In this document: positions 1 to 63,145 of the stretch, one piece after another | Layout: each line of letters starts with the position of its first letter | Position numbering within the stretch: position 1 is the first letter of the stretch | Source of the DNA: an uncultured Thermotogaceae bacterium | GTDB lineage: Bacteria; Thermotogota; Thermotogae; MWEM01 | Assembly (NCBI GenBank): GCA_964403295.1 | Contig: CAYOFT010000003.1 | Location: 1-63,145, forward strand | Reading direction: 5' to 3' | DNA: 63,145 bases | The notes under the pieces: model-generated | The model's input: the letters and a program-made list of their open reading frames with translations, nothing else | What the model was told of the DNA's origin: nothing | Databases searched by the model: none | Program-made: the position numbers and the translations under genes

Positions 1-19
1 CGCAACCCCTTTATTTTAT

Positions 20-211
20 TCATACCCGTACATCAAGTACCGCTCCGAGACCATCCTGTTTTGGCAATGTTTGCAATAACTGTGTATTTTGCTCAAGAGC
101 CTGGTCCATGACTTGTTTCATGACCGCGGTACCCATTTCAGCTGAAATTTGCAGGTTTTTCATCTGCATAGCCGACTGGGTAATTCCGGATGAAATACCA
201 TCTACACCCAT
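20..211 (-). CDS. YjfB-family putative motility protein
   Basis: 63 aa with a ...QISAEMGTAVMKQVMD...GLGAVLDVRV pattern typical of YjfB-like proteins; AAGGAG RBS; sigma-28 promoter upstream. Confidence 0.7.
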   Translation of the reverse strand: MGVDGISSGITQSAMQMKNLQISAEMGTAVMKQVMDQALEQNTQLLQTLPKQDGLGAVLDVRV

Positions 212-245
212 TTAACCAGCTCCTTTCATTAAAGGGTACGTTTTA

Positions 246-272
246 TTATCGACGAAAATACCCTAAACTTAA
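246..272 (-). promoter_or_regulatory. sigma-28 (FliA/SigD) promoter
   Basis: Minus strand TTAAGTTT-N11-GTCGATAA versus consensus TAAAGTTT-N11-GCCGATAA (7/8 and 7/8). Confidence 0.75.
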
Positions 273-290
273 TTACCACAAAATTTATCT

Positions 291-319
291 TTGGCAAATT
301 TGAAGCTTAATGGTAAAAT
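291..319 (+). promoter_or_regulatory. sigma-70 promoter with extended -10
   Basis: TTGGCA-N17-TAAAAT with TG at -15/-14, about 30 nt upstream of ATG 349. Confidence 0.65.
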
Positions 320-348
320 ATAATAGTATTCTTAAGAGAGGTTTTTAC

Positions 349-1854
349 ATGTCCAGCAAGATCGTGATAATCGATGGTTATATAGATGAACCCGCTCAAT
401 TTGGAGTTCCCCCTTACATTTCACCGACCTGTCGATATGCTTATGGATGTTATATGTTTTACGGAGTTAAACCGGAATATTATACAATTGATCAAATAAG
501 AGAAAACGATTTATGGAACTATCTCAACACTTTTCACCACCTTGTTTTAATTGGCGGTGTTAGTGTACCGGGTAAATATGTTGGTGGTAATCCTCTAAAA
601 TATTGGGAGTTGGAAAAGATTTCTCAAAGTGCTCCTCATCCGCTAAAAATTTATAAGGGACCTTATACTTTGGGATATACAAGCAAAGGCGGCAGAGATG
701 CACAGATTATTGAGCAGTTAAATCAATTATATGATTGCCCGGTAACTGGAAATTTAGAAACTTTTTTATTCCATCTCTTAAAAGGAGATTTACCTCCTGA
801 ATCCATTGCGAGAGATGAAACCGTTTTAAAAAAGATCGCACCTTATAGCACACAGGTTATTAAACAACATCCGAATTTTCCTGATCTCATCTGTGAAATT
901 GAAGTATCTACAGGATGTGAAAGAAAAACCCATTGTTCATTTTGTACGGAACCTATTTTTTACGGTAAGTATTTTGAAAGACAACCTGAAGATATTCTTT
1001 TAGAAGTTGAAAAACTTGCAAATAATGGCGCCAGGTATTTCAGATTAGGACGCGCAGCAAATATATTGGCTTATGGGTATAACAGCAATCCCTCAGATTG
1101 TTCTTCTTTACAGATTCTTTATTCAGGTATTCGTCAGAAATGCCCATCTTTAGGTATGCTGCATACAGATAACGCCAATCCCGGGTTTATCCAAAATCAT
1201 CAGAACTTTTCTGAAAAAGCAATAGAAATCATCAGCAATTATAATACCACTGCGGACAGTTTGTCTTTTGGCGTTGAAAGCTTTGATAAAGCAGTCATCC
1301 AACAAAATAACCTGGCTATAGAACCAGAAAGTATAATTAAAGCCTGTAAAACTGTGAATCGTATTGGAGGTTTTTTAAAAGATGGCATACCAACTTTATT
1401 GCCAGGAATAAACCTGTTGTTTGGATTAATAGGAGAAACCTCAAATACTTATGATATCAATTTTGATTATTTAAAGAAAATGCTGGATCAAGGTATCTTA
1501 TTACGGAGAATCAATATTCGAAAAGCCATGGTTTTTCCTGAAACTCCTCTTTATCGTTATACACAAAAGCATAAAATAAAAACCCACTCCCGTGAATTCA
1601 GGAAATTCAAAGAAAAGGTAAGGGAAGAAATTGATATGCCCATGTTAAAAAAGATCTACCCTTACGGAACACTTATTAACGATGTCATTATTGAATATAA
1701 CAAAGGAAACATCTCATTCGGAAGAAAACTTGGCACATATGCAATTTTGATCGGCATTAGAAAAAAAATAAAACCAGGTATAAAAGTAGATGTGCGTGTG
1801 ACAGATCATGGATACAGATCCATAACAGGTGTCATTACAAGTGAGGATGGATAG
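349..1854 (+). CDS. Radical SAM protein, archaeal-type (COG1031-like), with C-terminal TRAM-like region
   Basis: IIDGYIDEPAQFGVPPY N-terminal motif; CERKTHCSFC (CX5CX2C) cluster motif; start moved to ATG 349 after GAGAGG RBS. Confidence 0.8.
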   Translation: MSSKIVIIDGYIDEPAQFGVPPYISPTCRYAYGCYMFYGVKPEYYTIDQIRENDLWNYLNTFHHLVLIGGVSVPGKYVGGNPLKYWELEKISQSAPHPLKIYKGPYTLGYTSKGGRDAQIIEQLNQLYDCPVTGNLETFLFHLLKGDLPPESIARDETVLKKIAPYSTQVIKQHPNFPDLICEIEVSTGCERKTHCSFCTEPIFYGKYFERQPEDILLEVEKLANNGARYFRLGRAANILAYGYNSNPSDCSSLQILYSGIRQKCPSLGMLHTDNANPGFIQNHQNFSEKAIEIISNYNTTADSLSFGVESFDKAVIQQNNLAIEPESIIKACKTVNRIGGFLKDGIPTLLPGINLLFGLIGETSNTYDINFDYLKKMLDQGILLRRINIRKAMVFPETPLYRYTQKHKIKTHSREFRKFKEKVREEIDMPMLKKIYPYGTLINDVIIEYNKGNISFGRKLGTYAILIGIRKKIKPGIKVDVRVTDHGYRSITGVITSEDG

Positions 1855-1856
1855 TT

Positions 1857-2921
1857 ATGGAAGAACAAATCACCAAAGATTTTGATATTTTCGCCATTCA
1901 CATAAAGTTAAAAAGCACTTCTCTTGATGAAGTGATTTTGGGTTATTTTTTTGGCAAAAAAAATGCAAATTTAGAATATGTCTTCTTTAATTTTCCTGGC
2001 TCAGTACGTCAGAAATTACCCACTATTAGCGATAACCCACACTTAAAATTCAAAGAAGAACTTAATGATATATCAAATAAGTTAATTCCAGATCACCCGG
2101 AAATCATAGAAAGAAGTGCAAAATTGATGGAATATATTAATATTCAATTCAGAAAAATAGGCGGATTGGAACGTTTCTCAAAAAGAGTTTCTTATTTATC
2201 TGAAATAGATGAAAAAGACGAGATTAGCATGGAATTGTTAGGCTTATTTGATAATTGGGTAGAAAAAAAGGAATTACAATATGAAGCTGAATACTTTACT
2301 GCAGAAGATTACTCAAAAAAAATACTAGAAAGCGCTGAGTTTTTCCCGGAAAAAGAAAATATTACGAATTATCTTGATTTAACAAAAATGCCTGAATTTT
2401 ATCCTCTCATAGACCCAATTCAAGGTATGTCAATTGATGCTTTTGAAGTGGGTATGTCCTTAAAGATAACCATCCTTTCATACCCTGATGAAGAGACAGA
2501 AAAATTGGTAAAAGAACATTTTAAAGATCATATTGATTCAAAAGAAGGCTATCTAAAAACCATTGAAACAGATATCGTATCAAAAGAATTATTATATGGG
2601 AAATCTGACACTTACGTTTTAGTAAAAGTTCGTCTTTTTGATGAAATTTGTGCATATTCAATCATGCTCAAATCGTTAAAACTCAATCGAAACCAGACGA
2701 TAAAAAACAATCTCTTACCACCTATTACAGAGAAAGAGGAAAGTATCCCCTCTGGAGAAGAGAAGTTTTTACCAGGTAAAATAAAAAAGGATACGAAAGT
2801 ATTAACAAAATTAAAAGAAAAAGCAAAATTTAAATTCGCCGATTTGATGTTAGTATTAATAATATTAGGGGGGAGTATCGCATTAATTGCATTATTAATT
2901 GATCTGGTCTCTAAAAAATGA
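1857..2921 (+). CDS. Thermotogota-type hypothetical protein (DUF4899-like), C-terminal membrane anchor
   Basis: Paralog of 7000-8025 (S.DE.ILG.FFGK, FYP..DP..G); hydrophobic C-terminal helix; family name from recollection. Confidence 0.55.
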   Translation: MEEQITKDFDIFAIHIKLKSTSLDEVILGYFFGKKNANLEYVFFNFPGSVRQKLPTISDNPHLKFKEELNDISNKLIPDHPEIIERSAKLMEYINIQFRKIGGLERFSKRVSYLSEIDEKDEISMELLGLFDNWVEKKELQYEAEYFTAEDYSKKILESAEFFPEKENITNYLDLTKMPEFYPLIDPIQGMSIDAFEVGMSLKITILSYPDEETEKLVKEHFKDHIDSKEGYLKTIETDIVSKELLYGKSDTYVLVKVRLFDEICAYSIMLKSLKLNRNQTIKNNLLPPITEKEESIPSGEEKFLPGKIKKDTKVLTKLKEKAKFKFADLMLVLIILGGSIALIALLIDLVSKK

Positions 2922-2941
2922 ACCAAAAAGGAAGGGAGAAA

Positions 2942-3877
2942 ATGAGCAATGTCTACGGAATAGTACCTTCAAGAAGATTGGGAAGATCACTAGGGGTAAG
3001 TACAATACCCCTCAGCACATGTACTTTTTCATGCGTTTATTGCCAACTTGGAAGAACCAGAAATATGACAATGAAACGGCAGAATTTCTTTAAAATCGAC
3101 GATCTCGTTGCGCAGCTGGAGGCATATCAAGATAAAAAAGATGAATTTGATGTTATAACCCTTGTGGGGGAAGGTGAACCAACCTTATACACACAGATAG
3201 GGAAGCTGATAACCCGAATCAAACAACTTTTTAATAAACCTGTAGCACTCATCACGAATGGGTCATTATTTTTTTTGGAAGAAGTTCGACAGGACTGCAT
3301 ACTGGCAGATATTGTCATGCCCACGTTGGATGCATGGGATGATGAAAGCTTTAGAACCTTAAACAGGCCGTTTAAAACCATTACCTTTGAAAAGATGTAT
3401 AATGGTTTGCTGGATTTCAGAAGACAATATAAAGGTAACTTTTATCTGGAAATTATGTGTGTAAAAGGAATTACTGACCAGGGAAATAACATGGCTTTGT
3501 TAATCGAAAAAATCAACTATTTGAACCCTGACAAGGTATTCGTCAATACACCCGTCAGACCACCTGCTGAAGCGTGGGTTGAAAGATGTCCTAAAGAATT
3601 TGTAGAGAAATTACAAAGACACTTCAGAACAAACACAGATGTAGAAATACCTGATTCAAACTTGTACAGTAATAATCTTGACCTTTATCAGGCGATAAAA
3701 GAAATTATTAAACGTCACCCGCTTGATCAATCTGGCATAGAAAAGTTCTGTAAAACCCGTCATGAAGACGCGAGTATGATCATTAACAGATTAAAAGATG
3801 ATTCTCAAGTAGAAAAAATTAATTATGAAAGCAAATGTTTTTTCAGAATCAAATCAAAAAAACGGAACGACGGCTGA
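2942..3877 (+). CDS. Radical SAM protein, TYW1-like (COG0731 family)
   Basis: YGIVPSRRLGRSLG, CTFSCVYC, GEGEPTLY, ITNGS; start at ATG 2942 after AGGGAG. Confidence 0.85.
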   Translation: MSNVYGIVPSRRLGRSLGVSTIPLSTCTFSCVYCQLGRTRNMTMKRQNFFKIDDLVAQLEAYQDKKDEFDVITLVGEGEPTLYTQIGKLITRIKQLFNKPVALITNGSLFFLEEVRQDCILADIVMPTLDAWDDESFRTLNRPFKTITFEKMYNGLLDFRRQYKGNFYLEIMCVKGITDQGNNMALLIEKINYLNPDKVFVNTPVRPPAEAWVERCPKEFVEKLQRHFRTNTDVEIPDSNLYSNNLDLYQAIKEIIKRHPLDQSGIEKFCKTRHEDASMIINRLKDDSQVEKINYESKCFFRIKSKKRNDG

Positions 3878-3914
3878 TTAAGACAGAAAAAACTCAATAA
3901 GGAGAGTGAGCATT

Positions 3915-5435
3915 ATGAAAAAAGCCCTGTTATTTGCATTTCTTTTTCTTTTCTTAACAATTACTATTATTTTTTCACAAAATTTCATAAAAAAAGAATA
4001 TGAACATGTACAGTGGAACATGCCAGATGATTGGCAAACATATGAGGAGAGCTTTATGCCTGGTGTCGCTTATTATAACGGGAAATTGGGATCAGGAAAT
4101 GAAATTGCTGAAGGAGCTGTATTCACAGTCGTTACACAAGAAGGATTTGCCAGTAATGTTATCTCAGAAATGAAAAAGGATCCTTCTACAGATTTGCAAA
4201 TCGAAGCCCAAAACTACCTCAACGGTATGAAAAGAAACTATTACGAAGGGTTGATTGATGATAATGGTAAAACGATTTGGTTCACATTGAGTTATTTTCC
4301 TTCCACAGAAGAATACTTTGAATTCATGATTTTTGCAATTGCGAGCGGGCCTGATATTAATAGAGATAAGGCTATTCTAAACCATGTCATTGCATCAGTT
4401 GATGTTATTGAAAAGGATTCACAATTATCTGACTCTCAAACCGGTAAAGTACTTCTAACATTAATTAATTCAGCCAATGGACGATATTTACCAAATGGCA
4501 CCATTGAATTTGAATATGAAGTAGAAGAAGGTCTTTTAAAGGGAAGCCCCTGGGTTGGTATCGTTCCCTCAGAGATCCAGCATGGAGATGAAGCCGAAAA
4601 CGATAAGCATGATCTAACTTATCAATATCTCAGTTCCAACCAAGACAGAATTTCTTTTACTGCTCCTTTAAAGGAAGGTTTTTACGATATAAGATTACAC
4701 GATTCCGACTTCAGTGGAAAAGAACTCGGATATATTTCTTTTGAGGTAAAAGATGAAAATGAAGCGTTACCGATCATAACAACGGATAAAGTAGTTTATA
4801 AACCCGGAGAGGAAATAAAAGTAACGTATGAAAATGCCCCTGCCAAAACAACCAGAGATTGGATAGGGGTTTATAGAGAAACTTCCGATGAATCCGGCTA
4901 TTTATCTTGGCAATATCTTAACGGGAAAACCGAAGGTGAACTAAGTTTCATTGCCCCGCGTGATGAAGACTCGTATAATCTTCGTATGTTTGATGATGAC
5001 AGTTATAATACCCTAACTGTGAGTGAACCATTCAACGTCATTCAAGAAGATATCACGACTCCGGATGATAAGAAAGAAGTTATTTTTATTAGCAAATATG
5101 TTTTTTGTTCAGAAATAAGTGACGGCAAACCTGTTGACAATAAAATAAAATTCTCAAAAGATGATGATAAAATCTATATTCACCTAACAATCGAGGAATA
5201 TCAAAAGGAACATACTTTATCCTGGGAATGGATAAAACCGGATGGTGAAGTCTATGATACTGTAGAACTTGATTTACAATCAGCTGTGGATTTAGGCTAT
5301 AAAACGATCCGGGATTACAATGTATGGGCTTGGCTTCAGACTTCAACATTGGATGACTCCATGAAAGGGATTTGGAAAATTAACATTTATATGGATAATG
5401 ATATTGTTCTAACAAGACAATTTGTGTTTTATTGA
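3915..5435 (+). CDS. Secreted multidomain protein with tandem Ig-like repeats
   Basis: Signal peptide MKKALLFAFLFLFL...; two internal repeats (WVGIV/DWIGVY...SFTAP/SFIAP...YDIRL/YNLRM); C-terminal beta-sandwich-like domain. Confidence 0.7.
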   Translation: MKKALLFAFLFLFLTITIIFSQNFIKKEYEHVQWNMPDDWQTYEESFMPGVAYYNGKLGSGNEIAEGAVFTVVTQEGFASNVISEMKKDPSTDLQIEAQNYLNGMKRNYYEGLIDDNGKTIWFTLSYFPSTEEYFEFMIFAIASGPDINRDKAILNHVIASVDVIEKDSQLSDSQTGKVLLTLINSANGRYLPNGTIEFEYEVEEGLLKGSPWVGIVPSEIQHGDEAENDKHDLTYQYLSSNQDRISFTAPLKEGFYDIRLHDSDFSGKELGYISFEVKDENEALPIITTDKVVYKPGEEIKVTYENAPAKTTRDWIGVYRETSDESGYLSWQYLNGKTEGELSFIAPRDEDSYNLRMFDDDSYNTLTVSEPFNVIQEDITTPDDKKEVIFISKYVFCSEISDGKPVDNKIKFSKDDDKIYIHLTIEEYQKEHTLSWEWIKPDGEVYDTVELDLQSAVDLGYKTIRDYNVWAWLQTSTLDDSMKGIWKINIYMDNDIVLTRQFVFY

Positions 5436-5448
5436 GTAACTGTATAAA

Positions 5449-5489
5449 AATCAAAAAAGGGCCAAATCAATATTGGCCCTTTTTTGATT
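5449..5489. terminator. Bidirectional intrinsic terminator
   Basis: Perfect 17-bp inverted repeat AATCAAAAAAGGGCCAA / TTGGCCCTTTTTTGATT between convergent genes. Confidence 0.9.
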
Positions 5490-5507
5490 GTGTATGTTTT
5501 TTCTGAA

Positions 5508-6863
5508 TTAATGAAAACTTTCTACAACGTTTTTCAACCAAGCTCCTTTTTTATAGCGTTTGATTAGGATAAAGAATTTCGCTGTCTCTTCTACCATACA
5601 AAGAGAATAAACCAATGGAAAAGGCCATTTTAAAACAAGTCCGGCAACAGCGGATATTGGAATTCCGATGAGCCAAAGACAGCCCGCTTCAACGTAAAAT
5701 GAGAAACGTGTATCCCCGCCTGCTCTCAATACACCAACAATAAACAGCCCATTTAATACTTTTACAGGAGCAAATAACATAGATAATCTAAGTAGGAGAA
5801 TGGCTAATTTTTTAACTTCTGGCGTGACTGAGAAAAGGTTTACAAATTGTGGAGCAAATACGATCATTGGAATGACCAATACAATCACTATAAAGACCTC
5901 AAGCACAATAATCTTTTGTGAAATATATTTGGCTTTCTCATAGGAAGATTTCCCTAGTTCCTGTCCTATAATAACTGCTGCAGCGTTGGATAAGGCAAGT
6001 AACACTGCAAAAGAAAAACGCTCAATACTGTTCATGATTCTGTTAGCTGCTAAAAGTCTTGTTCCCATGTAGCTGTATATAATAGCGTACATGGAATAAC
6101 CGGTAGACCAGAATAATTCATTCAAAACAGTGGGTGTAGTATATTTTATGAAACGTTTAAAAAATGATTTTGATAAAGCTTTAAAATGCTCAACATACAC
6201 CCTTCCTGGCATTTTTCTCAAGTAAACAATGAATAAAATCAAAATCATTTCACATATCCTGGAAAGCAAGGTGCCAATACCGGCTCCCTCAATTCCTAAT
6301 TCAGGAAAACCAAAATTACCAAATATCAGGGAGTAATTTAACAACACGTTTAAACCAATAGCAATCATACTTACTATCATTGGAATAACAGCCTTTTCTG
6401 TATTTCTTAAAACAAAGGCATAAGTCATTGTAATTCCAAAGGTAATAAAACTAAAACTGATGGCAGATAAATACTTGGTCCCCTCTTGGATAACTTGTTG
6501 ATCAGGGGAAAACAATCTTAAGGTATTTTCAGGAAAGAAAAAGGCCAACACAAAGAAAAGGGCAGAAAGAATCAGAGAACAAGAAATCATTAACGCCGTT
6601 GTACGAGAAATGTTAAATTCTTGTTTTGTTCCCCAAAACTGTGCGATAAAAATTGAGCCTCCTGAAACTAAGCCAAACATAACAACGTTAAATATGAAAA
6701 AAAATTGATTGGACAAACCAACTGCTGAAATGGAAACTTCCCCCAGTTGACCAATCATCAACATGTCAACGAAGTTCATACTGCTTAAGATTATTTGTTG
6801 AATTGCTATGGGTAATGCAACACTAAAGAGTCTCTTATAAACATTCATGCTGGATTTTATCAT
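5508..6863 (-). CDS. MATE family efflux transporter
   Basis: About 12 TM helices; ALPIAIQQ, DMLMIGQLG, LRAGGDTR motifs. Confidence 0.92.
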   Translation of the reverse strand: MIKSSMNVYKRLFSVALPIAIQQIILSSMNFVDMLMIGQLGEVSISAVGLSNQFFFIFNVVMFGLVSGGSIFIAQFWGTKQEFNISRTTALMISCSLILSALFFVLAFFFPENTLRLFSPDQQVIQEGTKYLSAISFSFITFGITMTYAFVLRNTEKAVIPMIVSMIAIGLNVLLNYSLIFGNFGFPELGIEGAGIGTLLSRICEMILILFIVYLRKMPGRVYVEHFKALSKSFFKRFIKYTTPTVLNELFWSTGYSMYAIIYSYMGTRLLAANRIMNSIERFSFAVLLALSNAAAVIIGQELGKSSYEKAKYISQKIIVLEVFIVIVLVIPMIVFAPQFVNLFSVTPEVKKLAILLLRLSMLFAPVKVLNGLFIVGVLRAGGDTRFSFYVEAGCLWLIGIPISAVAGLVLKWPFPLVYSLCMVEETAKFFILIKRYKKGAWLKNVVESFH

Positions 6864-6999
6864 AAAACTAACCGATGAATAAAAAGATTATGTTATTTGT
6901 TAGTAAACAAAAATATTTACAAATATCTTGAATAAAGAAAGTCGTAGCCCTTCATGATATAATTGTCAACAAGTGAATTTATAGGGAAAAGGTGTATCA

Positions 7000-8025
7000 A
7001 TGGAGTTCGATTTTTTTTCAATAAAAGTCATTGCGGAAAGTCATTCATCAGATGAGATTATTTTGGGCTTTTTTTTTGGTAAAGTCGAAGGCCGTTTAGA
7101 ATTTCAGTTTATCAATTTTGCCAGAAGATTCAAAGACCTTGCGAAAATTGATCTTAAAGAAGATCTGAATGAATTCAAAATGGACCTCAATCAAGTTTAC
7201 AGAAAGCTTATCGCAAGAAGCGGAGATATCATATCAAAAACAAATGATTTTTCAAATTATCTAAAATCATATATTAACAAAAACGGTGGAAGGCTTTCGT
7301 TTAGTAATAAACTTAGTACTATCATTGACAATAAAGATACCGAAGCTGTAAGGTCTTTGCTAAGAGACCTTTTTGATGATTGGACAAGTGATGTAAGAAT
7401 CAGATTTGATTGGGGATGTTCCACTTATAACGAAATGAGTTTGGAAGAATCTTCAAAAACTGAGCAATCTTTGGATATTCAAACAGCTGTAGAAAACACG
7501 AAAGATAGAAAAGACCTGCTTGATATAGCAGATTTTTATCCAATCGTTGATCCAATGGAAGGAAACCCAGTGGCAAGTTTAAAAGTAGGGGACTCTATTT
7601 TTTTAACAGTCGTCAATTTCAACCATGAAGATGAACAGCAAAGGCTTGTTAACAATTATTCTGAGAGATTTGATGGAAACGGCAAAAACATAAAACCCTT
7701 CGAAGGTTATATCACCGCAATGGAATATGTATCAGCTGAAAAAGGAACCGTATTACTAAAAATATTAATAGATGATTGGTTTGAGGCAAAGGCTTTTATC
7801 ATGTCTAATATTAGAATTATGCAAAAAAACAGAAGAAAAAACCTTTTAAAACAGAATTCAATGAATCAGGATTACCTTCCTGATGAGTTAATCAAACAGA
7901 CTGAAAATAAAGAAGATCAACCTGTTGAAATTTCCAGAGAGAAATTAATTGATCGGCTTATTATCGCTTCATTAATTGCATTGATTATAATAGTGATTTT
8001 AATCATCATATTTATTTTAATTTAA
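7000..8025 (+). CDS. Thermotogota-type hypothetical protein (DUF4899-like), C-terminal membrane anchor
   Basis: Paralog of 1857-2921; C-terminal LIIASLIALIIIVILIIIFILI; extended -10 TGATATAAT at 6955-6963. Confidence 0.55.
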   Translation: MEFDFFSIKVIAESHSSDEIILGFFFGKVEGRLEFQFINFARRFKDLAKIDLKEDLNEFKMDLNQVYRKLIARSGDIISKTNDFSNYLKSYINKNGGRLSFSNKLSTIIDNKDTEAVRSLLRDLFDDWTSDVRIRFDWGCSTYNEMSLEESSKTEQSLDIQTAVENTKDRKDLLDIADFYPIVDPMEGNPVASLKVGDSIFLTVVNFNHEDEQQRLVNNYSERFDGNGKNIKPFEGYITAMEYVSAEKGTVLLKILIDDWFEAKAFIMSNIRIMQKNRRKNLLKQNSMNQDYLPDELIKQTENKEDQPVEISREKLIDRLIIASLIALIIIVILIIIFILI

Positions 8026-8035
8026 GGTGATTTAA

Positions 8036-8596
8036 ATGGCAAAAATTGTTTATCCCGAAAAAGCTGATTTTTTACCTTCAAAAAAACACTATCTTCTTAG
8101 AGCGGGGTTTTTGGGTGTAGAAACTAATATTGATAAAACAATGCTAAATCTGACTAATGAAATCTATTTGGAAGCCATTTCATTAGTTGTTCCTGAAATT
8201 ATTCATCAAACTTTACCAGTTGATGCGACAGATGACATTCAAATACCCGAAAAATTTCACGGCATAAACGAAATTACCTTTTTTGTTTCCACGATTGGTA
8301 AAAATATTGAAAAACGGATTGAAGAATACAATAATTCGAGAGAAACAACAAGAGCAACTTTATTAGATGCATGGGGATCAGAATCAATAGAAGAACTAAA
8401 CAACAATTTTGATAGACAATTAAGGAAAAAATATTCTAAAGGAACCATCCGCTTTTCGCCCGGTTATTCTGAGATTCCCTTAACCGAAAATAAGAAAATA
8501 ATTGATTTTCTTCAATATAATACCGTTCAGGCACATCCTGTATCCGGTATGTTATCACCGCAAAAAAGTACCGTTTGTATGATAGGATGGTATTGA
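8036..8596 (+). CDS. Stand-alone methionine synthase reactivation (SAM-binding) domain, TM0269-like
   Basis: FVSTIG, LLDAWGSE, RFSPGY, MLSPQKS motifs; upstream of metF/metH. Confidence 0.85.
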   Translation: MAKIVYPEKADFLPSKKHYLLRAGFLGVETNIDKTMLNLTNEIYLEAISLVVPEIIHQTLPVDATDDIQIPEKFHGINEITFFVSTIGKNIEKRIEEYNNSRETTRATLLDAWGSESIEELNNNFDRQLRKKYSKGTIRFSPGYSEIPLTENKKIIDFLQYNTVQAHPVSGMLSPQKSTVCMIGWY

Positions 8597-8626
8597 TACT
8601 TTTTAACATTCAAAAAAGGAGCATAT

Positions 8627-9526
8627 ATGAAAGAAAGCAAAAAAACAAAAAAAACTGAATTTATAAGTGATTTTTTCATTACTCAAGAAGATAGCGTTTC
8701 TTTTGAAGTTTATCCTCCAAAAAAAGGGCAAAGGAAACAATTCGAAATCATAAAAAATACCATCAAACGGTTAAAAACCCTTGAACCTGATTTTATAAGT
8801 GTTACATATGGCCCCGGGGGAACAAACAAGGGTAAAGCAGTGGATATTTCAGCGTATATTCGGAAACATGACATTACACCGTTAGCTCATCTTACTTCAG
8901 TCGGTTATACTAGAGAAGACATACCGCCAATTCTCGATAAACTGCATTCTATAGGTGTTAAAAACATACTCGCTTTAAGGGGAGATGTTCCACAAAATGC
9001 CATCTTTCCGCATGGTGCATGGTGTGATTTCAGATATGCAAAAGATTTGATCAGTATGATAAAAAAAGATGGAAGATTTTGTATTGGTGCCGCCGCTTAT
9101 CCGGAAGGTCATCCGGATTGTAAGGAATTAAAAATAAGTATTAATCATATGAAAGAAAAAATTGAGGCAGGAGCAGATTTTTTTATCACACAAATGTTTT
9201 TTGATAATCAGCTTTTTTTTGATTTTCTTGACCGCGCAAGGGATGCAGGTATTCATAAATCTATCATACCGGGTATAATGCCCGTTTTACGTGCAAAACA
9301 AATAGGAAAGATTTTGGCTTTATCAGATGCTTATGTTCCAAAAAGATTGTCTGAAGCAATCGATCTTTATGCTGACAATCCGCTGGCAATGGAAGCTTAT
9401 GGAATAGAATATGTATTACGACAAATTGATGGTTTAAAACAACAGGGCATTCGAAGGTTTCATATTTACTCAATGAATCGTTGGGAGCAGATCTCGAAGA
9501 TTGTAAAATTAGCTCAGTTAAAATAG
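8627..9526 (+). CDS. metF: 5,10-methylenetetrahydrofolate reductase
   Basis: SFEVYPPK, SVTYGPGG, ILALRGD, AAYPEGHP, ITQMFFD, PGIMP. Confidence 0.95.
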   Translation: MKESKKTKKTEFISDFFITQEDSVSFEVYPPKKGQRKQFEIIKNTIKRLKTLEPDFISVTYGPGGTNKGKAVDISAYIRKHDITPLAHLTSVGYTREDIPPILDKLHSIGVKNILALRGDVPQNAIFPHGAWCDFRYAKDLISMIKKDGRFCIGAAAYPEGHPDCKELKISINHMKEKIEAGADFFITQMFFDNQLFFDFLDRARDAGIHKSIIPGIMPVLRAKQIGKILALSDAYVPKRLSEAIDLYADNPLAMEAYGIEYVLRQIDGLKQQGIRRFHIYSMNRWEQISKIVKLAQLK

Positions 9527-9537
9527 GGGGGCGAAAA

Positions 9538-11913
9538 ATGAATAGAATTGATTTTTTAAAACACTTGGAAGAAAAACCTTTGTTGTTAGATGGCTCATAT
9601 GGCGCACAATTCTTCAAGGCCGGATATACTGATTTACCGGGCGAAATGCTTAATTTAAAAGCGCCTGAAGTTGTTTATAACCTTCAAAAAAAATATATCG
9701 AAGCTGGTAGTAATATTCTACTGACAAACACATTCAGTGCTAATCGAATAAAACTTGCCTCCTTAAAAATAGAAGAATATACAGAAGAAATTAATAAACA
9801 AGCGGTTTTTTTGGCAAAAAAAGCTACTGGAAATAAGGCTTTCGTTTTTGGTGATATTTCTTCAACTGGAGAATTTCCTCAACCTGTTGGTCATTTTCCT
9901 TCCCAAAAGATTTACGATGCTTTTTATGAACAGGCGAAATTATTAGATCAATTTGGAGTTGATGGATTTATTGTTGAAACAATGTCTGATCTAAAAGAAT
10001 TAAAACTCGCCATAATGGCTATTCGAGATATTACTACAAAAAAACCATTAATCGCACACATGACTTTTGACAAAGATGATAATGGCAAATCACCAAGAAG
10101 CGTTACTGGAACACCAGTTGAAGTCTTTGCTAATCTGATGAATGACTTGGATGTTGATGTAGTGGGAATCAATTGCAGTCTTGGACCCAAGGAGATGTAC
10201 TCTGTTTTTGATAAAATGTCTCAATTCACAGAAAAACCCTTAAGTGTAGAACCTAACGCTGGAAGTCCAGACCTTGTTGATGGTCGCCTTATTTACAAAA
10301 TGTCCCCTGATGAATTCAGTGTTTACACAGCTGATATGGTATTTAAAGGTGCTTCAATAATTGGCGGATGTTGTGGAACAGGACCTGAACACATAGAAGC
10401 ATTGAAAACTTTAGTGGATAAAAATCCCGATTTCGTTTATGATGAAGGAAAAAAAAGGGCACAAGGTTCATATCATTTAAAGCATGAATTATGCTATCTC
10501 TCTTCAAGGACAAAACTGACTTCCATTGAACCATTTACACCTATAGGAGAAAGAATCAATCCTGCTTCAAAAAAGGGCTTTCAGGATGAAATAGAAAATT
10601 TTTACTTTAAGCGTATCTTAAACCTCGCTAAAGAACAAGAATTGGAAGGAGCAAAATTATTAGATCTGAATTTTGGGATAGAGAAAATCCTATCGCCACA
10701 ACATTTCAGACAGGTGATTATAGATCTGGATAAAATATCTTCTCTTCCATTGTCGTTTGATATACAAACAAGCAAGTATTTGGAAGAAGCGCTTTTTGAG
10801 TATCCGGGAAGGCCATTAATCAATTCAGCAAAGGTTACAGAAAAAAGCATTAGTCGTAAAGCTTCCCTTTTAAAACGTCATGGCGGCATGCTTATTCTGT
10901 TGGCTATGGGAAAAAAGATACCTGAGACAGCTGAAGGTCGCTACCAACAAATAATGGAAGGTATCAAAGAACTTGAAAGGCTTTCTATCTCACGTTCCAG
11001 AATCCTGGCTGATCCACTTGTCCTTTCATTAGGGGCTGACAATGACCCGGCGATAACTTTAAAAACCATTGAGATGCTCCATAAGGCGGGAATCAAAACA
11101 ACGATGGGTTTATCTAATCTTAGTTTTGGAATGCCCGAACGTAAGGGAATTAACGCAGCATTCCTCGCACAATCTATAGGTAAAGGACTTGACAGTGCCA
11201 TTATGAATACAGGTGACAAACAACTGCTTGCTATAACCAAAGGAGCCGTAAAACTAAGAGGTCAGGATTTGACTGAGTCCAAAAAAATTGAAACTGAAAA
11301 TGTTTTTGTCAGGTCCTTATTAAACGGTGAAATCGAAAAACTAAACAAATTAGTTGATGAAGAATTAAAACAAAAATCGCCTTTAATGGTTAGTCAACAG
11401 ACATTGGCGAAAGCCATGAATGAAATTGGTGATTTATATGCAAAAAAAATGATCTATCTTCCACATTTAATTCTCGCTGCTGAAACATCAAAACCTGTAT
11501 TTGAACGATTAAACAGCATGTCGGATACCGCCATCAAGGCCATTGGCAAAGTCGTTTTGGCAACTGTTGAAGGTGATGTCCACGATATTGGAAAGAAGAT
11601 TGTAGGAACTGTCTTATCCAGTGGAGGGTTTGAAATAATTGACATTGGGAAAGACGTGTCTTCTGAAAATATTATAGAGTCGTTAAAAAAACATCAACCA
11701 GATATATTAGGCTTATCTGCAATGATGACAACTACTGTGGAAAAAGTTAAAGAAGTTTCTGAACTTATAAAAAAAGAGGGCATAAATGTCCTGATCATTT
11801 CAGGAGGTGCTTCGATGAATAAACGATTAGCCGAAGAATTTGGTTGCCAGGGTTATTCAGATGATGCTTCAGGAGCTTTAAAATTATGCAGACAATTACT
11901 GAAAATAGAATGA
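9538..11913 (+). CDS. metH: Cobalamin-dependent methionine synthase lacking reactivation domain (TM0268-type)
   Basis: LLLDGSYG, GINCSLG and GGCCGT Zn ligands, IGERINP pterin domain, GDVHDIG B12 motif; start at ATG 9538 after GGGGGG. Confidence 0.93.
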   Translation: MNRIDFLKHLEEKPLLLDGSYGAQFFKAGYTDLPGEMLNLKAPEVVYNLQKKYIEAGSNILLTNTFSANRIKLASLKIEEYTEEINKQAVFLAKKATGNKAFVFGDISSTGEFPQPVGHFPSQKIYDAFYEQAKLLDQFGVDGFIVETMSDLKELKLAIMAIRDITTKKPLIAHMTFDKDDNGKSPRSVTGTPVEVFANLMNDLDVDVVGINCSLGPKEMYSVFDKMSQFTEKPLSVEPNAGSPDLVDGRLIYKMSPDEFSVYTADMVFKGASIIGGCCGTGPEHIEALKTLVDKNPDFVYDEGKKRAQGSYHLKHELCYLSSRTKLTSIEPFTPIGERINPASKKGFQDEIENFYFKRILNLAKEQELEGAKLLDLNFGIEKILSPQHFRQVIIDLDKISSLPLSFDIQTSKYLEEALFEYPGRPLINSAKVTEKSISRKASLLKRHGGMLILLAMGKKIPETAEGRYQQIMEGIKELERLSISRSRILADPLVLSLGADNDPAITLKTIEMLHKAGIKTTMGLSNLSFGMPERKGINAAFLAQSIGKGLDSAIMNTGDKQLLAITKGAVKLRGQDLTESKKIETENVFVRSLLNGEIEKLNKLVDEELKQKSPLMVSQQTLAKAMNEIGDLYAKKMIYLPHLILAAETSKPVFERLNSMSDTAIKAIGKVVLATVEGDVHDIGKKIVGTVLSSGGFEIIDIGKDVSSENIIESLKKHQPDILGLSAMMTTTVEKVKEVSELIKKEGINVLIISGGASMNKRLAEEFGCQGYSDDASGALKLCRQLLKIE

Positions 11914-12021
11914 CATGCCGATAAGTTTGGAGCAAAACGACAAGAAAAGAACCATTTTTGTTTAGTGTTATAATAGATAGGCTGATTATTACATTAGAAA
12001 ACCCTGTTATGAGGCGATCGA

Positions 12022-12495
12022 ATGAGGGTAAATCCACCAAATAGTAACATTGATAAAGACAAAAAGACTGAAAAAGCCAAAAAAAGGAGATTGAAAGGTT
12101 CCAATTCTAAAACAGAAAATTCAGACACTTGGTCAGGCTTTATTGATATGCTGGGAGAAGTAAAACTGGATCAAATCGAAGAAGAAGCAAAAAAATACCT
12201 TCAGTATGTTTTAAGTGCTGGAAACAGGTTTTCAAGATCTCCCACACACAGAAATTTTCAAGGTTATCGTGATTCCTTGAAAAAATTTTTACAATTTATT
12301 GAAAAAGGGCTTTATAAGGTAAAAGAAGATATGGGTATGGATGTTGATTATCCAAAATTGTACATGGTGGCGGAAAAAGTAGATGAGAAAATCCATCATC
12401 TGGCTGGGCTTTTAATGGATAACGAAAAAAATACCATGAATTTTGCAGGAAAGGTTGAAGAGATTAACGGTCTCGTATTGGATATATACAGATGA
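12022..12495 (+). CDS. yaaR: YaaR/DUF327 family protein
   Basis: AGNRFSRSPT..N...Y...LKKFL, EINGLVLDIY; yaaR-holB-yaaT gene order; extended -10 TGTTATAAT at 11966-11974. Confidence 0.8.
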   Translation: MRVNPPNSNIDKDKKTEKAKKRRLKGSNSKTENSDTWSGFIDMLGEVKLDQIEEEAKKYLQYVLSAGNRFSRSPTHRNFQGYRDSLKKFLQFIEKGLYKVKEDMGMDVDYPKLYMVAEKVDEKIHHLAGLLMDNEKNTMNFAGKVEEINGLVLDIYR

Positions 12496-13643
12496 TAGGC
12501 TCTACGGTTATTGAAGATAAAATCAAAGAAAGATACAAAAATGAACTAACAAATCTTTTCTCATTAGCAGATTCAAAACAGATACCGGCTATTTGCTTAA
12601 CTGGGAATGATAGAACGTTATTAAATTGGTTTCTGAAGTTGTTTTTATCTGCTTATGAAGAAAGAAATTACAGTGAAATTATCAACAGCAATGATTTTTA
12701 TGAAATTGTATCCAGTTCACAGTCAATTAAAATTGATGATATTAGGAAATTGATAAAATTTTCGACGTTGAAAAAAGAACATTTAAAACATAAATATAGT
12801 ATTATTCAAAACATCGAAAATGCTAATATATACGCTCAAAACTCCCTTTTAAAAGTCATTGAAGAACCAGGAAATGATACGTTATTTCTTTGTACAAGTT
12901 GTGCTCATGCAACTTTGTTGAATACCATCAGAAGTCGATTATTTAGTATCAACATCCCCAACAAGCCCTTAAAAGATTTGGATACTTTATTTTGTGATGA
13001 AATTAGATGGTTGGCAAATACATCTTTTGATGTTTTGCAGGATTTTTCTCAATTATCGAAAGCCGAACAGAAACGATACATCACCACTATCAGAAACAAA
13101 ACCTTATATGAAATTACAGAGGAACTTCTCCAGAGTTGCGGTGAATATGAATTGGAGTTTAAGACCGGCATCACACTCCAAAGAAATTCTTTAAAACAGT
13201 TATACGCATTAATTTTTATTGAAAAAATGATAACGGATATCATATTTCATTCCTCTGAAGAAGTTCAAAACCTGATTATTTATTTTAAAGCTTTAATAAA
13301 TAAAAAAAGTCTTTACAAGGGTTCACATGAAATAACATCAACAACTTCATTTAATAACGCCTTTTTTAAAGGGTTATTTTCGATAACCGAAATGATTATT
13401 TATATCATGATGAATTTTCAAGAAGGGATGTTATTGGGGACTTTGAGTTATACCAATTTGACAAAATTATGCCTTAATCTCCCTCATAAACTTAAAAAAA
13501 ATAATATTTATAACTATATCAGGTTTTTGGAAGAAATAAAAAACATCAATCAATTATCTTTAAACAGCGAATTGCTAATGATTAATTATATCTTATTAAC
13601 ACAGAAAATATTTAATGAAAGCGAGTGTAAAAAATGGGAATGA
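12492..13643 (+). CDS. holB: DNA polymerase III delta-prime-like subunit
   Basis: IKIDDIRKL, AQNSLLKVIEEPG, LLNTIRSR; Walker A degenerate. Confidence 0.8.
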   Translation: MIGSTVIEDKIKERYKNELTNLFSLADSKQIPAICLTGNDRTLLNWFLKLFLSAYEERNYSEIINSNDFYEIVSSSQSIKIDDIRKLIKFSTLKKEHLKHKYSIIQNIENANIYAQNSLLKVIEEPGNDTLFLCTSCAHATLLNTIRSRLFSINIPNKPLKDLDTLFCDEIRWLANTSFDVLQDFSQLSKAEQKRYITTIRNKTLYEITEELLQSCGEYELEFKTGITLQRNSLKQLYALIFIEKMITDIIFHSSEEVQNLIIYFKALINKKSLYKGSHEITSTTSFNNAFFKGLFSITEMIIYIMMNFQEGMLLGTLSYTNLTKLCLNLPHKLKKNNIYNYIRFLEEIKNINQLSLNSELLMINYILLTQKIFNESECKKWE

Positions 13644-14509
13644 TTGCAAAAGTATACGAGGTCGAATTCCTCGAATTTGGAAAAAAATATTATTTTACAT
13701 ATGAAGGGAAACTTAACAGAGGAGCCAAAGTTTTAGGTATGAGCTTTTTTGGACTTGATGTGGGAAAAGTTATAAAAGGTCCAAAAGAGGTTGATATGGA
13801 AAGAATAAATTATGAAGTTAAACCACTATTAAGACCTTTGACAAAGGAAGACTTGGAAACTGAACAAAAAAATAAAATTGATGCTGAAGAAGCTTATGGA
13901 ATATGTAAAGAAAAAATTCATATTCTTAAATTACCCATGAAATTGTTGAAGGCACAGTATATGTTTGATCGCTCCAAGCTTCTTTTCTACTTCAGTGCAG
14001 AAGGTCGTGTTGATTTTCGAGAACTTGTCAAAGAACTTGCACATACATTTAAGACGCGCATAGAACTGAGGCAAGTGGGCGTGAGAGACGAGTTAAAATT
14101 TATTGGAAGCATTGGTATGTGTGGACAACCGGTTTGCTGTAGAAGATTCAAACGTGAATTTGATAAGATTACTCTTAGAGATGCAAAAAGACAACAAATG
14201 ATGATCAATCCCGCGAAAATATCTGGACAATGTAAAAGATTGCTCTGTTGTTTAAAGTATGAATTGGATAACTATGAAGAAATTTTAGCTGATATTCCAG
14301 ATCCTGGTAGTATTATTCAGTATAACGAAGAAGTATGCAAAGTGTTTGGCTGCAATATCTTCAAAGAGTTCGTTTCTGCTTCAACAGATGACGGAAATAA
14401 ACGAGAGATACCATTCGCTTATTTCAGGGAAAGAAAAGATTCTATAATTTCCAAGCCTGTTTCATCTGATGATGATCTAGAAGAATTACCTGAAGAAGAT
14501 GAGGAATAA
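13640..14509 (+). CDS. yaaT: PSP1/YaaT (RicT) family protein
   Basis: YFSAEGRVDFRELVK, RIELRQVGVRDE, GMCGQPVCC, KISGQCKRLLCCLKYE; ATGA overlap with holB. Confidence 0.92.
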   Translation: MIAKVYEVEFLEFGKKYYFTYEGKLNRGAKVLGMSFFGLDVGKVIKGPKEVDMERINYEVKPLLRPLTKEDLETEQKNKIDAEEAYGICKEKIHILKLPMKLLKAQYMFDRSKLLFYFSAEGRVDFRELVKELAHTFKTRIELRQVGVRDELKFIGSIGMCGQPVCCRRFKREFDKITLRDAKRQQMMINPAKISGQCKRLLCCLKYELDNYEEILADIPDPGSIIQYNEEVCKVFGCNIFKEFVSASTDDGNKREIPFAYFRERKDSIISKPVSSDDDLEELPEEDEE

Positions 14510-14512
14510 TAG

Positions 14513-15124
14513 ATGTCTGAACCAAAACATGATCATTATTACTCCAAAGATCCAAAGTCAAAGTTGATAATTAAAGAAACTGATTTACAGTTAAAAAATG
14601 GCCACAGTTACAAATTTAAGAGTCCTTCCGGTGTTTTTGCATTTGGTAAAACAAACCGAGCCACAGCATGTTTGCTGGAAAACCTTCAAATCAACGGAAA
14701 AGATTTGCTGGATTTGGGGTGTGGATATGGAATGGTAGGCATTGTATGTGCTAAAGAAAACCCTTTTATAAATCTATATATGAGTGATATTAACCACAGA
14801 GCTGTAAGATTCGCAAAAGAAAATGCTCTAAATTATAACCTTGAAGCAGAGATTAAATCAGGTGATCTATTTACACCATGGAAAGATTATCTGTTCGATA
14901 TGATTTTATTTAATCCCCCAATGGCAGCCGGAAAAGGTGTTTGGATGGAGGCAATAGAGCAATCTTATTATTTTCTTAGGGAAACCGGAACCATTCAAAT
15001 AGTGGCTTATCATAATAAAGGCGGAAAGAGGATCATGGAATACATGAAGGAAATTTTCGAAAACGTAAAAACATTAGTAAAAAGCGGTGGCGTAAGAGTT
15101 TATTTATCAAGAAGGCATAGCTAA
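14513..15124 (+). CDS. Class I SAM-dependent methyltransferase, RsmC/MTS-like
   Basis: SGVF, LLDLGCGYG, NPPMAAG. Confidence 0.88.
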   Translation: MSEPKHDHYYSKDPKSKLIIKETDLQLKNGHSYKFKSPSGVFAFGKTNRATACLLENLQINGKDLLDLGCGYGMVGIVCAKENPFINLYMSDINHRAVRFAKENALNYNLEAEIKSGDLFTPWKDYLFDMILFNPPMAAGKGVWMEAIEQSYYFLRETGTIQIVAYHNKGGKRIMEYMKEIFENVKTLVKSGGVRVYLSRRHS

Positions 15125-16170
15125 TGAAAAAATCGAATACCTTTTTTTACGTTTTATTGGCAATTATAATAATTGGAATTTTCTCTTTTCTTTTACTAGA
15201 AACGGGAAAAAAATTAAAAATAACTTATTTAATTCAATATGAGAAAAACTCTTCCATTTCACAAGATTACGGTTTAATATTCCGTGAAATCACTGAATTT
15301 ACAAATTTACCGATGAATCAATTGGAATATCAAATCATTTATTATAAAAATTTTTTAGAATTTAATAAGCAGTTAGAACTAGCTGTCAAATCAAGAGCAT
15401 CAAATATCATTTTTTGTCATTTTGAACAAAAAGAAACATACGATTCTTTTTTGAAAATGAATGATTATCAATCTCCATTGTATTTGACTTTTTTTAAAGA
15501 TGTGGTTCTCCAAAATGATCCTGTAAAGGAATTATTATATCTTACACCACCCTCAAAGATGATTGCTGATGCTATAAATCAACTATTCCAAGTTGATCAA
15601 AATCACAACATTCTTCTAATCAATAATAAAAAATACGCTTTCAGAAATTCTGAAATGCAAGCTCATCTTAATGGACAGAAAACAACCATTAGTATAGATG
15701 AAGATGAAGATCTTAAATCATCGATTAACTCTATTGGAGATATTCTCTCTACTATGAACCCGGATTACATCTTAATTGATTTAAACGAAGAATCTACAAT
15801 CGCTTTGTTGGAAAAGATTGTTGGTTTCCCACGTGACAACATCATATTATTTTCTAAAAATACCAGCCGAAAAGTCGCGTATTATACTGGTTCTAATTCA
15901 TATGGCGTCAACGGGATTACTTTCACAAACCCTTCTCAAAAAAATGATTTTAATAATAAAACAAGCCTTTTAAAAAAGATCAGTGTAACGGTAGCAGATT
16001 GTTTTATTCAATTCAATAACGTCGGGATCAAAGAGCTTAAACAATATCTGGAAGAAAATCCCAGCTCGGATTTTAACTTGATTAATAATATGATTTTAAC
16101 ACCGGTTTATCGTGTTTCATTCACTGAAACTGGATTGAAAGTTATCGATAAAATCGATTTGGCAAAATAA
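15124..16170 (+). CDS. Membrane-anchored type 1 periplasmic-binding-like protein
   Basis: Single N-terminal TM; alternating alpha/beta pattern (NILLIN, NPDYILID); weak resemblance only. Confidence 0.45.
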   Translation: MKKSNTFFYVLLAIIIIGIFSFLLLETGKKLKITYLIQYEKNSSISQDYGLIFREITEFTNLPMNQLEYQIIYYKNFLEFNKQLELAVKSRASNIIFCHFEQKETYDSFLKMNDYQSPLYLTFFKDVVLQNDPVKELLYLTPPSKMIADAINQLFQVDQNHNILLINNKKYAFRNSEMQAHLNGQKTTISIDEDEDLKSSINSIGDILSTMNPDYILIDLNEESTIALLEKIVGFPRDNIILFSKNTSRKVAYYTGSNSYGVNGITFTNPSQKNDFNNKTSLLKKISVTVADCFIQFNNVGIKELKQYLEENPSSDFNLINNMILTPVYRVSFTETGLKVIDKIDLAK

Positions 16171-16182
16171 AAAAGGAGAAAT

Positions 16183-17961
16183 ATGCGAGATAATAAAACC
16201 ATGTTTAAAATTACGTATAACGGATTGAGAATCTTTTGGATTTTAGTCTATTTAGTTTATATGTTTTTCTACGGTTTTACAAGTTATAATGCAATCAATG
16301 AAACTCTTGTATCTCGTACAACTTACCTTGTAAATTTATTTGACACCCTGTACAATCAAAACGCTATTCAAATGGTCTCGAATCCTGAAAATTTTAAAAG
16401 AGTTGTGGTTTCAGATATTGAGGGAGAAATCCTACTCCAGTACGGTGAACTGATACCAGCTCTCACTAATTTGGAATACAATGAGCTTTTCAAACAAATA
16501 CAAACGGATAAAATTGTGCTGTCAGATTTTTATTTTGACCCGTTAATTGACGAAACGTGCTTTGATATGGGAATAATAGAAAAAAACAGAGTATATATCG
16601 GAACACTCTCTGCTCAAGATTTTTTGAAAGATAACTTAGAAAATCTCGAATTAGATCATTTTCTAATGTTTGATTCTCATTTTAATGGATTTATGTTTAA
16701 AAATAATCATATCTCACCGATTAATTATTTTGAAAAAGACCAAATAAATTGGATAACAAAATTTCTTTTCTTAACAGATTCGACAATGTATCTAAGCCAT
16801 TGGGAACAACTGGATAATTTTCAATACATCTCTTATATCCCTTTCGTTAAAGAAATTATTCCCTTATTTATTTACTCCATTATACCATTCGGTCTTGGGC
16901 TTCTGACGATATTCCTAATAGAAACAACAGAAAAAAAAGAAAGCAAAAAGAAAAGAAAAGAGATGGAAAAACAATTATCCTATATTCTCAAAAACAACAA
17001 AGTTCCAGAGTCATTAAAAGATTTCGATAGTTTTAAAAACGATTTATTCCAAAAACTTAATGACAAATTTCTTGATAATGAAAAAAACAAGAGAGATATG
17101 AAGCGATATGTGGAGAAACTATCTTTATATTCTGAGCGGTTAGTTGAAATAAAAAATGATCTGGAATATCTTGAAAAAGATTTTTATAATTTAATGAATC
17201 AAGAATATTTTGATTTTTCCGAATCCATTAAAAACCTTTTTTGTATAACTTTCGAGAAAGCAGAAGCAAACATGTCTCTGGAGTTAAAGATTAATGATCA
17301 AACGATTTATAAAAAAGATGCTGAAACAGACTTAAGTTGCTTTTCAGCCCAAGAGTTAAAATCATTCAATACATTAGAACTCGGAAAGCATACTATCAAT
17401 TATTATGTTGATTTTTCGCCTAAAAGAACCGCTGAATTTTTGGAAATACGTAAAACTTTATTTGAAATATCTTCCAGATATCTTGCATTAATATATTCGG
17501 TTAAAAAGGGTTTGAATCCTGATGAATTGAGTTTAACAAAAAACTTTACCATTTTTAGTGAGATGGTTAATAGAGAAATAGAAAAAGTGAAGCGTTATGA
17601 TGAAAAGGGTATGTTATTTTATTTTGAAATGTTGAATTATTCCACTATTAAAGACAAATATGGGGTTTCAGTTTCTAAAATTATCCTTAAGAGAATTTCA
17701 GAAATTATCATTTCAAAAGTAAGAACAAGTGATATTGTGGGGATTTACAGGGAGGGTACTTTTTTAATTTATTTCTGTAATCTTGAGGAAAATGATGCGA
17801 AATATAAGATTGAAAAAATCTATGATAATATCCTCAATGATGAAAAAATAAAACAAATTGGAATAGATATAGAATTGAAAAACTTAATAATTTCAGTTGA
17901 TAATCAAACAAAAAACTTTGATGATCTTTTATTGAAATGTTTACAGACCGAAAAAAAATGA
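16183..17961 (+). CDS. Membrane sensor: TM-dCache-like-TM-coiled coil-degenerate GGDEF
   Basis: Two TMs flank a Cache-like domain (VVVSDIEG, VLSDFYFDP); C-terminal VRTSDIVGIYREGTF aligns to R..D.vaRyGGEEF. Confidence 0.7.
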   Translation: MRDNKTMFKITYNGLRIFWILVYLVYMFFYGFTSYNAINETLVSRTTYLVNLFDTLYNQNAIQMVSNPENFKRVVVSDIEGEILLQYGELIPALTNLEYNELFKQIQTDKIVLSDFYFDPLIDETCFDMGIIEKNRVYIGTLSAQDFLKDNLENLELDHFLMFDSHFNGFMFKNNHISPINYFEKDQINWITKFLFLTDSTMYLSHWEQLDNFQYISYIPFVKEIIPLFIYSIIPFGLGLLTIFLIETTEKKESKKKRKEMEKQLSYILKNNKVPESLKDFDSFKNDLFQKLNDKFLDNEKNKRDMKRYVEKLSLYSERLVEIKNDLEYLEKDFYNLMNQEYFDFSESIKNLFCITFEKAEANMSLELKINDQTIYKKDAETDLSCFSAQELKSFNTLELGKHTINYYVDFSPKRTAEFLEIRKTLFEISSRYLALIYSVKKGLNPDELSLTKNFTIFSEMVNREIEKVKRYDEKGMLFYFEMLNYSTIKDKYGVSVSKIILKRISEIIISKVRTSDIVGIYREGTFLIYFCNLEENDAKYKIEKIYDNILNDEKIKQIGIDIELKNLIISVDNQTKNFDDLLLKCLQTEKK

Positions 17962-17986
17962 AAAAGGAGCGAACTCCTTTTTCATT
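17957..17986. terminator. Bidirectional intrinsic terminator overlapping both stop codons
   Basis: AATGAAAAAGGAG-CGAA-CTCCTTTTTCATT perfect 13-bp inverted repeat. Confidence 0.75.
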
Positions 17987-18221
17987 AAACTCCCAACATT
18001 CTATCTATTCTACCCCTGTTAAATCCTACCATAACCTGGTTACCGATTTCTATAACAGGAACGCCCATTTGACCTGTTTTTTTGACCATTTTTTCTGCAG
18101 CGCTTTGGTCTTTGGAAACATCGTAATTTTTAAAGGGTATTCCAAGTTCACTAAAATATCTTTTTGCTGATGTACAATGTGGACAACTGGGAGTTGAATA
18201 GATAATTATTTTTTTGTGCAT
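17985..18221 (-). CDS. Glutaredoxin (YruB/NrdH-like), 78 aa
   Basis: YSTPSCPHC, GQMGVPVI, GFN; start at ATG 18221 after GGAGG (the track ORF is over-extended). Confidence 0.92.
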   Translation of the reverse strand: MHKKIIIYSTPSCPHCTSAKRYFSELGIPFKNYDVSKDQSAAEKMVKKTGQMGVPVIEIGNQVMVGFNRGRIDRMLGV

Positions 18222-18235
18222 AAAAACACCTCCGA

Positions 18236-18260
18236 AATTATACCCCCTTAGGGTATAATT
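18236..18260. promoter_or_regulatory. CsoR/CstR-family operator-like palindrome overlapping divergent -10 boxes
   Basis: AATTATACCC-CCTTA-GGGTATAATT, perfect 10-bp arms with central C/G tracts. Confidence 0.65.
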
Positions 18261-18305
18261 ATTGACGAAGATTAACAAAAAATATTTCATTGATAAGGAG
18301 ATAGA

Positions 18306-19571
18306 ATGTCTTTTACTGTAACTGAAATTCTTCAAAAAGCCAAGGAAATAGTCGAGACAAATGAAGAAATTGGGGGTTTTATCCAAATTAAAGGAGAAGT
18401 TGGAACTTTTAAAGTCTACGGAAAACATGCATATTTAAATTTAAAGGATGAAAGCGCCATATTAAAATGTGTTTATTTCATGGTCCCCTCAGAAATTTCC
18501 ACAAAGATAAAGGAAGGCAGTATTGTTGAGGTTTATGGATATCTTTCAATATATGACATAAGAGGGGAATTGCAATTTTATATCAAATCTATGCGAGAAA
18601 TCTCCAAAACTGGTTTGCTTATGTTGGAGTTTGAAAAGATCAAAAACCAATTGATAACAGAAAATATCATACCCAAAACACCTGAAGAAAGAAAGGTTTT
18701 ACCGAAATTCCCTCAAACGATTGGTGTGATTACTTCAAGGAACGGAGCAGCTTTGCATGATGTTTTGAAAACAATAGAAAGAAGATATCCACAATGCATG
18801 ATTCTTCTATTTCATACCGGCGTACAAGGAAATGCTGAAAAAGAAATTGTTAGAGCTTTAACTACAGCAAACTATTCAGAAGCCGATTTACTTTTGCTGG
18901 TTAGAGGTGGTGGTTCCATTGAGGATCTTTGGTGCTTTAATCATCCCAGTGTAGTTAAAGCGGTTCGAAACAGTCAGAAACCTATTGTTGTTGGTGTAGG
19001 ACATGAGACAGATCATACACTTTGTGAATATGCTGCTGATTCTATTGGTTCAACACCAACTGCGGCAGCGATGATCGCTACACCTGATTTAGGGTCACTT
19101 GTTGAGTCAAAAAAAAGCGAACTTGAAAAAATCTTTATCTTAATAGCCAAAAAAACGGCATACTGCAAATCAGCCTTAAACCAACTCATGAATACAATAC
19201 ATTATTTGGATCCTGCAAAAGTAGTTTCTACCAGTCAACGCGAGATGACTGTTTCTATTGAAAGGATTTCACTTGCTGTTGGAAACAAAATTGTTCGAAA
19301 CCTGAACCTGTTGTCTAGCATAAATAAACATCTCAAAAGACCTACAGCATCGTTAAAATTTAAACAATTGGAAAACCGTTTGATTATAAGTTCGGAAAAA
19401 ATTAAAGCCAATGATCCGAAAAGGTATCTGAATAAAGGTTTTGCCAGAATCGAAAAAGACGGATATATTGTAAATAGTGTGGTACAATTAAAAACGGGTG
19501 ATTCAATCCAATTCTACCTGAAAGATGGAATTGCCCATTCAGAAATATCTAAAATAATAAAAAATAGATAG
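18306..19571 (+). CDS. xseA: Exodeoxyribonuclease VII large subunit
   Basis: OB-fold start, IGVITSRNGAALHD, RGGGSIEDLWCFN, GVGHETD. Confidence 0.95.
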   Translation: MSFTVTEILQKAKEIVETNEEIGGFIQIKGEVGTFKVYGKHAYLNLKDESAILKCVYFMVPSEISTKIKEGSIVEVYGYLSIYDIRGELQFYIKSMREISKTGLLMLEFEKIKNQLITENIIPKTPEERKVLPKFPQTIGVITSRNGAALHDVLKTIERRYPQCMILLFHTGVQGNAEKEIVRALTTANYSEADLLLLVRGGGSIEDLWCFNHPSVVKAVRNSQKPIVVGVGHETDHTLCEYAADSIGSTPTAAAMIATPDLGSLVESKKSELEKIFILIAKKTAYCKSALNQLMNTIHYLDPAKVVSTSQREMTVSIERISLAVGNKIVRNLNLLSSINKHLKRPTASLKFKQLENRLIISSEKIKANDPKRYLNKGFARIEKDGYIVNSVVQLKTGDSIQFYLKDGIAHSEISKIIKNR

Positions 19572-19581
19572 AGGGGATAAA

Positions 19582-19782
19582 GTGGCAACCAAGAAAAAGA
19601 TCGAAGAAATGCTTGAAGAGCTTTCAAAAATCACAAAAGAACTTGAAAAAGAAGATATCTCTTTGGAAGAATCAATAAAAAAATATCAATATGCTGTTGA
19701 ACTATATAAAAAGGCACAGAAACAACTGAAAGAATCAGAAATCAAAATAGAAGAGATCAGAGGAAGTCTTGAAGATGAATGA
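19582..19782 (+). CDS. xseB: Exodeoxyribonuclease VII small subunit
   Basis: LEKEDISLEESIKKY..A..L; follows xseA. Confidence 0.9.
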   Translation: MATKKKIEEMLEELSKITKELEKEDISLEESIKKYQYAVELYKKAQKQLKESEIKIEEIRGSLEDE

Positions 19783-21727
19783 AACTTGGACAAACCTTTT
19801 TGATAAAAGAGATCTAATCGAAGTAGTTAAAAATTCCGATATTGAAGAATTAAAAGAAGTTTCTGAGAAAATTCGAAATTTGATTGTAAATACGGTTGAG
19901 CGAAACGGAGGACACCTTTCCTCAAATTTAGGAACAGTAGAATTGACATTGGCTTTGTACCGGGTTTTTGATTTTCCTGAAAAAGACATCCTTGTTTGGG
20001 ATACCGGCCATCAAACTTACACTCATAAGATTCTCACAGGAAGGGCTCCCTTATTTCATACAATCAGAAGAAAAGAGGGACTAAGCGGATTTACAAATAT
20101 TTTTGAGAGCCCGTATGATTCCTTTGGTGCAGGTCACGTGGGCACTTCAATAGCTGCAGCTCTTGGTTTTGAAAAAGCTAAAAGACTTTCGGGAGAACCA
20201 GGTGAAGTCATCGCTGTAATTGGCGATGGTGCCCTCACTTCCGGGAATGCTCTGGAATCATTAAATCAGGTTGTAGGACAAAAAAGCAATTTAAAGATTA
20301 TCATCAACGACAATGGCATGTCAATATCCGACAATGTAGGCTCATTTGCCAATAATTTTTCCTTAATTCGAACCGGTAAAGGGTACAATACATTTAAAAA
20401 ACAATTAAAAACATTCCTACACGAAACACATTTAACAGGAATAGAAACGATTTTGGAATGGATAAGGGATAATATGAAACACAATCTTTTACCCGATTCA
20501 ATATTTGAAGCAATGGGTTTTAAGTACCTTGGTCCAATCGATGGACATGATCTTGATACATTAGTACGTGTTTTATCCAATATCAAAGAGGGTTACAAAA
20601 AACCGGTGGTTTTACACATACACACAAAAAAAGGTTGTGGTATTGATTATGCAGAAAAAAAACCGAACATTTTTCATGGAGTAAGCCCTCTGGAACAGAG
20701 TAAAAGCAGTCAAAAAGAGGTTGCAGAAAAACTTTCATTTAGTGAAGCTTTCGGATATGCAATTACAAAAATGGCAGATTATGATGAAAAATTAGTCGCA
20801 ATTACTTCTGCAATGGATATAGGGACAGGACTTTATCATTTTAAAGAATCATATGCGGAAAGATTTTTCGATTTAGGTATTACAGAACAAAGTTCTTTGT
20901 TATTTGCTGCTGGTCTTGCTTTAAAAGGTTATCACCCAGTATATGCTGTTTATTCTACTTTTTTGCAAAGAGCTTATGATCAGATTATCCATGATGTAGC
21001 ACTTCAAAAGATCCCTCTAATTATTGGTGTCGACAGAGCAGGACTTGTTGGAAATGACGGCCCTACTCACCATGGAACCTTTGATATCCCCATGCTAAAC
21101 CCCATACCTAATATTAAAATTTATTCTCCAGACTCCATTCGGACTTTAATTCAAATAATGAATCATCTTTCACGTGATTGTTGGAATGTTCATACACCTG
21201 TTTTCATCCGCTATCCCCGTGAAAAAGAAACCATCTCGTATAAAGAGATTGAAAGTTTGATCACTGATAACAGAAAAACAAATCCCGAAAAATGGGAAGT
21301 CGTATATCAAGTTTCAAATGAAACAGAGTACGAATTGATTATTTTTGCTGTGGGGACAATGTTCAAATACTGTGAAAGGATTATCAAGCACATCAATTTC
21401 CCGATAAAATTGGTTAAAGTCACATCGGTTAAGCCATTAGATCTGGAACTTATCCATTCTCTTTTTACATCTAGTAAGCAAAAGATTGTTGTTACAATGG
21501 AAGAGGGTATTAAAACAGGCGGTTTTGGACAAAATCTCATCAATTATCTCCAAGATAATTTTAATAATCAAATTGAAAGAACAAAAATTCTTGGTTTCGA
21601 TAATTTTATTCCTCATGGAAAAAGAGAAGATTTACTTAAAGATGCTGGTATGAACACTAATGGGATTTTAGCAATTCTCAATGAAGAAGTCCAAAAAATC
21701 ACTCAAAATCACAAGATTATCTTGTAA
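19775..21727 (+). CDS. dxs: 1-deoxy-D-xylulose-5-phosphate synthase
   Basis: GGHLSSNLGTVEL, WDTGHQ, GDGALT, GPIDGHD, GITEQ, DRAGLVGNDGPTHHG. Confidence 0.96.
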   Translation: MNETWTNLFDKRDLIEVVKNSDIEELKEVSEKIRNLIVNTVERNGGHLSSNLGTVELTLALYRVFDFPEKDILVWDTGHQTYTHKILTGRAPLFHTIRRKEGLSGFTNIFESPYDSFGAGHVGTSIAAALGFEKAKRLSGEPGEVIAVIGDGALTSGNALESLNQVVGQKSNLKIIINDNGMSISDNVGSFANNFSLIRTGKGYNTFKKQLKTFLHETHLTGIETILEWIRDNMKHNLLPDSIFEAMGFKYLGPIDGHDLDTLVRVLSNIKEGYKKPVVLHIHTKKGCGIDYAEKKPNIFHGVSPLEQSKSSQKEVAEKLSFSEAFGYAITKMADYDEKLVAITSAMDIGTGLYHFKESYAERFFDLGITEQSSLLFAAGLALKGYHPVYAVYSTFLQRAYDQIIHDVALQKIPLIIGVDRAGLVGNDGPTHHGTFDIPMLNPIPNIKIYSPDSIRTLIQIMNHLSRDCWNVHTPVFIRYPREKETISYKEIESLITDNRKTNPEKWEVVYQVSNETEYELIIFAVGTMFKYCERIIKHINFPIKLVKVTSVKPLDLELIHSLFTSSKQKIVVTMEEGIKTGGFGQNLINYLQDNFNNQIERTKILGFDNFIPHGKREDLLKDAGMNTNGILAILNEEVQKITQNHKIIL

Positions 21728-21773
21728 TAGAAATACTAATGCAAGTGGTTAATGATTGAAAGGAGAAAAAGAG

Positions 21774-22595
21774 TTGAAATACAAAACAGTAGTCCTCGAC
21801 ATTGACGGAACGGTTTTGGATGACAAGCTGAGAATATCTGATAAAACCGTCAATCTTTTAAAAACAATCAGAAATAAGGGAATATCTGTTATTTTCTGTA
21901 CAGGTAGGATGTTGGGTTCAGCAAAACATATTCTTCTCAAATATTTTGGTAGTGACGAGTTCCCCATAGTGAGTTACAACGGCAGTTTAATTACACTGCC
22001 TAATCATGAAAAACCCATCTTTCATCATTTTATCGACAATAAATCTGCGCATGAAATCATCGAATATCTTCGAAGAAAAGATTGTCATCGTCAAGTTTAT
22101 GTTAATAATCAACTAATCGTAGAGGAAGATAATGATGCAATTAAAGACTATTCCATCCATGCTGGGATGGATTATCATGTGGTTGACAGTCTTACCGAAT
22201 TAATCCAAAAAGGTGAAAAGATTGACAAAATCCTTGCTATTGGTAGTCCTCAATTCCTTTCAGAAATTGAAGAAGAAAGTTTGACACTTTTTTCGGCAAA
22301 TACAAACATTTTTAAATCTTTTTCAATATACCTTGACTATATACCCAAAACCACCAATAAAGGCATTGCCGTTTTAGAATTGTTAAAATATCTCAATTTG
22401 GACCCCAAGCAGACTATTATGATAGGAGACGGTGATAATGATATTTTTGCATTTAACGTGGTCGGCTATTCCATCGCTATGGCTAATGCAACAGAAAAAC
22501 TCAAAAAAGCCGCTAGTCTTTGCCTTGACAAAACCAATAATGAGGAAGGTGTATATCACATTCTTAGTCACATTTTTTCTAATCTGCTCGATTAG
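21774..22595 (+). CDS. Cof-type HAD-IIB hydrolase
   Basis: LDIDGT, CTGR, NKG, GDGDND; TTG start after AGGAG. Confidence 0.92.
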   Translation: MKYKTVVLDIDGTVLDDKLRISDKTVNLLKTIRNKGISVIFCTGRMLGSAKHILLKYFGSDEFPIVSYNGSLITLPNHEKPIFHHFIDNKSAHEIIEYLRRKDCHRQVYVNNQLIVEEDNDAIKDYSIHAGMDYHVVDSLTELIQKGEKIDKILAIGSPQFLSEIEEESLTLFSANTNIFKSFSIYLDYIPKTTNKGIAVLELLKYLNLDPKQTIMIGDGDNDIFAFNVVGYSIAMANATEKLKKAASLCLDKTNNEEGVYHILSHIFSNLLD

Positions 22596-23409
22596 TTTCT
22601 CGGAACAAAATGTGATCACAGACAACGGATATACCATTTATTACCCGGATTTACCGTTTTATTTAGAGAATGTCTCTCCTTTTTCTTTAGGAAGTATAAC
22701 CAATCCGGAACTTTTATTTGACTTTGGTTTATTGTTAGCTCAAAAAGCCAAATTGGCTGATGCAAATGCCTGTGTTATTGGCTATGCTGAATTACTGCCT
22801 GAAGAAATCGAGTTCGTCAATGGACATTTTAATGAAGTCATTGCCCCTTTTTTTTCCGTAAATCCTTTTAAGGCATCACAAACTATCGAATGGATTGTTG
22901 ATGGTCTTACTGCTGGAGGCATTTTTCCGGTTTTAAGTGCTAAATATGGTTTAAATGATTCTCTTATTCAAAATTTAAAATATAGAATGATCTTTCCAGC
23001 AATCTTGCTTGAAACCTATGAAGGTGAAGTACAAACTTTTAAAGAAATGGCGTTAGCAGTAATAGAAGACTCAGGACAAGTCTCTCATTATCCAACCCTT
23101 TTGAAAAAACTTGATTGGATATGGCATCGCCAAATACTAGATGAAGAAATGTTGAGACAAGAATTATTAATAGCCTCAATTATTCAATTAAAAAAAAGAT
23201 TTCCTTTAAAGGATTTCCAAGTATTTCATACCCCGCTTACTTCATCAATAACTGACAAAGCTATCATTTTCATCAAAGATCCAAGAATTGTAAATTTGAA
23301 TAAGTTTTCCACCGGTTATCTAATTCATTCCAGTGAAGATTTTATGCTTGAAAGGATTCGCTTGATTTGTTCAGAAATTCATTACGCAAGAGGGAGTAAA
23401 ACTTGGTGA
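22540..23409 (+). CDS. Secreted hypothetical protein, possible degenerate GH3 N-terminal barrel
   Basis: Signal peptide MRKVYITFLVTFFLICSISFS; FSVNPFKASQTIEWIVDGLTAGGIFPVL resembles the GH3 'fs.dP..v......i.Gl...Gv' segment. Confidence 0.45.
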   Translation: MRKVYITFLVTFFLICSISFSEQNVITDNGYTIYYPDLPFYLENVSPFSLGSITNPELLFDFGLLLAQKAKLADANACVIGYAELLPEEIEFVNGHFNEVIAPFFSVNPFKASQTIEWIVDGLTAGGIFPVLSAKYGLNDSLIQNLKYRMIFPAILLETYEGEVQTFKEMALAVIEDSGQVSHYPTLLKKLDWIWHRQILDEEMLRQELLIASIIQLKKRFPLKDFQVFHTPLTSSITDKAIIFIKDPRIVNLNKFSTGYLIHSSEDFMLERIRLICSEIHYARGSKTW

Positions 23410-24113
23410 TAAGACTGGATAAATACCTCTCTAATGCAGGTTATGGTTCTAGGAATGAAATAAAAAAGTTAATAAAGGATGGTATCGTAACTGTAAATGG
23501 GAAAATTTGTAGAGACCCTTCCCAAAAAGTCAGTTTAAAGACGCAGATTAAGCTTAACTCAAAAATAACATTTTCCAAACCGGTAAGTACAATTATGCTT
23601 AATAAGCCAAAAGATTATGTATCATCAAATGAAAGTGAGGCTGGATATCCTTCAATTATGGAATTAATCCAGCAACCACATCCTAAATACTCTATTGCGG
23701 GCAGATTGGACGTTGATACAACCGGGTTGATGATACTTAGTACCCAGGGTGAATTAATACACTCTATCATCTCTCCTTCAAAAAAGGTTTCAAAATTTTA
23801 TAAAGCGAAGGTTGTTGATTTTAAAGACGAAGCAATTCAATTGTTTTTTCATGGCATGGAATTAGCAAGGGATTTTAAAACCAAACCTGTAACATGCTTT
23901 CAAATTTTAAGTAAAGAAAATGGTATAACAACAATCATTATTGGCATAAATGAAGGGAAATTCCACCAGGTAAAAAGAATGTTCCAACACATCCAAGCCG
24001 AAGTCATTGATCTCGAAAGGATTGCCATTGGCTCATTGAAGTTGGATCCTTCTTTGAAAATGGGTGAATACAGAGAACTAACCGAAACAGAAATCCAACT
24101 CATCTTCAGCTAA
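23403..24113 (+). CDS. rsuA: RsuA-family pseudouridine synthase
   Basis: S4 domain RLDKYL, LNKP, GRLDVDTTG, EGKFHQVKRM. Confidence 0.88.
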   Translation: MVIRLDKYLSNAGYGSRNEIKKLIKDGIVTVNGKICRDPSQKVSLKTQIKLNSKITFSKPVSTIMLNKPKDYVSSNESEAGYPSIMELIQQPHPKYSIAGRLDVDTTGLMILSTQGELIHSIISPSKKVSKFYKAKVVDFKDEAIQLFFHGMELARDFKTKPVTCFQILSKENGITTIIIGINEGKFHQVKRMFQHIQAEVIDLERIAIGSLKLDPSLKMGEYRELTETEIQLIFS

Positions 24114-24183
24114 TAAACTAGCAGAAATCCATACGTATGTTAAAATAGTAAATGATAAAAGAATTCCTTCATCGGAGGTCAGT

Positions 24184-25272
24184 ATGGCTTACAAAGTTTT
24201 ACTTGATGATATAAAAAAAATTCACTTTGATTATATGAAATTAAGTATCCAACAAACCCCTTTTCTTTCCACGAGACTTAAAGCGAGAATAAAACTCCGC
24301 TTAAAAAATGATCTTAAAGACAAAATCAGCGATAAAAACAAACTTGAAAAGTTGATCCAAAAAAATATAAACACAACAAGACTTGTTTCTTGGTCAAGAA
24401 TCAATAGTTTAGCAAATGATACCGAAAATGAGCAAATGGACGGTTTTCGTTCATGGCTTTTCAGTATAAGTCTCGACATCCTTTTGTTAAAACTCGTTGC
24501 CTGGCATAAAGAATCTGGAATGAATGAACTGTTTAGAATGTATAATCTTCCCGTTAGATCATTTATCGCCAAAAATCTTTATGGGAAGAAGGGGACTGAA
24601 TACTTTAATATAAAATGTAATGATTTAACAATGGAAACCTTTCAAAGATTCCTGCGTTATAGCAACAATTTTTCTCCCTATAAGGGAACCATTTTCAGTT
24701 ATTTGATTTCAATTGCCGATCATTTAATCAAAGATGAAACAACCCAACCTGAAACATTAGTCTCCGATTTTAACGAGCAAGATGAAACCGAAACAGGTGG
24801 TGTCTTTTGGGCTGTTTCTCCTGATCCTTCTCCCGAACTAGTTCAGGAGAAAATAACCTTCGAAAAATTTATAATTGAACAAATTGTTCTCGAAGGGGGT
24901 TATCCCTGGCAAATTCTTGTGGTATTACTAACAAAAACCACAAATGACAGAACAGATATTACGCAATTGGGAGATTTTTCGATTGCAAAAATTTATCAAG
25001 AGATGAAAAACACTTTTACAAAAAGTTCCTTTCATGAAGAGCATGAATTAGATGAGTTGTTCCAACCTTTGGAAAAGCAATTGTCTTTGACTTTAAACCA
25101 AATCATACCAAGCAAAGATCACAGATCGAGAAGTCAGCTTGAAACCTGCTTGGACCAAAAGTTAGGACTAGTACCTTTAAAAACTTTTTTTGGAAAAGAC
25201 CCTTTAAAAAATATCCGCGATTGGAATCACAGGCTTTTTAAAAGGGTAAGAAAAAAGGTGATTGAAAGTTAA
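24184..25272 (+). CDS. Atypical ECF-like sigma-70 factor
   Basis: Region-2-like DILLLKLV...MNELFRMY...NDLTMETF...FSPYKGTIFSYLISIA..LIKD; SPE linker; C-terminal NIRDWNHRLFKRVRKK recognition-helix-like end. Confidence 0.7.
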   Translation: MAYKVLLDDIKKIHFDYMKLSIQQTPFLSTRLKARIKLRLKNDLKDKISDKNKLEKLIQKNINTTRLVSWSRINSLANDTENEQMDGFRSWLFSISLDILLLKLVAWHKESGMNELFRMYNLPVRSFIAKNLYGKKGTEYFNIKCNDLTMETFQRFLRYSNNFSPYKGTIFSYLISIADHLIKDETTQPETLVSDFNEQDETETGGVFWAVSPDPSPELVQEKITFEKFIIEQIVLEGGYPWQILVVLLTKTTNDRTDITQLGDFSIAKIYQEMKNTFTKSSFHEEHELDELFQPLEKQLSLTLNQIIPSKDHRSRSQLETCLDQKLGLVPLKTFFGKDPLKNIRDWNHRLFKRVRKKVIES

Positions 25273-25342
25273 ACATTCATGCGACAAGTTATGAATAAAT
25301 GAGTATTAACTATTGATTAGAGAATATTTGTGAGGTGTTAAA

Positions 25343-26119
25343 ATGAACAGACATTTGACCGATGAGGAAATCGAACAATATATTGATTCTGAATATCTCT
25401 CAACACAGAGTGGTCATGAAGCATCAGAAAAAACTGATATAACGGATTCACCAAAATTGAAAACAGAATTGATTTTAAAATTTGAAGAACACCTTATTAA
25501 TTGTGATGCCTGTCTTGAGAAAGTTACTAAGGCATTGGATTTTTCCATCTCTTTTCATCAATGGTTTGCAGAGAGCCCAACCGCTGAACAAAAGTTATTG
25601 CTGAAAATTTTGAAAGCAGCTCAAAAGGAAGAAAGTGATGTAAAAAAAAGGATCATGAAATGGATTAAAGATTGGCAAAGTTTTACAGACAATACAGTGG
25701 ATGTTTTATTAAATACTACATACAACGGTATATCTAACATCACAAAGTTCCTTTTTAAAAACACCAAAAACCGAAAAGCAAAATGGTCTTTCAACTACCC
25801 TGTGGAAAGCTTTGCTATGAGAGGAAATCCTGATATAAACTTTGAGAAAAGAATAGAAAATACACTTCATGGTCAGATTGGAGAAAAAGATATCTTAGAA
25901 ATAAAAGCTTTTTCAGAAGAAAAAAGCATAAAAATCAACTGTAAAAGTTTGGAAAACTATAATTCTTCTCCCATATTTTTACTTATACCACTTCATACGG
26001 GAGAACCAGTTATTCGATTATCTCGCAAAATCAAAGATACTGATGCCTATGAAATAATTTTAGATGGTTTAAATCCCGGCAAATATTTACTGGCTATAGA
26101 ACCAGATAATCAAGAATAA
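25343..26119 (+). CDS. Soluble ZAS/zf-HC2 anti-sigma-like protein
   Basis: H4...YID..L...FEEH50LINC54DAC57 (H...HxxxCxxC); no TM helix; beta-rich C-terminal domain; directly follows the sigma gene. Confidence 0.75.
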   Translation: MNRHLTDEEIEQYIDSEYLSTQSGHEASEKTDITDSPKLKTELILKFEEHLINCDACLEKVTKALDFSISFHQWFAESPTAEQKLLLKILKAAQKEESDVKKRIMKWIKDWQSFTDNTVDVLLNTTYNGISNITKFLFKNTKNRKAKWSFNYPVESFAMRGNPDINFEKRIENTLHGQIGEKDILEIKAFSEEKSIKINCKSLENYNSSPIFLLIPLHTGEPVIRLSRKIKDTDAYEIILDGLNPGKYLLAIEPDNQE

Positions 26120-26129
26120 AAGAGGTGTT

Positions 26130-29093
26130 ATGGAAAACTCTCAGATTAAAAGCATCACAAAAAAAATGGAAGAGTTCGCCAAACAAAAAAAAATAAACGA
26201 ATTTCAAGCCTTTACCGAACGATTGATTGATGAGATTTTGTTATCAGATTCTTATAACTACTCATCAAAAAGAGAGTTGCTTGCCTCAATTAACAACATC
26301 TATCTTTTTTTTGGGGATTATAAAAGTAATGAAAATATCTTAGAAAAATTATTGGAGCGGGAAAACGAAAAAAATATACCCAATCAAGATTATCTTGCTT
26401 TTATAATGAACCTTTTAGGAGAACTGCATTATTATGAAGGCAAGTTTAACTTGGCATTGTCAGAGTATCAAAAATCACTTAATATTCGGAATTCACTGTT
26501 TGGAGATTCACATCCGGATACTATAGAATCTTATACCAATTTGGCACTGTTATATACTGAAATTGCACGTTTTAAAGATGCGGAGAAAATTTTTTCAAGA
26601 GCATTGCAGATTTATGAGAGCAAAATAAGTGGACATATAGAAGGTTACATCATGACATTATGGAATACCGGACTTATGTATCAATATTGGGGTAAGTATT
26701 CTTTGGCAATGGAAAAGTATTTAACTGCATTAGAAATTTCTCAATTAAATATGACTCATGAATTAACAGATAATATCGAAAACAACCTTGGAGTGCTCTA
26801 TCTGGAAACAGGAAATTATGAAACAGCTGAAATATATCTTAAAAAATCATTTGAATACACTCAAAAACATTTTGGCATGAATCATCCGAAAACGATTACA
26901 ACTCTCAACAACCTTGTTTCCAGTCAAATGAATCTTAATAAATTCGAGTTGGCTGAAAACGGATTTTCTCATCTTCTAAAAGCTAATAAAACAATCATAC
27001 CTATTATCTCAATAAAGATAACTATTAATTATGCAGTTTTTTTAAGTAAAACAGGAAAAACACACAATGCATTGCAACTCCTTGAAGAATGTCTAGAAAG
27101 CCAAACAACTCCGGAAATTCAAATAAAAATTCTAGCAAATATCGCAAGAATCCAACTCATAAGAAATTCATTAAGTGAATCCCTGGAAACGGTAAGGAAG
27201 GCAATTTTAATTCAAAAAAAGACCATCGGAAAAAATCATATTCAATATACAAAACTTCTGGGATTGTTAGGGCAAGTTTTTGTTCGTTTAAATAAAAAAG
27301 AAGAAGCCTTTAAAACATTAAAGGAAGCTACGGAATTGCAAAATGAAATACTTCTTCAAGTATCGATATCCTTTTCAAAGGATTATGCTTGGAATTTCTA
27401 TCAAAAGTTAAGGCATGAACTGGATCAACTATTGAGTTTGTTTTCCCTGATGGTAAAGGAAAAATCAGAAGAAGATGTAATAATCATTGAATACATGCAA
27501 ATTATATTTGATTTATTACTCAGAAGAAAAGCTATTGTATTTGATGCCGGTATTGAAAGGTTAAATCATATTTTAAAAAAAGAAGACCCACATCTTTTAA
27601 CCCTTTTAGAATCTCTTATGAAAACAAAAGAAGAAATTGTGTTGAGAACGACAAAAGGTTACTTTTCTGAAAGCCCTGAAGAAAATCAAAAAAAAGTCAG
27701 GGAATTAAGTTCCAAGGCGGAAATACTTGAAAACAGATTATCCAGTCTTGTACCACTCTATTCATTAGAGTTAAAAGCAAAGCGTGCAACGCTGCAAATC
27801 TTGAAAGATAAAATACCTGAAAAAACATTGTTTGTAGACATCTTCAAGTTTCATTTCTTTGATTTTTTCATATCAGAGATAGAAAAACCTCATGAGAGTT
27901 ATCTTATATTTTATATCAGTAATAATAAAACAAGATTCTTAATTATAGAAGACGCTAAAGAAATTGAAGACCTAATAAAAAGAACCGATTCAAATAGGAA
28001 TAATTTGAATCGAGGTGAAATGAATCACTCTTTTAATGAAGACAAGGGACTAACACCCGAATCAGCTCTTAGAAGCATTTGGCAAGTCCTCTTCTCGGAT
28101 CAGATTCATTATGATAACTCAAAACTCAATACCCTCTGCATTTCTCCGGATGGGGAATTTTTCAACCTTCCATTTGAAACACTTATCTGTGAAAATGGAA
28201 ATTATTTGATAGAAAACTACCTTGTTCAATACGTTAATTCCGGAAGGCAAATTATTTATGACAAAAGCATGAAAATAAGTAATAATGATGGGATTGTCAT
28301 CTGTGCTGATCCTGATTTTGAAATAAAAAACAGAACCAAAACTTCAGATGATTCCAAACTAAAAAATAAGGTAAATACATTATTTAGAAATGAACTGAGC
28401 CAATTCACACAACTTCCAGGTACGGCTTTTGAAGCTAAAGAAATCCATAAAATGTTTGAAAACAACCAGATCAATTCAATAACATTGTTCAACCATGAAG
28501 CTGTAAATGACAGCGAACTTAAAAATTTAAATTCCCCCAAAATTTTACATTTTGCAACACATGGCTTTTATCTTGAAAACCGAATCGATATTCATCCTTT
28601 CTCCCGGTGTGGTATTGCTTTGAGCGGTATTAACAATATATTAAGAGGAGAATCTATACCCCCTTTATTTGAAGATGGTATGCTTACTGGGATGGATATT
28701 TTATCACTCAACCTTAATAACACCAATATTGTGGTACTTTCTGCCTGTAAAACGGGTAAAGGTCAGATTAACCCTGGCCAAGGCGTGATGGGATTGTGTT
28801 CTGCCTTATTTTCAGCCGGGGTATCATCAGTCTTGGTTAGTCTATGGAATGTACCAGATTCTTTTACTGTAAGTTTGATGTCAAAATTTTATGAAAAACT
28901 TCTACTGGGGATGAGGAAGTCAGAAGCTTTAAAACTTTCAAAAAAAACAATGATTAATACATTTAGAAAGCAGTGGGGTGAAGCACCTTCATGGATTTGG
29001 GGAGGTTTTATTCTCTATGGAGATGATTCTCCAATAATTAACTGTAGTTATAAAAAAAATGACAATACAATCATTAATGGTGAAAAAAATTGA
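26130..29093 (+). CDS. TPR-CHAT caspase-like cysteine protease
   Basis: Kinesin-light-chain-type TPRs (HPDTIESYTNLALLY, HPKTITTLNNL); CHAT motifs SPDGEFFNLPFETL, LPGT, LHFATH811G, VVLSAC873KTG, SLWNV, W.WGGFILYG; no signal peptide. Confidence 0.93.
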   Translation: MENSQIKSITKKMEEFAKQKKINEFQAFTERLIDEILLSDSYNYSSKRELLASINNIYLFFGDYKSNENILEKLLERENEKNIPNQDYLAFIMNLLGELHYYEGKFNLALSEYQKSLNIRNSLFGDSHPDTIESYTNLALLYTEIARFKDAEKIFSRALQIYESKISGHIEGYIMTLWNTGLMYQYWGKYSLAMEKYLTALEISQLNMTHELTDNIENNLGVLYLETGNYETAEIYLKKSFEYTQKHFGMNHPKTITTLNNLVSSQMNLNKFELAENGFSHLLKANKTIIPIISIKITINYAVFLSKTGKTHNALQLLEECLESQTTPEIQIKILANIARIQLIRNSLSESLETVRKAILIQKKTIGKNHIQYTKLLGLLGQVFVRLNKKEEAFKTLKEATELQNEILLQVSISFSKDYAWNFYQKLRHELDQLLSLFSLMVKEKSEEDVIIIEYMQIIFDLLLRRKAIVFDAGIERLNHILKKEDPHLLTLLESLMKTKEEIVLRTTKGYFSESPEENQKKVRELSSKAEILENRLSSLVPLYSLELKAKRATLQILKDKIPEKTLFVDIFKFHFFDFFISEIEKPHESYLIFYISNNKTRFLIIEDAKEIEDLIKRTDSNRNNLNRGEMNHSFNEDKGLTPESALRSIWQVLFSDQIHYDNSKLNTLCISPDGEFFNLPFETLICENGNYLIENYLVQYVNSGRQIIYDKSMKISNNDGIVICADPDFEIKNRTKTSDDSKLKNKVNTLFRNELSQFTQLPGTAFEAKEIHKMFENNQINSITLFNHEAVNDSELKNLNSPKILHFATHGFYLENRIDIHPFSRCGIALSGINNILRGESIPPLFEDGMLTGMDILSLNLNNTNIVVLSACKTGKGQINPGQGVMGLCSALFSAGVSSVLVSLWNVPDSFTVSLMSKFYEKLLLGMRKSEALKLSKKTMINTFRKQWGEAPSWIWGGFILYGDDSPIINCSYKKNDNTIINGEKN

Positions 29094-31444
29094 CAAAAGA
29101 GCACTCAATTTCTGTACGAGATGTCATCGGATTCCTTTATAGATCAGGCAATCTTGATAACAGATTCAACGCTCCGGATCTTTCAGAAAGGGGTAAACTT
29201 GGTGTAAAAGCTCATAAAAAAGTTCAAAAACAATACGAAGAAACCTTTCCGGGACAATTTGAAAGTGAAGTCTTTCTTAGTTGTTCTTTTAAAGAAAAAG
29301 ATTTGATGTTATCTCTTTTTGGGAGAGCTGACGCTATTCTTAAAAATAAAAAAGAAATCATCGTTGATGAAATCAAAACAACCCGAATTCCTTTAGAGGA
29401 TATTACAGATCTTTTGGATCAAAATCATCTCAGGCAATGCATGTGTTACGGCTATATGGTTCTATTAAAAGAAAAATTCGCAAAAATCGATTTGAGAATC
29501 ACATACTATAATATTGATGATGACGAAATGAAACATCTCTCTTTCACGTATTCAAAAGAATCCCTTACAGTATTTATCAATGAACTAATAACAGAATATA
29601 CCAAGTGGTTGTCAATAAAAGATGAATGGCTAAGCAAAAGAAATCAATCCATTAAGGGTCTTCACTTTCCATTTGAACGTTTTAGAGATGGGCAAAGAAA
29701 ACTTTCTGTAATGGTATACCATTCCATTAAAGATAAAAAAAAGCTTTTTGCTCAAGCACCAACAGGAACGGGCAAAACATTGGCAACTATTTTCCCTGCC
29801 CTAAAAGCAATGGGGAAAGGTCTTTCAGGTCCCCTTTTTTATTTTACTTCTAAAACTATCACTAGACAGGCGGTTGAAAATACCTTATCAATATTAAGAT
29901 CAAAAGGATTACAACTTAAATCAATTATAATCACAGCTAAAGAAAAAATGTGCATTAACAAAGAATATAAATGCAATCCTTATAATTGTCCTTTTGCAAA
30001 GGGGCATTTTGACAGAATTAATAAAGCACTCAAGGACATTGTATCTCGAAATGAACATTTTAGTACAAGCCTTATTCAAGAGCATGCCCAAGTACATCAA
30101 GTTTGTCCTTATGAATTGGCACTTGATCTGTCGGAATTTACAGATTGCGTCATCTGTGATTATAATTATTTATTTGATCCTCGAGCTTATTTGAGAAGGT
30201 ATTTTGAAGAAAAAGGGAATTATATTTTTCTTATAGACGAGGCTCATAATCTTCCGGACAGGGCCAGAGACATGTACTCTTCATCTCTATCATTAAAAAC
30301 GCTGAGAGAATTAATAGAAGCCATGAAAAACAGCAAATCAAAAATCGTAAAATACACAAAAAAGCTTGAAACAGAGGCTTCTTATTATTTTTTGAATGAA
30401 GGATCTGAACAAAAGTGGTCAACAAAAAAACCGCCTGAAGATCTTAAAATTCCACTTGAAGAAACATTAAGGGAAATTGCAGCATACCTTATGACTCCAG
30501 GCTATGATTCATTGAAGGAACAATTGACAGATTATTTTTTTGCGTTAAATACCTTCAACGATACCATGGAGAGATATACCGAACAATATATTTCTATCTA
30601 CGATTCGAAATACGAATCTGTTACTTTATATTGCGTTGATCCCTCCAATCATATTAGAGAAATGTTAGAAAAAGGCAACTCTTGTATCCTCTTTTCCGCA
30701 ACATTGTCTCCATTGGATTATTATAAGCAACTTTTCGGTGCGACAGAGGAAGATTATTCACTTATTTTAAAATCACCATTTAACCAACAAAGACTGTGTT
30801 TGCTTGTTAATTCAAAGATTTCAACCAAATACAATGCAAGACCATACTCTGCAGAATCAATTGTTGAAAATATCCATTTAATAACATCTCATAAAGGTAA
30901 TTACATGGTCTTTTTCCCTTCATATAAATATTTGGATATGATTTACGATGCTTTTAGTCAAAAATACCCACATATCCAAACCAGTAAGCAAACACCTTTT
31001 ATGAGTGAAAATGAACGAGAATCTTTTCTTGAATCTTTTAAACACTCCCCTAAAAAAACGCTTGTGGGATTTGTTCTGATGGGAGGAATTTTTGGAGAAG
31101 GAATCGATTTAATTGGAAGTAGATTAAGCGGTGCTGTCATCGTTGGAGTAGGATTACCTCAAATCGGTTTTGACAGAGATATTATCAAAAACTATTATCA
31201 GGAGAAATTAGGGAAGGGATGGGAGTTTGCCTATATAATTCCCGGTGCAAATAAAGTTATGCAGGCCGTGGGTCGAGTGATTCGTTCACATGAAGATAAA
31301 GGTGTTGTGATGCTTATCGATGAGCGATTCATTCATAACCCTTATCCTTCAATATTTCCAGCTGACTGGTCACATGCTGTCAGTATAAGAGACGAAAGGG
31401 AAATGAAAAAGATCTTAAAAGACTTTTGGAATAAAGACCACTAG
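29090..31444 (+). CDS. DinG/Rad3-family Fe-S helicase with N-terminal PD-(D/E)xK nuclease-like domain
   Basis: GRADAI...DEIKT; APTGTGKT; Cys cluster MCINKEYKC..NCPF...CPYE; DEAH; QAVGRVIR; TTGA overlap with the CHAT stop. Confidence 0.9.
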   Translation: MTKEHSISVRDVIGFLYRSGNLDNRFNAPDLSERGKLGVKAHKKVQKQYEETFPGQFESEVFLSCSFKEKDLMLSLFGRADAILKNKKEIIVDEIKTTRIPLEDITDLLDQNHLRQCMCYGYMVLLKEKFAKIDLRITYYNIDDDEMKHLSFTYSKESLTVFINELITEYTKWLSIKDEWLSKRNQSIKGLHFPFERFRDGQRKLSVMVYHSIKDKKKLFAQAPTGTGKTLATIFPALKAMGKGLSGPLFYFTSKTITRQAVENTLSILRSKGLQLKSIIITAKEKMCINKEYKCNPYNCPFAKGHFDRINKALKDIVSRNEHFSTSLIQEHAQVHQVCPYELALDLSEFTDCVICDYNYLFDPRAYLRRYFEEKGNYIFLIDEAHNLPDRARDMYSSSLSLKTLRELIEAMKNSKSKIVKYTKKLETEASYYFLNEGSEQKWSTKKPPEDLKIPLEETLREIAAYLMTPGYDSLKEQLTDYFFALNTFNDTMERYTEQYISIYDSKYESVTLYCVDPSNHIREMLEKGNSCILFSATLSPLDYYKQLFGATEEDYSLILKSPFNQQRLCLLVNSKISTKYNARPYSAESIVENIHLITSHKGNYMVFFPSYKYLDMIYDAFSQKYPHIQTSKQTPFMSENERESFLESFKHSPKKTLVGFVLMGGIFGEGIDLIGSRLSGAVIVGVGLPQIGFDRDIIKNYYQEKLGKGWEFAYIIPGANKVMQAVGRVIRSHEDKGVVMLIDERFIHNPYPSIFPADWSHAVSIRDEREMKKILKDFWNKDH

Positions 31445-31506
31445 ATCAAAGTTATAATAAAACCAGTGTTTTTTAACAGTATCCATGATTTGAGAAGGGA
31501 GTTCAA

Positions 31507-32289
31507 ATGAAAATTTTTATATTAGGTGCAGGAAAAATGGGGAAATGGTTTGCTGAAGAATTAAACCATCAACACGAAGTAGCTATTTATGATGCTGATT
31601 CAAGACAAATGAAACATCTTTTTAATGTGCAGCGTTTTAAAAAACCGGATGAAATAAAAGCTTTCAACCCGGAACTTGTTATCAATTGTGTGAGTCTCAA
31701 CAACACTATTAAGGCATTCGAGGAAATAGAACCATTCATTTCTGATCTAGCAATTCTTTCAGACATTACTTCTGTTAAATACGGTTTGGAAAACTATTAC
31801 AAGAAAAACAGCCAACACCCTTTTGTATCGACACATCCAATGTTCGGCCCTACATTTGCCAATATTAGCGATTTAACTTCAGAAAATGCCGTTATTATTA
31901 AAGAGTCAGATGCCTTTGGAAAATCATTTTTTAAAGACTTTTTTTCTTCTCTAAAACTCAATCTTTACGAATACTCTTTTGAAGAGCATGACAAAACAAT
32001 GGCATATTCTTTGGCAACACCGTTTATCTCATCTCTTATCTTTGGTGGTTGTTTAAAGGAAAAAACCGTTCCAGGAACAACTTTCAAAAAACAAATGCAT
32101 ATCGCACAAAATCTCATGCGAGAAGATGATTATCTTCTTTCAGAAATACTCTTTAATCCTTATACCATCCAACAAATAGAACACATACATTCTCAACTAA
32201 CAGCTTTAACAGACATCATTGAAAGAAGAGACTTTAACAATATGAAAGAATACCTGGATACTATACGCCAAAATATAAGCAACACTTAA
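31507..32289 (+). CDS. tyrA: Prephenate dehydrogenase (monofunctional)
   Basis: GAGKMG, DITSVK, HPMFGP, EEHDKTMA. Confidence 0.85.
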   Translation: MKIFILGAGKMGKWFAEELNHQHEVAIYDADSRQMKHLFNVQRFKKPDEIKAFNPELVINCVSLNNTIKAFEEIEPFISDLAILSDITSVKYGLENYYKKNSQHPFVSTHPMFGPTFANISDLTSENAVIIKESDAFGKSFFKDFFSSLKLNLYEYSFEEHDKTMAYSLATPFISSLIFGGCLKEKTVPGTTFKKQMHIAQNLMREDDYLLSEILFNPYTIQQIEHIHSQLTALTDIIERRDFNNMKEYLDTIRQNISNT

Positions 32290-32321
32290 TGGCTTATTCC
32301 ATACCAAGGGGGGTAAAATCA

Positions 32322-33305
32322 TTGAAAATTAGTGTTTTGGGATTTGGAAGTTGGGGAACATCAATATCCAATCTCCTTGCAATGAAGGGTTACGATATCG
32401 TCAGTTGGACTAAAGACGAACGGGTCATCGAAAGCATGCGATGGCATGAGAATCCTTATTATTTTCCAGGTAAGCAATTGCCGGAAAATATTCAAATAAC
32501 AAACAATCTTAAAACAGCCACAACTGCCGCCGAAATCATTGTAATAGCTATCCCGACTCAGGCATTGAGATCGGTGTTATCGCAAATAGATCTCTCAGGA
32601 AAAACCATCATTAACTTGTCAAAAGGCATAGAGATTCAAACGGGAAAATTCATTCATCAGATATTCCAAGAACTATTTGGTCATAAAATAACCTATTGTT
32701 CACTTTCCGGACCAACACATGCTGAAGAGGTAATGGAACTCGTCCCGACCAACATTGTAGCAGCAAGCGTAGATGTTGAAACTTTGAAGTCTGTCCAGAA
32801 AATTTTCAGCACACAAACTTTTAGAGTCTATACCAATAAGGATATCCTGGGTGTTGAACTTTGTGGCGCTCTTAAAAACATCTATGCCATTGCAGCGGGT
32901 ATCATAGATGGATTGGGACCTTGGGATAATACCAAAGCGGCATTAATTACAAGGGCATTGATGGAAATAAGACGATTTGGAGAGGTTCTCGGAGCCAAAA
33001 GAGAAACTTTTATGGGTCTTTCTGGCATAGGCGATATGATAGTAACTTGCACCAGCCAACACAGTAGAAATCGGTTTGTTGGGGAAGAAATAGGGAAGGG
33101 GAAAAACATCGAAGAAATCCTAGGAAATATGCATATGGTAGCTGAGGGAGTTTATACCGTTAAAGCATTAAGAAAAATGTTAAGCGATAATAAAACCGAA
33201 ATGCCTATCGCAGAAAAAATCTATCAAGTAATTTATGAAAACAGTGATCCCCTAAAATGCATCAAAGATCTCATGGAAAGGGAATTAAAGCCTGAATTCT
33301 GGTAA
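32322..33305 (+). CDS. gpsA: NAD(P)H-dependent glycerol-3-phosphate dehydrogenase
   Basis: GFGSWGT, LSKGIE, SGPTHA, GALKN, GLSGIGD, SRN; TTG start after AGGGGGG. Confidence 0.95.
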   Translation: MKISVLGFGSWGTSISNLLAMKGYDIVSWTKDERVIESMRWHENPYYFPGKQLPENIQITNNLKTATTAAEIIVIAIPTQALRSVLSQIDLSGKTIINLSKGIEIQTGKFIHQIFQELFGHKITYCSLSGPTHAEEVMELVPTNIVAASVDVETLKSVQKIFSTQTFRVYTNKDILGVELCGALKNIYAIAAGIIDGLGPWDNTKAALITRALMEIRRFGEVLGAKRETFMGLSGIGDMIVTCTSQHSRNRFVGEEIGKGKNIEEILGNMHMVAEGVYTVKALRKMLSDNKTEMPIAEKIYQVIYENSDPLKCIKDLMERELKPEFW

Positions 33306-33335
33306 TATAAACTTAGATGGAACTAATCTATATAA

Positions 33336-34082
33336 TCAATCTTTTCTTAACTTATTCAAAGCCTCTTGCATACTTTGATGAATTGTGGATTCATACAGTT
33401 CATATGAATCATATGCATCGGGATGAACCGCTTTCAGGATAATCGCTTGAACATTGGCAGGTCGAACAATCCAACTTTTTTTTGGCATAGCATTACCTGT
33501 TCCATCCACAACCACCGGTAAAAGTGGTTTTTTACTTTTATAGGCTATTTTCAGACTTCCCGGAGCAAACGGAGCAATCAATCCGTCTTTTGTTCTAGTA
33601 CCCTCAGGAAAGATCCCTATACACTCTCCGGCTTTTAAAAATTCCAAGATCTTTCTTAATGCTTTCACGGCATTTTTCGGATCTTCACGGTCAATGGTAA
33701 TACAAAATAATTGCATTGCCTCTTTGAAAAAAGGAGCGTGATTTAGTTCTTCTTTTGCTAATAGAAATATATTTTCGGATATGTACCCCAAAACCAGCAT
33801 TGGATCAAGATAACTTTGATGATTCATACAGATAATGTAATTATCTTTATCAGGAAGATTCTCAATATCTTGAATTTTCGGATGAATACCACACCAAGTA
33901 AATAATTTCCTGGAAAAAGCTGGGGATCTCTTTCTTATGTAGCTTTGGGCGGCTTCTTTCCCTTTATTTTTTTCTATTTTCAGTGCTTTTTTCAATTGGA
34001 CATAACCATACAAGAGAAGGATTATTGCTGCAAAAAAATAATAGATCTTGTAGAAAAAAAAGGCAATTTTATTCATTTTCAA
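33336..34082 (-). CDS. plsC: 1-acyl-sn-glycerol-3-phosphate acyltransferase
   Basis: NHQSYLD, FPEGTR; start TTG 34082 or ATG 34076 after AGGAG. Confidence 0.9.
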   Translation of the reverse strand: MKMNKIAFFFYKIYYFFAAIILLLYGYVQLKKALKIEKNKGKEAAQSYIRKRSPAFSRKLFTWCGIHPKIQDIENLPDKDNYIICMNHQSYLDPMLVLGYISENIFLLAKEELNHAPFFKEAMQLFCITIDREDPKNAVKALRKILEFLKAGECIGIFPEGTRTKDGLIAPFAPGSLKIAYKSKKPLLPVVVDGTGNAMPKKSWIVRPANVQAIILKAVHPDAYDSYELYESTIHQSMQEALNKLRKD

Positions 34083-34120
34083 TATTGCTCTCCTTTGATT
34101 AGATGAAAAACATTCAAAAT

Positions 34121-34153
34121 AAAAAGGGGGCAATATATTGCATTGCCCCTCTT
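34121..34153 (-). terminator. Intrinsic terminator after argF
   Basis: GGGGCAAT / ATTGCCCC stem, followed on the minus strand by a T run. Confidence 0.75.
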
Positions 34154-34168
34154 ATTACACACAGTATT

Positions 34169-35110
34169 TTATGGTGTTACTAATGCCAAAATGGCTTTGA
34201 TCGAATGCATCCTGTTTGCAGCCTCGTCAAAAATTACACTTCTGGGGTTATGGGCAACTTCATGTGTACATTCTTCTCCATAATGAGCAGGCAGGCAGTG
34301 CATAAAAATGGCTGTTGGCTTTGCCTTGTTGAATTTCTCCATATCTACCTGATAGGCCAGGAATTTCTTCTTCTTTTCTTCAGCTTCCGCTTCCTGCCCC
34401 ATACTTGCCCATACATCTGTATAGACAATATCCGCATCAACGATTCCTTCATTAACATCATTAGTGACATTTATCTTTGATCCGGTATTGTATTGTTTGA
34501 CAATTGCGTTTGCATCGTTGATGACATCATCAGTTGGCTCGAACCCTGGTGCAGTAATGGCTGTTATGTGAGTTCCCATAAGCGCTGCGGAGAAAATTGT
34601 AGAATTACATACATTATTTCCATCACCAATATAAGCTATTTTTAACCCCTCAAAACGTCTGAATTTTTCATAAATGGTTAAAAAGTCTCCCAAAGCCTGT
34701 GTAGGATGTTCATAATCACACAGTCCGTTAATAACAGGAACACTAGCATATTCAGCAAGCTCTTTGATCGTTTTGTTTTCAAACACACGTGCCATAATCA
34801 CATCAACCATTCCTGAAAGCACTTTTGCGATATCTTCAGTCGTTTCTCTTTGTCCCAGTTTGATATCATCAGGACCAAGGTAAATCCCATGTCCACCCAA
34901 ATGTGTCATTGAAGATTCAAAAGAAACCCTTGTCCTGAGTGAAGGTTTCTGAAAAATCTCAGCAAGTGTTTTGTTTTTTAAAATTTCTGGTCTTTGGCCA
35001 ATATTCAAGCCGGTTTTCAATGAAATTGCCGTTTCAATAAACTGGAAAAATTCCTCCGGTGTTAAATCTTTAATGCTAATCAGGTCTCTTCCCTTAAGGT
35101 TTACTGACAT
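34169..35110 (-). CDS. argF: Ornithine carbamoyltransferase
   Basis: KPSLRTR, HPTQ, GDGNN, DVWASMG, HCLP. Confidence 0.92.
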   Translation of the reverse strand: MSVNLKGRDLISIKDLTPEEFFQFIETAISLKTGLNIGQRPEILKNKTLAEIFQKPSLRTRVSFESSMTHLGGHGIYLGPDDIKLGQRETTEDIAKVLSGMVDVIMARVFENKTIKELAEYASVPVINGLCDYEHPTQALGDFLTIYEKFRRFEGLKIAYIGDGNNVCNSTIFSAALMGTHITAITAPGFEPTDDVINDANAIVKQYNTGSKINVTNDVNEGIVDADIVYTDVWASMGQEAEAEEKKKKFLAYQVDMEKFNKAKPTAIFMHCLPAHYGEECTHEVAHNPRSVIFDEAANRMHSIKAILALVTP

Positions 35111-35135
35111 ACCACACCTCCGTAGTAAAATAAAA

Positions 35136-36071
35136 TTATTTGGTTCTCTCTAAGGCAACTGAGGCAGCTCCGAGAATTGCCCCCTTTTCCTTTAATTCGC
35201 TGATAATTATATCATAAGAATGAGATAAAGATGGATAGGTATGTTCATGAGCAACTTGCCTAACTTCTTTAAGGAAAATATCACTGGCTCTTGAAATACC
35301 TCCTGAGAGGATAATCAAATCAGGATTAAATATATTGACCATAGAACCAATACCGATCCCAAGTCCCCAGTTAAATTTTCTAACCACAAGCGTTGCTAAC
35401 CGATCTCCCTCTTTAAAAGCATCAAAAATGGCCTTTGCATCAACCGGTCCATTACCCGAATATTTGAAAACAAGCGAATCAGGATAACGTTCTTGAAAGA
35501 TTTTTACCCACTCACGCATTCCCGTGACAGACGAAAAAGTTTCGAGACATCCTTTGCTGCCACAACTGCATACAGGGCCGCTGGGATCAACAATCATATG
35601 GCCGATTTCTCCGCCATATCCATGTCCTCCCACAATGAGATGTCCCTCTGTATACGCTCCGCCTCCCACACCTGTACCTAATGTAACGACGATAAAGTTA
35701 TCGATGTTTCTTGCGGAACCGAACCATCTTTCACCCAAAGCAGCTGCCTTAGCATCGTTTTCGAGATAGGCATCATAACCCGTACTCTCTTTTATCATCC
35801 TCACCAGTTCTACACCATTTAAAGCTGTAATATTGTTTGCGTATGTTATCACACCATTTTCTCTGTCAATTGAACCTGGGGACCCTATTCCAACCTTTAC
35901 AAGTTCTCCTTGAGCAATTTCTCTTATTAAACCGATAATTCTATTACAAATCATTTTTGTGCCTTCATTCACAAGTGTTTTAGTTGTTTTTTGTCTGGTT
36001 ATTTCACCACTTTCATCAACAAGCGCGGCTTTAATATTTGTTCCTCCCAGATCAACTCCCACAATTTTCAT
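35136..36071 (-). CDS. ROK family sugar kinase (glucokinase-like)
   Basis: DLGGT, ENDA, GTGVGGG, GEIGH, CSCGSKGCLE. Confidence 0.93.
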   Translation of the reverse strand: MKIVGVDLGGTNIKAALVDESGEITRQKTTKTLVNEGTKMICNRIIGLIREIAQGELVKVGIGSPGSIDRENGVITYANNITALNGVELVRMIKESTGYDAYLENDAKAAALGERWFGSARNIDNFIVVTLGTGVGGGAYTEGHLIVGGHGYGGEIGHMIVDPSGPVCSCGSKGCLETFSSVTGMREWVKIFQERYPDSLVFKYSGNGPVDAKAIFDAFKEGDRLATLVVRKFNWGLGIGIGSMVNIFNPDLIILSGGISRASDIFLKEVRQVAHEHTYPSLSHSYDIIISELKEKGAILGAASVALERTK

Positions 36072-36075
36072 AGAC

Positions 36076-36648
36076 TTACCCCTTTCTTTTCAAAATCTCT
36101 ATCTTAACCGTTGAATATAAATGTTTATCTTCAACAGTATAATACTCGTTGTTGTCAAAATTAAATTCTTTATAAGATTCAACAATGATTCTTCCACCGG
36201 GTTTGAGTATTTTTTGTGTGTTGAGAAAAATTTTCATAATACGAAAATAATGTTTTTCATTAAAAGGCGGATCAATAAAAATGATATCGTACATTTCAGG
36301 GGGATTCATTAAGAATCTTATCACATCTTTTTTTATTATTCTAACATTATCGGTAACCTGTAACTTCTGTACATTGTTTTTCAATGCTTTAATGGCTTTG
36401 TCAGATATATCAACAAAGGTTGAAAAAGTAGCTCCTCGACTTAATGCTTCGAATCCCATTTGACCACTGCCGGCACACAAATCTAAAAAATGAGCATCTA
36501 ATACCGATCGTTTTGACTCAAGAATCGAAAATATAGCATTTTTGACCTTTGAAGGTGTGTATTTTGTCCGATTATCTTCAACCTGTTGTATCTTTTGATT
36601 TTTATATTTTCCGGAAACGATTGTTAAAGTATTCATTTTCTTATTCAC
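36076..36648 (-). CDS. rsmD: 16S rRNA m2G966 methyltransferase
   Basis: LDLCAGSGQMGFEALSRGA, DPPF. Confidence 0.9.
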   Translation of the reverse strand: MNKKMNTLTIVSGKYKNQKIQQVEDNRTKYTPSKVKNAIFSILESKRSVLDAHFLDLCAGSGQMGFEALSRGATFSTFVDISDKAIKALKNNVQKLQVTDNVRIIKKDVIRFLMNPPEMYDIIFIDPPFNEKHYFRIMKIFLNTQKILKPGGRIIVESYKEFNFDNNEYYTVEDKHLYSTVKIEILKRKG

Positions 36649-36664
36649 CTGAAATTTTATGCAG

Positions 36665-37525
36665 TTACTTTAAAAAATTCATCTTTGGAACTAATATCTC
36701 TTCCAAAATATCATCTATCTCTTTACGTGATTTATTAAATCTGGAAATGAACGGTTTTAAATTCGACAGGAATTTGGTCAATCGTTCAAATTTTATATAG
36801 AAGGTCGTCAAAACATTTGGTACACCGTTTAACATTTCACCCTCCGAAGGCAAGAAAATGTTAGGATAGGTTTTAGCAATAATGTGATTAATCATAGCGG
36901 CAATCGCTCTGTCTTCATTTTCTGTGTTTTGTGAGCTTTTTGGCATCCTCAATGAAAACAGTGCTTTTTCATCGCTAAAATCAAAGCGATATCCTTCTTC
37001 TGTCCACATTTCATATGCGGTCAGAATTTTGATGAATTTTTCCTCCGAAAACAAACCGGCTGCTGAAAGTAAATTCTTGCCATAGACACCCTCACGATTT
37101 AACAATTCTATTGTTTCTTTCTTTTTACCAACTATTGAAAATGAGGGCACCGGAACAGGTTCAGAGAACAAGCCTAAAAACATTTTCAAACTGGATTCAT
37201 TTGGTTGTGGGATGTGCAATCTTCTAAATAATTCTCTATATTCTTCAACAAATTCTTGAGGGATCGAAATCTTTTTATTTGCTAATGCCTTTCTTGACGC
37301 ATCTTTTGTGGTAGAAAGGCCAATGATAAAAGGGCCGTTTTTGGAAACATAGATAAACAACGAAGGAAATCCCTTTGTACAAAGAAACAATCCTAGAAAT
37401 CTTTTTCCTTTTGTTTCTGAAGAAAAAAAACTCTTGAATGAATATTCATTAATGGTGTTAATAAAAATTCTTTGCAAGTCTTCTGTCACTGTTTTTGGTC
37501 CCAGTTTAATGAATTCATCGCTCAT
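36665..37525 (-). CDS. Hypothetical protein (possibly a Thermotogota-specific DUF)
   Basis: 286-aa ORF in a minus-strand operon between recQ and rsmD; no confident motif. Confidence 0.6.
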   Translation of the reverse strand: MSDEFIKLGPKTVTEDLQRIFINTINEYSFKSFFSSETKGKRFLGLFLCTKGFPSLFIYVSKNGPFIIGLSTTKDASRKALANKKISIPQEFVEEYRELFRRLHIPQPNESSLKMFLGLFSEPVPVPSFSIVGKKKETIELLNREGVYGKNLLSAAGLFSEEKFIKILTAYEMWTEEGYRFDFSDEKALFSLRMPKSSQNTENEDRAIAAMINHIIAKTYPNIFLPSEGEMLNGVPNVLTTFYIKFERLTKFLSNLKPFISRFNKSRKEIDDILEEILVPKMNFLK

Positions 37526-37533
37526 TGTTTTAA

Positions 37534-39315
37534 CTATCCTTTATGTGATTTAATCAATTGAAGAAACCTTTCCCCATATTTTATTAACTTCTTCTCTCCT
37601 ACTCCTTTTATCTTTAGAAAAGCTTCAAAAGTATTTGGCTTCATTAAGCTCATTTCATTCAAAGAATAATCGTGAAATACTACGTATGGAGGAACGTTTT
37701 CTTCGATTGAAATAGTTTTTCTCAACTTCTTCAATTCATCGTATAACTGAGTATTTTGTTTTCTTTCCTCTTTTATCAAAGAGGTTTTTTTTACTATTCT
37801 TTTTTTCCCTTTTAATACTTCCCAGGAATTTTTGTTCAATTTCAGAATTGGATATAACCCAATGCTTACTTCCAAATAGCCTTCTGCAGATAAAAAATTG
37901 ATCAATTCTCTAATATCCACTTCTTTAAATTCTTGCAAGATAGCGTAAGTTGATAAACTTTCAAATCCCTTGAGCTTTATTTTTGAGCTTTTGGAACCTT
38001 TTAAAACTTTGGCAACTGTGGAGGCCCCATAGGATTGATTCATCCTGTAAACACATGACAAAATCTTTTGTGCTTCAATGGTTATATCCATTTCAATGAG
38101 ATTCTCATCCAGACAGTTTAGGCAATTCTGACAATCACTTTCACTTGTCTCACCAAAATACAGCGCCATTGATTGCCATAAACACTCATGGGTATGACAA
38201 AAATTAATCATATCCTGTAATTTAGATGTTGCAATTATTTGCCTTTCCTCAGTTAAATCGGATTTCTCGATTAAAAACCTTTGGATTCTTTTATCCACTT
38301 CACTGTACAATAAATAGGCCTGTGAAGGTTCTCCATCACGTCCAGCTCTTCCAATTTCCTGATAATACGATTCAATCGTTTTAGGCATATTGTAATGAAC
38401 GATATAACGTATGTTAGGTTTATCAATACCCATACCAAATGCGTTTGTCGCAACCATTAAATCAATATCTTCAAGAATAAATGAGTCCTGCATTTCTTTT
38501 CTTTGCTCAGGATTCATACCAGCATGATATTTACCAATTCTTATGTTTCTCTTTTTTAGGTAGTTGTATAATTCGTCAACTGTTTTTCTTGTTGCACAAT
38601 ACACAATCCCCGTTTCCCCTTGCTTTTTATTAATTAAATCGTCTAGAAATTGTCGTTTGTTTTTTCCTTTAACAACCTCAATATAAATGTTTGATCGTTT
38701 CAAGCCCAAATTGAAAATCTCTGGAAGATTCAATCCTAACAAATGCCTAATATCTTTTCTAACTGCTTTAGTTGCAGTAGCAGTAAAAGCACTTAAAACA
38801 GGCTGTCCAGATAAATTACCGACGAAATCTTTAATCAATTTATAGCTTGGACGAAAATCATGACCCCATTGGGAAACACAGTGGGCTTCATCAACTGCTA
38901 CCTGTTCAATTTCAACAGATGAAACTCCCTTAAGAAATATTTCTGTGTTCAATCTTTCTGGAGCAATATACAATATTTTACAAGTTCCGTCTATAAAATC
39001 TTTTGTTCTTTCACGAATTTCCTCAGCTGACAAACTACTGTTAATATATGTTGCATGAATATCCATTGATTTCAAGGTATCAACTTGATCCTTCATTAAA
39101 GAAATGAGTGGTGATATCACAATACTTTTTCCCTCGAAAATCAAAGCGGGTATTTGAAAGCATAATGATTTTCCTGCACCAGTTGGCATGATGGCGATTG
39201 TATCCTTTTTCATCAAAAGAGATTCTATGATTTCTCTTTGACCTTTTCTAAAATAATCGTATCCGTAGTATTTTTTTAATATCTGTTCAGGGTTCAAGTT
39301 TTTCAGATTTATCAA
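37534..39315 (-). CDS. recQ: ATP-dependent DNA helicase RecQ
   Basis: MPTGAGKS, DEAHCVSQWGHDFRPSY, QEIGRAGRDG, Zn-binding Cys, RQC and HRDC (PPYVVFHD) domains. Confidence 0.96.
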   Translation of the reverse strand: MINLKNLNPEQILKKYYGYDYFRKGQREIIESLLMKKDTIAIMPTGAGKSLCFQIPALIFEGKSIVISPLISLMKDQVDTLKSMDIHATYINSSLSAEEIRERTKDFIDGTCKILYIAPERLNTEIFLKGVSSVEIEQVAVDEAHCVSQWGHDFRPSYKLIKDFVGNLSGQPVLSAFTATATKAVRKDIRHLLGLNLPEIFNLGLKRSNIYIEVVKGKNKRQFLDDLINKKQGETGIVYCATRKTVDELYNYLKKRNIRIGKYHAGMNPEQRKEMQDSFILEDIDLMVATNAFGMGIDKPNIRYIVHYNMPKTIESYYQEIGRAGRDGEPSQAYLLYSEVDKRIQRFLIEKSDLTEERQIIATSKLQDMINFCHTHECLWQSMALYFGETSESDCQNCLNCLDENLIEMDITIEAQKILSCVYRMNQSYGASTVAKVLKGSKSSKIKLKGFESLSTYAILQEFKEVDIRELINFLSAEGYLEVSIGLYPILKLNKNSWEVLKGKKRIVKKTSLIKEERKQNTQLYDELKKLRKTISIEENVPPYVVFHDYSLNEMSLMKPNTFEAFLKIKGVGEKKLIKYGERFLQLIKSHKG

Positions 39316-39373
39316 CGAAGAGCAGAACTCCTTGATTTAGAATAATGGTTGGTTTTTATCATGCTAAAAATAA

Positions 39374-40660
39374 TCATTTACAAACCATAATATTTAATAT
39401 GTATTCATCGGTGATTTTCATTGCCTTTGAACCGATGTTTGCTAGATTTCTAATGCTATTTTCAATATCATTTTCAATAATACCATCATTTTCATTGGCG
39501 CCATTTCCCTCAATAGCTACTTTTGCAGCAAGATATGCGGCATTTACACCAGATGCTACTTTCAAAGCACAGCCTGGCTTAGCACCATCGCATATCATGC
39601 CTGTCAGATTAGCTATTAAATTTTTCATTGATAAAATTATTTTTTCCTTATCTCCGCCCATTAAATATGTCAACCCCGCTGCTACACCAGTTGACGCGGC
39701 AACAATGCCACAAAGAGCAGAAAGTCTTCCAAGATAGGATTTTATATGTATCGTCAATAAATGGCTCAAGGCGAGAGCTCTGAGTTTTTTTTCTTCACTT
39801 ACGTTCATTTTTTCAGCATACGCGCAGATCGGTATCGTTGCATTAATTCCCTGATTTCCACTCCCGCTGTTACTCATAGCCGGGAGAACACAACCCGCCA
39901 TTCTTGCATCAGCGGCCGCTGCTGTCATAGCAACAACAAAGGATGACAAACAATCACCATAATCATTGATATTTGTTTTTAACATCATTGTTTTCCCGAT
40001 TTGAATCCCATATTCACCTTCCAAACCCTCTTTCGCTATTGCCATATTCAATAGTTCAGCTTTTTTTAAAAATGACAGTTTTTGGATTGGAACTTTTTTT
40101 GAAAAATCAATAATGTTATCAACACTAATTTCAGAATCTATTTTTTCATTACCATTTTTGAGATCACCAAGTTCTTTTTTAAACAGAATCTTGTTATCAC
40201 GTTCAATAAGTGAAATATTTGAATGTTCTTCTTGGATAACAACTTTTGTTTCATGAGTCATTTCTTTGTTATAACAAATACATTCCACAAATAAAGGATT
40301 TGAATGTTTTTTTATTTCAATTTCTATTTCATCTTTTTCAAGTTTTTCTTTTGCCCGTCTAATATGGGCTTCGGTCACATATTTTAAAACTTCCAATCCA
40401 TACTTTGAATCTCCTCCACATGTACCCAATGCAGCTGCAATATGTAAACCAACCATACCAGTACCCGGAATTCCAACTCCCATACCATTTTTAAAAAGAT
40501 TGGGACTTACAAATACATGTACTTTGCCTGCCTCTTCCCCAAGAGTTTCTTTTGCCTTTGCCGCTGCAAGTGCTACAGCTATTGGCTCAGTACATCCCAG
40601 GGCAGGAACTACTTCTTTTACTAAAATATTTAACAAGTCTTCCATGGATGGCTTTTTCAT
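39374..40660 (-). CDS. L-cysteine desulfidase / serine dehydratase alpha-like (YhaM/CyuA family)
   Basis: VVPALGCTEPIA, MSNSGSGNQG, LSALCG, GMICDGAKPGCALK. Confidence 0.9.
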   Translation of the reverse strand: MKKPSMEDLLNILVKEVVPALGCTEPIAVALAAAKAKETLGEEAGKVHVFVSPNLFKNGMGVGIPGTGMVGLHIAAALGTCGGDSKYGLEVLKYVTEAHIRRAKEKLEKDEIEIEIKKHSNPLFVECICYNKEMTHETKVVIQEEHSNISLIERDNKILFKKELGDLKNGNEKIDSEISVDNIIDFSKKVPIQKLSFLKKAELLNMAIAKEGLEGEYGIQIGKTMMLKTNINDYGDCLSSFVVAMTAAAADARMAGCVLPAMSNSGSGNQGINATIPICAYAEKMNVSEEKKLRALALSHLLTIHIKSYLGRLSALCGIVAASTGVAAGLTYLMGGDKEKIILSMKNLIANLTGMICDGAKPGCALKVASGVNAAYLAAKVAIEGNGANENDGIIENDIENSIRNLANIGSKAMKITDEYILNIMVCK

Positions 40661-40809
40661 TTTTTACTTCCTTTCGGTTTAAACATAGTAAAAAGATATT
40701 ACATCAAATAAAAACTACATAAACTTCAGTTCTTTCGTTTTTTTAATTCAAATCTATAAGTTGACTACCTTCCAAGGAATTATTTTGTATGATTTCTTAT
40801 ACCTATTAC

Positions 40810-40840
40810 AAAAGCGGACGTGGGGGGAATGTCCGCTTTT
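40810..40840 (-). terminator. Intrinsic terminator after serS with C-rich loop
   Basis: AAAAGCGGAC / GTCCGCTTTT 10-bp arms; minus-strand loop ATTCCCCCCAC. Confidence 0.75.
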
Positions 40841-40935
40841 AAATGTGAGGGGTTTTTAATTTTCTTTTTTTTGAGGGGTTTACTTCTATTTAAGTTACAC
40901 TAATTTAGACTCTCTAAAAAAGAAAAAGGTTCAAA

Positions 40936-42216
40936 TCAACCAAAAAGCCTTTCAGCCCCTCCCATATAGCCCCTTAACGCTTCAGGCACAGTAACCGTAC
41001 CATCTTCGTTCTGATAATTTTCTAAAATAGCCACAAGCGTTCTGCCCACTGCAAGCCCGGAACCATTTAAAGTATGAACATAATCAAGCTTATTCTCTTT
41101 GTTGCGATAACGGATATTTGCACGTCTTGCTTGAAAATCGGTATCATTGGAACATGAAGATATTTCCTTATAGCTATTATATGAAGGCAACCAAACCTCT
41201 AAATCATAAGTATATGCTGATCCAAATCCCATATCACCAGTGCATAAAAGTATTTTTCTATACGGCAGCTCTAGAGTCCGTAAAATACTTTCGGCATCAT
41301 TGGTCAATTCCTCAAGTTCATCATAGGAATTTTCAGGTCTTGTATATTTTACCAGCTCAACTTTTTCGAATTGATGAACTCTAATCATACCCCGAACATC
41401 CTTACCATAGCTTCCCGCTTCTCTTCTAAAACAAGCTGAATAAGCACAATATTTTAGAGGAAGTGAACGATCCTCCAATATTTCATCTTTATGCATTCCT
41501 GCCAGAAATACCTCCGCAGTTGGGATCAAAAACATGTCATCAGGAGTCGTCTTGTAAGCTTCTTCTTCAAATTTAGGTAACTGTCCGGTTGCATACATGG
41601 TTTCTCTTTTTACCAGATAAGGTATGTTTGTCTCTGTATAACCATTATTTTGAGTATGATGATCAAGCATAAAATTGATCAATGCCCTTTCCAGTCTGGC
41701 CATTCCTTTAGAAAGAACAACAAACCTGGCTCCACTCATCTTCGATGCTCTTTCAAAATCCATCATTCCAAGTTCAGGACCGATTTCCCAATGAGGTTTT
41801 GGCTCAAAATCAAATACTTTCGGGTGGCCCCATTTCATTATTTCTTTGTTATCTTTTTCATCCTTGCCGACTGGTGTTTGCTCTGATGGGATATTTGGCA
41901 ATTGAGAAACCATTTCTTCCTGTTTTCCTTCAATCTCTCTTAAATGATCATCATACTCTTTTATCTTATTACCTATATCTTTACTTTCTTCAATATTTTT
42001 TGTGGCTTCTTCTTTTTTACCTGAAGATTTTAATTTTGCGACAGCCTTTGATAACTGATTTCTAAGAGCTTTGAGTTCATCAGCTTTTTGGATTATTTCT
42101 CTTCTTTTCTCATCTAATGCAATGATTTCATCAATTTGTTTGGGATCTTCATTCCTTGATTCCATCGCCTTTTTAATTTTTTCGGTGTTTTGTCTGAGTT
42201 CTTTCACATCCAACAT
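40936..42216 (-). CDS. serS: Seryl-tRNA synthetase
   Basis: [37 protein letters not shown]. Confidence 0.97.
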
Positions 42217-42237
42217 TGAATATTCACCTCTGTCATT

Positions 42238-43434
42238 TTATTTCCATTCCCCATATGTAATAAGTTTGGTCTTTTTATTCTTCAATTCATGCCATTTGTA
42301 TTTTACTCCAGTTTCTTTACAATGCTTTTCAAAATAAGGATAGAATCTTTCTATTAATAAAGGAAGGTCAATTTTCTCTGTTTCAGAGAAAAGAATTAGT
42401 AAAACCTTGTTGGTATAGGTTAAACGATCGCCCTTCCTAACTTTGTTTAAGATTTCGTCAGAAAATTTTTTCAGGTCAATTTTCTCTTCCTGATTATTAG
42501 TAAAATAAACTGATAATAATAAAGATTTGGGATTTCGAGCATTCAGTTCATAAGAAATAATCTTTTGGAATTCTCCAATTTCCAGAAAATTTTCATGTTG
42601 TTTAAACTCAGAGGGTACTTTAACAATTTGATTTTTTTTAATGATATCTGACATCATTTCTTGTATCTTGGCAGGTACTGCAATTGAAAACTCATTTTCC
42701 AACCTGTTTTTAAAATCCTGGTAAATTTTCAGCGATTCCAGCGTCTTATTCTTTTTATTTAAATAAATCAATTTGCTCATTACCAACTTTTCATTCAATG
42801 GAGCTATGGCAAAACCTTTTTCATAAAGTTCTTCAATTATTTCATCAGATTGAAAATCGTCCATGCTAATTAATTCTAGAATAATTCGAACAACTTTCTC
42901 TCGATACTCTTTTCGTTTTCTTTTTGCCCAACTATAATTGCAAAAAGGCAAATAATCTCCAGTATAAATTTCTAATGCATCTAAAAGATCTCTTTTTTTA
43001 ATTTCTTTATTGGATTGTCTTTCAGCATTACTGATATTTTCTTCAAATATTTCAAAATCAAATCCAACATCAGAGGGTTTGTTCAACCAACAAACATGTG
43101 AATTTGAGCGAATAAAAAATTTACCAAAAGAATCTTTTTCAAATATCTTATCTAAACCTTTTCTCAAATAATATAAATTAGATGATAAATTCTGCTTCGC
43201 CTTCTCTTCGTTCATGTCAGGCCAAAAAATATCACATATCTCCTTTTTTTGTACCTTTCTTCCATAATTTGTCAGAAGATACTTAAAGATATCTAGAGAC
43301 TTTTTTGCCCCAGGAAAATCCTTTTCGTTTTTCTCACCATCTTTTATAAAAACAAATTGAGAAAAAGTTCTTATATATTCTTTGTAGGATTGATTAGTAA
43401 GCATTTTTTCCTCCGGAATTTCGTTTATATTCAC
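42238..43434 (-). CDS. SARP-type regulator: winged-HTH + BTAD + C-terminal degenerate GGDEF-like domain
   Basis: IFKYLL...EICDIFWPD...NLSSNLYYLRK; ALEIYTGDYL...W; C-terminal KVRKGDRL. Confidence 0.8.
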   Translation of the reverse strand: MNINEIPEEKMLTNQSYKEYIRTFSQFVFIKDGEKNEKDFPGAKKSLDIFKYLLTNYGRKVQKKEICDIFWPDMNEEKAKQNLSSNLYYLRKGLDKIFEKDSFGKFFIRSNSHVCWLNKPSDVGFDFEIFEENISNAERQSNKEIKKRDLLDALEIYTGDYLPFCNYSWAKRKRKEYREKVVRIILELISMDDFQSDEIIEELYEKGFAIAPLNEKLVMSKLIYLNKKNKTLESLKIYQDFKNRLENEFSIAVPAKIQEMMSDIIKKNQIVKVPSEFKQHENFLEIGEFQKIISYELNARNPKSLLLSVYFTNNQEEKIDLKKFSDEILNKVRKGDRLTYTNKVLLILFSETEKIDLPLLIERFYPYFEKHCKETGVKYKWHELKNKKTKLITYGEWK

Positions 43435-44165
43435 TTGATGTGCTTAATTAGATATGTTTTGAGATTTTCCAACTCGATTTCAAGTTTTGCTAATAATTCT
43501 TCAACTAGTGTTTTGTTATTTTTTTTCGCATATATCTCAAGCTTCTCTAAAACTTCTACCACTTTTTCAGCGTCAAAATTCGACACACTTCCCTTTAATT
43601 TGTGGACAAGATTTGCTAAAACTTTATAATCACCTTGGTTTGATCTTTCTTTAATTAAGTGTACTTGGTGAGGATAATAATTCAAAAAATCGGAAACAAT
43701 CTCTTGAACATCTGATGAGTTTTCTAAAAGCTTGTTCAACTTCTCTATATTAGCAATTTTTAAATCCTTATCATGATTCTTTCTGAATTTATTGATTTTA
43801 TTGAGCAAAACCTTTTCTTCAATGGGTTTTGTTAGATAATCATCCATGCCTGCATTTAAGCATTTCTCTTTATCACCTATCATGGCATGCGCTGTCACTG
43901 CAATGATAGCAACTTGAGGCAGATTATTACTCTTCTCATACTCACGGATCTTTCGGGTACACTCCAACCCATCCATTAAAGGCATTTGAATATCCATAAG
44001 GACTATATCATATTGACCTTCTTTAAATGCATCAAAAGCCTTTTTGCCATTTTCAACGACATTAACTTTATGCCCAAGTTTTTCAATGAGTATTCTTATC
44101 AATCTACGACTTATTAAATCATCCTCTGCAAGCAATAAGGATAACTGCCTGTCCATGATAACCAC
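43431..44165 (-). CDS. Response regulator receiver fused to Hpt domain
   Basis: LLAEDD, VLMDIQMP, VTAHA, LTKP; Hpt HKLKGSVSN; ATG 44156 is an alternative start. Confidence 0.9.
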   Translation of the reverse strand: MVIMDRQLSLLLAEDDLISRRLIRILIEKLGHKVNVVENGKKAFDAFKEGQYDIVLMDIQMPLMDGLECTRKIREYEKSNNLPQVAIIAVTAHAMIGDKEKCLNAGMDDYLTKPIEEKVLLNKINKFRKNHDKDLKIANIEKLNKLLENSSDVQEIVSDFLNYYPHQVHLIKERSNQGDYKVLANLVHKLKGSVSNFDAEKVVEVLEKLEIYAKKNNKTLVEELLAKLEIELENLKTYLIKHIK

Positions 44166-44269
44166 ATCCCTTCATGAATCACAATGGCTTCTCACAAGTA
44201 TTGTCCAAAACTAGAATCTAAAACTTGTTTAGTTATACTATTTTACCACATTGTTTTGATTGCTTTTTG

Positions 44270-45541
44270 TTATTCAGAAAAATATTCTCTATAATCTTTT
44301 TTAAACTTTAACAATTCAATATAATCGTTAACTGTAAATTTTATCGTTTTATCAACTGTATCTTCAAAATCTTCGATTATAAACTCATTATACGTTCTAC
44401 AGACCTTTGGTATAAGATATGAAATGTAAAGGGGTTCTTTGTAGGGATTTGAAAAATAATTTCCTGAACTTAATGGTTTTTCTCCAACGAAACTTCCGGT
44501 ATTTGTCATTTGGCAATAGGAGATTAAGGCCTTTATATAGGGATATACAGAATATTTTGATATAACAAAATACAATTCTCCCTGAAAAACATTATCCTGA
44601 GGAATAATAGCAAATGCATCCGTTTGACGTGTATATCTGGTCGTTTGTCGGGATATTAAAAATCCTTCATGTTGAGTAAGATAAGACAAGAAAATCTGAA
44701 GATTGTAATAATTTTCACCTTGTCCCTTTGCATCCGTAAGATCAATCAATAGTTTTGAGGGATTTTGAGTGATTATTTCATTCATAACTTTTCTGATTTC
44801 AAAGGTGTTCTGTTCTGAATACGAAAGATCTAAGATTTTTAAAATGGTAAATGCTTCATATTGTTTCAGTTCGTACCAATTTGACTCTATTCGGTTTTTC
44901 CATGTTGAAAATTCATTCCATGGAACATGCTTTATTTGTTCTTCATAAGTATTACCCTCAAATAAATATTGAAGAAGGTATTGTTTAGCTTTAAAAAACT
45001 CCGGATAAAAATTTAACAAATATCTTTCAGCTACCCAAAATCTTTTTTCCTCTTTAGTTTTGGCATAGACAAATTGCTCATAATAATCCATGATTTCATT
45101 TGCTGTCATCCCGTTAAGTGATTTAATGACAGAGCCTGATGGAATAATATTCCCGATAGAATCGGTGATGATAATTTCTCCTTCTCTATATTTGAATAAA
45201 AAAGGAAAAACAGAAGCTGAATGCAGTGCCCCTTCCCAAAAATCTAGGTATGTAGAGGTATCTTCAAAGTGAACAAACGCTGGGGCTAGTTTCTCATAGT
45301 ATCTAAAATGACTGGCGAATATACCAATTTTATCTGTCACCTTTTTTACATCTTGAGTAAACTGATCAATTTGATTTTGTGTAACTAATGGATGCTGACT
45401 TGGCAATTCAGCTTGAATGATTTCAATTTCTTTTTTTAAATTTGGCCTAAAAAGAAAGTTCATCCATGACATGGAAAGGAAATACAATAAGATTGCCAAT
45501 AAAACAAAAAAAACCCCATAAGCGATTAATGTTTTTTTCAT
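44270..45541 (-). CDS. S41 (tail-specific protease)-like protein, catalytic motifs degenerate
   Basis: N-terminal TM; QHP, FEDTSTY, PDZ-like GSVIKSLNG, LLIDLTDAKG, FVGEKP. Confidence 0.6.
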   Translation of the reverse strand: MKKTLIAYGVFFVLLAILLYFLSMSWMNFLFRPNLKKEIEIIQAELPSQHPLVTQNQIDQFTQDVKKVTDKIGIFASHFRYYEKLAPAFVHFEDTSTYLDFWEGALHSASVFPFLFKYREGEIIITDSIGNIIPSGSVIKSLNGMTANEIMDYYEQFVYAKTKEEKRFWVAERYLLNFYPEFFKAKQYLLQYLFEGNTYEEQIKHVPWNEFSTWKNRIESNWYELKQYEAFTILKILDLSYSEQNTFEIRKVMNEIITQNPSKLLIDLTDAKGQGENYYNLQIFLSYLTQHEGFLISRQTTRYTRQTDAFAIIPQDNVFQGELYFVISKYSVYPYIKALISYCQMTNTGSFVGEKPLSSGNYFSNPYKEPLYISYLIPKVCRTYNEFIIEDFEDTVDKTIKFTVNDYIELLKFKKDYREYFSE

Positions 45542-46662
45542 TTAGAGCCTCCTTTTAAACTTACAAAATACCAAATAAATAATGGAACGGAAAGCAAAAA
45601 CATCACCATAGAGAAAGCGTTATAAGTCTTGATTAACCCAAAGAATTCCACTAAAATCCCTCCACCCAAATAGCCCACAAGAAAACCCCCACCTTGGATA
45701 ATCATCCAAAAAGCAGCTTGCGCTTTATTTGTTTGTTTTTTTGGTATTTTAAAGTGAATATAATTAAAAATAGAATAATAAATAACGATATAATTCCAAC
45801 CATGCAGTACATGCGTTAGTATTAACTGAGTAGGTGTCTGTGCAAGGGGCGTGATAAAAATTCGAACGCCAATAGCCAAAATACCTGTCGCTACAAGGAA
45901 CAAAGAACCGGTCTTTTTGATGATAGTCTTTGCAAATAGAAGAAAAGGCACCTCACAAATAGACAATACTGCAAAGCTAATGCCTACAGTACTTTCAGGA
46001 AAGCCTTTTTGAGAGACTAAAACAGGTAAAAAGGAACCGCAAAATGAAACACCCATAACACCAACCGTAGCTGTCAATAACATAAATAAAAAAGTTATAG
46101 AACTACCTGTACTATCGGTTGAATATTTTCTTTCACTCACAATCTCATAAGTTTTTAATTTTTTTGAAAACGTATAGGCTAAAACAAGCGAAACAGTTGA
46201 AATAATAAACATGAAGACAAAGGTTATTTCAAAAAGAAATCCGGAAACAAGTGAAATTGTTGAAAATCCGATTGTGCCCATTAGCCTGGCTTTATCCAAA
46301 TGCAAACCTTTTGCCATCAGCGATTCCATAACACCAGCTTCCCCAATGGGAACAACTGAAGTGGCAAAAAAACCAAATAAAATCAAGGTAAACATTTTTG
46401 GCAAAAAACCCGGCATCAGAAAAACCCCCCATACCAATACCGCTGGTATTAATGTGAGGAATTTTAGCGTTTTTTTCTCGCCAATCTTTTTCTTTAAACT
46501 AAACCAAAAGGGATTCGCAATTAAAGCCATCCCAGGTATAACAGCCATTAAAGCACCGATTTGACTTGGAGAAAAATCTAAATTTTCAAAATATTGTGCC
46601 ATAATGTTGATCATGGCAAGGTTTGAATAGACAAACCATTCAACCATTGACTCGAACAACAC
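45538..46662 (-). CDS. MFS transporter (MFS_1-like / LacY-related)
   Basis: About 12 TMs; SQIG, KARLMGTIGF, CEVPF. Confidence 0.88.
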   Translation of the reverse strand: MLFESMVEWFVYSNLAMINIMAQYFENLDFSPSQIGALMAVIPGMALIANPFWFSLKKKIGEKKTLKFLTLIPAVLVWGVFLMPGFLPKMFTLILFGFFATSVVPIGEAGVMESLMAKGLHLDKARLMGTIGFSTISLVSGFLFEITFVFMFIISTVSLVLAYTFSKKLKTYEIVSERKYSTDSTGSSITFLFMLLTATVGVMGVSFCGSFLPVLVSQKGFPESTVGISFAVLSICEVPFLLFAKTIIKKTGSLFLVATGILAIGVRIFITPLAQTPTQLILTHVLHGWNYIVIYYSIFNYIHFKIPKKQTNKAQAAFWMIIQGGGFLVGYLGGGILVEFFGLIKTYNAFSMVMFLLSVPLFIWYFVSLKGGSK

Positions 46663-46663
46663 T

Positions 46664-47272
46664 TTATTTTGCCTTCTTCAGTTCTTTTTCATAAAATTTT
46701 GTAAGATGCTTTGGGTTTGGAACATGTACAGCAATGAAACCCAACTCAAGTGCAGACTTTACATTATCTTCTGAATCATCAAAAAAAACTGTTTCGATTG
46801 GATTAAGGCCATACTTTCTAAGAAGATATCGATAGATTTCTTTATCAGGTTTGATCATTTTTACACGAGAAGAGATGACCAACCCTTCAAAGATTTGAAA
46901 AAAATCAAATTTCTTATATGCCTTTGTAAAAGAATCATCATGAAAATTTGATAAAACAAATAACCGATAATCATCTTTAGCAAGCTTGTAAAGTATATCC
47001 ACGTTCTCTTCAATAACCGGAAGATAATCAATAAATCCGTTAAGTGCAAATTCTATTTCTTTTTTCATCTCTGGAATATTTTTAGAAAAAACTTCTACAG
47101 CCCTTTCTATTGGCAGTATTCCTTTATCCAAATCAGCCCAATACTTTGAATCCATCATGTTTGCTTTTAATATTTTAGCCCTTTTGGGATCAAACATATC
47201 GATTAACAAATTTAACGGATTCCAATCCAGAAGAACACCACCAACGTCAAAAACAACATTTTTAATCTTCAT
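46664..47272 (-). CDS. HAD family phosphatase
   Basis: FDVGGVL, LSN, IKPD, FFDD. Confidence 0.92.
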   Translation of the reverse strand: MKIKNVVFDVGGVLLDWNPLNLLIDMFDPKRAKILKANMMDSKYWADLDKGILPIERAVEVFSKNIPEMKKEIEFALNGFIDYLPVIEENVDILYKLAKDDYRLFVLSNFHDDSFTKAYKKFDFFQIFEGLVISSRVKMIKPDKEIYRYLLRKYGLNPIETVFFDDSEDNVKSALELGFIAVHVPNPKHLTKFYEKELKKAK

Positions 47273-47297
47273 ATAACCCCCTCACATAAAACACTTT

Positions 47298-47326
47298 ATG
47301 CTATCACAAAGTGTCTTAAAATGCAA
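47298..47326 (-). promoter_or_regulatory. sigma-70 promoter of the HAD-MFS-S41 operon
   Basis: Minus strand TTGCAT-N17-TAGCAT with TG extension. Confidence 0.65.
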
Positions 47327-47350
47327 TTTTTTCTGTTGTAATTTTAATCA

Positions 47351-47381
47351 AAAAAAAGGGCGTTTTTCACGCCCTTTTTTT
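47351..47381. terminator. Intrinsic terminator
   Basis: AAAAAAAGGGCGT / ACGCCCTTTTTTT 13-bp inverted repeat. Confidence 0.9.
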
Positions 47382-47520
47382 ACTGTGTTATCTTTACTCC
47401 CACTATCTTATCTTTTCCCAATTTCTTTTTGATTTTAATCTTTGCCTCTTTCTGATTAACTGCATCAACATTAATAGATCTTATGGTATCACCTTTCAAA
47501 TAATCCACTGTAAACCTCAT
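47380..47520 (-). CDS. Small basic hypothetical protein, 46 aa (not in the ORF track)
   Basis: Translated by hand: MRFTVDYLKGDTIRSINVDAVNQKEAKIKIKKKLGKDKIVGVKITQ; AGGGGG RBS 8 nt before ATG; terminator at stop. Confidence 0.75.
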   Translation of the reverse strand: MRFTVDYLKGDTIRSINVDAVNQKEAKIKIKKKLGKDKIVGVKITQ

Positions 47521-47620
47521 AATACCGACCCCCTATATGATGATATGGATAATAATTGAACCTCTTAATTAAAGACGCAAAGAATCAACAACTTACTTCA
47601 AAATACACATTCAGATTGGA

Positions 47621-48049
47621 TTAAATTATCTCGACAAGCTCCAAATCAAAAACCAATGTTCGCCCAACCAAAGGATGATTCCCATCAAGAATTACCTCAT
47701 CACCAAGGATATCAACTACGGTGAAAACAGCTACTTTGTCTCCTTCTCCCTGCATATTCAATCTCAAGCCGGGTTTTAAATCCAAATCATTTGGAAATTG
47801 AGATTTATCAAATACAAATCTTAGTTTTTCGTCATATTCCCCATATCCTTCGGAGGGTGGTATTTTGATAGTCGTTTTTTCACCCTCTTCAAGTCCAATC
47901 ACAGCATTTTCAAACCCTGGAATAACCTGTTTGCCACCAATTGTAAATTCCAAAGGTTCTCTTTCAAGGGACGAATCAAACTGCGTACCATCTTCCAATG
48001 TTCCTGTGTAATGTACTTTTACCGTGTCTCCACTTTTCGCTTTAGACAT
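47621..48049 (-). CDS. slyD: FKBP-type peptidyl-prolyl isomerase (SlyD-like, no His tail)
   Basis: VKVHYTGTLEDGTQFDSS, IPGFE, YGEYD, DGNHPL. Confidence 0.9.
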   Translation of the reverse strand: MSKAKSGDTVKVHYTGTLEDGTQFDSSLEREPLEFTIGGKQVIPGFENAVIGLEEGEKTTIKIPPSEGYGEYDEKLRFVFDKSQFPNDLDLKPGLRLNMQGEGDKVAVFTVVDILGDEVILDGNHPLVGRTLVFDLELVEII

Positions 48050-48144
48050 ATACTACTCCTTTCAATTTCCTTAAAAATTAAGACAATAAACTATTATTCG
48101 TTTCGAATTTTTTGTTTATCTGATTATCAACTATTAATTTATGC

Positions 48145-49227
48145 TTAATTAGCTGATTTTATTATACCATAAACTTCATCTGAAGATTTTCCGATTGCTG
48201 TCGGCACTTGTATTTCACCACTTAAAATACCCTGGCGAATTCTGTTTAACTCTGTTTTTATCTCAGGATTTTCTTCCAGAAATAGCTTAAAATAATCGTT
48301 GTATGCTAAACCAATAACATCCTCTTTTATGCCCATGGAAGAATTGCTTCCAAATTCCAGTTCACCTGTCTCGTAAAGCTCTATTGCATTCACAAGTGAT
48401 TGCCCAACATCTTTTAGCATACTTGTCAAAATATGATCATTGTACTCTGGATGGGATGATTCAAATATAAGATGGGCATCTGAATCTACCCCTATTGCCC
48501 ATGCATTGTTTTCCAAAGCTGCCGGGTAAATCCCGTTACCTGTATTTGCAGCAACGTTAAAAATGACATCCGCTCCATTTTGATACATTACATTTGCCAA
48601 TTCCCTTCCTTTAGCAGGATCATTCCAAATACCAGCGTAGGAAACAAGTACTTTTATGTTTTGATTGACGTATTGAGCGCCTTTGATATACCCAACGATA
48701 AAATCATTAACAACAGGTGAATCAACTCCACCTAAAACACCAATTATTTGTGAATCATTGGAATATTCCAAATGATTTGAGTCAGAAACCATAGCTGCCA
48801 GCGCCCCAGCCAAAAACGAGCCCTCATTTTGTTTATAAGAGATCGCGAAGGTGTTATTTAAATCGTTCTTTGAAAAATCAACTTTCGCATCATAGATTAT
48901 ATATTTTTTTTCGGGATAAAAACGCGCTATTCTAGTTAAAGGTTCCACCATTGGCCAAGTCCCCACAACAATAAAATCATAATCTCCAAAAGCAGAGATA
49001 TCGTCAAGCGTTGGTTCCCAAACTGCAGGATTATACTCCATCTCCACTATTTTTGTTACAGCTCCTTTTGTCTCTTCCAATATTCGTAAACCTTGTGCCG
49101 CTGAGTCAAAAAATGATTTATCTCCCAATTCACCGTTAATCAAACAGGCTATTTTCAGCGGTTTGGCAAGCATGACCATTGTCAGGAACAGAAAAAGGAT
49201 AAAAAAAAGAATCAACATTTTTTTCAT
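48145..49227 (-). CDS. BMP family ABC transporter substrate-binding protein
   Basis: GELGDKSFFD, EGSFLAG, GADVIF, AIGVDSD, LTSMLK. Confidence 0.9.
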   Translation of the reverse strand: MKKMLILFFILFLFLTMVMLAKPLKIACLINGELGDKSFFDSAAQGLRILEETKGAVTKIVEMEYNPAVWEPTLDDISAFGDYDFIVVGTWPMVEPLTRIARFYPEKKYIIYDAKVDFSKNDLNNTFAISYKQNEGSFLAGALAAMVSDSNHLEYSNDSQIIGVLGGVDSPVVNDFIVGYIKGAQYVNQNIKVLVSYAGIWNDPAKGRELANVMYQNGADVIFNVAANTGNGIYPAALENNAWAIGVDSDAHLIFESSHPEYNDHILTSMLKDVGQSLVNAIELYETGELEFGSNSSMGIKEDVIGLAYNDYFKLFLEENPEIKTELNRIRQGILSGEIQVPTAIGKSSDEVYGIIKSAN

Positions 49228-49340
49228 ATTAGCACCTCCAATTGTTTTGACGATATTTTACCATGGATAAAATCATTCTCTTTGATTCTGCTCATTAAAT
49301 GTTATAATATTCAAAAGTGCTTTTTTGGGGTTGATATCAT

Positions 49341-49688
49341 ATGGAGAAGGCTTTGAACATTTTAATGAAGATTGAAGAGCTTTCAAAAAAGGCGCTGGAC
49401 ACTATAATAAATGAAAAATTCGAATTACTCCCGTCTATTCTTGATCAAAGGGGTGAATTAATTTCTTTATTGGACAAAGCGCAAAGTACATATTTTGAAA
49501 ACGAAAAAACCGTTTTACATCGAATTGAAAAACTTGAATCAAAGATGTTGGAACACTTGAAGAATAGTACTACTGAAACCAAACATTCTATTAATACCGT
49601 TTCAAAAGGAAAAAAAGCTGTTAAAAACGGCTATTTCAAATCGAAAAATGAATACGATAAAAATAACCGTTTCTTAAAGAGAGGATGA
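49341..49688 (+). CDS. FliT/FlgN-like helical chaperone
   Basis: Four-helix pattern, ILDQRGELI, KGKKAV..Y tail typical of FliT-like proteins. Confidence 0.5.
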   Translation: MEKALNILMKIEELSKKALDTIINEKFELLPSILDQRGELISLLDKAQSTYFENEKTVLHRIEKLESKMLEHLKNSTTETKHSINTVSKGKKAVKNGYFKSKNEYDKNNRFLKRG

Positions 49689-49691
49689 ATA

Positions 49692-50951
49692 ATGAAAAAG
49701 ATTATACAAAACATTCAAATTTTAAGTAGTGACAAAATTGTTGAAAACGGTTTTATAATCATTGAAAACGGTATCATCACTAATATCGAGGAGGGCTCAG
49801 TTAAAACAACTGATGCCATTTCAGTAGATTTAAAAGGAAAACGAGTCTTGGCGATTCCTGGATTGGTTAATTCTCACACTCATTCAGGAATGGCTGCCTT
49901 GAAAGGTGCGGGAGATGATTTGCCTTTTGAAGAATGGCTTTTTAAAACAATCATCCCCCTTGAGAACAAATTAGATGATGAAATGATTTATCTTTCAACC
50001 ATGATTTCACAAATGGAAATGGCCCGAAATGGAATCACATCTTTTGTAGACATGTATATGATGCTTGATTCAATTGTCAAAGCTGTTGACGAATTTGGAA
50101 TGAGGGGCTACATCTGTAGAGGTCTTCAGGATGATTCTATGAATGATGGTGAACGATTGAAAAAAAATATTAAAGCTTATGAAAAATATCACGGATCTGC
50201 AAATGGAAGAATTAACATCGGATTCGGTCCCCATTCCCCATACCTGTGTTCCAAAGAATATCTAAAAAAAATTGCCGATGTGGCTCAACAATTAAATGCC
50301 CTCATCCATATTCATTTAAAGGAAAGCAAAAACGAAATGAATCAGTATACGTTTAAGGAATTAGCTGAGATCGGTTTATTCAACACTCATGCAATTGCAG
50401 CACATTGTGTATACGCTGATTCGGAAGATATAGAAATCTTGAAGGAATATAGCGTTTCGGTTGCACATAATCCATCTTCCAATCTTAAATTAGCCAATGG
50501 AATAGCACCTGTTGAGCAAATGCTCATCAAAGAAATAAATGTTTGCTTGGGAACTGATAGTGTATCCAGTAACAATTCATTGGACTTATTCAAAGAAATG
50601 TTGTTGGCTTCTCTAATTCATAAAGGTAAAACAAAAGATCCACAAGTAGTACCAGCAGAAACTTCTTTTAAAATGGCTACAATTAACGGTGCAAAAGCAG
50701 TGGGATCATCTATTATTGGAAAATTGGAAAAAGGTATGCAAGCAGATATTACTTTTTTGGATATGGATAGCATTAATCTTTTTCCTTTAATAAAGCCCAT
50801 TTCCAATATAGTCTATTCTGGAAGAGGATCGGATGTCATTGCTACAATGGTTAATGGTGAATTCACTTATTATTTTGGTAAATATCCCAGGATCAATGAA
50901 GGAGATATCAGGAATCAATTCATGGAAAAATACGTCAAATTGTATGAATGA
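49692..50951 (+). CDS. mtaD: Amidohydrolase, MTA/SAH deaminase family
   Basis: PGLVNSHTH, GPHSPY, HIHLKE, HNPSSNLKL, LGTD. Confidence 0.82.
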   Translation: MKKIIQNIQILSSDKIVENGFIIIENGIITNIEEGSVKTTDAISVDLKGKRVLAIPGLVNSHTHSGMAALKGAGDDLPFEEWLFKTIIPLENKLDDEMIYLSTMISQMEMARNGITSFVDMYMMLDSIVKAVDEFGMRGYICRGLQDDSMNDGERLKKNIKAYEKYHGSANGRINIGFGPHSPYLCSKEYLKKIADVAQQLNALIHIHLKESKNEMNQYTFKELAEIGLFNTHAIAAHCVYADSEDIEILKEYSVSVAHNPSSNLKLANGIAPVEQMLIKEINVCLGTDSVSSNNSLDLFKEMLLASLIHKGKTKDPQVVPAETSFKMATINGAKAVGSSIIGKLEKGMQADITFLDMDSINLFPLIKPISNIVYSGRGSDVIATMVNGEFTYYFGKYPRINEGDIRNQFMEKYVKLYE

Positions 50952-51643
50952 AGGGTTCTATGTCATTGTTTGACAATTTTAACTTAACTGTTTTTTTAAG
51001 GCAAATACTAGTACGTACTCCTGCTGTAATTATTGCATTGGGTTTACATGAATTTGCCCATGCTTATATGGCAGTTAAACTGGGGGATAATACCCCAATT
51101 TTACTAAGAAGATATACCATCAACCCATTAAAACATATCGATCCAATTGGGTTAATATGTTTTATCGTTTTAAGTTTTGGGTGGTCCAGAAGAATCCCTG
51201 TCAATAACCTAAGACTGAAAAATAAAAATAAGGATACCTTTATTATAGCCTTTTCTGGCCCTGCATTTAGTTTATTATTAGCCATATTAGCAGCTTTTGT
51301 GTTTTATGGCTTTGGATTACATAAATTTAGCTGGTTTTTTAATCCTAATCCAAAAGATACATTTTTTTTTCTTAATTATTTATCAGATGTGTTAGGATCA
51401 TTTATGGTTGTAAATTTGATCATATCCATTTTTAATCTTATTCCAATCATGCCATTAGATGCCTCGGCTTTATGGTCAGTATTTATCACTACAAAGCATA
51501 TGAAAACAGTCATGAAATATCAAGTATACGGGATTTTAATTTTATTGATTTTGATTATCATGGGAATTGTACAGGCCATCATGTATCCGGTCATATCGGG
51601 TTTTAATACCATGTTTATCAATTTATCCGGAATTTTCGGATAA
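50948..51643 (+). CDS. Site-2 protease (M50) family membrane metalloprotease
   Basis: HEFAH, AFSGP, NLIPIMPLD. Confidence 0.9.
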   Translation: MKGSMSLFDNFNLTVFLRQILVRTPAVIIALGLHEFAHAYMAVKLGDNTPILLRRYTINPLKHIDPIGLICFIVLSFGWSRRIPVNNLRLKNKNKDTFIIAFSGPAFSLLLAILAAFVFYGFGLHKFSWFFNPNPKDTFFFLNYLSDVLGSFMVVNLIISIFNLIPIMPLDASALWSVFITTKHMKTVMKYQVYGILILLILIIMGIVQAIMYPVISGFNTMFINLSGIFG

Positions 51644-51657
51644 TCTGGAGGGGTTAT

Positions 51658-52548
51658 ATGAGAGATAAAAAAAGGAATTATGAATTTTTAAAAATTGACA
51701 ATGACATCTACAGAAAGATCGTTGAAGAACTATTAGATGTCTATTTAGAATATATTCCTTACCCAGTTAATTCTGTCATTAGCGATTATGAAGACATAAT
51801 TCACGATGGAACTTATTTGCATATTCTAGAAGGCAAAGGTTTATTTGGGTATATTGACGGTAAACGCAAATTTTATCTGGAAGATACGATCAACAATAAA
51901 AATATTTTTTTAGGTGTAAACTGGTTTTTAGAACACAATTTAAACGCCAATTTTGATTTTTGCTCACCCTATTCCATGAGAAGACGAATTATTTCTGTTC
52001 TGGAACCATTGATCGTTTTAATGGAAGTGGAAGATTCAAAAGGGTACAGTCATTCTCAACGTGTTGCGTCTCTATTCACAGCATTTGCAAAAGAACTGGG
52101 TTTAAATCAAAATGAAGGTTCCTTGTTTATTCATTATGCCATGTTACATGATGTTGGAAGAATAGGCGTTGAACAATTAATGCTATATTCGCCAACTCGT
52201 TTGAGAAATTTTGAAGAAACCGGCCAAGACCATACCATTACAGGCTCGGTTTATATTTCCACACTGGAAGTGCTTAATGATTTTGTGCCTTATGTCAGAA
52301 GTCATCACGAAAGATTTGATGGTAAAGGTTTTCCTGATGGACTCAAAGGAGAAGAAATTCCTTATTGGGTTCGGGTTTTGACAATAGTGAATTGGTATGA
52401 TAATGCATTGAATACAGTCGACTCTGAATTCTCGATTGGTGTGATGAGTGAAGATGAGGCTCTGGAAATAATTGCCAAAGATAACGGAAAACTATTCGAT
52501 CCTGATATTGGAAAACAATTTATCTCATTTATCAAGAAAGGCCAATAA
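51658..52548 (+). CDS. HD-GYP domain protein
   Basis: HSQRV, LHDVGRIG, HHERFDGKGFPDGLKGEEIP. Confidence 0.88.
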   Translation: MRDKKRNYEFLKIDNDIYRKIVEELLDVYLEYIPYPVNSVISDYEDIIHDGTYLHILEGKGLFGYIDGKRKFYLEDTINNKNIFLGVNWFLEHNLNANFDFCSPYSMRRRIISVLEPLIVLMEVEDSKGYSHSQRVASLFTAFAKELGLNQNEGSLFIHYAMLHDVGRIGVEQLMLYSPTRLRNFEETGQDHTITGSVYISTLEVLNDFVPYVRSHHERFDGKGFPDGLKGEEIPYWVRVLTIVNWYDNALNTVDSEFSIGVMSEDEALEIIAKDNGKLFDPDIGKQFISFIKKGQ

Positions 52549-53108
52549 TGATGAAACCTTATGTTTTTTCCAACATTATTGCAGCCATTTGGAATCCAAA
52601 GGAAGAAATTGACAAATTAGATGCTTATAGTGGAAATACCGTTTTTCTTTTAAGTTCAGATTTAGTTAATCTTAGCAATCATGTGAAAAAAATAAAAAAA
52701 AAGGGATATAAGGTTTTTTTGGATATTGATTTTTGTGAGGGTTTAGGAAATGGTGAATATTCTTTCAGATATTCCACTTTACAAGGTGTAGACGGAATCA
52801 TTACAGTTAAACCCAAAATGATAGATATTGCAAACAGTTATGGCGTTCCAAACGTTTTAAGAAGTTTTGCCCTCGACAGTAATTCATTGCTAAGAATAAA
52901 CGAAATGATTTCAAATATCAACCCAATGTTCTTAGAAATACTACCCGGTAGTGCTTTTCCAAAGGTTTATAATTATCTAAACGCAAACGGACTGAAAACG
53001 GACAATATGATCGCAGCAGGTTTAATAGAAACAAAAAAAGAAGCAAATGATCTTTTTAAATGTGGGGCTAAAGCAATTTCCACCAGTAAAACAAAATTAT
53101 GGCAGTAG
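52548..53108 (+). CDS. glpP: Glycerol-3-phosphate-responsive antiterminator GlpP family
   Basis: DGIITVK, RSFALDS, EILPG, AAGLI, GAKAISTS. Confidence 0.85.
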   Translation: MMKPYVFSNIIAAIWNPKEEIDKLDAYSGNTVFLLSSDLVNLSNHVKKIKKKGYKVFLDIDFCEGLGNGEYSFRYSTLQGVDGIITVKPKMIDIANSYGVPNVLRSFALDSNSLLRINEMISNINPMFLEILPGSAFPKVYNYLNANGLKTDNMIAAGLIETKKEANDLFKCGAKAISTSKTKLWQ

Positions 53109-53120
53109 GAGGATTACAAT

Positions 53121-54389
53121 ATGAAAAAAATGATGATATTGATGTTGGTTCTCTTTATCACAAGTATGTTTGGCAACGAATTCCTAATGGTTTATCCCAA
53201 TGGATTAGCAATAAAAGGAGATACAGTTTCTGTACAATCTAAAGGCTTTCATTTGGATGTCCCTGAAACTTGGATTGTAGAATCATTCACATCCGTTCCC
53301 TATCCCCAGTTCTATCAATATGTTATTCAAAAACCATTTGATTATGAAGAAACTTTGAAAAAAAGTATAGGCAATACAATCAAATGGCGCTTTGATGATG
53401 GGACAATCAAACAATACAAACTGCTTCTGGATGATCCACTCTTACTATCCGATGAACAGGGTGTATTTTCTCCAAAAAATGGTAGCGCTGTTTTTGAAAA
53501 TGTTCACATTAACAAAGCGCAACAGTACCTTGACTTATATTTTGAGAATGAAATCGAACAACTGGATTATTCATTCATGTTTACAAATCTTTCTTATTCA
53601 ACCGTTTACGTTATGAATCTTGATGATGAAGAGGAAAATGCCGACATTTCGGGGACTTTGATTATTAATAATGCAACGAAACAACATATTCAAACGGATC
53701 ATTTGTATATTTTCTCCGGGGAAATGAATACCGTTTCCACTGATTATGCTTTAAAGACAATGAGAAGTTTTAACTTAGAAGCTGATTCATACAGTGGCGG
53801 TTCAACAATGGAAAATTTCAGTGATTACAAAATCTATTCTATCCCCGGTTCTTTCTCATTTAGGAAAGGTTCCACTGATTATATCCATTTCTTGCAAACC
53901 AAAGAAGTCTATGACATGATTTATACTTTTAACGCTTACTATTCCAATAGAGGCACTGATTTTCAGGCATTTGATCAAACCATCAAAATACCCCAATTAA
54001 AGCAACCATTAATGGCAGGTAAGGTTCGGATTCTTAAATCTGATCAGGATAAAACGGTTTTCCTTGGGGAAAATACCATAAACAATTCAAGTAAAGGACA
54101 ACCTTTAGAGATTAGTTTCGGAAAGTCTTATGATCTTCAAGGCAAAGTCGAGTTAATTCAATCAAATCGAAGTGGAAACACTTATTTTGAAGCTTACAAA
54201 TTCACAGCCAAAAATTATTCAGAAGAAGAGAAAGTCATTCAACTAAATTTCTCAATGCCTAGAGATTCCAATGTTGAAGTAGATGTTTACGACTATACCA
54301 GACCGACAGCAACAATGCTACAAATCCCCTTAACATTGCATGCCCATATGGAAGCTGAGGTTACTTTTGAAATCAGATATGATCGTTGA
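53121..54389 (+). CDS. Secreted DUF4139-domain protein
   Basis: Signal peptide; VYPNGLA start; PLMAGKVRI...FLGE..I; ISFGKSYDL. Confidence 0.7.
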   Translation: MKKMMILMLVLFITSMFGNEFLMVYPNGLAIKGDTVSVQSKGFHLDVPETWIVESFTSVPYPQFYQYVIQKPFDYEETLKKSIGNTIKWRFDDGTIKQYKLLLDDPLLLSDEQGVFSPKNGSAVFENVHINKAQQYLDLYFENEIEQLDYSFMFTNLSYSTVYVMNLDDEEENADISGTLIINNATKQHIQTDHLYIFSGEMNTVSTDYALKTMRSFNLEADSYSGGSTMENFSDYKIYSIPGSFSFRKGSTDYIHFLQTKEVYDMIYTFNAYYSNRGTDFQAFDQTIKIPQLKQPLMAGKVRILKSDQDKTVFLGENTINNSSKGQPLEISFGKSYDLQGKVELIQSNRSGNTYFEAYKFTAKNYSEEEKVIQLNFSMPRDSNVEVDVYDYTRPTATMLQIPLTLHAHMEAEVTFEIRYDR

Positions 54390-54972
54390 AGAAATCATTA
54401 AAAGAATCAAACAAGAACTTAATCCAAAACGCCTAAAACATACGTTGGGTGTTTTGGATTATTCAGTTTTGCTTGCAGAAAAACATAATGAAGACAGTTT
54501 ACCAATTAAGATTGCGGCCCTTTATCATGATGCATTCAGGAATCATAAAAAGAAGGAGCTTATCCAGATTGCAACAAAAAACGGAATTACAATCACAGCG
54601 GAAGAACAGTTTAATCCCATTCTTTTACATGGAAAATTGGCTGCCAATGACTTAAGAACCAGATACCCATCTTTATCAAGAATCGATGAAATAGCACAAG
54701 CGGTCCAATACCATACCAGTGGTTATACCTTTTCTTCAAAAATAGGAAAAATTGTTTTCATTGCCGATTCTTTGGAGAAAAACAGAATTTATCCAGGAGT
54801 GGAAGAACTGCGAAAACTGTCAATAGTTGATTTAAATTCCGCCTTTTTTCTAATATTGAAGGGAAAGGTTAGATTAGCCTTGGAAAAAAATCATATTATA
54901 TTGAAAGAAACCTTAAAGGCTTACAACAGTACACTTATTAATGAGGAGATAATCCATGATAAACATTCTTGA
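54379..54972 (+). CDS. yqeK: HD-domain Ap4A hydrolase YqeK
   Basis: RLKHTLGV, LYHD, LLHG, YHT, IADSLE..R..PGVEELR. Confidence 0.85.
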   Translation: MIVEEIIKRIKQELNPKRLKHTLGVLDYSVLLAEKHNEDSLPIKIAALYHDAFRNHKKKELIQIATKNGITITAEEQFNPILLHGKLAANDLRTRYPSLSRIDEIAQAVQYHTSGYTFSSKIGKIVFIADSLEKNRIYPGVEELRKLSIVDLNSAFFLILKGKVRLALEKNHIILKETLKAYNSTLINEEIIHDKHS

Positions 54973-55990
54973 ATTTGATTTAAATGAGTTGAAGCAACAT
55001 TTTATAGAAAAAGGTATCAAGCCATTCCGAGCACAGCAAGTTTTCGATTGGATTTTTAAAAAACATGTTTTTGATTTTTCGAAAATGCTCAATCTGCCTA
55101 AAGACTTCAGAACAACGCTGAAAACGGAATATATCATTGATTTACCTGAATTAGCTAAAAAACAGATTTCGTCTTTGGATGGCACAAAAAAATACCTTTG
55201 GAATTTGAATGATGGAGAAAAAATTGAATCCGTTTTGCTAATCCATCCAGACAGAAACACCGCCTGTATCTCAACTCAGGTTGGTTGTAGCCTTAATTGC
55301 AGTTTTTGTGCCACAGGAAAATGCGGTTTTACCAGAAATCTTAAAGTTTCAGAAATTATCGGGCAAGTGTTGGCTATGACTCTTGAACATGAACAACGCA
55401 TAGGAAATGTTGTTTTTATGGGAATGGGAGAACCTTTTCTTAATTATGATAATTTAAAGAAATCCATTTATATCCTTAACTCAAAAGAGGCATTGGACAT
55501 ATCAAAAAGGCGCATTTCAGTATCCACAGCTGGAATTATACCGGGCATCTTAAAAATGGCAGAGGACTTTCCAGAAGTCGTCCTGTCTGTATCTCTTCAT
55601 GCACCGAATAATCGAATCAGAGAAACGCTGATGCCAATCACCCAAACTTATCCGTTCCAACAATTAATCAACACCATCAAGCAATATAATGAAATGACCG
55701 GAAAACGTGTAACCATTGAATATTTGCTGATAAAAGAAGTAAACGATTCATTGGAGCATGCTATAGCATTATCAAAAACTTTGAAAGAGTTAAAGGTAAA
55801 TCTAAATCTAATTCCCGTTAATCCGGTTAATCCTGATTATGAAAGACCAGGACATAAGCATATATCAATTTTTAAAGAAATAATGGAAAAAAACGGTATT
55901 GAAACGGTTATTCGACATGAAAAAGGTACAGATATAGCAGGTGCATGCGGACAGTTAAAAAATCAAAATATCAAGGGGGAAATGTTTTGA
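54956..55990 (+). CDS. rlmN: 23S rRNA/tRNA m2A methyltransferase RlmN
   Basis: CISTQVGCSLNCSFCATG, MGMGEP, SLHA, IAGACGQL. Confidence 0.95.
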   Translation: MINILEFDLNELKQHFIEKGIKPFRAQQVFDWIFKKHVFDFSKMLNLPKDFRTTLKTEYIIDLPELAKKQISSLDGTKKYLWNLNDGEKIESVLLIHPDRNTACISTQVGCSLNCSFCATGKCGFTRNLKVSEIIGQVLAMTLEHEQRIGNVVFMGMGEPFLNYDNLKKSIYILNSKEALDISKRRISVSTAGIIPGILKMAEDFPEVVLSVSLHAPNNRIRETLMPITQTYPFQQLINTIKQYNEMTGKRVTIEYLLIKEVNDSLEHAIALSKTLKELKVNLNLIPVNPVNPDYERPGHKHISIFKEIMEKNGIETVIRHEKGTDIAGACGQLKNQNIKGEMF

Positions 55991-56877
55991 AGAGGATTGT
56001 TATTGGTATTTTAATCGTTATTGTTTGTATCGGAATGTTTTTTTTCTTAAAGGCAACTTTTGCCAACGAAATCTTTATCGATCCTGTAATTTTCTCAGTC
56101 GGACCTTTTGAGATCCATTGGTATGGTGTGATTATTGCAACCGGTATCATTATCAGTTACCTTATTGGTCGAGGTCTTGCTATTAAAGAAGGAATTAACG
56201 ATGAACATGTTGCTGAAGCGTTAATTGTTGGTGTCATTACAGGAATTGTTGGCGCCAGATTATACTATGTTTTTTCAAGATGGGATATTTATTCTCAGGT
56301 TCCCGGAGAAATTTTTAAAACCTGGCATGGCGGGATGGCTATCCATGGCGGAGTTATCGGTGCCATGATAGGCGTTTTTATTTACACAAAATTGAGAAAA
56401 AAGAGCTCTTTTACTTTTTTACAGGGATTTGATATTGCCGCACTGATGCTTCCCTTAGCACAGGCTATAGGCAGATGGGGGAACTTTTGTAATCATGAAG
56501 CCTATGGAAAACCGACTGATTTACCATGGAAAATGTACATCCCCCCTCGTTTTAGAATGCCTGGGTATGAAGCTTTTGAATTTTTTCACCCTACCTTTTT
56601 ATACGAATCGCTTTGGAATATTGGCATCTTTGTCTTTCTGTTTTGGTTTTATAAAAACAAACGGAAAAACTTCGGGGAAATTTTGGCTTTATACATGATC
56701 TTTTATTCCATTGCAAGATTCTTCATTGAAGGGTTGAGATTGGATAGCTTGTATTGGGGAGAATATAGAGCTGCTCAAATCACCAGTGTTTTATTAATCA
56801 TTTTTGGACTACTTTTATTTGTTTTGGTAAGAAAATATGGAAAAGATAGCAACTCAGAAAATATTAATTCGAAATGA
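55987..56877 (+). CDS. lgt: Prolipoprotein diacylglyceryl transferase
   Basis: IHWYG, GARLYY, GGMAIHGG, IGRWGNF.N.E.YG, HPTFLYES; TTG start overlapping the rlmN stop. Confidence 0.95.
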   Translation: MKRIVIGILIVIVCIGMFFFLKATFANEIFIDPVIFSVGPFEIHWYGVIIATGIIISYLIGRGLAIKEGINDEHVAEALIVGVITGIVGARLYYVFSRWDIYSQVPGEIFKTWHGGMAIHGGVIGAMIGVFIYTKLRKKSSFTFLQGFDIAALMLPLAQAIGRWGNFCNHEAYGKPTDLPWKMYIPPRFRMPGYEAFEFFHPTFLYESLWNIGIFVFLFWFYKNKRKNFGEILALYMIFYSIARFFIEGLRLDSLYWGEYRAAQITSVLLIIFGLLLFVLVRKYGKDSNSENINSK

Positions 56878-56899
56878 TAGAAAGGAAGCATAAAGATAT

Positions 56900-58294
56900 A
56901 TGCAAGAAATAAGGAGAATCCCTCCCAATGATTCGGAAGCAGAAAGAGCTGTTCTAGGTTCAATCCTGCTTGATCCTGAAGTTGCCGGTGATGTATTCGA
57001 AATACTAAGGCATGAAGATTTTTACACACATTCTCATCAATTGATCTATAACTGCATGGAGTTGCTATACGATGATGCAGAAGCTATAGACCCTTTAACA
57101 GTTTCTGACCTCCTAAGAAAACAAAAGCAGTTAGAAACAGTAGGCGGAGAATTGGCTATTGCACAATTGGCAGACAGTGTTCCTACATCCGCACATGCCA
57201 CGCATTATGCTAAGGTCGTTAGAGAAAAATCCATCTTAAGAAATCTGATTAACTCGGGCGGGAAAATCGTAGAGAGTGCATTTAGCCTGGATGATGTAGA
57301 TAACATATTAGATCAGGCTGAAAGAAGCATATTGAGTATCGGCGAAAGATACATTGAAAAATCCTATGCCCCTATCGGGAAAATCGTACATGATGCCTTC
57401 GATAAGCTGGATCAAATAAAAGTGCGACACGATTCTCCTGAGGGTTCTCTTCTTGTAACGGGTCTTGCCACCGGATTTAAATCTCTGGATGAAATGACAA
57501 CCGGTTTTCATCGTTCTGACTTAGTCATTGTTGCTGCCAGACCCTCCATGGGAAAATCAGCTTTGGCATTACAGTTAGCAAGAAACATGGCTGTAGTCCA
57601 CGGTTATAAAGTAGGAATATTCAGTTTGGAAATGTCATCGGAACAAATAGCATTGAGATTGTTAAGCTTGGAGTCAAAAGTTAATTTTGAAAAACTTAGG
57701 AAAGCGGATATCTCAGCTGATGAATGGAACAGACTCACTGATGCTGCAAGTAAATTCATGAAAGCCTCAATCATCATAGATGATGATTCTATGCTTGACC
57801 CCAGGGGTTTAAGAACAAAAGTCAGAAGGATAAAAAAGGAATATGGTTTGGATGCCATCGTTATTGATTATCTGCAGTTAATGAACAGTGGCAGAAATCG
57901 CGAGAATCGACAACAAGAAATTTCTGAAATTTCCAGAAGTCTCAAAGTACTTGGAAGGGAAATGGACATTGCTGTCATTTCCGCTTCACAACTTTCCCGT
58001 TCCGTAGAACAACGAGAAGATAAAAGACCTAGATTATCCGATTTAAGAGAATCAGGTGCAATTGAGCAGGATGCCGATACCGTTATTTTTATTCATAGAG
58101 AATCTTATTATAAACGAGCAAAATTTGAAGAAGAAGAGGATGTAGGAGAAGTGCAGATGCTTAATCATCCACATCCAGCTGAAATCATTATTGGTAAACA
58201 AAGAAATGGTCCGGTAGGAAGCATCAACTTGATCTTTGATCCTACCGTTGTGGGATTCTTTTCAATGGAAAAATCATTTATTCCAAAAGAATAG
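56900..58294 (+). CDS. dnaB: Replicative DNA helicase
   Basis: PPNDSEAERAVLG, AARPSMGKS, IDYLQL, SQLSR, DLRESGAIEQDAD, KQRNGP. Confidence 0.97.
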   Translation: MQEIRRIPPNDSEAERAVLGSILLDPEVAGDVFEILRHEDFYTHSHQLIYNCMELLYDDAEAIDPLTVSDLLRKQKQLETVGGELAIAQLADSVPTSAHATHYAKVVREKSILRNLINSGGKIVESAFSLDDVDNILDQAERSILSIGERYIEKSYAPIGKIVHDAFDKLDQIKVRHDSPEGSLLVTGLATGFKSLDEMTTGFHRSDLVIVAARPSMGKSALALQLARNMAVVHGYKVGIFSLEMSSEQIALRLLSLESKVNFEKLRKADISADEWNRLTDAASKFMKASIIIDDDSMLDPRGLRTKVRRIKKEYGLDAIVIDYLQLMNSGRNRENRQQEISEISRSLKVLGREMDIAVISASQLSRSVEQREDKRPRLSDLRESGAIEQDADTVIFIHRESYYKRAKFEEEEDVGEVQMLNHPHPAEIIIGKQRNGPVGSINLIFDPTVVGFFSMEKSFIPKE

Positions 58295-58307
58295 GAGAAA
58301 TGGATTC

Positions 58308-59690
58308 ATGAAAATTCTTCTTATCAACCCTTGGATCTACGATGTGGCCTCTTTTGATTACTGGTTAAAACCCATGGGATTATTAATTTTGGCCAGAAGA
58401 CTTAAAGAAAGCGGTCATGAATTAAAATTGATTGACTGTTTGGACAGATATGATCTAGATTTGGTTCAATATACAGGGAAACCAACTAAAAGCAAATGGA
58501 ACGGTACCGGCAAATTTTTTTTTGAAAAAGTAGAAAAACCTCCACAAATGTCTCATATCCCCAGATATTTTAAGCGTTACGGTTTACCAAAAGCATTGTT
58601 TGAGAAAAAAATTACTGATTTAAAGGAATCTGGCTTTGATCCGGTTTGTACCTTTGTCACATCAGCTATGACTTATTGGTATCCTGGACCTTATGAAGCA
58701 ATAAAAATCGTAAAAAACATCCTACCAAATACGAAGGTTTTTCTTGGTGGTAATTATGCCAATCTCATGAAAGAACATTCCAACTATTCAGGTGCTGATT
58801 ATGTTTGTAAAAAAAGCAAGATGCCGGAAGTCCTTGATTTTCTTAATTCCCACGGAATAACCATCAAAGAAAACTTAAAATACCAAAATGATTTAATTCC
58901 ACTTTACGAACTATATAATCATCCCATGAGTCATTTGGTCTTTTTCACTTCATTAGGTTGTCCTTATCGATGCACATATTGTGCAACACCATTTTTACAG
59001 GATTTCATTCAGGAAGATCCTCACAGACTGGTTGATGCAATTGATCGTTATTCCTCGATGTACAAAGTTAAAAATATCGCTTTTTTTGACGATGCCATAC
59101 TGATTAACCATCAAAAGCACTTCGATCAAATTTTGCAACAATTAATCAATATAAGATTAAAACAACGTGGTATAATGGTTCATATACCGAACGGCATTCA
59201 TGCCAAACTATTGACAAAGCACACTGCCGATTTGATGATGGAGGCCAATGTTAAAACCATCAAAGTGGCATTGGAGACCATTAATCCAAGCCTCCAGATC
59301 TCAACTGGGGGAAAAGTTACGAATGAAGATTTTTATCGTGCCTTGGATATCTTAAAAACGTCTGGTTTTACAAAAGATGAAATTTCGGCATTTATTATGA
59401 TTAATCTTCCCGGACAGGGTTTTAAAGAAGCGATTGAAATTCATGATGTTTGCAGGAAATTAAAGATACTTCCAGAAATAAATGAATACACCCCAATTCC
59501 CGGCACCATTGATTTCCAAAGAGTCTTTAGTGACAATCAGTTACCCATTGGTTTTGATCCTCTTCTTCTGAATAATACCATTCTTAGTTATTCCTGGCAT
59601 AAAGGTCTCACTATCGAAGAAATTGAACTCATAAAAAACTATAATAAAAAGATGATCAGTGAATTAAAAAACGGAGGGAATGAGAGATGA
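58308..59690 (+). CDS. B12-binding-domain radical SAM protein
   Basis: KILLINPW.YD, PMGLL, TSAMTYWYPG, GGNYA, SLGCPYRCTYC. Confidence 0.85.
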   Translation: MKILLINPWIYDVASFDYWLKPMGLLILARRLKESGHELKLIDCLDRYDLDLVQYTGKPTKSKWNGTGKFFFEKVEKPPQMSHIPRYFKRYGLPKALFEKKITDLKESGFDPVCTFVTSAMTYWYPGPYEAIKIVKNILPNTKVFLGGNYANLMKEHSNYSGADYVCKKSKMPEVLDFLNSHGITIKENLKYQNDLIPLYELYNHPMSHLVFFTSLGCPYRCTYCATPFLQDFIQEDPHRLVDAIDRYSSMYKVKNIAFFDDAILINHQKHFDQILQQLINIRLKQRGIMVHIPNGIHAKLLTKHTADLMMEANVKTIKVALETINPSLQISTGGKVTNEDFYRALDILKTSGFTKDEISAFIMINLPGQGFKEAIEIHDVCRKLKILPEINEYTPIPGTIDFQRVFSDNQLPIGFDPLLLNNTILSYSWHKGLTIEEIELIKNYNKKMISELKNGGNER

Positions 59691-61069
59691 AACGAAAATT
59701 GATTGAAAAAGCTCTGGCAGTTATGAAAAAAGGTGGAGCTGATTTTGCAGAATTATTTTTAGAAAAACGCACCAGTAACAACATGGAGATGAACAACGGT
59801 AAGTTAGAACAGGTTAACTCAGGACTCATTCATGGAGTAGGCTTAAGAGGAATTGCAGGCAAAAAAGCAATATACGCCTATACCAACGATTTGTCTGAAG
59901 AATCTGTAATCAATGCTTCACAAAGAATTGCTCAAGCAATAGAAGCAAACAGTAAAGAAGATGTTGAGTTGAATCTAACAAAAAGTAAAATGGATAACTT
60001 AAGCCCTATTTTGCTTTTTCCGGACAAAATCAAAAAAGAAGAAAAATACCATATCATGAAACTGGCAAGTGAAGGAGCAGCTTCCTATTCCAAACAAATC
60101 AGCGAGGTCCGTATAAATTATTTCGACTATCGACAAAATATCGTTATTGCCAACTCCGATGGCCTATTAACCGAAGATGAAAGAATAAGAACAAGATTGA
60201 TGATATTTGCTGTGGCTACAAAAGGCAGCGAAAAAGAAACCGGCTTTGTTGGCCCTGGAGCAGGCATGGGTTTTGAATTTTTTAACACGTTTGATGTTAA
60301 AGAATCCGGAAAGGAAGCAGCTAGAATAGCTGTCAAAATGATCAATGCAGAATTTGCCCCCGCAGGTAAAATGCCTGTCATTATTTCAAACAAATTTGGC
60401 GGTGTTATCTTTCACGAAGCTTGTGGACACGCACTTGAAGCGACTTCAGTCGCTAAAGGCGCATCAGTTTTTGCAGACAAATTAGGGCAAAAAATTGCCA
60501 ATGAATGTGTTTCTGCTGTGGACGATGCCACGATACCCAATGCATGGGGTTCTACCAATGTTGATGATGAAGGAACACCGACCCAAAGGACCCTTTTAAT
60601 TGAAAACGGTATATTGAAGAGCTTTCTCATCGATAAACTGGGAGGCATTCGTATGAATATGCAATCCACCGGAAGTGGCCGTCGACAAAATTATACTTTC
60701 GCACCTACTTCAAGAATGTCCAATACCTTCATCCTACCAGGCCGTTTTCTTCCGGAAGAAATCATTGCGGACACGCCAAAGGCGTTATATGCAAAAAAAA
60801 TGGGAGGCGGCTCGGTCAATCCCTCAACAGGAGAGTTTAATTTTTCCGTCAGGGAAGGTTATTTAGTAGAAAACGGTAAAATAGCCAAACCTGTACGAGG
60901 TGCAACATTAATCGGTAAAGGTTTTGAAATTCTCAACAAAATAGACATGATTGGAAACGATTTAGCCAGGGATGAGGGCATGTGTGGATCATTATCTGGA
61001 TCGATCCCTGCAGATGTGGGACAACCGACGATAAGAGTTTCAGAACTATTAGTAGGGGGTAGAAACTGA
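59687..61069 (+). CDS. tldD: TldD metalloprotease subunit
   Basis: GADFAELF, FHEACGH, DDEG, GSGRRQ, SRMSNT. Confidence 0.93.
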   Translation: MKRKLIEKALAVMKKGGADFAELFLEKRTSNNMEMNNGKLEQVNSGLIHGVGLRGIAGKKAIYAYTNDLSEESVINASQRIAQAIEANSKEDVELNLTKSKMDNLSPILLFPDKIKKEEKYHIMKLASEGAASYSKQISEVRINYFDYRQNIVIANSDGLLTEDERIRTRLMIFAVATKGSEKETGFVGPGAGMGFEFFNTFDVKESGKEAARIAVKMINAEFAPAGKMPVIISNKFGGVIFHEACGHALEATSVAKGASVFADKLGQKIANECVSAVDDATIPNAWGSTNVDDEGTPTQRTLLIENGILKSFLIDKLGGIRMNMQSTGSGRRQNYTFAPTSRMSNTFILPGRFLPEEIIADTPKALYAKKMGGGSVNPSTGEFNFSVREGYLVENGKIAKPVRGATLIGKGFEILNKIDMIGNDLARDEGMCGSLSGSIPADVGQPTIRVSELLVGGRN

Positions 61070-62424
61070 TGAAGATAAAAGAGTTTAAAAAAACGGTTTT
61101 TAAAAATGCCAAGAAAAAGGGAATTGAACATTTTGAGTTATATCACATGAGTTCTCATGAATTTGAATGCTCGATCAATAAAGGAGAAATACAGAGTTAT
61201 AAAGACGCAGAAAATGGTGGTGCCAGTTTTAAGGCCTTGAAAGATGGTAAAGCCGGATACAGTTTCACAGAAGATTATACAGAAGATGAAGCCGAGAGAA
61301 TCGTCGCCGATGCACTGGAAAACCTAGAGTTGATCGACTCTGATGATGTGGAAGTCATAGGGACGACTAAATTTGAAATCGAAAACTGGAAAGATTATGA
61401 TATGCGTTTTGATGAAATATCCCCAAAGCAAAAAATTGAAGATACAAAACAATTAGAGAAAAGAATACTGGAAAAAGATCAACGAATCGTCATGGTACCT
61501 TACTGCTTCTACAACGATATGTATAATGAAATTTACTTTGCAAATTCAAATGATGTAGAGTATGCCTACAAAAATGGTGGCGGTGGTATGTATGCCGGTG
61601 CAATGTCAACCAATGGTAAACAAAACAAATTCGGAATGGATTTTTTGTTTACAACTGATCCCAATCAAATTGATATTGAAAAGCTTGCTTCATCTGTTGC
61701 TGAAAAATCTATCGGTTTACTGGATGCCAAAAGCATAAAAAGCGGGAAATACCCTGTAGTCTTAAGTTACAATGTACTTGGCAATATTCTCGGCCTGTTG
61801 GTTCAGATGATATCAGCTGAAAATGTCCAAAAAGGTTTTTCATTGTTAAAAAACAAACTCGGAGAAAATATCGTTTCTGAAAAGATAACCATAACAGACA
61901 AAAGATTCTATCAGGACAGTATTTTCAATTGTCCCGCTGATTCTCAAGGCACCTTGACAAAAGACAAAGAGATCATCTCAGAGGGAGTCCTTACCACCTA
62001 TCTTCACAGCTTAAAGACAGCACTTAAAGATGGTGTTTCTCCTACCGGAAATGCTTTTAGAAGAAGCTATAAAGGAGTAGAATCAATTCTGCCTGTAAAC
62101 ATTGACTTTACTGAGGGAGACATTAGCCTTGAAGGGCTTTTGGAACAAATGGGTTCAGGGTTATACATTACAGGTGTACAGGGAATGCATTCTGGTGCTA
62201 ATCCTGTTTCAGGTGAATTTTCTCTTGGTGCTGAAGGATACAAAATTGAAGATGGAAAAAAGGCCTATCCTATTGAGCAAATCACATTATCGGGAAATCT
62301 TCTTAAAATGCTTCAAGATGTCAAATTAATAGGCTCAGACAAACAGATGGCAATGGTGATGTCCCATGGCATGTATACGCCTTCAATTTTGATCAGTGAA
62401 ATGGATATTGCAGGAAACGAATAA
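61069..62424 (+). CDS. pmbA: PmbA/TldE subunit
   Basis: SGKYPVV, DSQGT, TGNA.R, NPVSGEFSLG, ITLSGN. Confidence 0.9.
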   Translation: MKIKEFKKTVFKNAKKKGIEHFELYHMSSHEFECSINKGEIQSYKDAENGGASFKALKDGKAGYSFTEDYTEDEAERIVADALENLELIDSDDVEVIGTTKFEIENWKDYDMRFDEISPKQKIEDTKQLEKRILEKDQRIVMVPYCFYNDMYNEIYFANSNDVEYAYKNGGGGMYAGAMSTNGKQNKFGMDFLFTTDPNQIDIEKLASSVAEKSIGLLDAKSIKSGKYPVVLSYNVLGNILGLLVQMISAENVQKGFSLLKNKLGENIVSEKITITDKRFYQDSIFNCPADSQGTLTKDKEIISEGVLTTYLHSLKTALKDGVSPTGNAFRRSYKGVESILPVNIDFTEGDISLEGLLEQMGSGLYITGVQGMHSGANPVSGEFSLGAEGYKIEDGKKAYPIEQITLSGNLLKMLQDVKLIGSDKQMAMVMSHGMYTPSILISEMDIAGNE

Positions 62425-62425
62425 G

Positions 62426-63028
62426 ATGTCTGCAACCATCCACATCAGTGTGGGTTTAACTGGTTTAATGGGTTCTGGTAAAAGTGTAGTAGCCAATTAT
62501 TTTAAAAGGGCCGGGTTTCCGGTCCTTTTTATGGATCAGGTTGGACATCATTGCCTTCAAGACACTGAAGTTGTCAAAACTATTGTGAATTCTTTCAGCA
62601 TAAATATTTTAGATAAGGATAACAAAATCAACCGAAAAAAATTGGCAACCATCGTTTTTAACGATCACAAAAAACTCAAACGGTTAAATGCTATTTTGCA
62701 CCCAAAAATGAATCAAAAGGCAAGGGATTGGATTCAAAAACATTTTCAAAAGGGGCGGCAAATTGTTTTTATCGAAGCAGCCATTCTATTCGAAATGGAG
62801 ATGAACAAATTTCTTGATTATTCAGTCTTAATAAAGGCCTCGGAAAAAAATATTGTTGATCGTATTATAAAACGAGATCATAAATCTGAATTTGAAATTC
62901 AGCAAATACTTGAAACTCAGAATACGAATGAAGATAAAGTTGATTACGTCATAATAAACGATGGTTCTTTGGAAGAATTATACAAAAAATGTGATCATCT
63001 AATCAGCGGATTAACGTTAAAATTGTAG
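62426..63028 (+). CDS. coaE: Dephospho-CoA kinase
   Basis: GLTGLMGSGKS, NRKKLA..VF, LNAILHP, EAAILFE, INDGS. Confidence 0.93.
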   Translation: MSATIHISVGLTGLMGSGKSVVANYFKRAGFPVLFMDQVGHHCLQDTEVVKTIVNSFSINILDKDNKINRKKLATIVFNDHKKLKRLNAILHPKMNQKARDWIQKHFQKGRQIVFIEAAILFEMEMNKFLDYSVLIKASEKNIVDRIIKRDHKSEFEIQQILETQNTNEDKVDYVIINDGSLEELYKKCDHLISGLTLKL

Positions 63029-63029
63029 T

Positions 63030-63058
63030 TTGCAAAAAAAGTATTTTTGTGGTAAAAT
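63030..63058 (+). promoter_or_regulatory. sigma-70 promoter of ssrA
   Basis: TTGCAA-N17-TAAAAT with TG extension. Confidence 0.8.
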
Positions 63059-63090
63059 TTATTTCTGTAAAAGGATTTAAACCCCTATAG

Positions 63091-63145
63091 GGGGGCGATC
63101 AGGGTTCGACGGAAGTTGACGGATCTAAGGAAGCGTGCCGAGTTT
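63091..63145 (+). ncRNA. ssrA: tmRNA, 5' part (truncated by window end)
   Basis: GGGGGCGATCAGGGTTCGACGG...GGAAGCGTGCCGAG matches the conserved tmRNA 5' end (GGGG..G...GG.TTCGAC and the GCxxGCCGAG helix). Confidence 0.9.

Follow-up and report, generated by a model that had tools for sequence, protein, structure and literature searches.

A cytoplasmic TPR-CHAT protease gene beside genes for a divergent sigma-like protein and a soluble ZAS-type anti-sigma-like protein in Thermotogota: a candidate CRISPR-independent switch

Soluble ZAS anti-sigma factors such as ChrR, the partner of SigE in Rhodobacter sphaeroides, and RsrA, the partner of SigR in Streptomyces, carry a zinc site of the form H/C...HxxxCxxC, and ChrR joins its N-terminal ASD to a C-terminal beta-rich sensor domain (a cupin). 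Precedents for combining a sigma factor and its inhibitor with a protease include the Craspase module of Csx29 (a TPR-CHAT protein), Csx30, Csx31 and CASP-sigma, in which the inhibitor is cut in a flexible loop of its C-terminal domain and sigma inhibition is relieved (PMC10028731). DdvA/DdvS of Myxococcus xanthus unites an ECF-type sigma with a ZAS-type anti-sigma domain and a TPR-CHAT, and CHAT-mediated proteolysis of the anti-sigma is the proposed trigger; DdvA is one transmembrane polypeptide whose periplasmic TPR-CHAT lacks three active-site helices, and release needs RseP (PMC11506125). A further precedent is the tripartite cytoplasmic type III-B system CalpL-CalpT-CalpS of SAVED-Lon protease, anti-sigma and ECF-like sigma (10.1101/2023.06.23.546230, 10.1101/2024.05.08.593097), where anti-sigma cleavage is thought to free the sigma factor (10.1101/2023.06.23.546230). 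An in-silico precedent is the ECF54 group, whose conserved neighbourhood contains CHAT-, subtilase- and carboxypeptidase-domain proteins and for which control by proteolysis has been proposed (PMC8999054).

The locus compared here lies in a window of 63,145 nt (the whole stretch of DNA analysed) from an uncultured Thermotogaceae bacterium. Three co-oriented ORFs on the + strand, to which all coordinates refer, occupy 24184-25272, 25343-26119 and 26130-29093 and encode a sigma-like protein (362 aa), a soluble ZAS-type anti-sigma-like protein (258 aa) and a caspase-like protease of TPR-CHAT type with a cytoplasmic location (987 aa), much as the first-pass annotation had read them. Because conserved homologues at 38-83% identity occur in collinear loci, all three are genuine genes rather than chance ORFs. 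They belong to a run of 24 same-strand ORFs (counting those of 200 aa or more) that follow one another closely or overlap, only 10 nt separating the ZAS-like and CHAT genes, and are flanked by housekeeping genes (dxs, a HAD phosphatase and an rsuA-like gene upstream; prephenate dehydrogenase and gpsA downstream). The entire neighbourhood is syntenic in every clade relative and protein identities follow genome divergence. The earlier description of genes inserted among housekeeping genes is thus right about the setting and misleading about insertion: the locus is an old, vertically inherited chromosomal operon of a small Thermotogota clade, outside any defence island. As all neighbouring genes are syntenic too, co-conservation of the triad inside this clade is uninformative. 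All three proteins are under strong purifying selection, including the catalytic dyad of the protease and the basic C-terminal helix of the sigma-like protein, and all have non-hydrophobic N-termini with neither signal peptide nor transmembrane (TM) helix, as first supposed. The absence of Cas7-11 and of an array, noted at first, was borne out as well: no CRISPR array was found, no cas gene was present in the operon or the immediate neighbours scanned, and PADLOC matched neither the sigma-like nor the ZAS-like protein and gave only a weak TPR match to the CHAT protein.

Besides the lack of insertion, the first-pass annotation had missed a helicase-nuclease gene overlapping the CHAT stop codon and a sigmaA-type promoter. 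The former (29090-31444, 784 aa) overlaps by 4 nt and encodes a fusion of a Cas4-like PD-(D/E)XK nuclease with a helicase of DinG/Rad3 type (Pfam Helicase_C_2 2e-38, DEAD_2 1.8e-15, PDDEXK_1 1.9e-4; generic PADLOC DinG model 2.6e-126; NCBIfam rad3, YoaA and DinG matches all under cut-off). It is probably co-transcribed with the CHAT gene. Every clade locus has it in the same collinear place, it evolves at a housekeeping rate (61-88% identity) and it is absent beside the sigma/ZAS pair in three loci outside the clade (L101, L102, L103); probably it is a housekeeping neighbour and not part of the module. At the other end of the triad, an extended -10 element (TGTTAAAAT, TGnTAAAAT; 24138-24146) lies 38-46 nt 5' of the sigma-like ATG, with a GGAGG ribosome-binding site at 24174-24178. 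Comparison of 10 clade loci showed TGnTA(A/G)AAT at the identical distance in each, even in the most divergent, which have a different upstream gene, and the element is predicted to act as a housekeeping-sigma (sigmaA-type) promoter. No ECF-type autoregulatory promoter was seen upstream of the sigma-like gene in the clade loci, which share no conserved upstream element apart from this sigmaA-like one.

The first gene belongs to a divergent, ECF-related and previously unannotated sigma-like family. Its product comprises an N-terminal extension (aa 1-110; 24184-24513), a sigma-2 region (aa ~111-190; 24514-24753) followed by an acidic linker, a middle domain peculiar to the family, with 'GGYPWQ' (aa ~217-297; 24832-25074), and a putative sigma-4/HTH region (aa ~298-362; 25075-25269) with 'IIPSKDHRSR' and 'LKNIRDWNHRLFKRVRKKV'. 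Region 2 is statistically supported. Pfam Sigma70_r2 matches 15 of the 16 homologues (best 6.1e-5), the window's own protein reaching only E=0.018, and the extended family profile A5 retrieves ECF sigma factors exclusively from the PDB, the best being R. sphaeroides SigE (6.6e-7). About 40 of the best Foldseek matches of the model are sigma factors, on which sigma-2 superposes with a TM-score of 0.74-0.81 and an rmsd of 2.0-2.6 A. Region 4, in contrast, is detected by no profile (Pfam over the 16 homologues; family profile against the PDB), and only a sequence pattern and helices in the AF2 monomer model would point to it, the AF2 models being poor (mean pLDDT 55 for the sigma-like and 63 for the ZAS-like protein); of the region-2/4 protein first described, region 2 holds and region 4 stays putative. 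The protein differs from SigE and SigR in its extra domains and in being roughly double an ECF sigma in size, and its extension, kept throughout the clade and in one outgroup (L104), is without counterpart in canonical ECF sigmas. The ECF54 group seems set apart by its description as actinobacterial, with canonical ECF sigmas and without an anti-sigma (PMC8999054), whereas the divergent sigma-like family here has a predicted cognate ZAS partner.

The second gene encodes a helical N-terminal domain (aa 1-~115; AF2 helices 7-24, 41-53, 55-72 and 81-93) and a C-terminal beta-sandwich (aa ~174-254, ending 'PGKYLLAIEP'; strands within 174-252). Its putative zinc ligands are H4 (25352-25354) and H50xxxC54xxC57 ('HLINCDAC', 25490-25513). 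This HxxxCxxC motif, on which the anti-sigma assignment had been based, is invariant across 11 close homologues and 99% conserved among 75 family members, in which R160 and G161 of a further conserved motif, F150-x-Y...R160-G161, reach 95% and 83%. The RG dipeptide (25820-25825) falls in a low-confidence loop (pLDDT <50 at aa 151-172) between the two domains. A family HMM search of 1.84 billion representatives gave 79 relatives, nearly all of 230-270 aa and matched over their full length, and the N-terminal part of the HMM also matches bona fide TM ZAS anti-sigmas adjoining canonical ECF sigmas. Against the PDB, the profile gave sub-threshold matches to RslA, DdvA (through the ZAS domain only, a non-significant E=0.16), RsrA, RsiW and ChrR. 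Pfam zf-HC2 stayed below threshold, with E=0.0047 only when a 20-residue insert (aa 22-41) was artificially removed, and matched one of the 11 homologues (E=0.16). The gene belongs to a previously unannotated family of soluble ~240-aa proteins with a ZAS-type N-terminal domain and no TM helix (maximum Kyte-Doolittle 19-residue hydropathy 0.57-1.41). Solubility, cytoplasmic location and the zinc-type motif recall ChrR and RsrA, but in this family 20-45 residues separate HxxxCxxC from the first His, the C-terminal domain seems Ig/FN3-like (weak Foldseek evidence) rather than a cupin, and the next gene downstream is that of a dedicated CHAT protease.

In the third protein, a KLC-type TPR_12/TPR_10 array (aa ~50-410, 26277-27359; Pfam TPR_12 E=9.5e-41), which resembles kinesin light chain only, is followed by a helical middle region and a CHAT domain (aa 646-965, 28065-29024; Pfam E=3.2e-58). 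The dyad seen at first inspection is intact, the predicted catalytic His811 ('FATH811G', 28560-28562) and Cys873 ('LSAC873', 28746-28748) being invariant in a 16-sequence alignment with identities down to 25%. The protein has no signal peptide, whereas most TPR-CHAT relatives do. The Craspase locus likewise encodes a cytoplasmic TPR-CHAT protease next to an ECF-like sigma and the inhibitor of that sigma (PMC10028731). The suggested kinship with Csx29 and Csx30 was not sustained, however, as PDB profile searches returned no Csx29, Csx30, separase or other CHAT-protein chain above the thresholds used and the ZAS-type inhibitor is unrelated to Csx30. Cas7-11, Csx31 and a crRNA array are absent too, as is any cas gene in the stretch scanned; target RNA cannot be the activating input, and the locus is core and vertically inherited. 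Unlike in DdvA, the ZAS protein and the TPR-CHAT are two polypeptides, each cytoplasmic and free of TM segments, and no CBASS or CRISPR regulon lies near the locus. CalpL-CalpT-CalpS employs a Lon instead of a CHAT protease, takes as input a cyclic oligoadenylate sensed through a SAVED domain and is CRISPR-associated, none of which is found here.

Outside the clade, five contexts were sampled (L100-L104; GC 31 to 56%), and in all of them the sigma-like gene lies directly 5' of the ZAS-like gene. The A1 HMM matches these sigma-like proteins at 8e-125 (L104), 2e-48 (L100), 7e-22 (L101) and 2e-9 (L103), and the extended HMM matches that of L102 at 2e-14; the L101 homologue is itself above the Pfam Sigma70_r2 cut-off (39.7 bits) and aligns to A1 with an hhalign probability of 98.3%. 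A TPR(-CHAT) protein without signal peptide adjoins the pair in three contexts (L100, L104 and L102; GC 31-46%), the first two of which end before any CHAT domain could appear and reveal the TPR part, while L102 has two TPR-CHAT genes nearby. In the other two (L101, L103) there is no adjacent CHAT and the third gene encodes a conserved Clp_N-domain protein (34% identical between the two, E=2e-86; Pfam Clp_N 5e-8 and 2.7e-13), Clp_N being a proteolysis-linked module. CHAT is therefore a frequent and not an obligatory partner, so the co-conservation expected of the triad holds beyond the clade for the sigma/ZAS pair and in part for the protease. Sigma-CHAT neighbourhoods were correctly anticipated in other genomes: truly split DdvA-like triads in metagenomic loci (L018, L053, L064, L066, L074) combine a canonical ECF sigma with a single-pass TM anti-sigma and an exported TPR-CHAT carrying an N-terminal signal or anchor. 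Anti-sigma and CHAT compartments thus switch together, TM/exported there and cytoplasmic here, and a shared cytoplasmic location is what would be expected if the protease must reach the C-terminal part of the anti-sigma.

Based on this comparison, we tentatively propose, at a probability of about 45%, that the operon is a CRISPR-independent cytoplasmic switch in which the TPR-CHAT protease cuts the soluble anti-sigma and frees its cognate sigma, a plausible and partly supported reading. The operon would be transcribed from the housekeeping-type extended -10 promoter, so that all components may be pre-made, and the helical zinc domain of the anti-sigma would keep the sigma inactive. Upon reading an intracellular signal, the TPR array would activate the CHAT protease, which may then cut the exposed loop that joins the helical and beta domains of the anti-sigma, following the same logic as Craspase. 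The best candidate site is after Arg160 (FAMR|GNP). Separase prefers Arg at P1. The same preference is ascribed to metacaspases (10.1101/2023.06.23.546230). Family members that have a Clp_N neighbour in place of a CHAT (P0153, P0160) keep the RG motif just as well, however, so it is not necessarily where CHAT cuts. Degradation of the anti-sigma remnant would leave the sigma free to take RNA polymerase to a regulon.

Alternatively, the sigma/ZAS pair could be a redox or thiol sensor like RsrA and ChrR, whose zinc-thiolate would respond to oxidants or electrophiles and release the sigma, with the CHAT protein (perhaps also the helicase-nuclease) as an output or a co-transcribed neighbour and not the trigger. 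The near-invariant H/HxxxCxxC in a soluble cytoplasmic protein, the layout of ASD plus C-terminal beta domain shared with ChrR, the best PDB match to SigE and the occurrence of the pair without adjacent CHAT in L101 and L103 are all consistent with this. We nevertheless regard a redox pair as rather unlikely. As the operon promoter is of sigmaA type and no sigma-dependent one can be recognised in the 10 nt before the CHAT gene, CHAT is not obviously an induced output; anti-sigma and CHAT change compartment together; the alternative Clp_N partner is likewise proteolysis-related; and the source organisms come from anoxic sediments and sludge, although thiol stress may well occur there too. A caveat for the proteolytic switch is that conserved ECF neighbours are ambiguous between regulator and target, and that genes beside sigma/anti-sigma pairs are often targets (PMC7826278).

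Were the protease to act on the sigma-like protein itself, as SpoIIGA processes pro-sigmaE in Bacillus, it might remove the conserved 110-aa extension and leave the ZAS protein as a separate brake. We give this hardly any credence, since loci with the extension are not those with an adjacent CHAT (the 353-aa L102 sigma begins at sigma-2 despite two TPR-CHATs, and L103 has a long N-terminus with a Clp_N partner) and the sigma-like protein shows no conserved motif in a loop as the RG motif is in the ZAS-like one. It is also very improbable that the TPR-CHAT gene is merely the next one in a co-directional string and the sigma-like protein perhaps a degenerate, non-transcribing mimic; the long same-strand run, the complete synteny and the failure of profiles to detect sigma-4 would agree with that, but a TPR(-CHAT) adjoins the same two families again in unrelated backgrounds and purifying selection is strong on all three proteins. 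The defence flavour of the first-pass annotation, in which a CRISPR-less cousin of the type III-E Craspase would degrade host or phage proteins in an abortive infection and a defence regulon would be adjusted by the sigma and its anti-sigma, likewise seems improbable. CHAT proteases do work in type III-E and III-B CRISPR defence (PMC10028731; 10.1101/2023.06.23.546230), DdvA/DdvS control a CBASS-CRISPR island (PMC11506125), and the nearest non-clade TPR-CHATs include ones that follow TIR_2-DUF4384 and RyR/AAA proteins (L016, L017), a context resembling conflict systems. Against this stand the negative PADLOC and CRISPR searches, the missing sequence relationship to Csx29/Csx30 chains, the housekeeping neighbours and a fixed syntenic core position inherited vertically across 48-83% protein identity, whereas defence islands are typically patchy.

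If the proteolytic switch operates as proposed, two previously unannotated protein families, one sigma-like and one ZAS-like, would be parts of it, and its role in these Thermotogota would more likely be a response to stress or damage particular to the lineage than that of a mobile anti-phage system.

The three co-oriented genes that the first-pass annotation had read as a proteolysis-triggered transcription switch all lie on the + strand, with a sigma-like gene at 24184-25272 (362 aa), a ZAS-like gene at 25343-26119 (258 aa) and a TPR-CHAT gene at 26130-29093 (987 aa). As all three have conserved homologues, they are real genes and not chance ORFs. Their products are cytoplasmic, since a Kyte-Doolittle scan of the three proteins and their orthologues showed neither a transmembrane helix nor a signal peptide, and the N-termini are non-hydrophobic as well, in agreement with the initial reading. 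Only 8 GTDB species genomes were found to contain the sigma-like family; each is a MAG of an uncultured member of the Thermotogota/Thermotogaceae, and one is a closed 3.98-Mb chromosome. DNA of the locus was detected in marine-sediment and sludge metagenomes; among the public RNA-seq runs checked, none contains the locus, which occurs in DNA metagenomes only. Two proteins (P0013 and P0027, on the 272,598-bp contig of locus L013) are listed under "Bacteroidales bacterium" in one source, and the GTDB record of their contig bears the title "Thermotogota bacterium", which is probably a mislabel in one database.

Within the clade, a small Thermotogota group with syntenic copies of the locus, the gene order sigma-like, ZAS-like, TPR-CHAT, helicase is kept in every relative, and protein identities scale with genome divergence. 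In one lineage these identities are 70% for dxs, 75% for pdh, 70% for the helicase, 58% for the sigma-like, 49% for the ZAS-like and 54% for the CHAT protein, and in the most distant lineage they are 61% (helicase), 70% (pdh), 49% (sigma), 38% (ZAS) and 40% (CHAT). Only the most divergent lineage has another upstream context (topA and a DsrE-like gene), with the four genes still together. The triad therefore has a long history of vertical inheritance and evolves faster than the rest of the syntenic core region around it. This rules out a recent insertion or a mobile island; the genes do lie among housekeeping genes, and only the earlier word "inserted" is misleading. It also means that co-conservation of the triad within the clade carries little weight, because the whole region is syntenic there.

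Several further features of the window were recorded. Cumulative GC skew has its maximum near 33 kb (~33300) and its minimum near 49 kb (~49500), and these turning points match the switches of coding strand (+ genes at 7000-33305, - genes at 33336-49227, + again after). A 325-aa ORF at 22432-23409 (+) has no Pfam match and is 56-83% conserved in the clade; as listed it shares 164 nt with the HAD phosphatase gene upstream, and its internal hydrophobic segment MRKVYITFLVTFFLICSISFS may mark the true signal-peptide start. An Rfam scan of the whole window returned no RNA family.

A conserved extended -10 element, TGTTAAAAT, at 24138-24146 (+), 38-46 nt ahead of the ATG of the sigma-like gene, came to light solely through alignment of upstream regions; a generic promoter and terminator scan gave counts at chance level and was uninformative. 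An element of this type stands at equal distance in 10 of the 10 clade loci compared, even where the upstream gene differs, and a GGAGG ribosome-binding site lies 3' of it, before the sigma-like gene. By its sequence the element is an extended -10 of the housekeeping-sigma (sigmaA) type, and no ECF-type autoregulatory promoter was recognised at the operon. The intergenic gaps measure 70 nt between the sigma-like and ZAS-like genes and 10 nt between the ZAS-like and CHAT genes, and the CHAT stop lies in a 4-nt overlap with the gene that follows. This gene (29090-31444, +, 784 aa, TTG start) fuses an N-terminal PD-(D/E)XK (Cas4-like) nuclease to a DinG/Rad3-type helicase and is probably co-transcribed with the triad. 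The fusion is kept in all clade loci at 61-88% identity, and it matches the PADLOC "type IV DinG" model at 2.6e-126 while falling under all NCBIfam equivalog cut-offs. As a fourth component it was rejected, given its housekeeping rate of evolution and its absence beside outgroup sigma/ZAS pairs, and it is probably a housekeeping neighbour.

The third gene encodes, unambiguously by its domains and catalytic dyad, a TPR-CHAT caspase-like protease (PF12770, clan CD) with predicted activity. Pfam matches are CHAT (E=3.2e-58, aa 646-965) and TPR_12 (E=9.5e-41), and translation verified the intact dyad reported before (ILHFATH811G and VVLSAC873KTG); neither H811 nor C873 varies in an alignment that extends to relatives of 25% identity. 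Outside the clade, identity falls sharply to about 30%. The nearest non-clade relatives (L016:3501-8397 and L017:2142-8775, ~28% identity) have a TIR_2-DUF4384 protein and a RyR-domain (AAA) protein upstream, a recurrent conflict-system-like trio without sigma factors.

Sigma-CHAT neighbourhoods do occur elsewhere, as had been anticipated. At the metagenomic locus L018 (3755-7917), a canonical 184-aa ECF sigma is followed by a 234-aa single-pass C...HxxxCxxC membrane protein and by a TPR-CHAT with a signal peptide, and as the TPR-CHAT itself carries this signal peptide, the locus is a truly "split DdvA-like" triad. Comparison of its canonical ECF sigma with the window sigma-like protein showed no specific relationship. 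With an iteratively built ECF HMM, a sigma was found in the flanks of 10 of 80 further metagenomic TPR-CHAT loci, a raw count. In several of them (L053, L064, L066, L074) the order is sigma, transmembrane protein, TPR-CHAT with a hydrophobic N-terminus, which makes these, too, "split DdvA-like" triads with a canonical ECF sigma and a single-pass anti-sigma, and others (L071, L086, L097) have convergent sigma/anti-sigma pairs. The C-terminal part of the anti-sigma and the CHAT thus change compartment together, as both are extracytoplasmic in the canonical-ECF triads and both cytoplasmic in the window. The extracytoplasmic anti-sigma domains of the L018/L053/L064/L066/L074-type triads all begin x-R-[GS] (FPMRGG, TPQLRG, APQMRG...). 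[quoted passage not shown] At L042:2942-4285, the gene just upstream of a 1426-aa exported TPR-CHAT encodes a protein of 447 aa whose N-terminal part holds two ZAS-like domains in tandem (family HMM E=8e-19).

The first gene had been described as encoding a sigma-70 region-2/4-like protein, and of this the region 2 part stands. With the shallow clade alignments as direct queries, profile and PDB searches returned next to nothing for either the sigma-like or the ZAS-like family, and they became informative only once the families had been extended. The window sigma-like protein alone has a weak Pfam Sigma70_r2 match (E=0.018), and 15 of 16 homologues match the same family, the best at 6.1e-5. 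Searched against PDB, the extended profile (A5, the clade profile A1 with outgroup members added) retrieved ECF sigma factors exclusively, all over region 2 (R. sphaeroides SigE 6.6e-7, BldN 1e-5, E. coli SigE 1e-3, SigK 1.3e-3). Although the AF2 monomer is of low confidence (mean pLDDT 55.5), sigma factors, for the most part ECF, make up roughly the first 40 of its Foldseek matches in PDB, and its sigma-2 domain superposes on region 2 of SigC and SigE with TM 0.74-0.81 and rmsd 2.0-2.6 A. The family therefore has the sigma-2 domain (regions 2.1-2.4) of ECF sigma factors. For region 4 there is no profile match, as Sigma70_r4 and r4_2 were sought in 16 members at E<=10 without result and did not appear in the PDB profile search. 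A putative region 4 is suggested by the last 65 aa, which hold an "IIPSKDHRSR" segment with an "LP...R"-like 4.1 pattern, by the invariant basic C-terminal helix IRDWNHRxFKRVRK and by AF2 helices at 315-323, 333-336 and 340-361, which have a pLDDT of only 38-62. Canonical ECF sigma factors consist of two domains in ~170-220 aa, without region 1.1 or 3. The window protein has a conserved 110-aa N-terminal extension and a ~80-aa "GGYPWQ" middle domain within its 362 aa and therefore falls outside this definition. On sequence grounds it is a divergent, enlarged, ECF-related sigma, predicted to bind the RNAP core and to direct initiation at specific promoters.

The HxxxCxxC zinc motif noted in the second gene was likewise recovered on translation as HLINCDAC (H50xxxC54xxC57). 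A profile of 11 close homologues, run against 1.84 billion representative proteins at E<=1e-3, yielded 79 relatives. Nearly all of them are 230-270 aa long and match over their full length, and the entries looked up carry either no name or the label "hypothetical". In an alignment of 75 representatives, H50, C54 and C57 are each 99% and H4 is 85% conserved, and none of the 75 has a convincing transmembrane helix. In the AF2 monomer (low confidence, mean pLDDT 63.1), helix 41-53 has H50 at its end and helix 55-72 has C54/C57 at its start, an arrangement known from class I anti-sigma domains, so that the family shows the ZAS pattern H/C-x(n)-H-x3-C-x2-C at the helix II/III junction, with a zinc-motif spacer in the window protein longer than the canonical one. 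By gathering score the protein is not a member of Pfam zf-HC2 (PF13490): the native sequence has no match, 1 of 11 homologues matches at E=0.16, and hand deletion of the variable insert brings the score to 17.4 bits, under the cut-off of 22.2. Foldseek returned weak generic beta-sandwich matches only and no anti-sigma. The N-terminal part of the family HMM matches transmembrane HxxxCxxC anti-sigmas adjoining canonical ECF sigmas (4.5e-7, 5e-5, 1e-4), and ZAS anti-sigmas (RslA, DdvA, RsrA, RsiW, ChrR) account for 5 of the 12 sub-threshold matches that the family profile gives in PDB. These matches indirectly support a soluble ZAS-type protein, for which zinc binding and sequestration of sigma-2/sigma-4 are predicted. 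Between its helical and beta domains, the beta-sandwich beginning at about residue 174, lies a segment of pLDDT <50 with an Arg-Gly pair (R160 95%, G161 83% conserved) preceded by F-x-Y.

Outside the clade, five ZAS-like members could be placed on contigs of 31 to 56% GC, and in 5 of 5 of these outgroup contexts, as in the whole clade, the gene directly upstream belongs to the sigma-like family. With the A1 HMM the matches are 8e-125 (L104), 2e-48 (L100, hhalign probability 99.9%), 7e-22 (L101, 98.3%) and 2e-9 (L103), and with the extended HMM 2e-14 (L102); the L101 and L102 members also exceed the Pfam Sigma70_r2 cut-off, at 39.7 and 28.4 bits. The ZAS-like family is therefore co-conserved beside its cognate sigma, and the sigma/ZAS pair is a genuine two-gene module. 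Of the proposed conservation of the triad, it is thus the pair that stands, while the third partner differs between loci. The pairs of L100 and L104 are directly followed by a TPR_12-rich protein that lacks a signal peptide, and both contigs stop before the point at which a CHAT domain would lie. In L102, two full TPR-CHAT genes (CHAT 2e-61 and 1e-64) cluster with two sigma/ZAS pairs, an arrangement that suggests duplication and expansion of the module. Its order (L102:626-13014) is two tandem cytoplasmic TPR-CHAT genes, a 293-aa gene, a ZAS-like gene, a TPR/MORN gene and a second sigma-like/ZAS-like pair, and the contig has a low GC content (31.5%) and encodes a SASP protein (spore-former-like). 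The pairs of L101 and L103 have, instead of an adjacent CHAT, a Clp_N-domain protein (L101:4227-6086, L103:8786-11212). These two proteins are homologous to each other (34% identity, E=2e-86), the L103 copy also has an FHA domain, and they may represent an alternative third component.

To our knowledge, sigma release gated by a CHAT/Lon protease is documented only within CRISPR type III and otherwise proposed for the membrane-spanning DdvA. The same logic is seen in Csx29-Csx30-CASP-sigma (PMC10028731), DdvA-DdvS (PMC11506125), and CalpL-CalpT-CalpS and SAVED-CHAT/PCaspase with PCc-sigma (10.1101/2023.06.23.546230), and an ECF54-CHAT association was found in silico (PMC8999054). Type III-E Craspase is marked by Cas7-11/gRAMP, a CRISPR array and association with Csx30 and Csx31, and the window locus differs on this count. 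The tandem-repeat/CRISPR search found no array in 63 kb, the triad has no Cas matches in PADLOC or NCBIfam, as the first-pass annotation had noted for Cas7-11 and the array, and PDB sequence searches with the triad proteins recovered no Csx29 or Csx30 chain. DdvA is a single ZAS-TM-TPR-CHAT polypeptide with a periplasmic TPR-CHAT, whereas the window has two genes separated by 10 nt, neither product with a transmembrane helix or signal peptide, in line with the split, all-cytoplasmic architecture proposed for it. As the locus belongs to neither system and would share their logic, it is classed as a variant of known switches. The switch logic is already known from these precedents, and what appears to be new is the CRISPR-less cytoplasmic module and its two families; the searchable literature holds no description of such a sigma/ZAS/TPR-CHAT module or of either family, an absence that is not proof.

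A switch in which a protease gates the sigma/anti-sigma pair is the reading with the best support, at a probability of about 0.45. The operon would be made constitutively from the sigmaA-type promoter and the ZAS protein would hold the sigma sequestered, until an intracellular cue led the TPR-CHAT to cut the exposed loop between the two domains of the ZAS protein, with FAMR160/G161 as candidate site, and the freed sigma could serve a putative regulon. A basic P1 residue fits separase, of clan CD. It also fits metacaspase-type clan CD enzymes (10.1101/2023.06.23.546230), whereas cleavage by Csx29 takes place in a loop and makes no strict demands on sequence (PMC10028731). The RG motif is, however, equally conserved in ZAS-like members paired with Clp_N proteins, which counts against a CHAT-specific site. 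Alternatively, the ZAS protein could be a redox sensor like RsrA or ChrR, both among its sub-threshold matches, with the CHAT as output or bystander, a reading that seems rather doubtful. That the CHAT has no functional link to the pair is hardly probable. Processing of a pro-sigma, with the cut in the sigma-like protein itself, is the least probable of these explanations.

The defence role suggested earlier, or one in abortive infection, is very unlikely. PADLOC-DB v2 has nothing for the sigma-like and ZAS-like proteins and gives the CHAT protein a weak generic TPR match only (8e-4), and the locus, being syntenic and vertically inherited, is not a variable defence island. An unlikely extension of the protease-gated switch is a CRISPR-independent surveillance switch, in which the TPRs would directly recognise a foreign or damaged protein, the CHAT would cut the Arg-Gly loop and an expanded ECF-related sigma branch would start a dedicated response, the same chassis accepting other proteolytic triggers (a TPR-CHAT or a Clp_N/FHA protein). 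If true, this would be a modular, widespread signalling family that has so far escaped annotation, and CRISPR-associated protease/sigma modules might have evolved from it.

If the link to the CHAT is not real, what is left is a new sigma/anti-sigma family from a phylum that has been little studied. Two unannotated protein families are defined, a sigma with extra domains and a soluble ZAS anti-sigma, the latter comprising 79 representative clusters, and Arg160-Gly161 offers a concrete, testable cleavage-site hypothesis. With three small-to-medium soluble proteins, reconstitution in E. coli should be easy, and the system could therefore reveal the activators of TPR-CHAT proteases outside CRISPR, together with the specificity of these enzymes. 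The locus and its relatives would show protease-gated sigma logic as a stand-alone, fully cytoplasmic chromosomal module without a nucleic-acid sensor.
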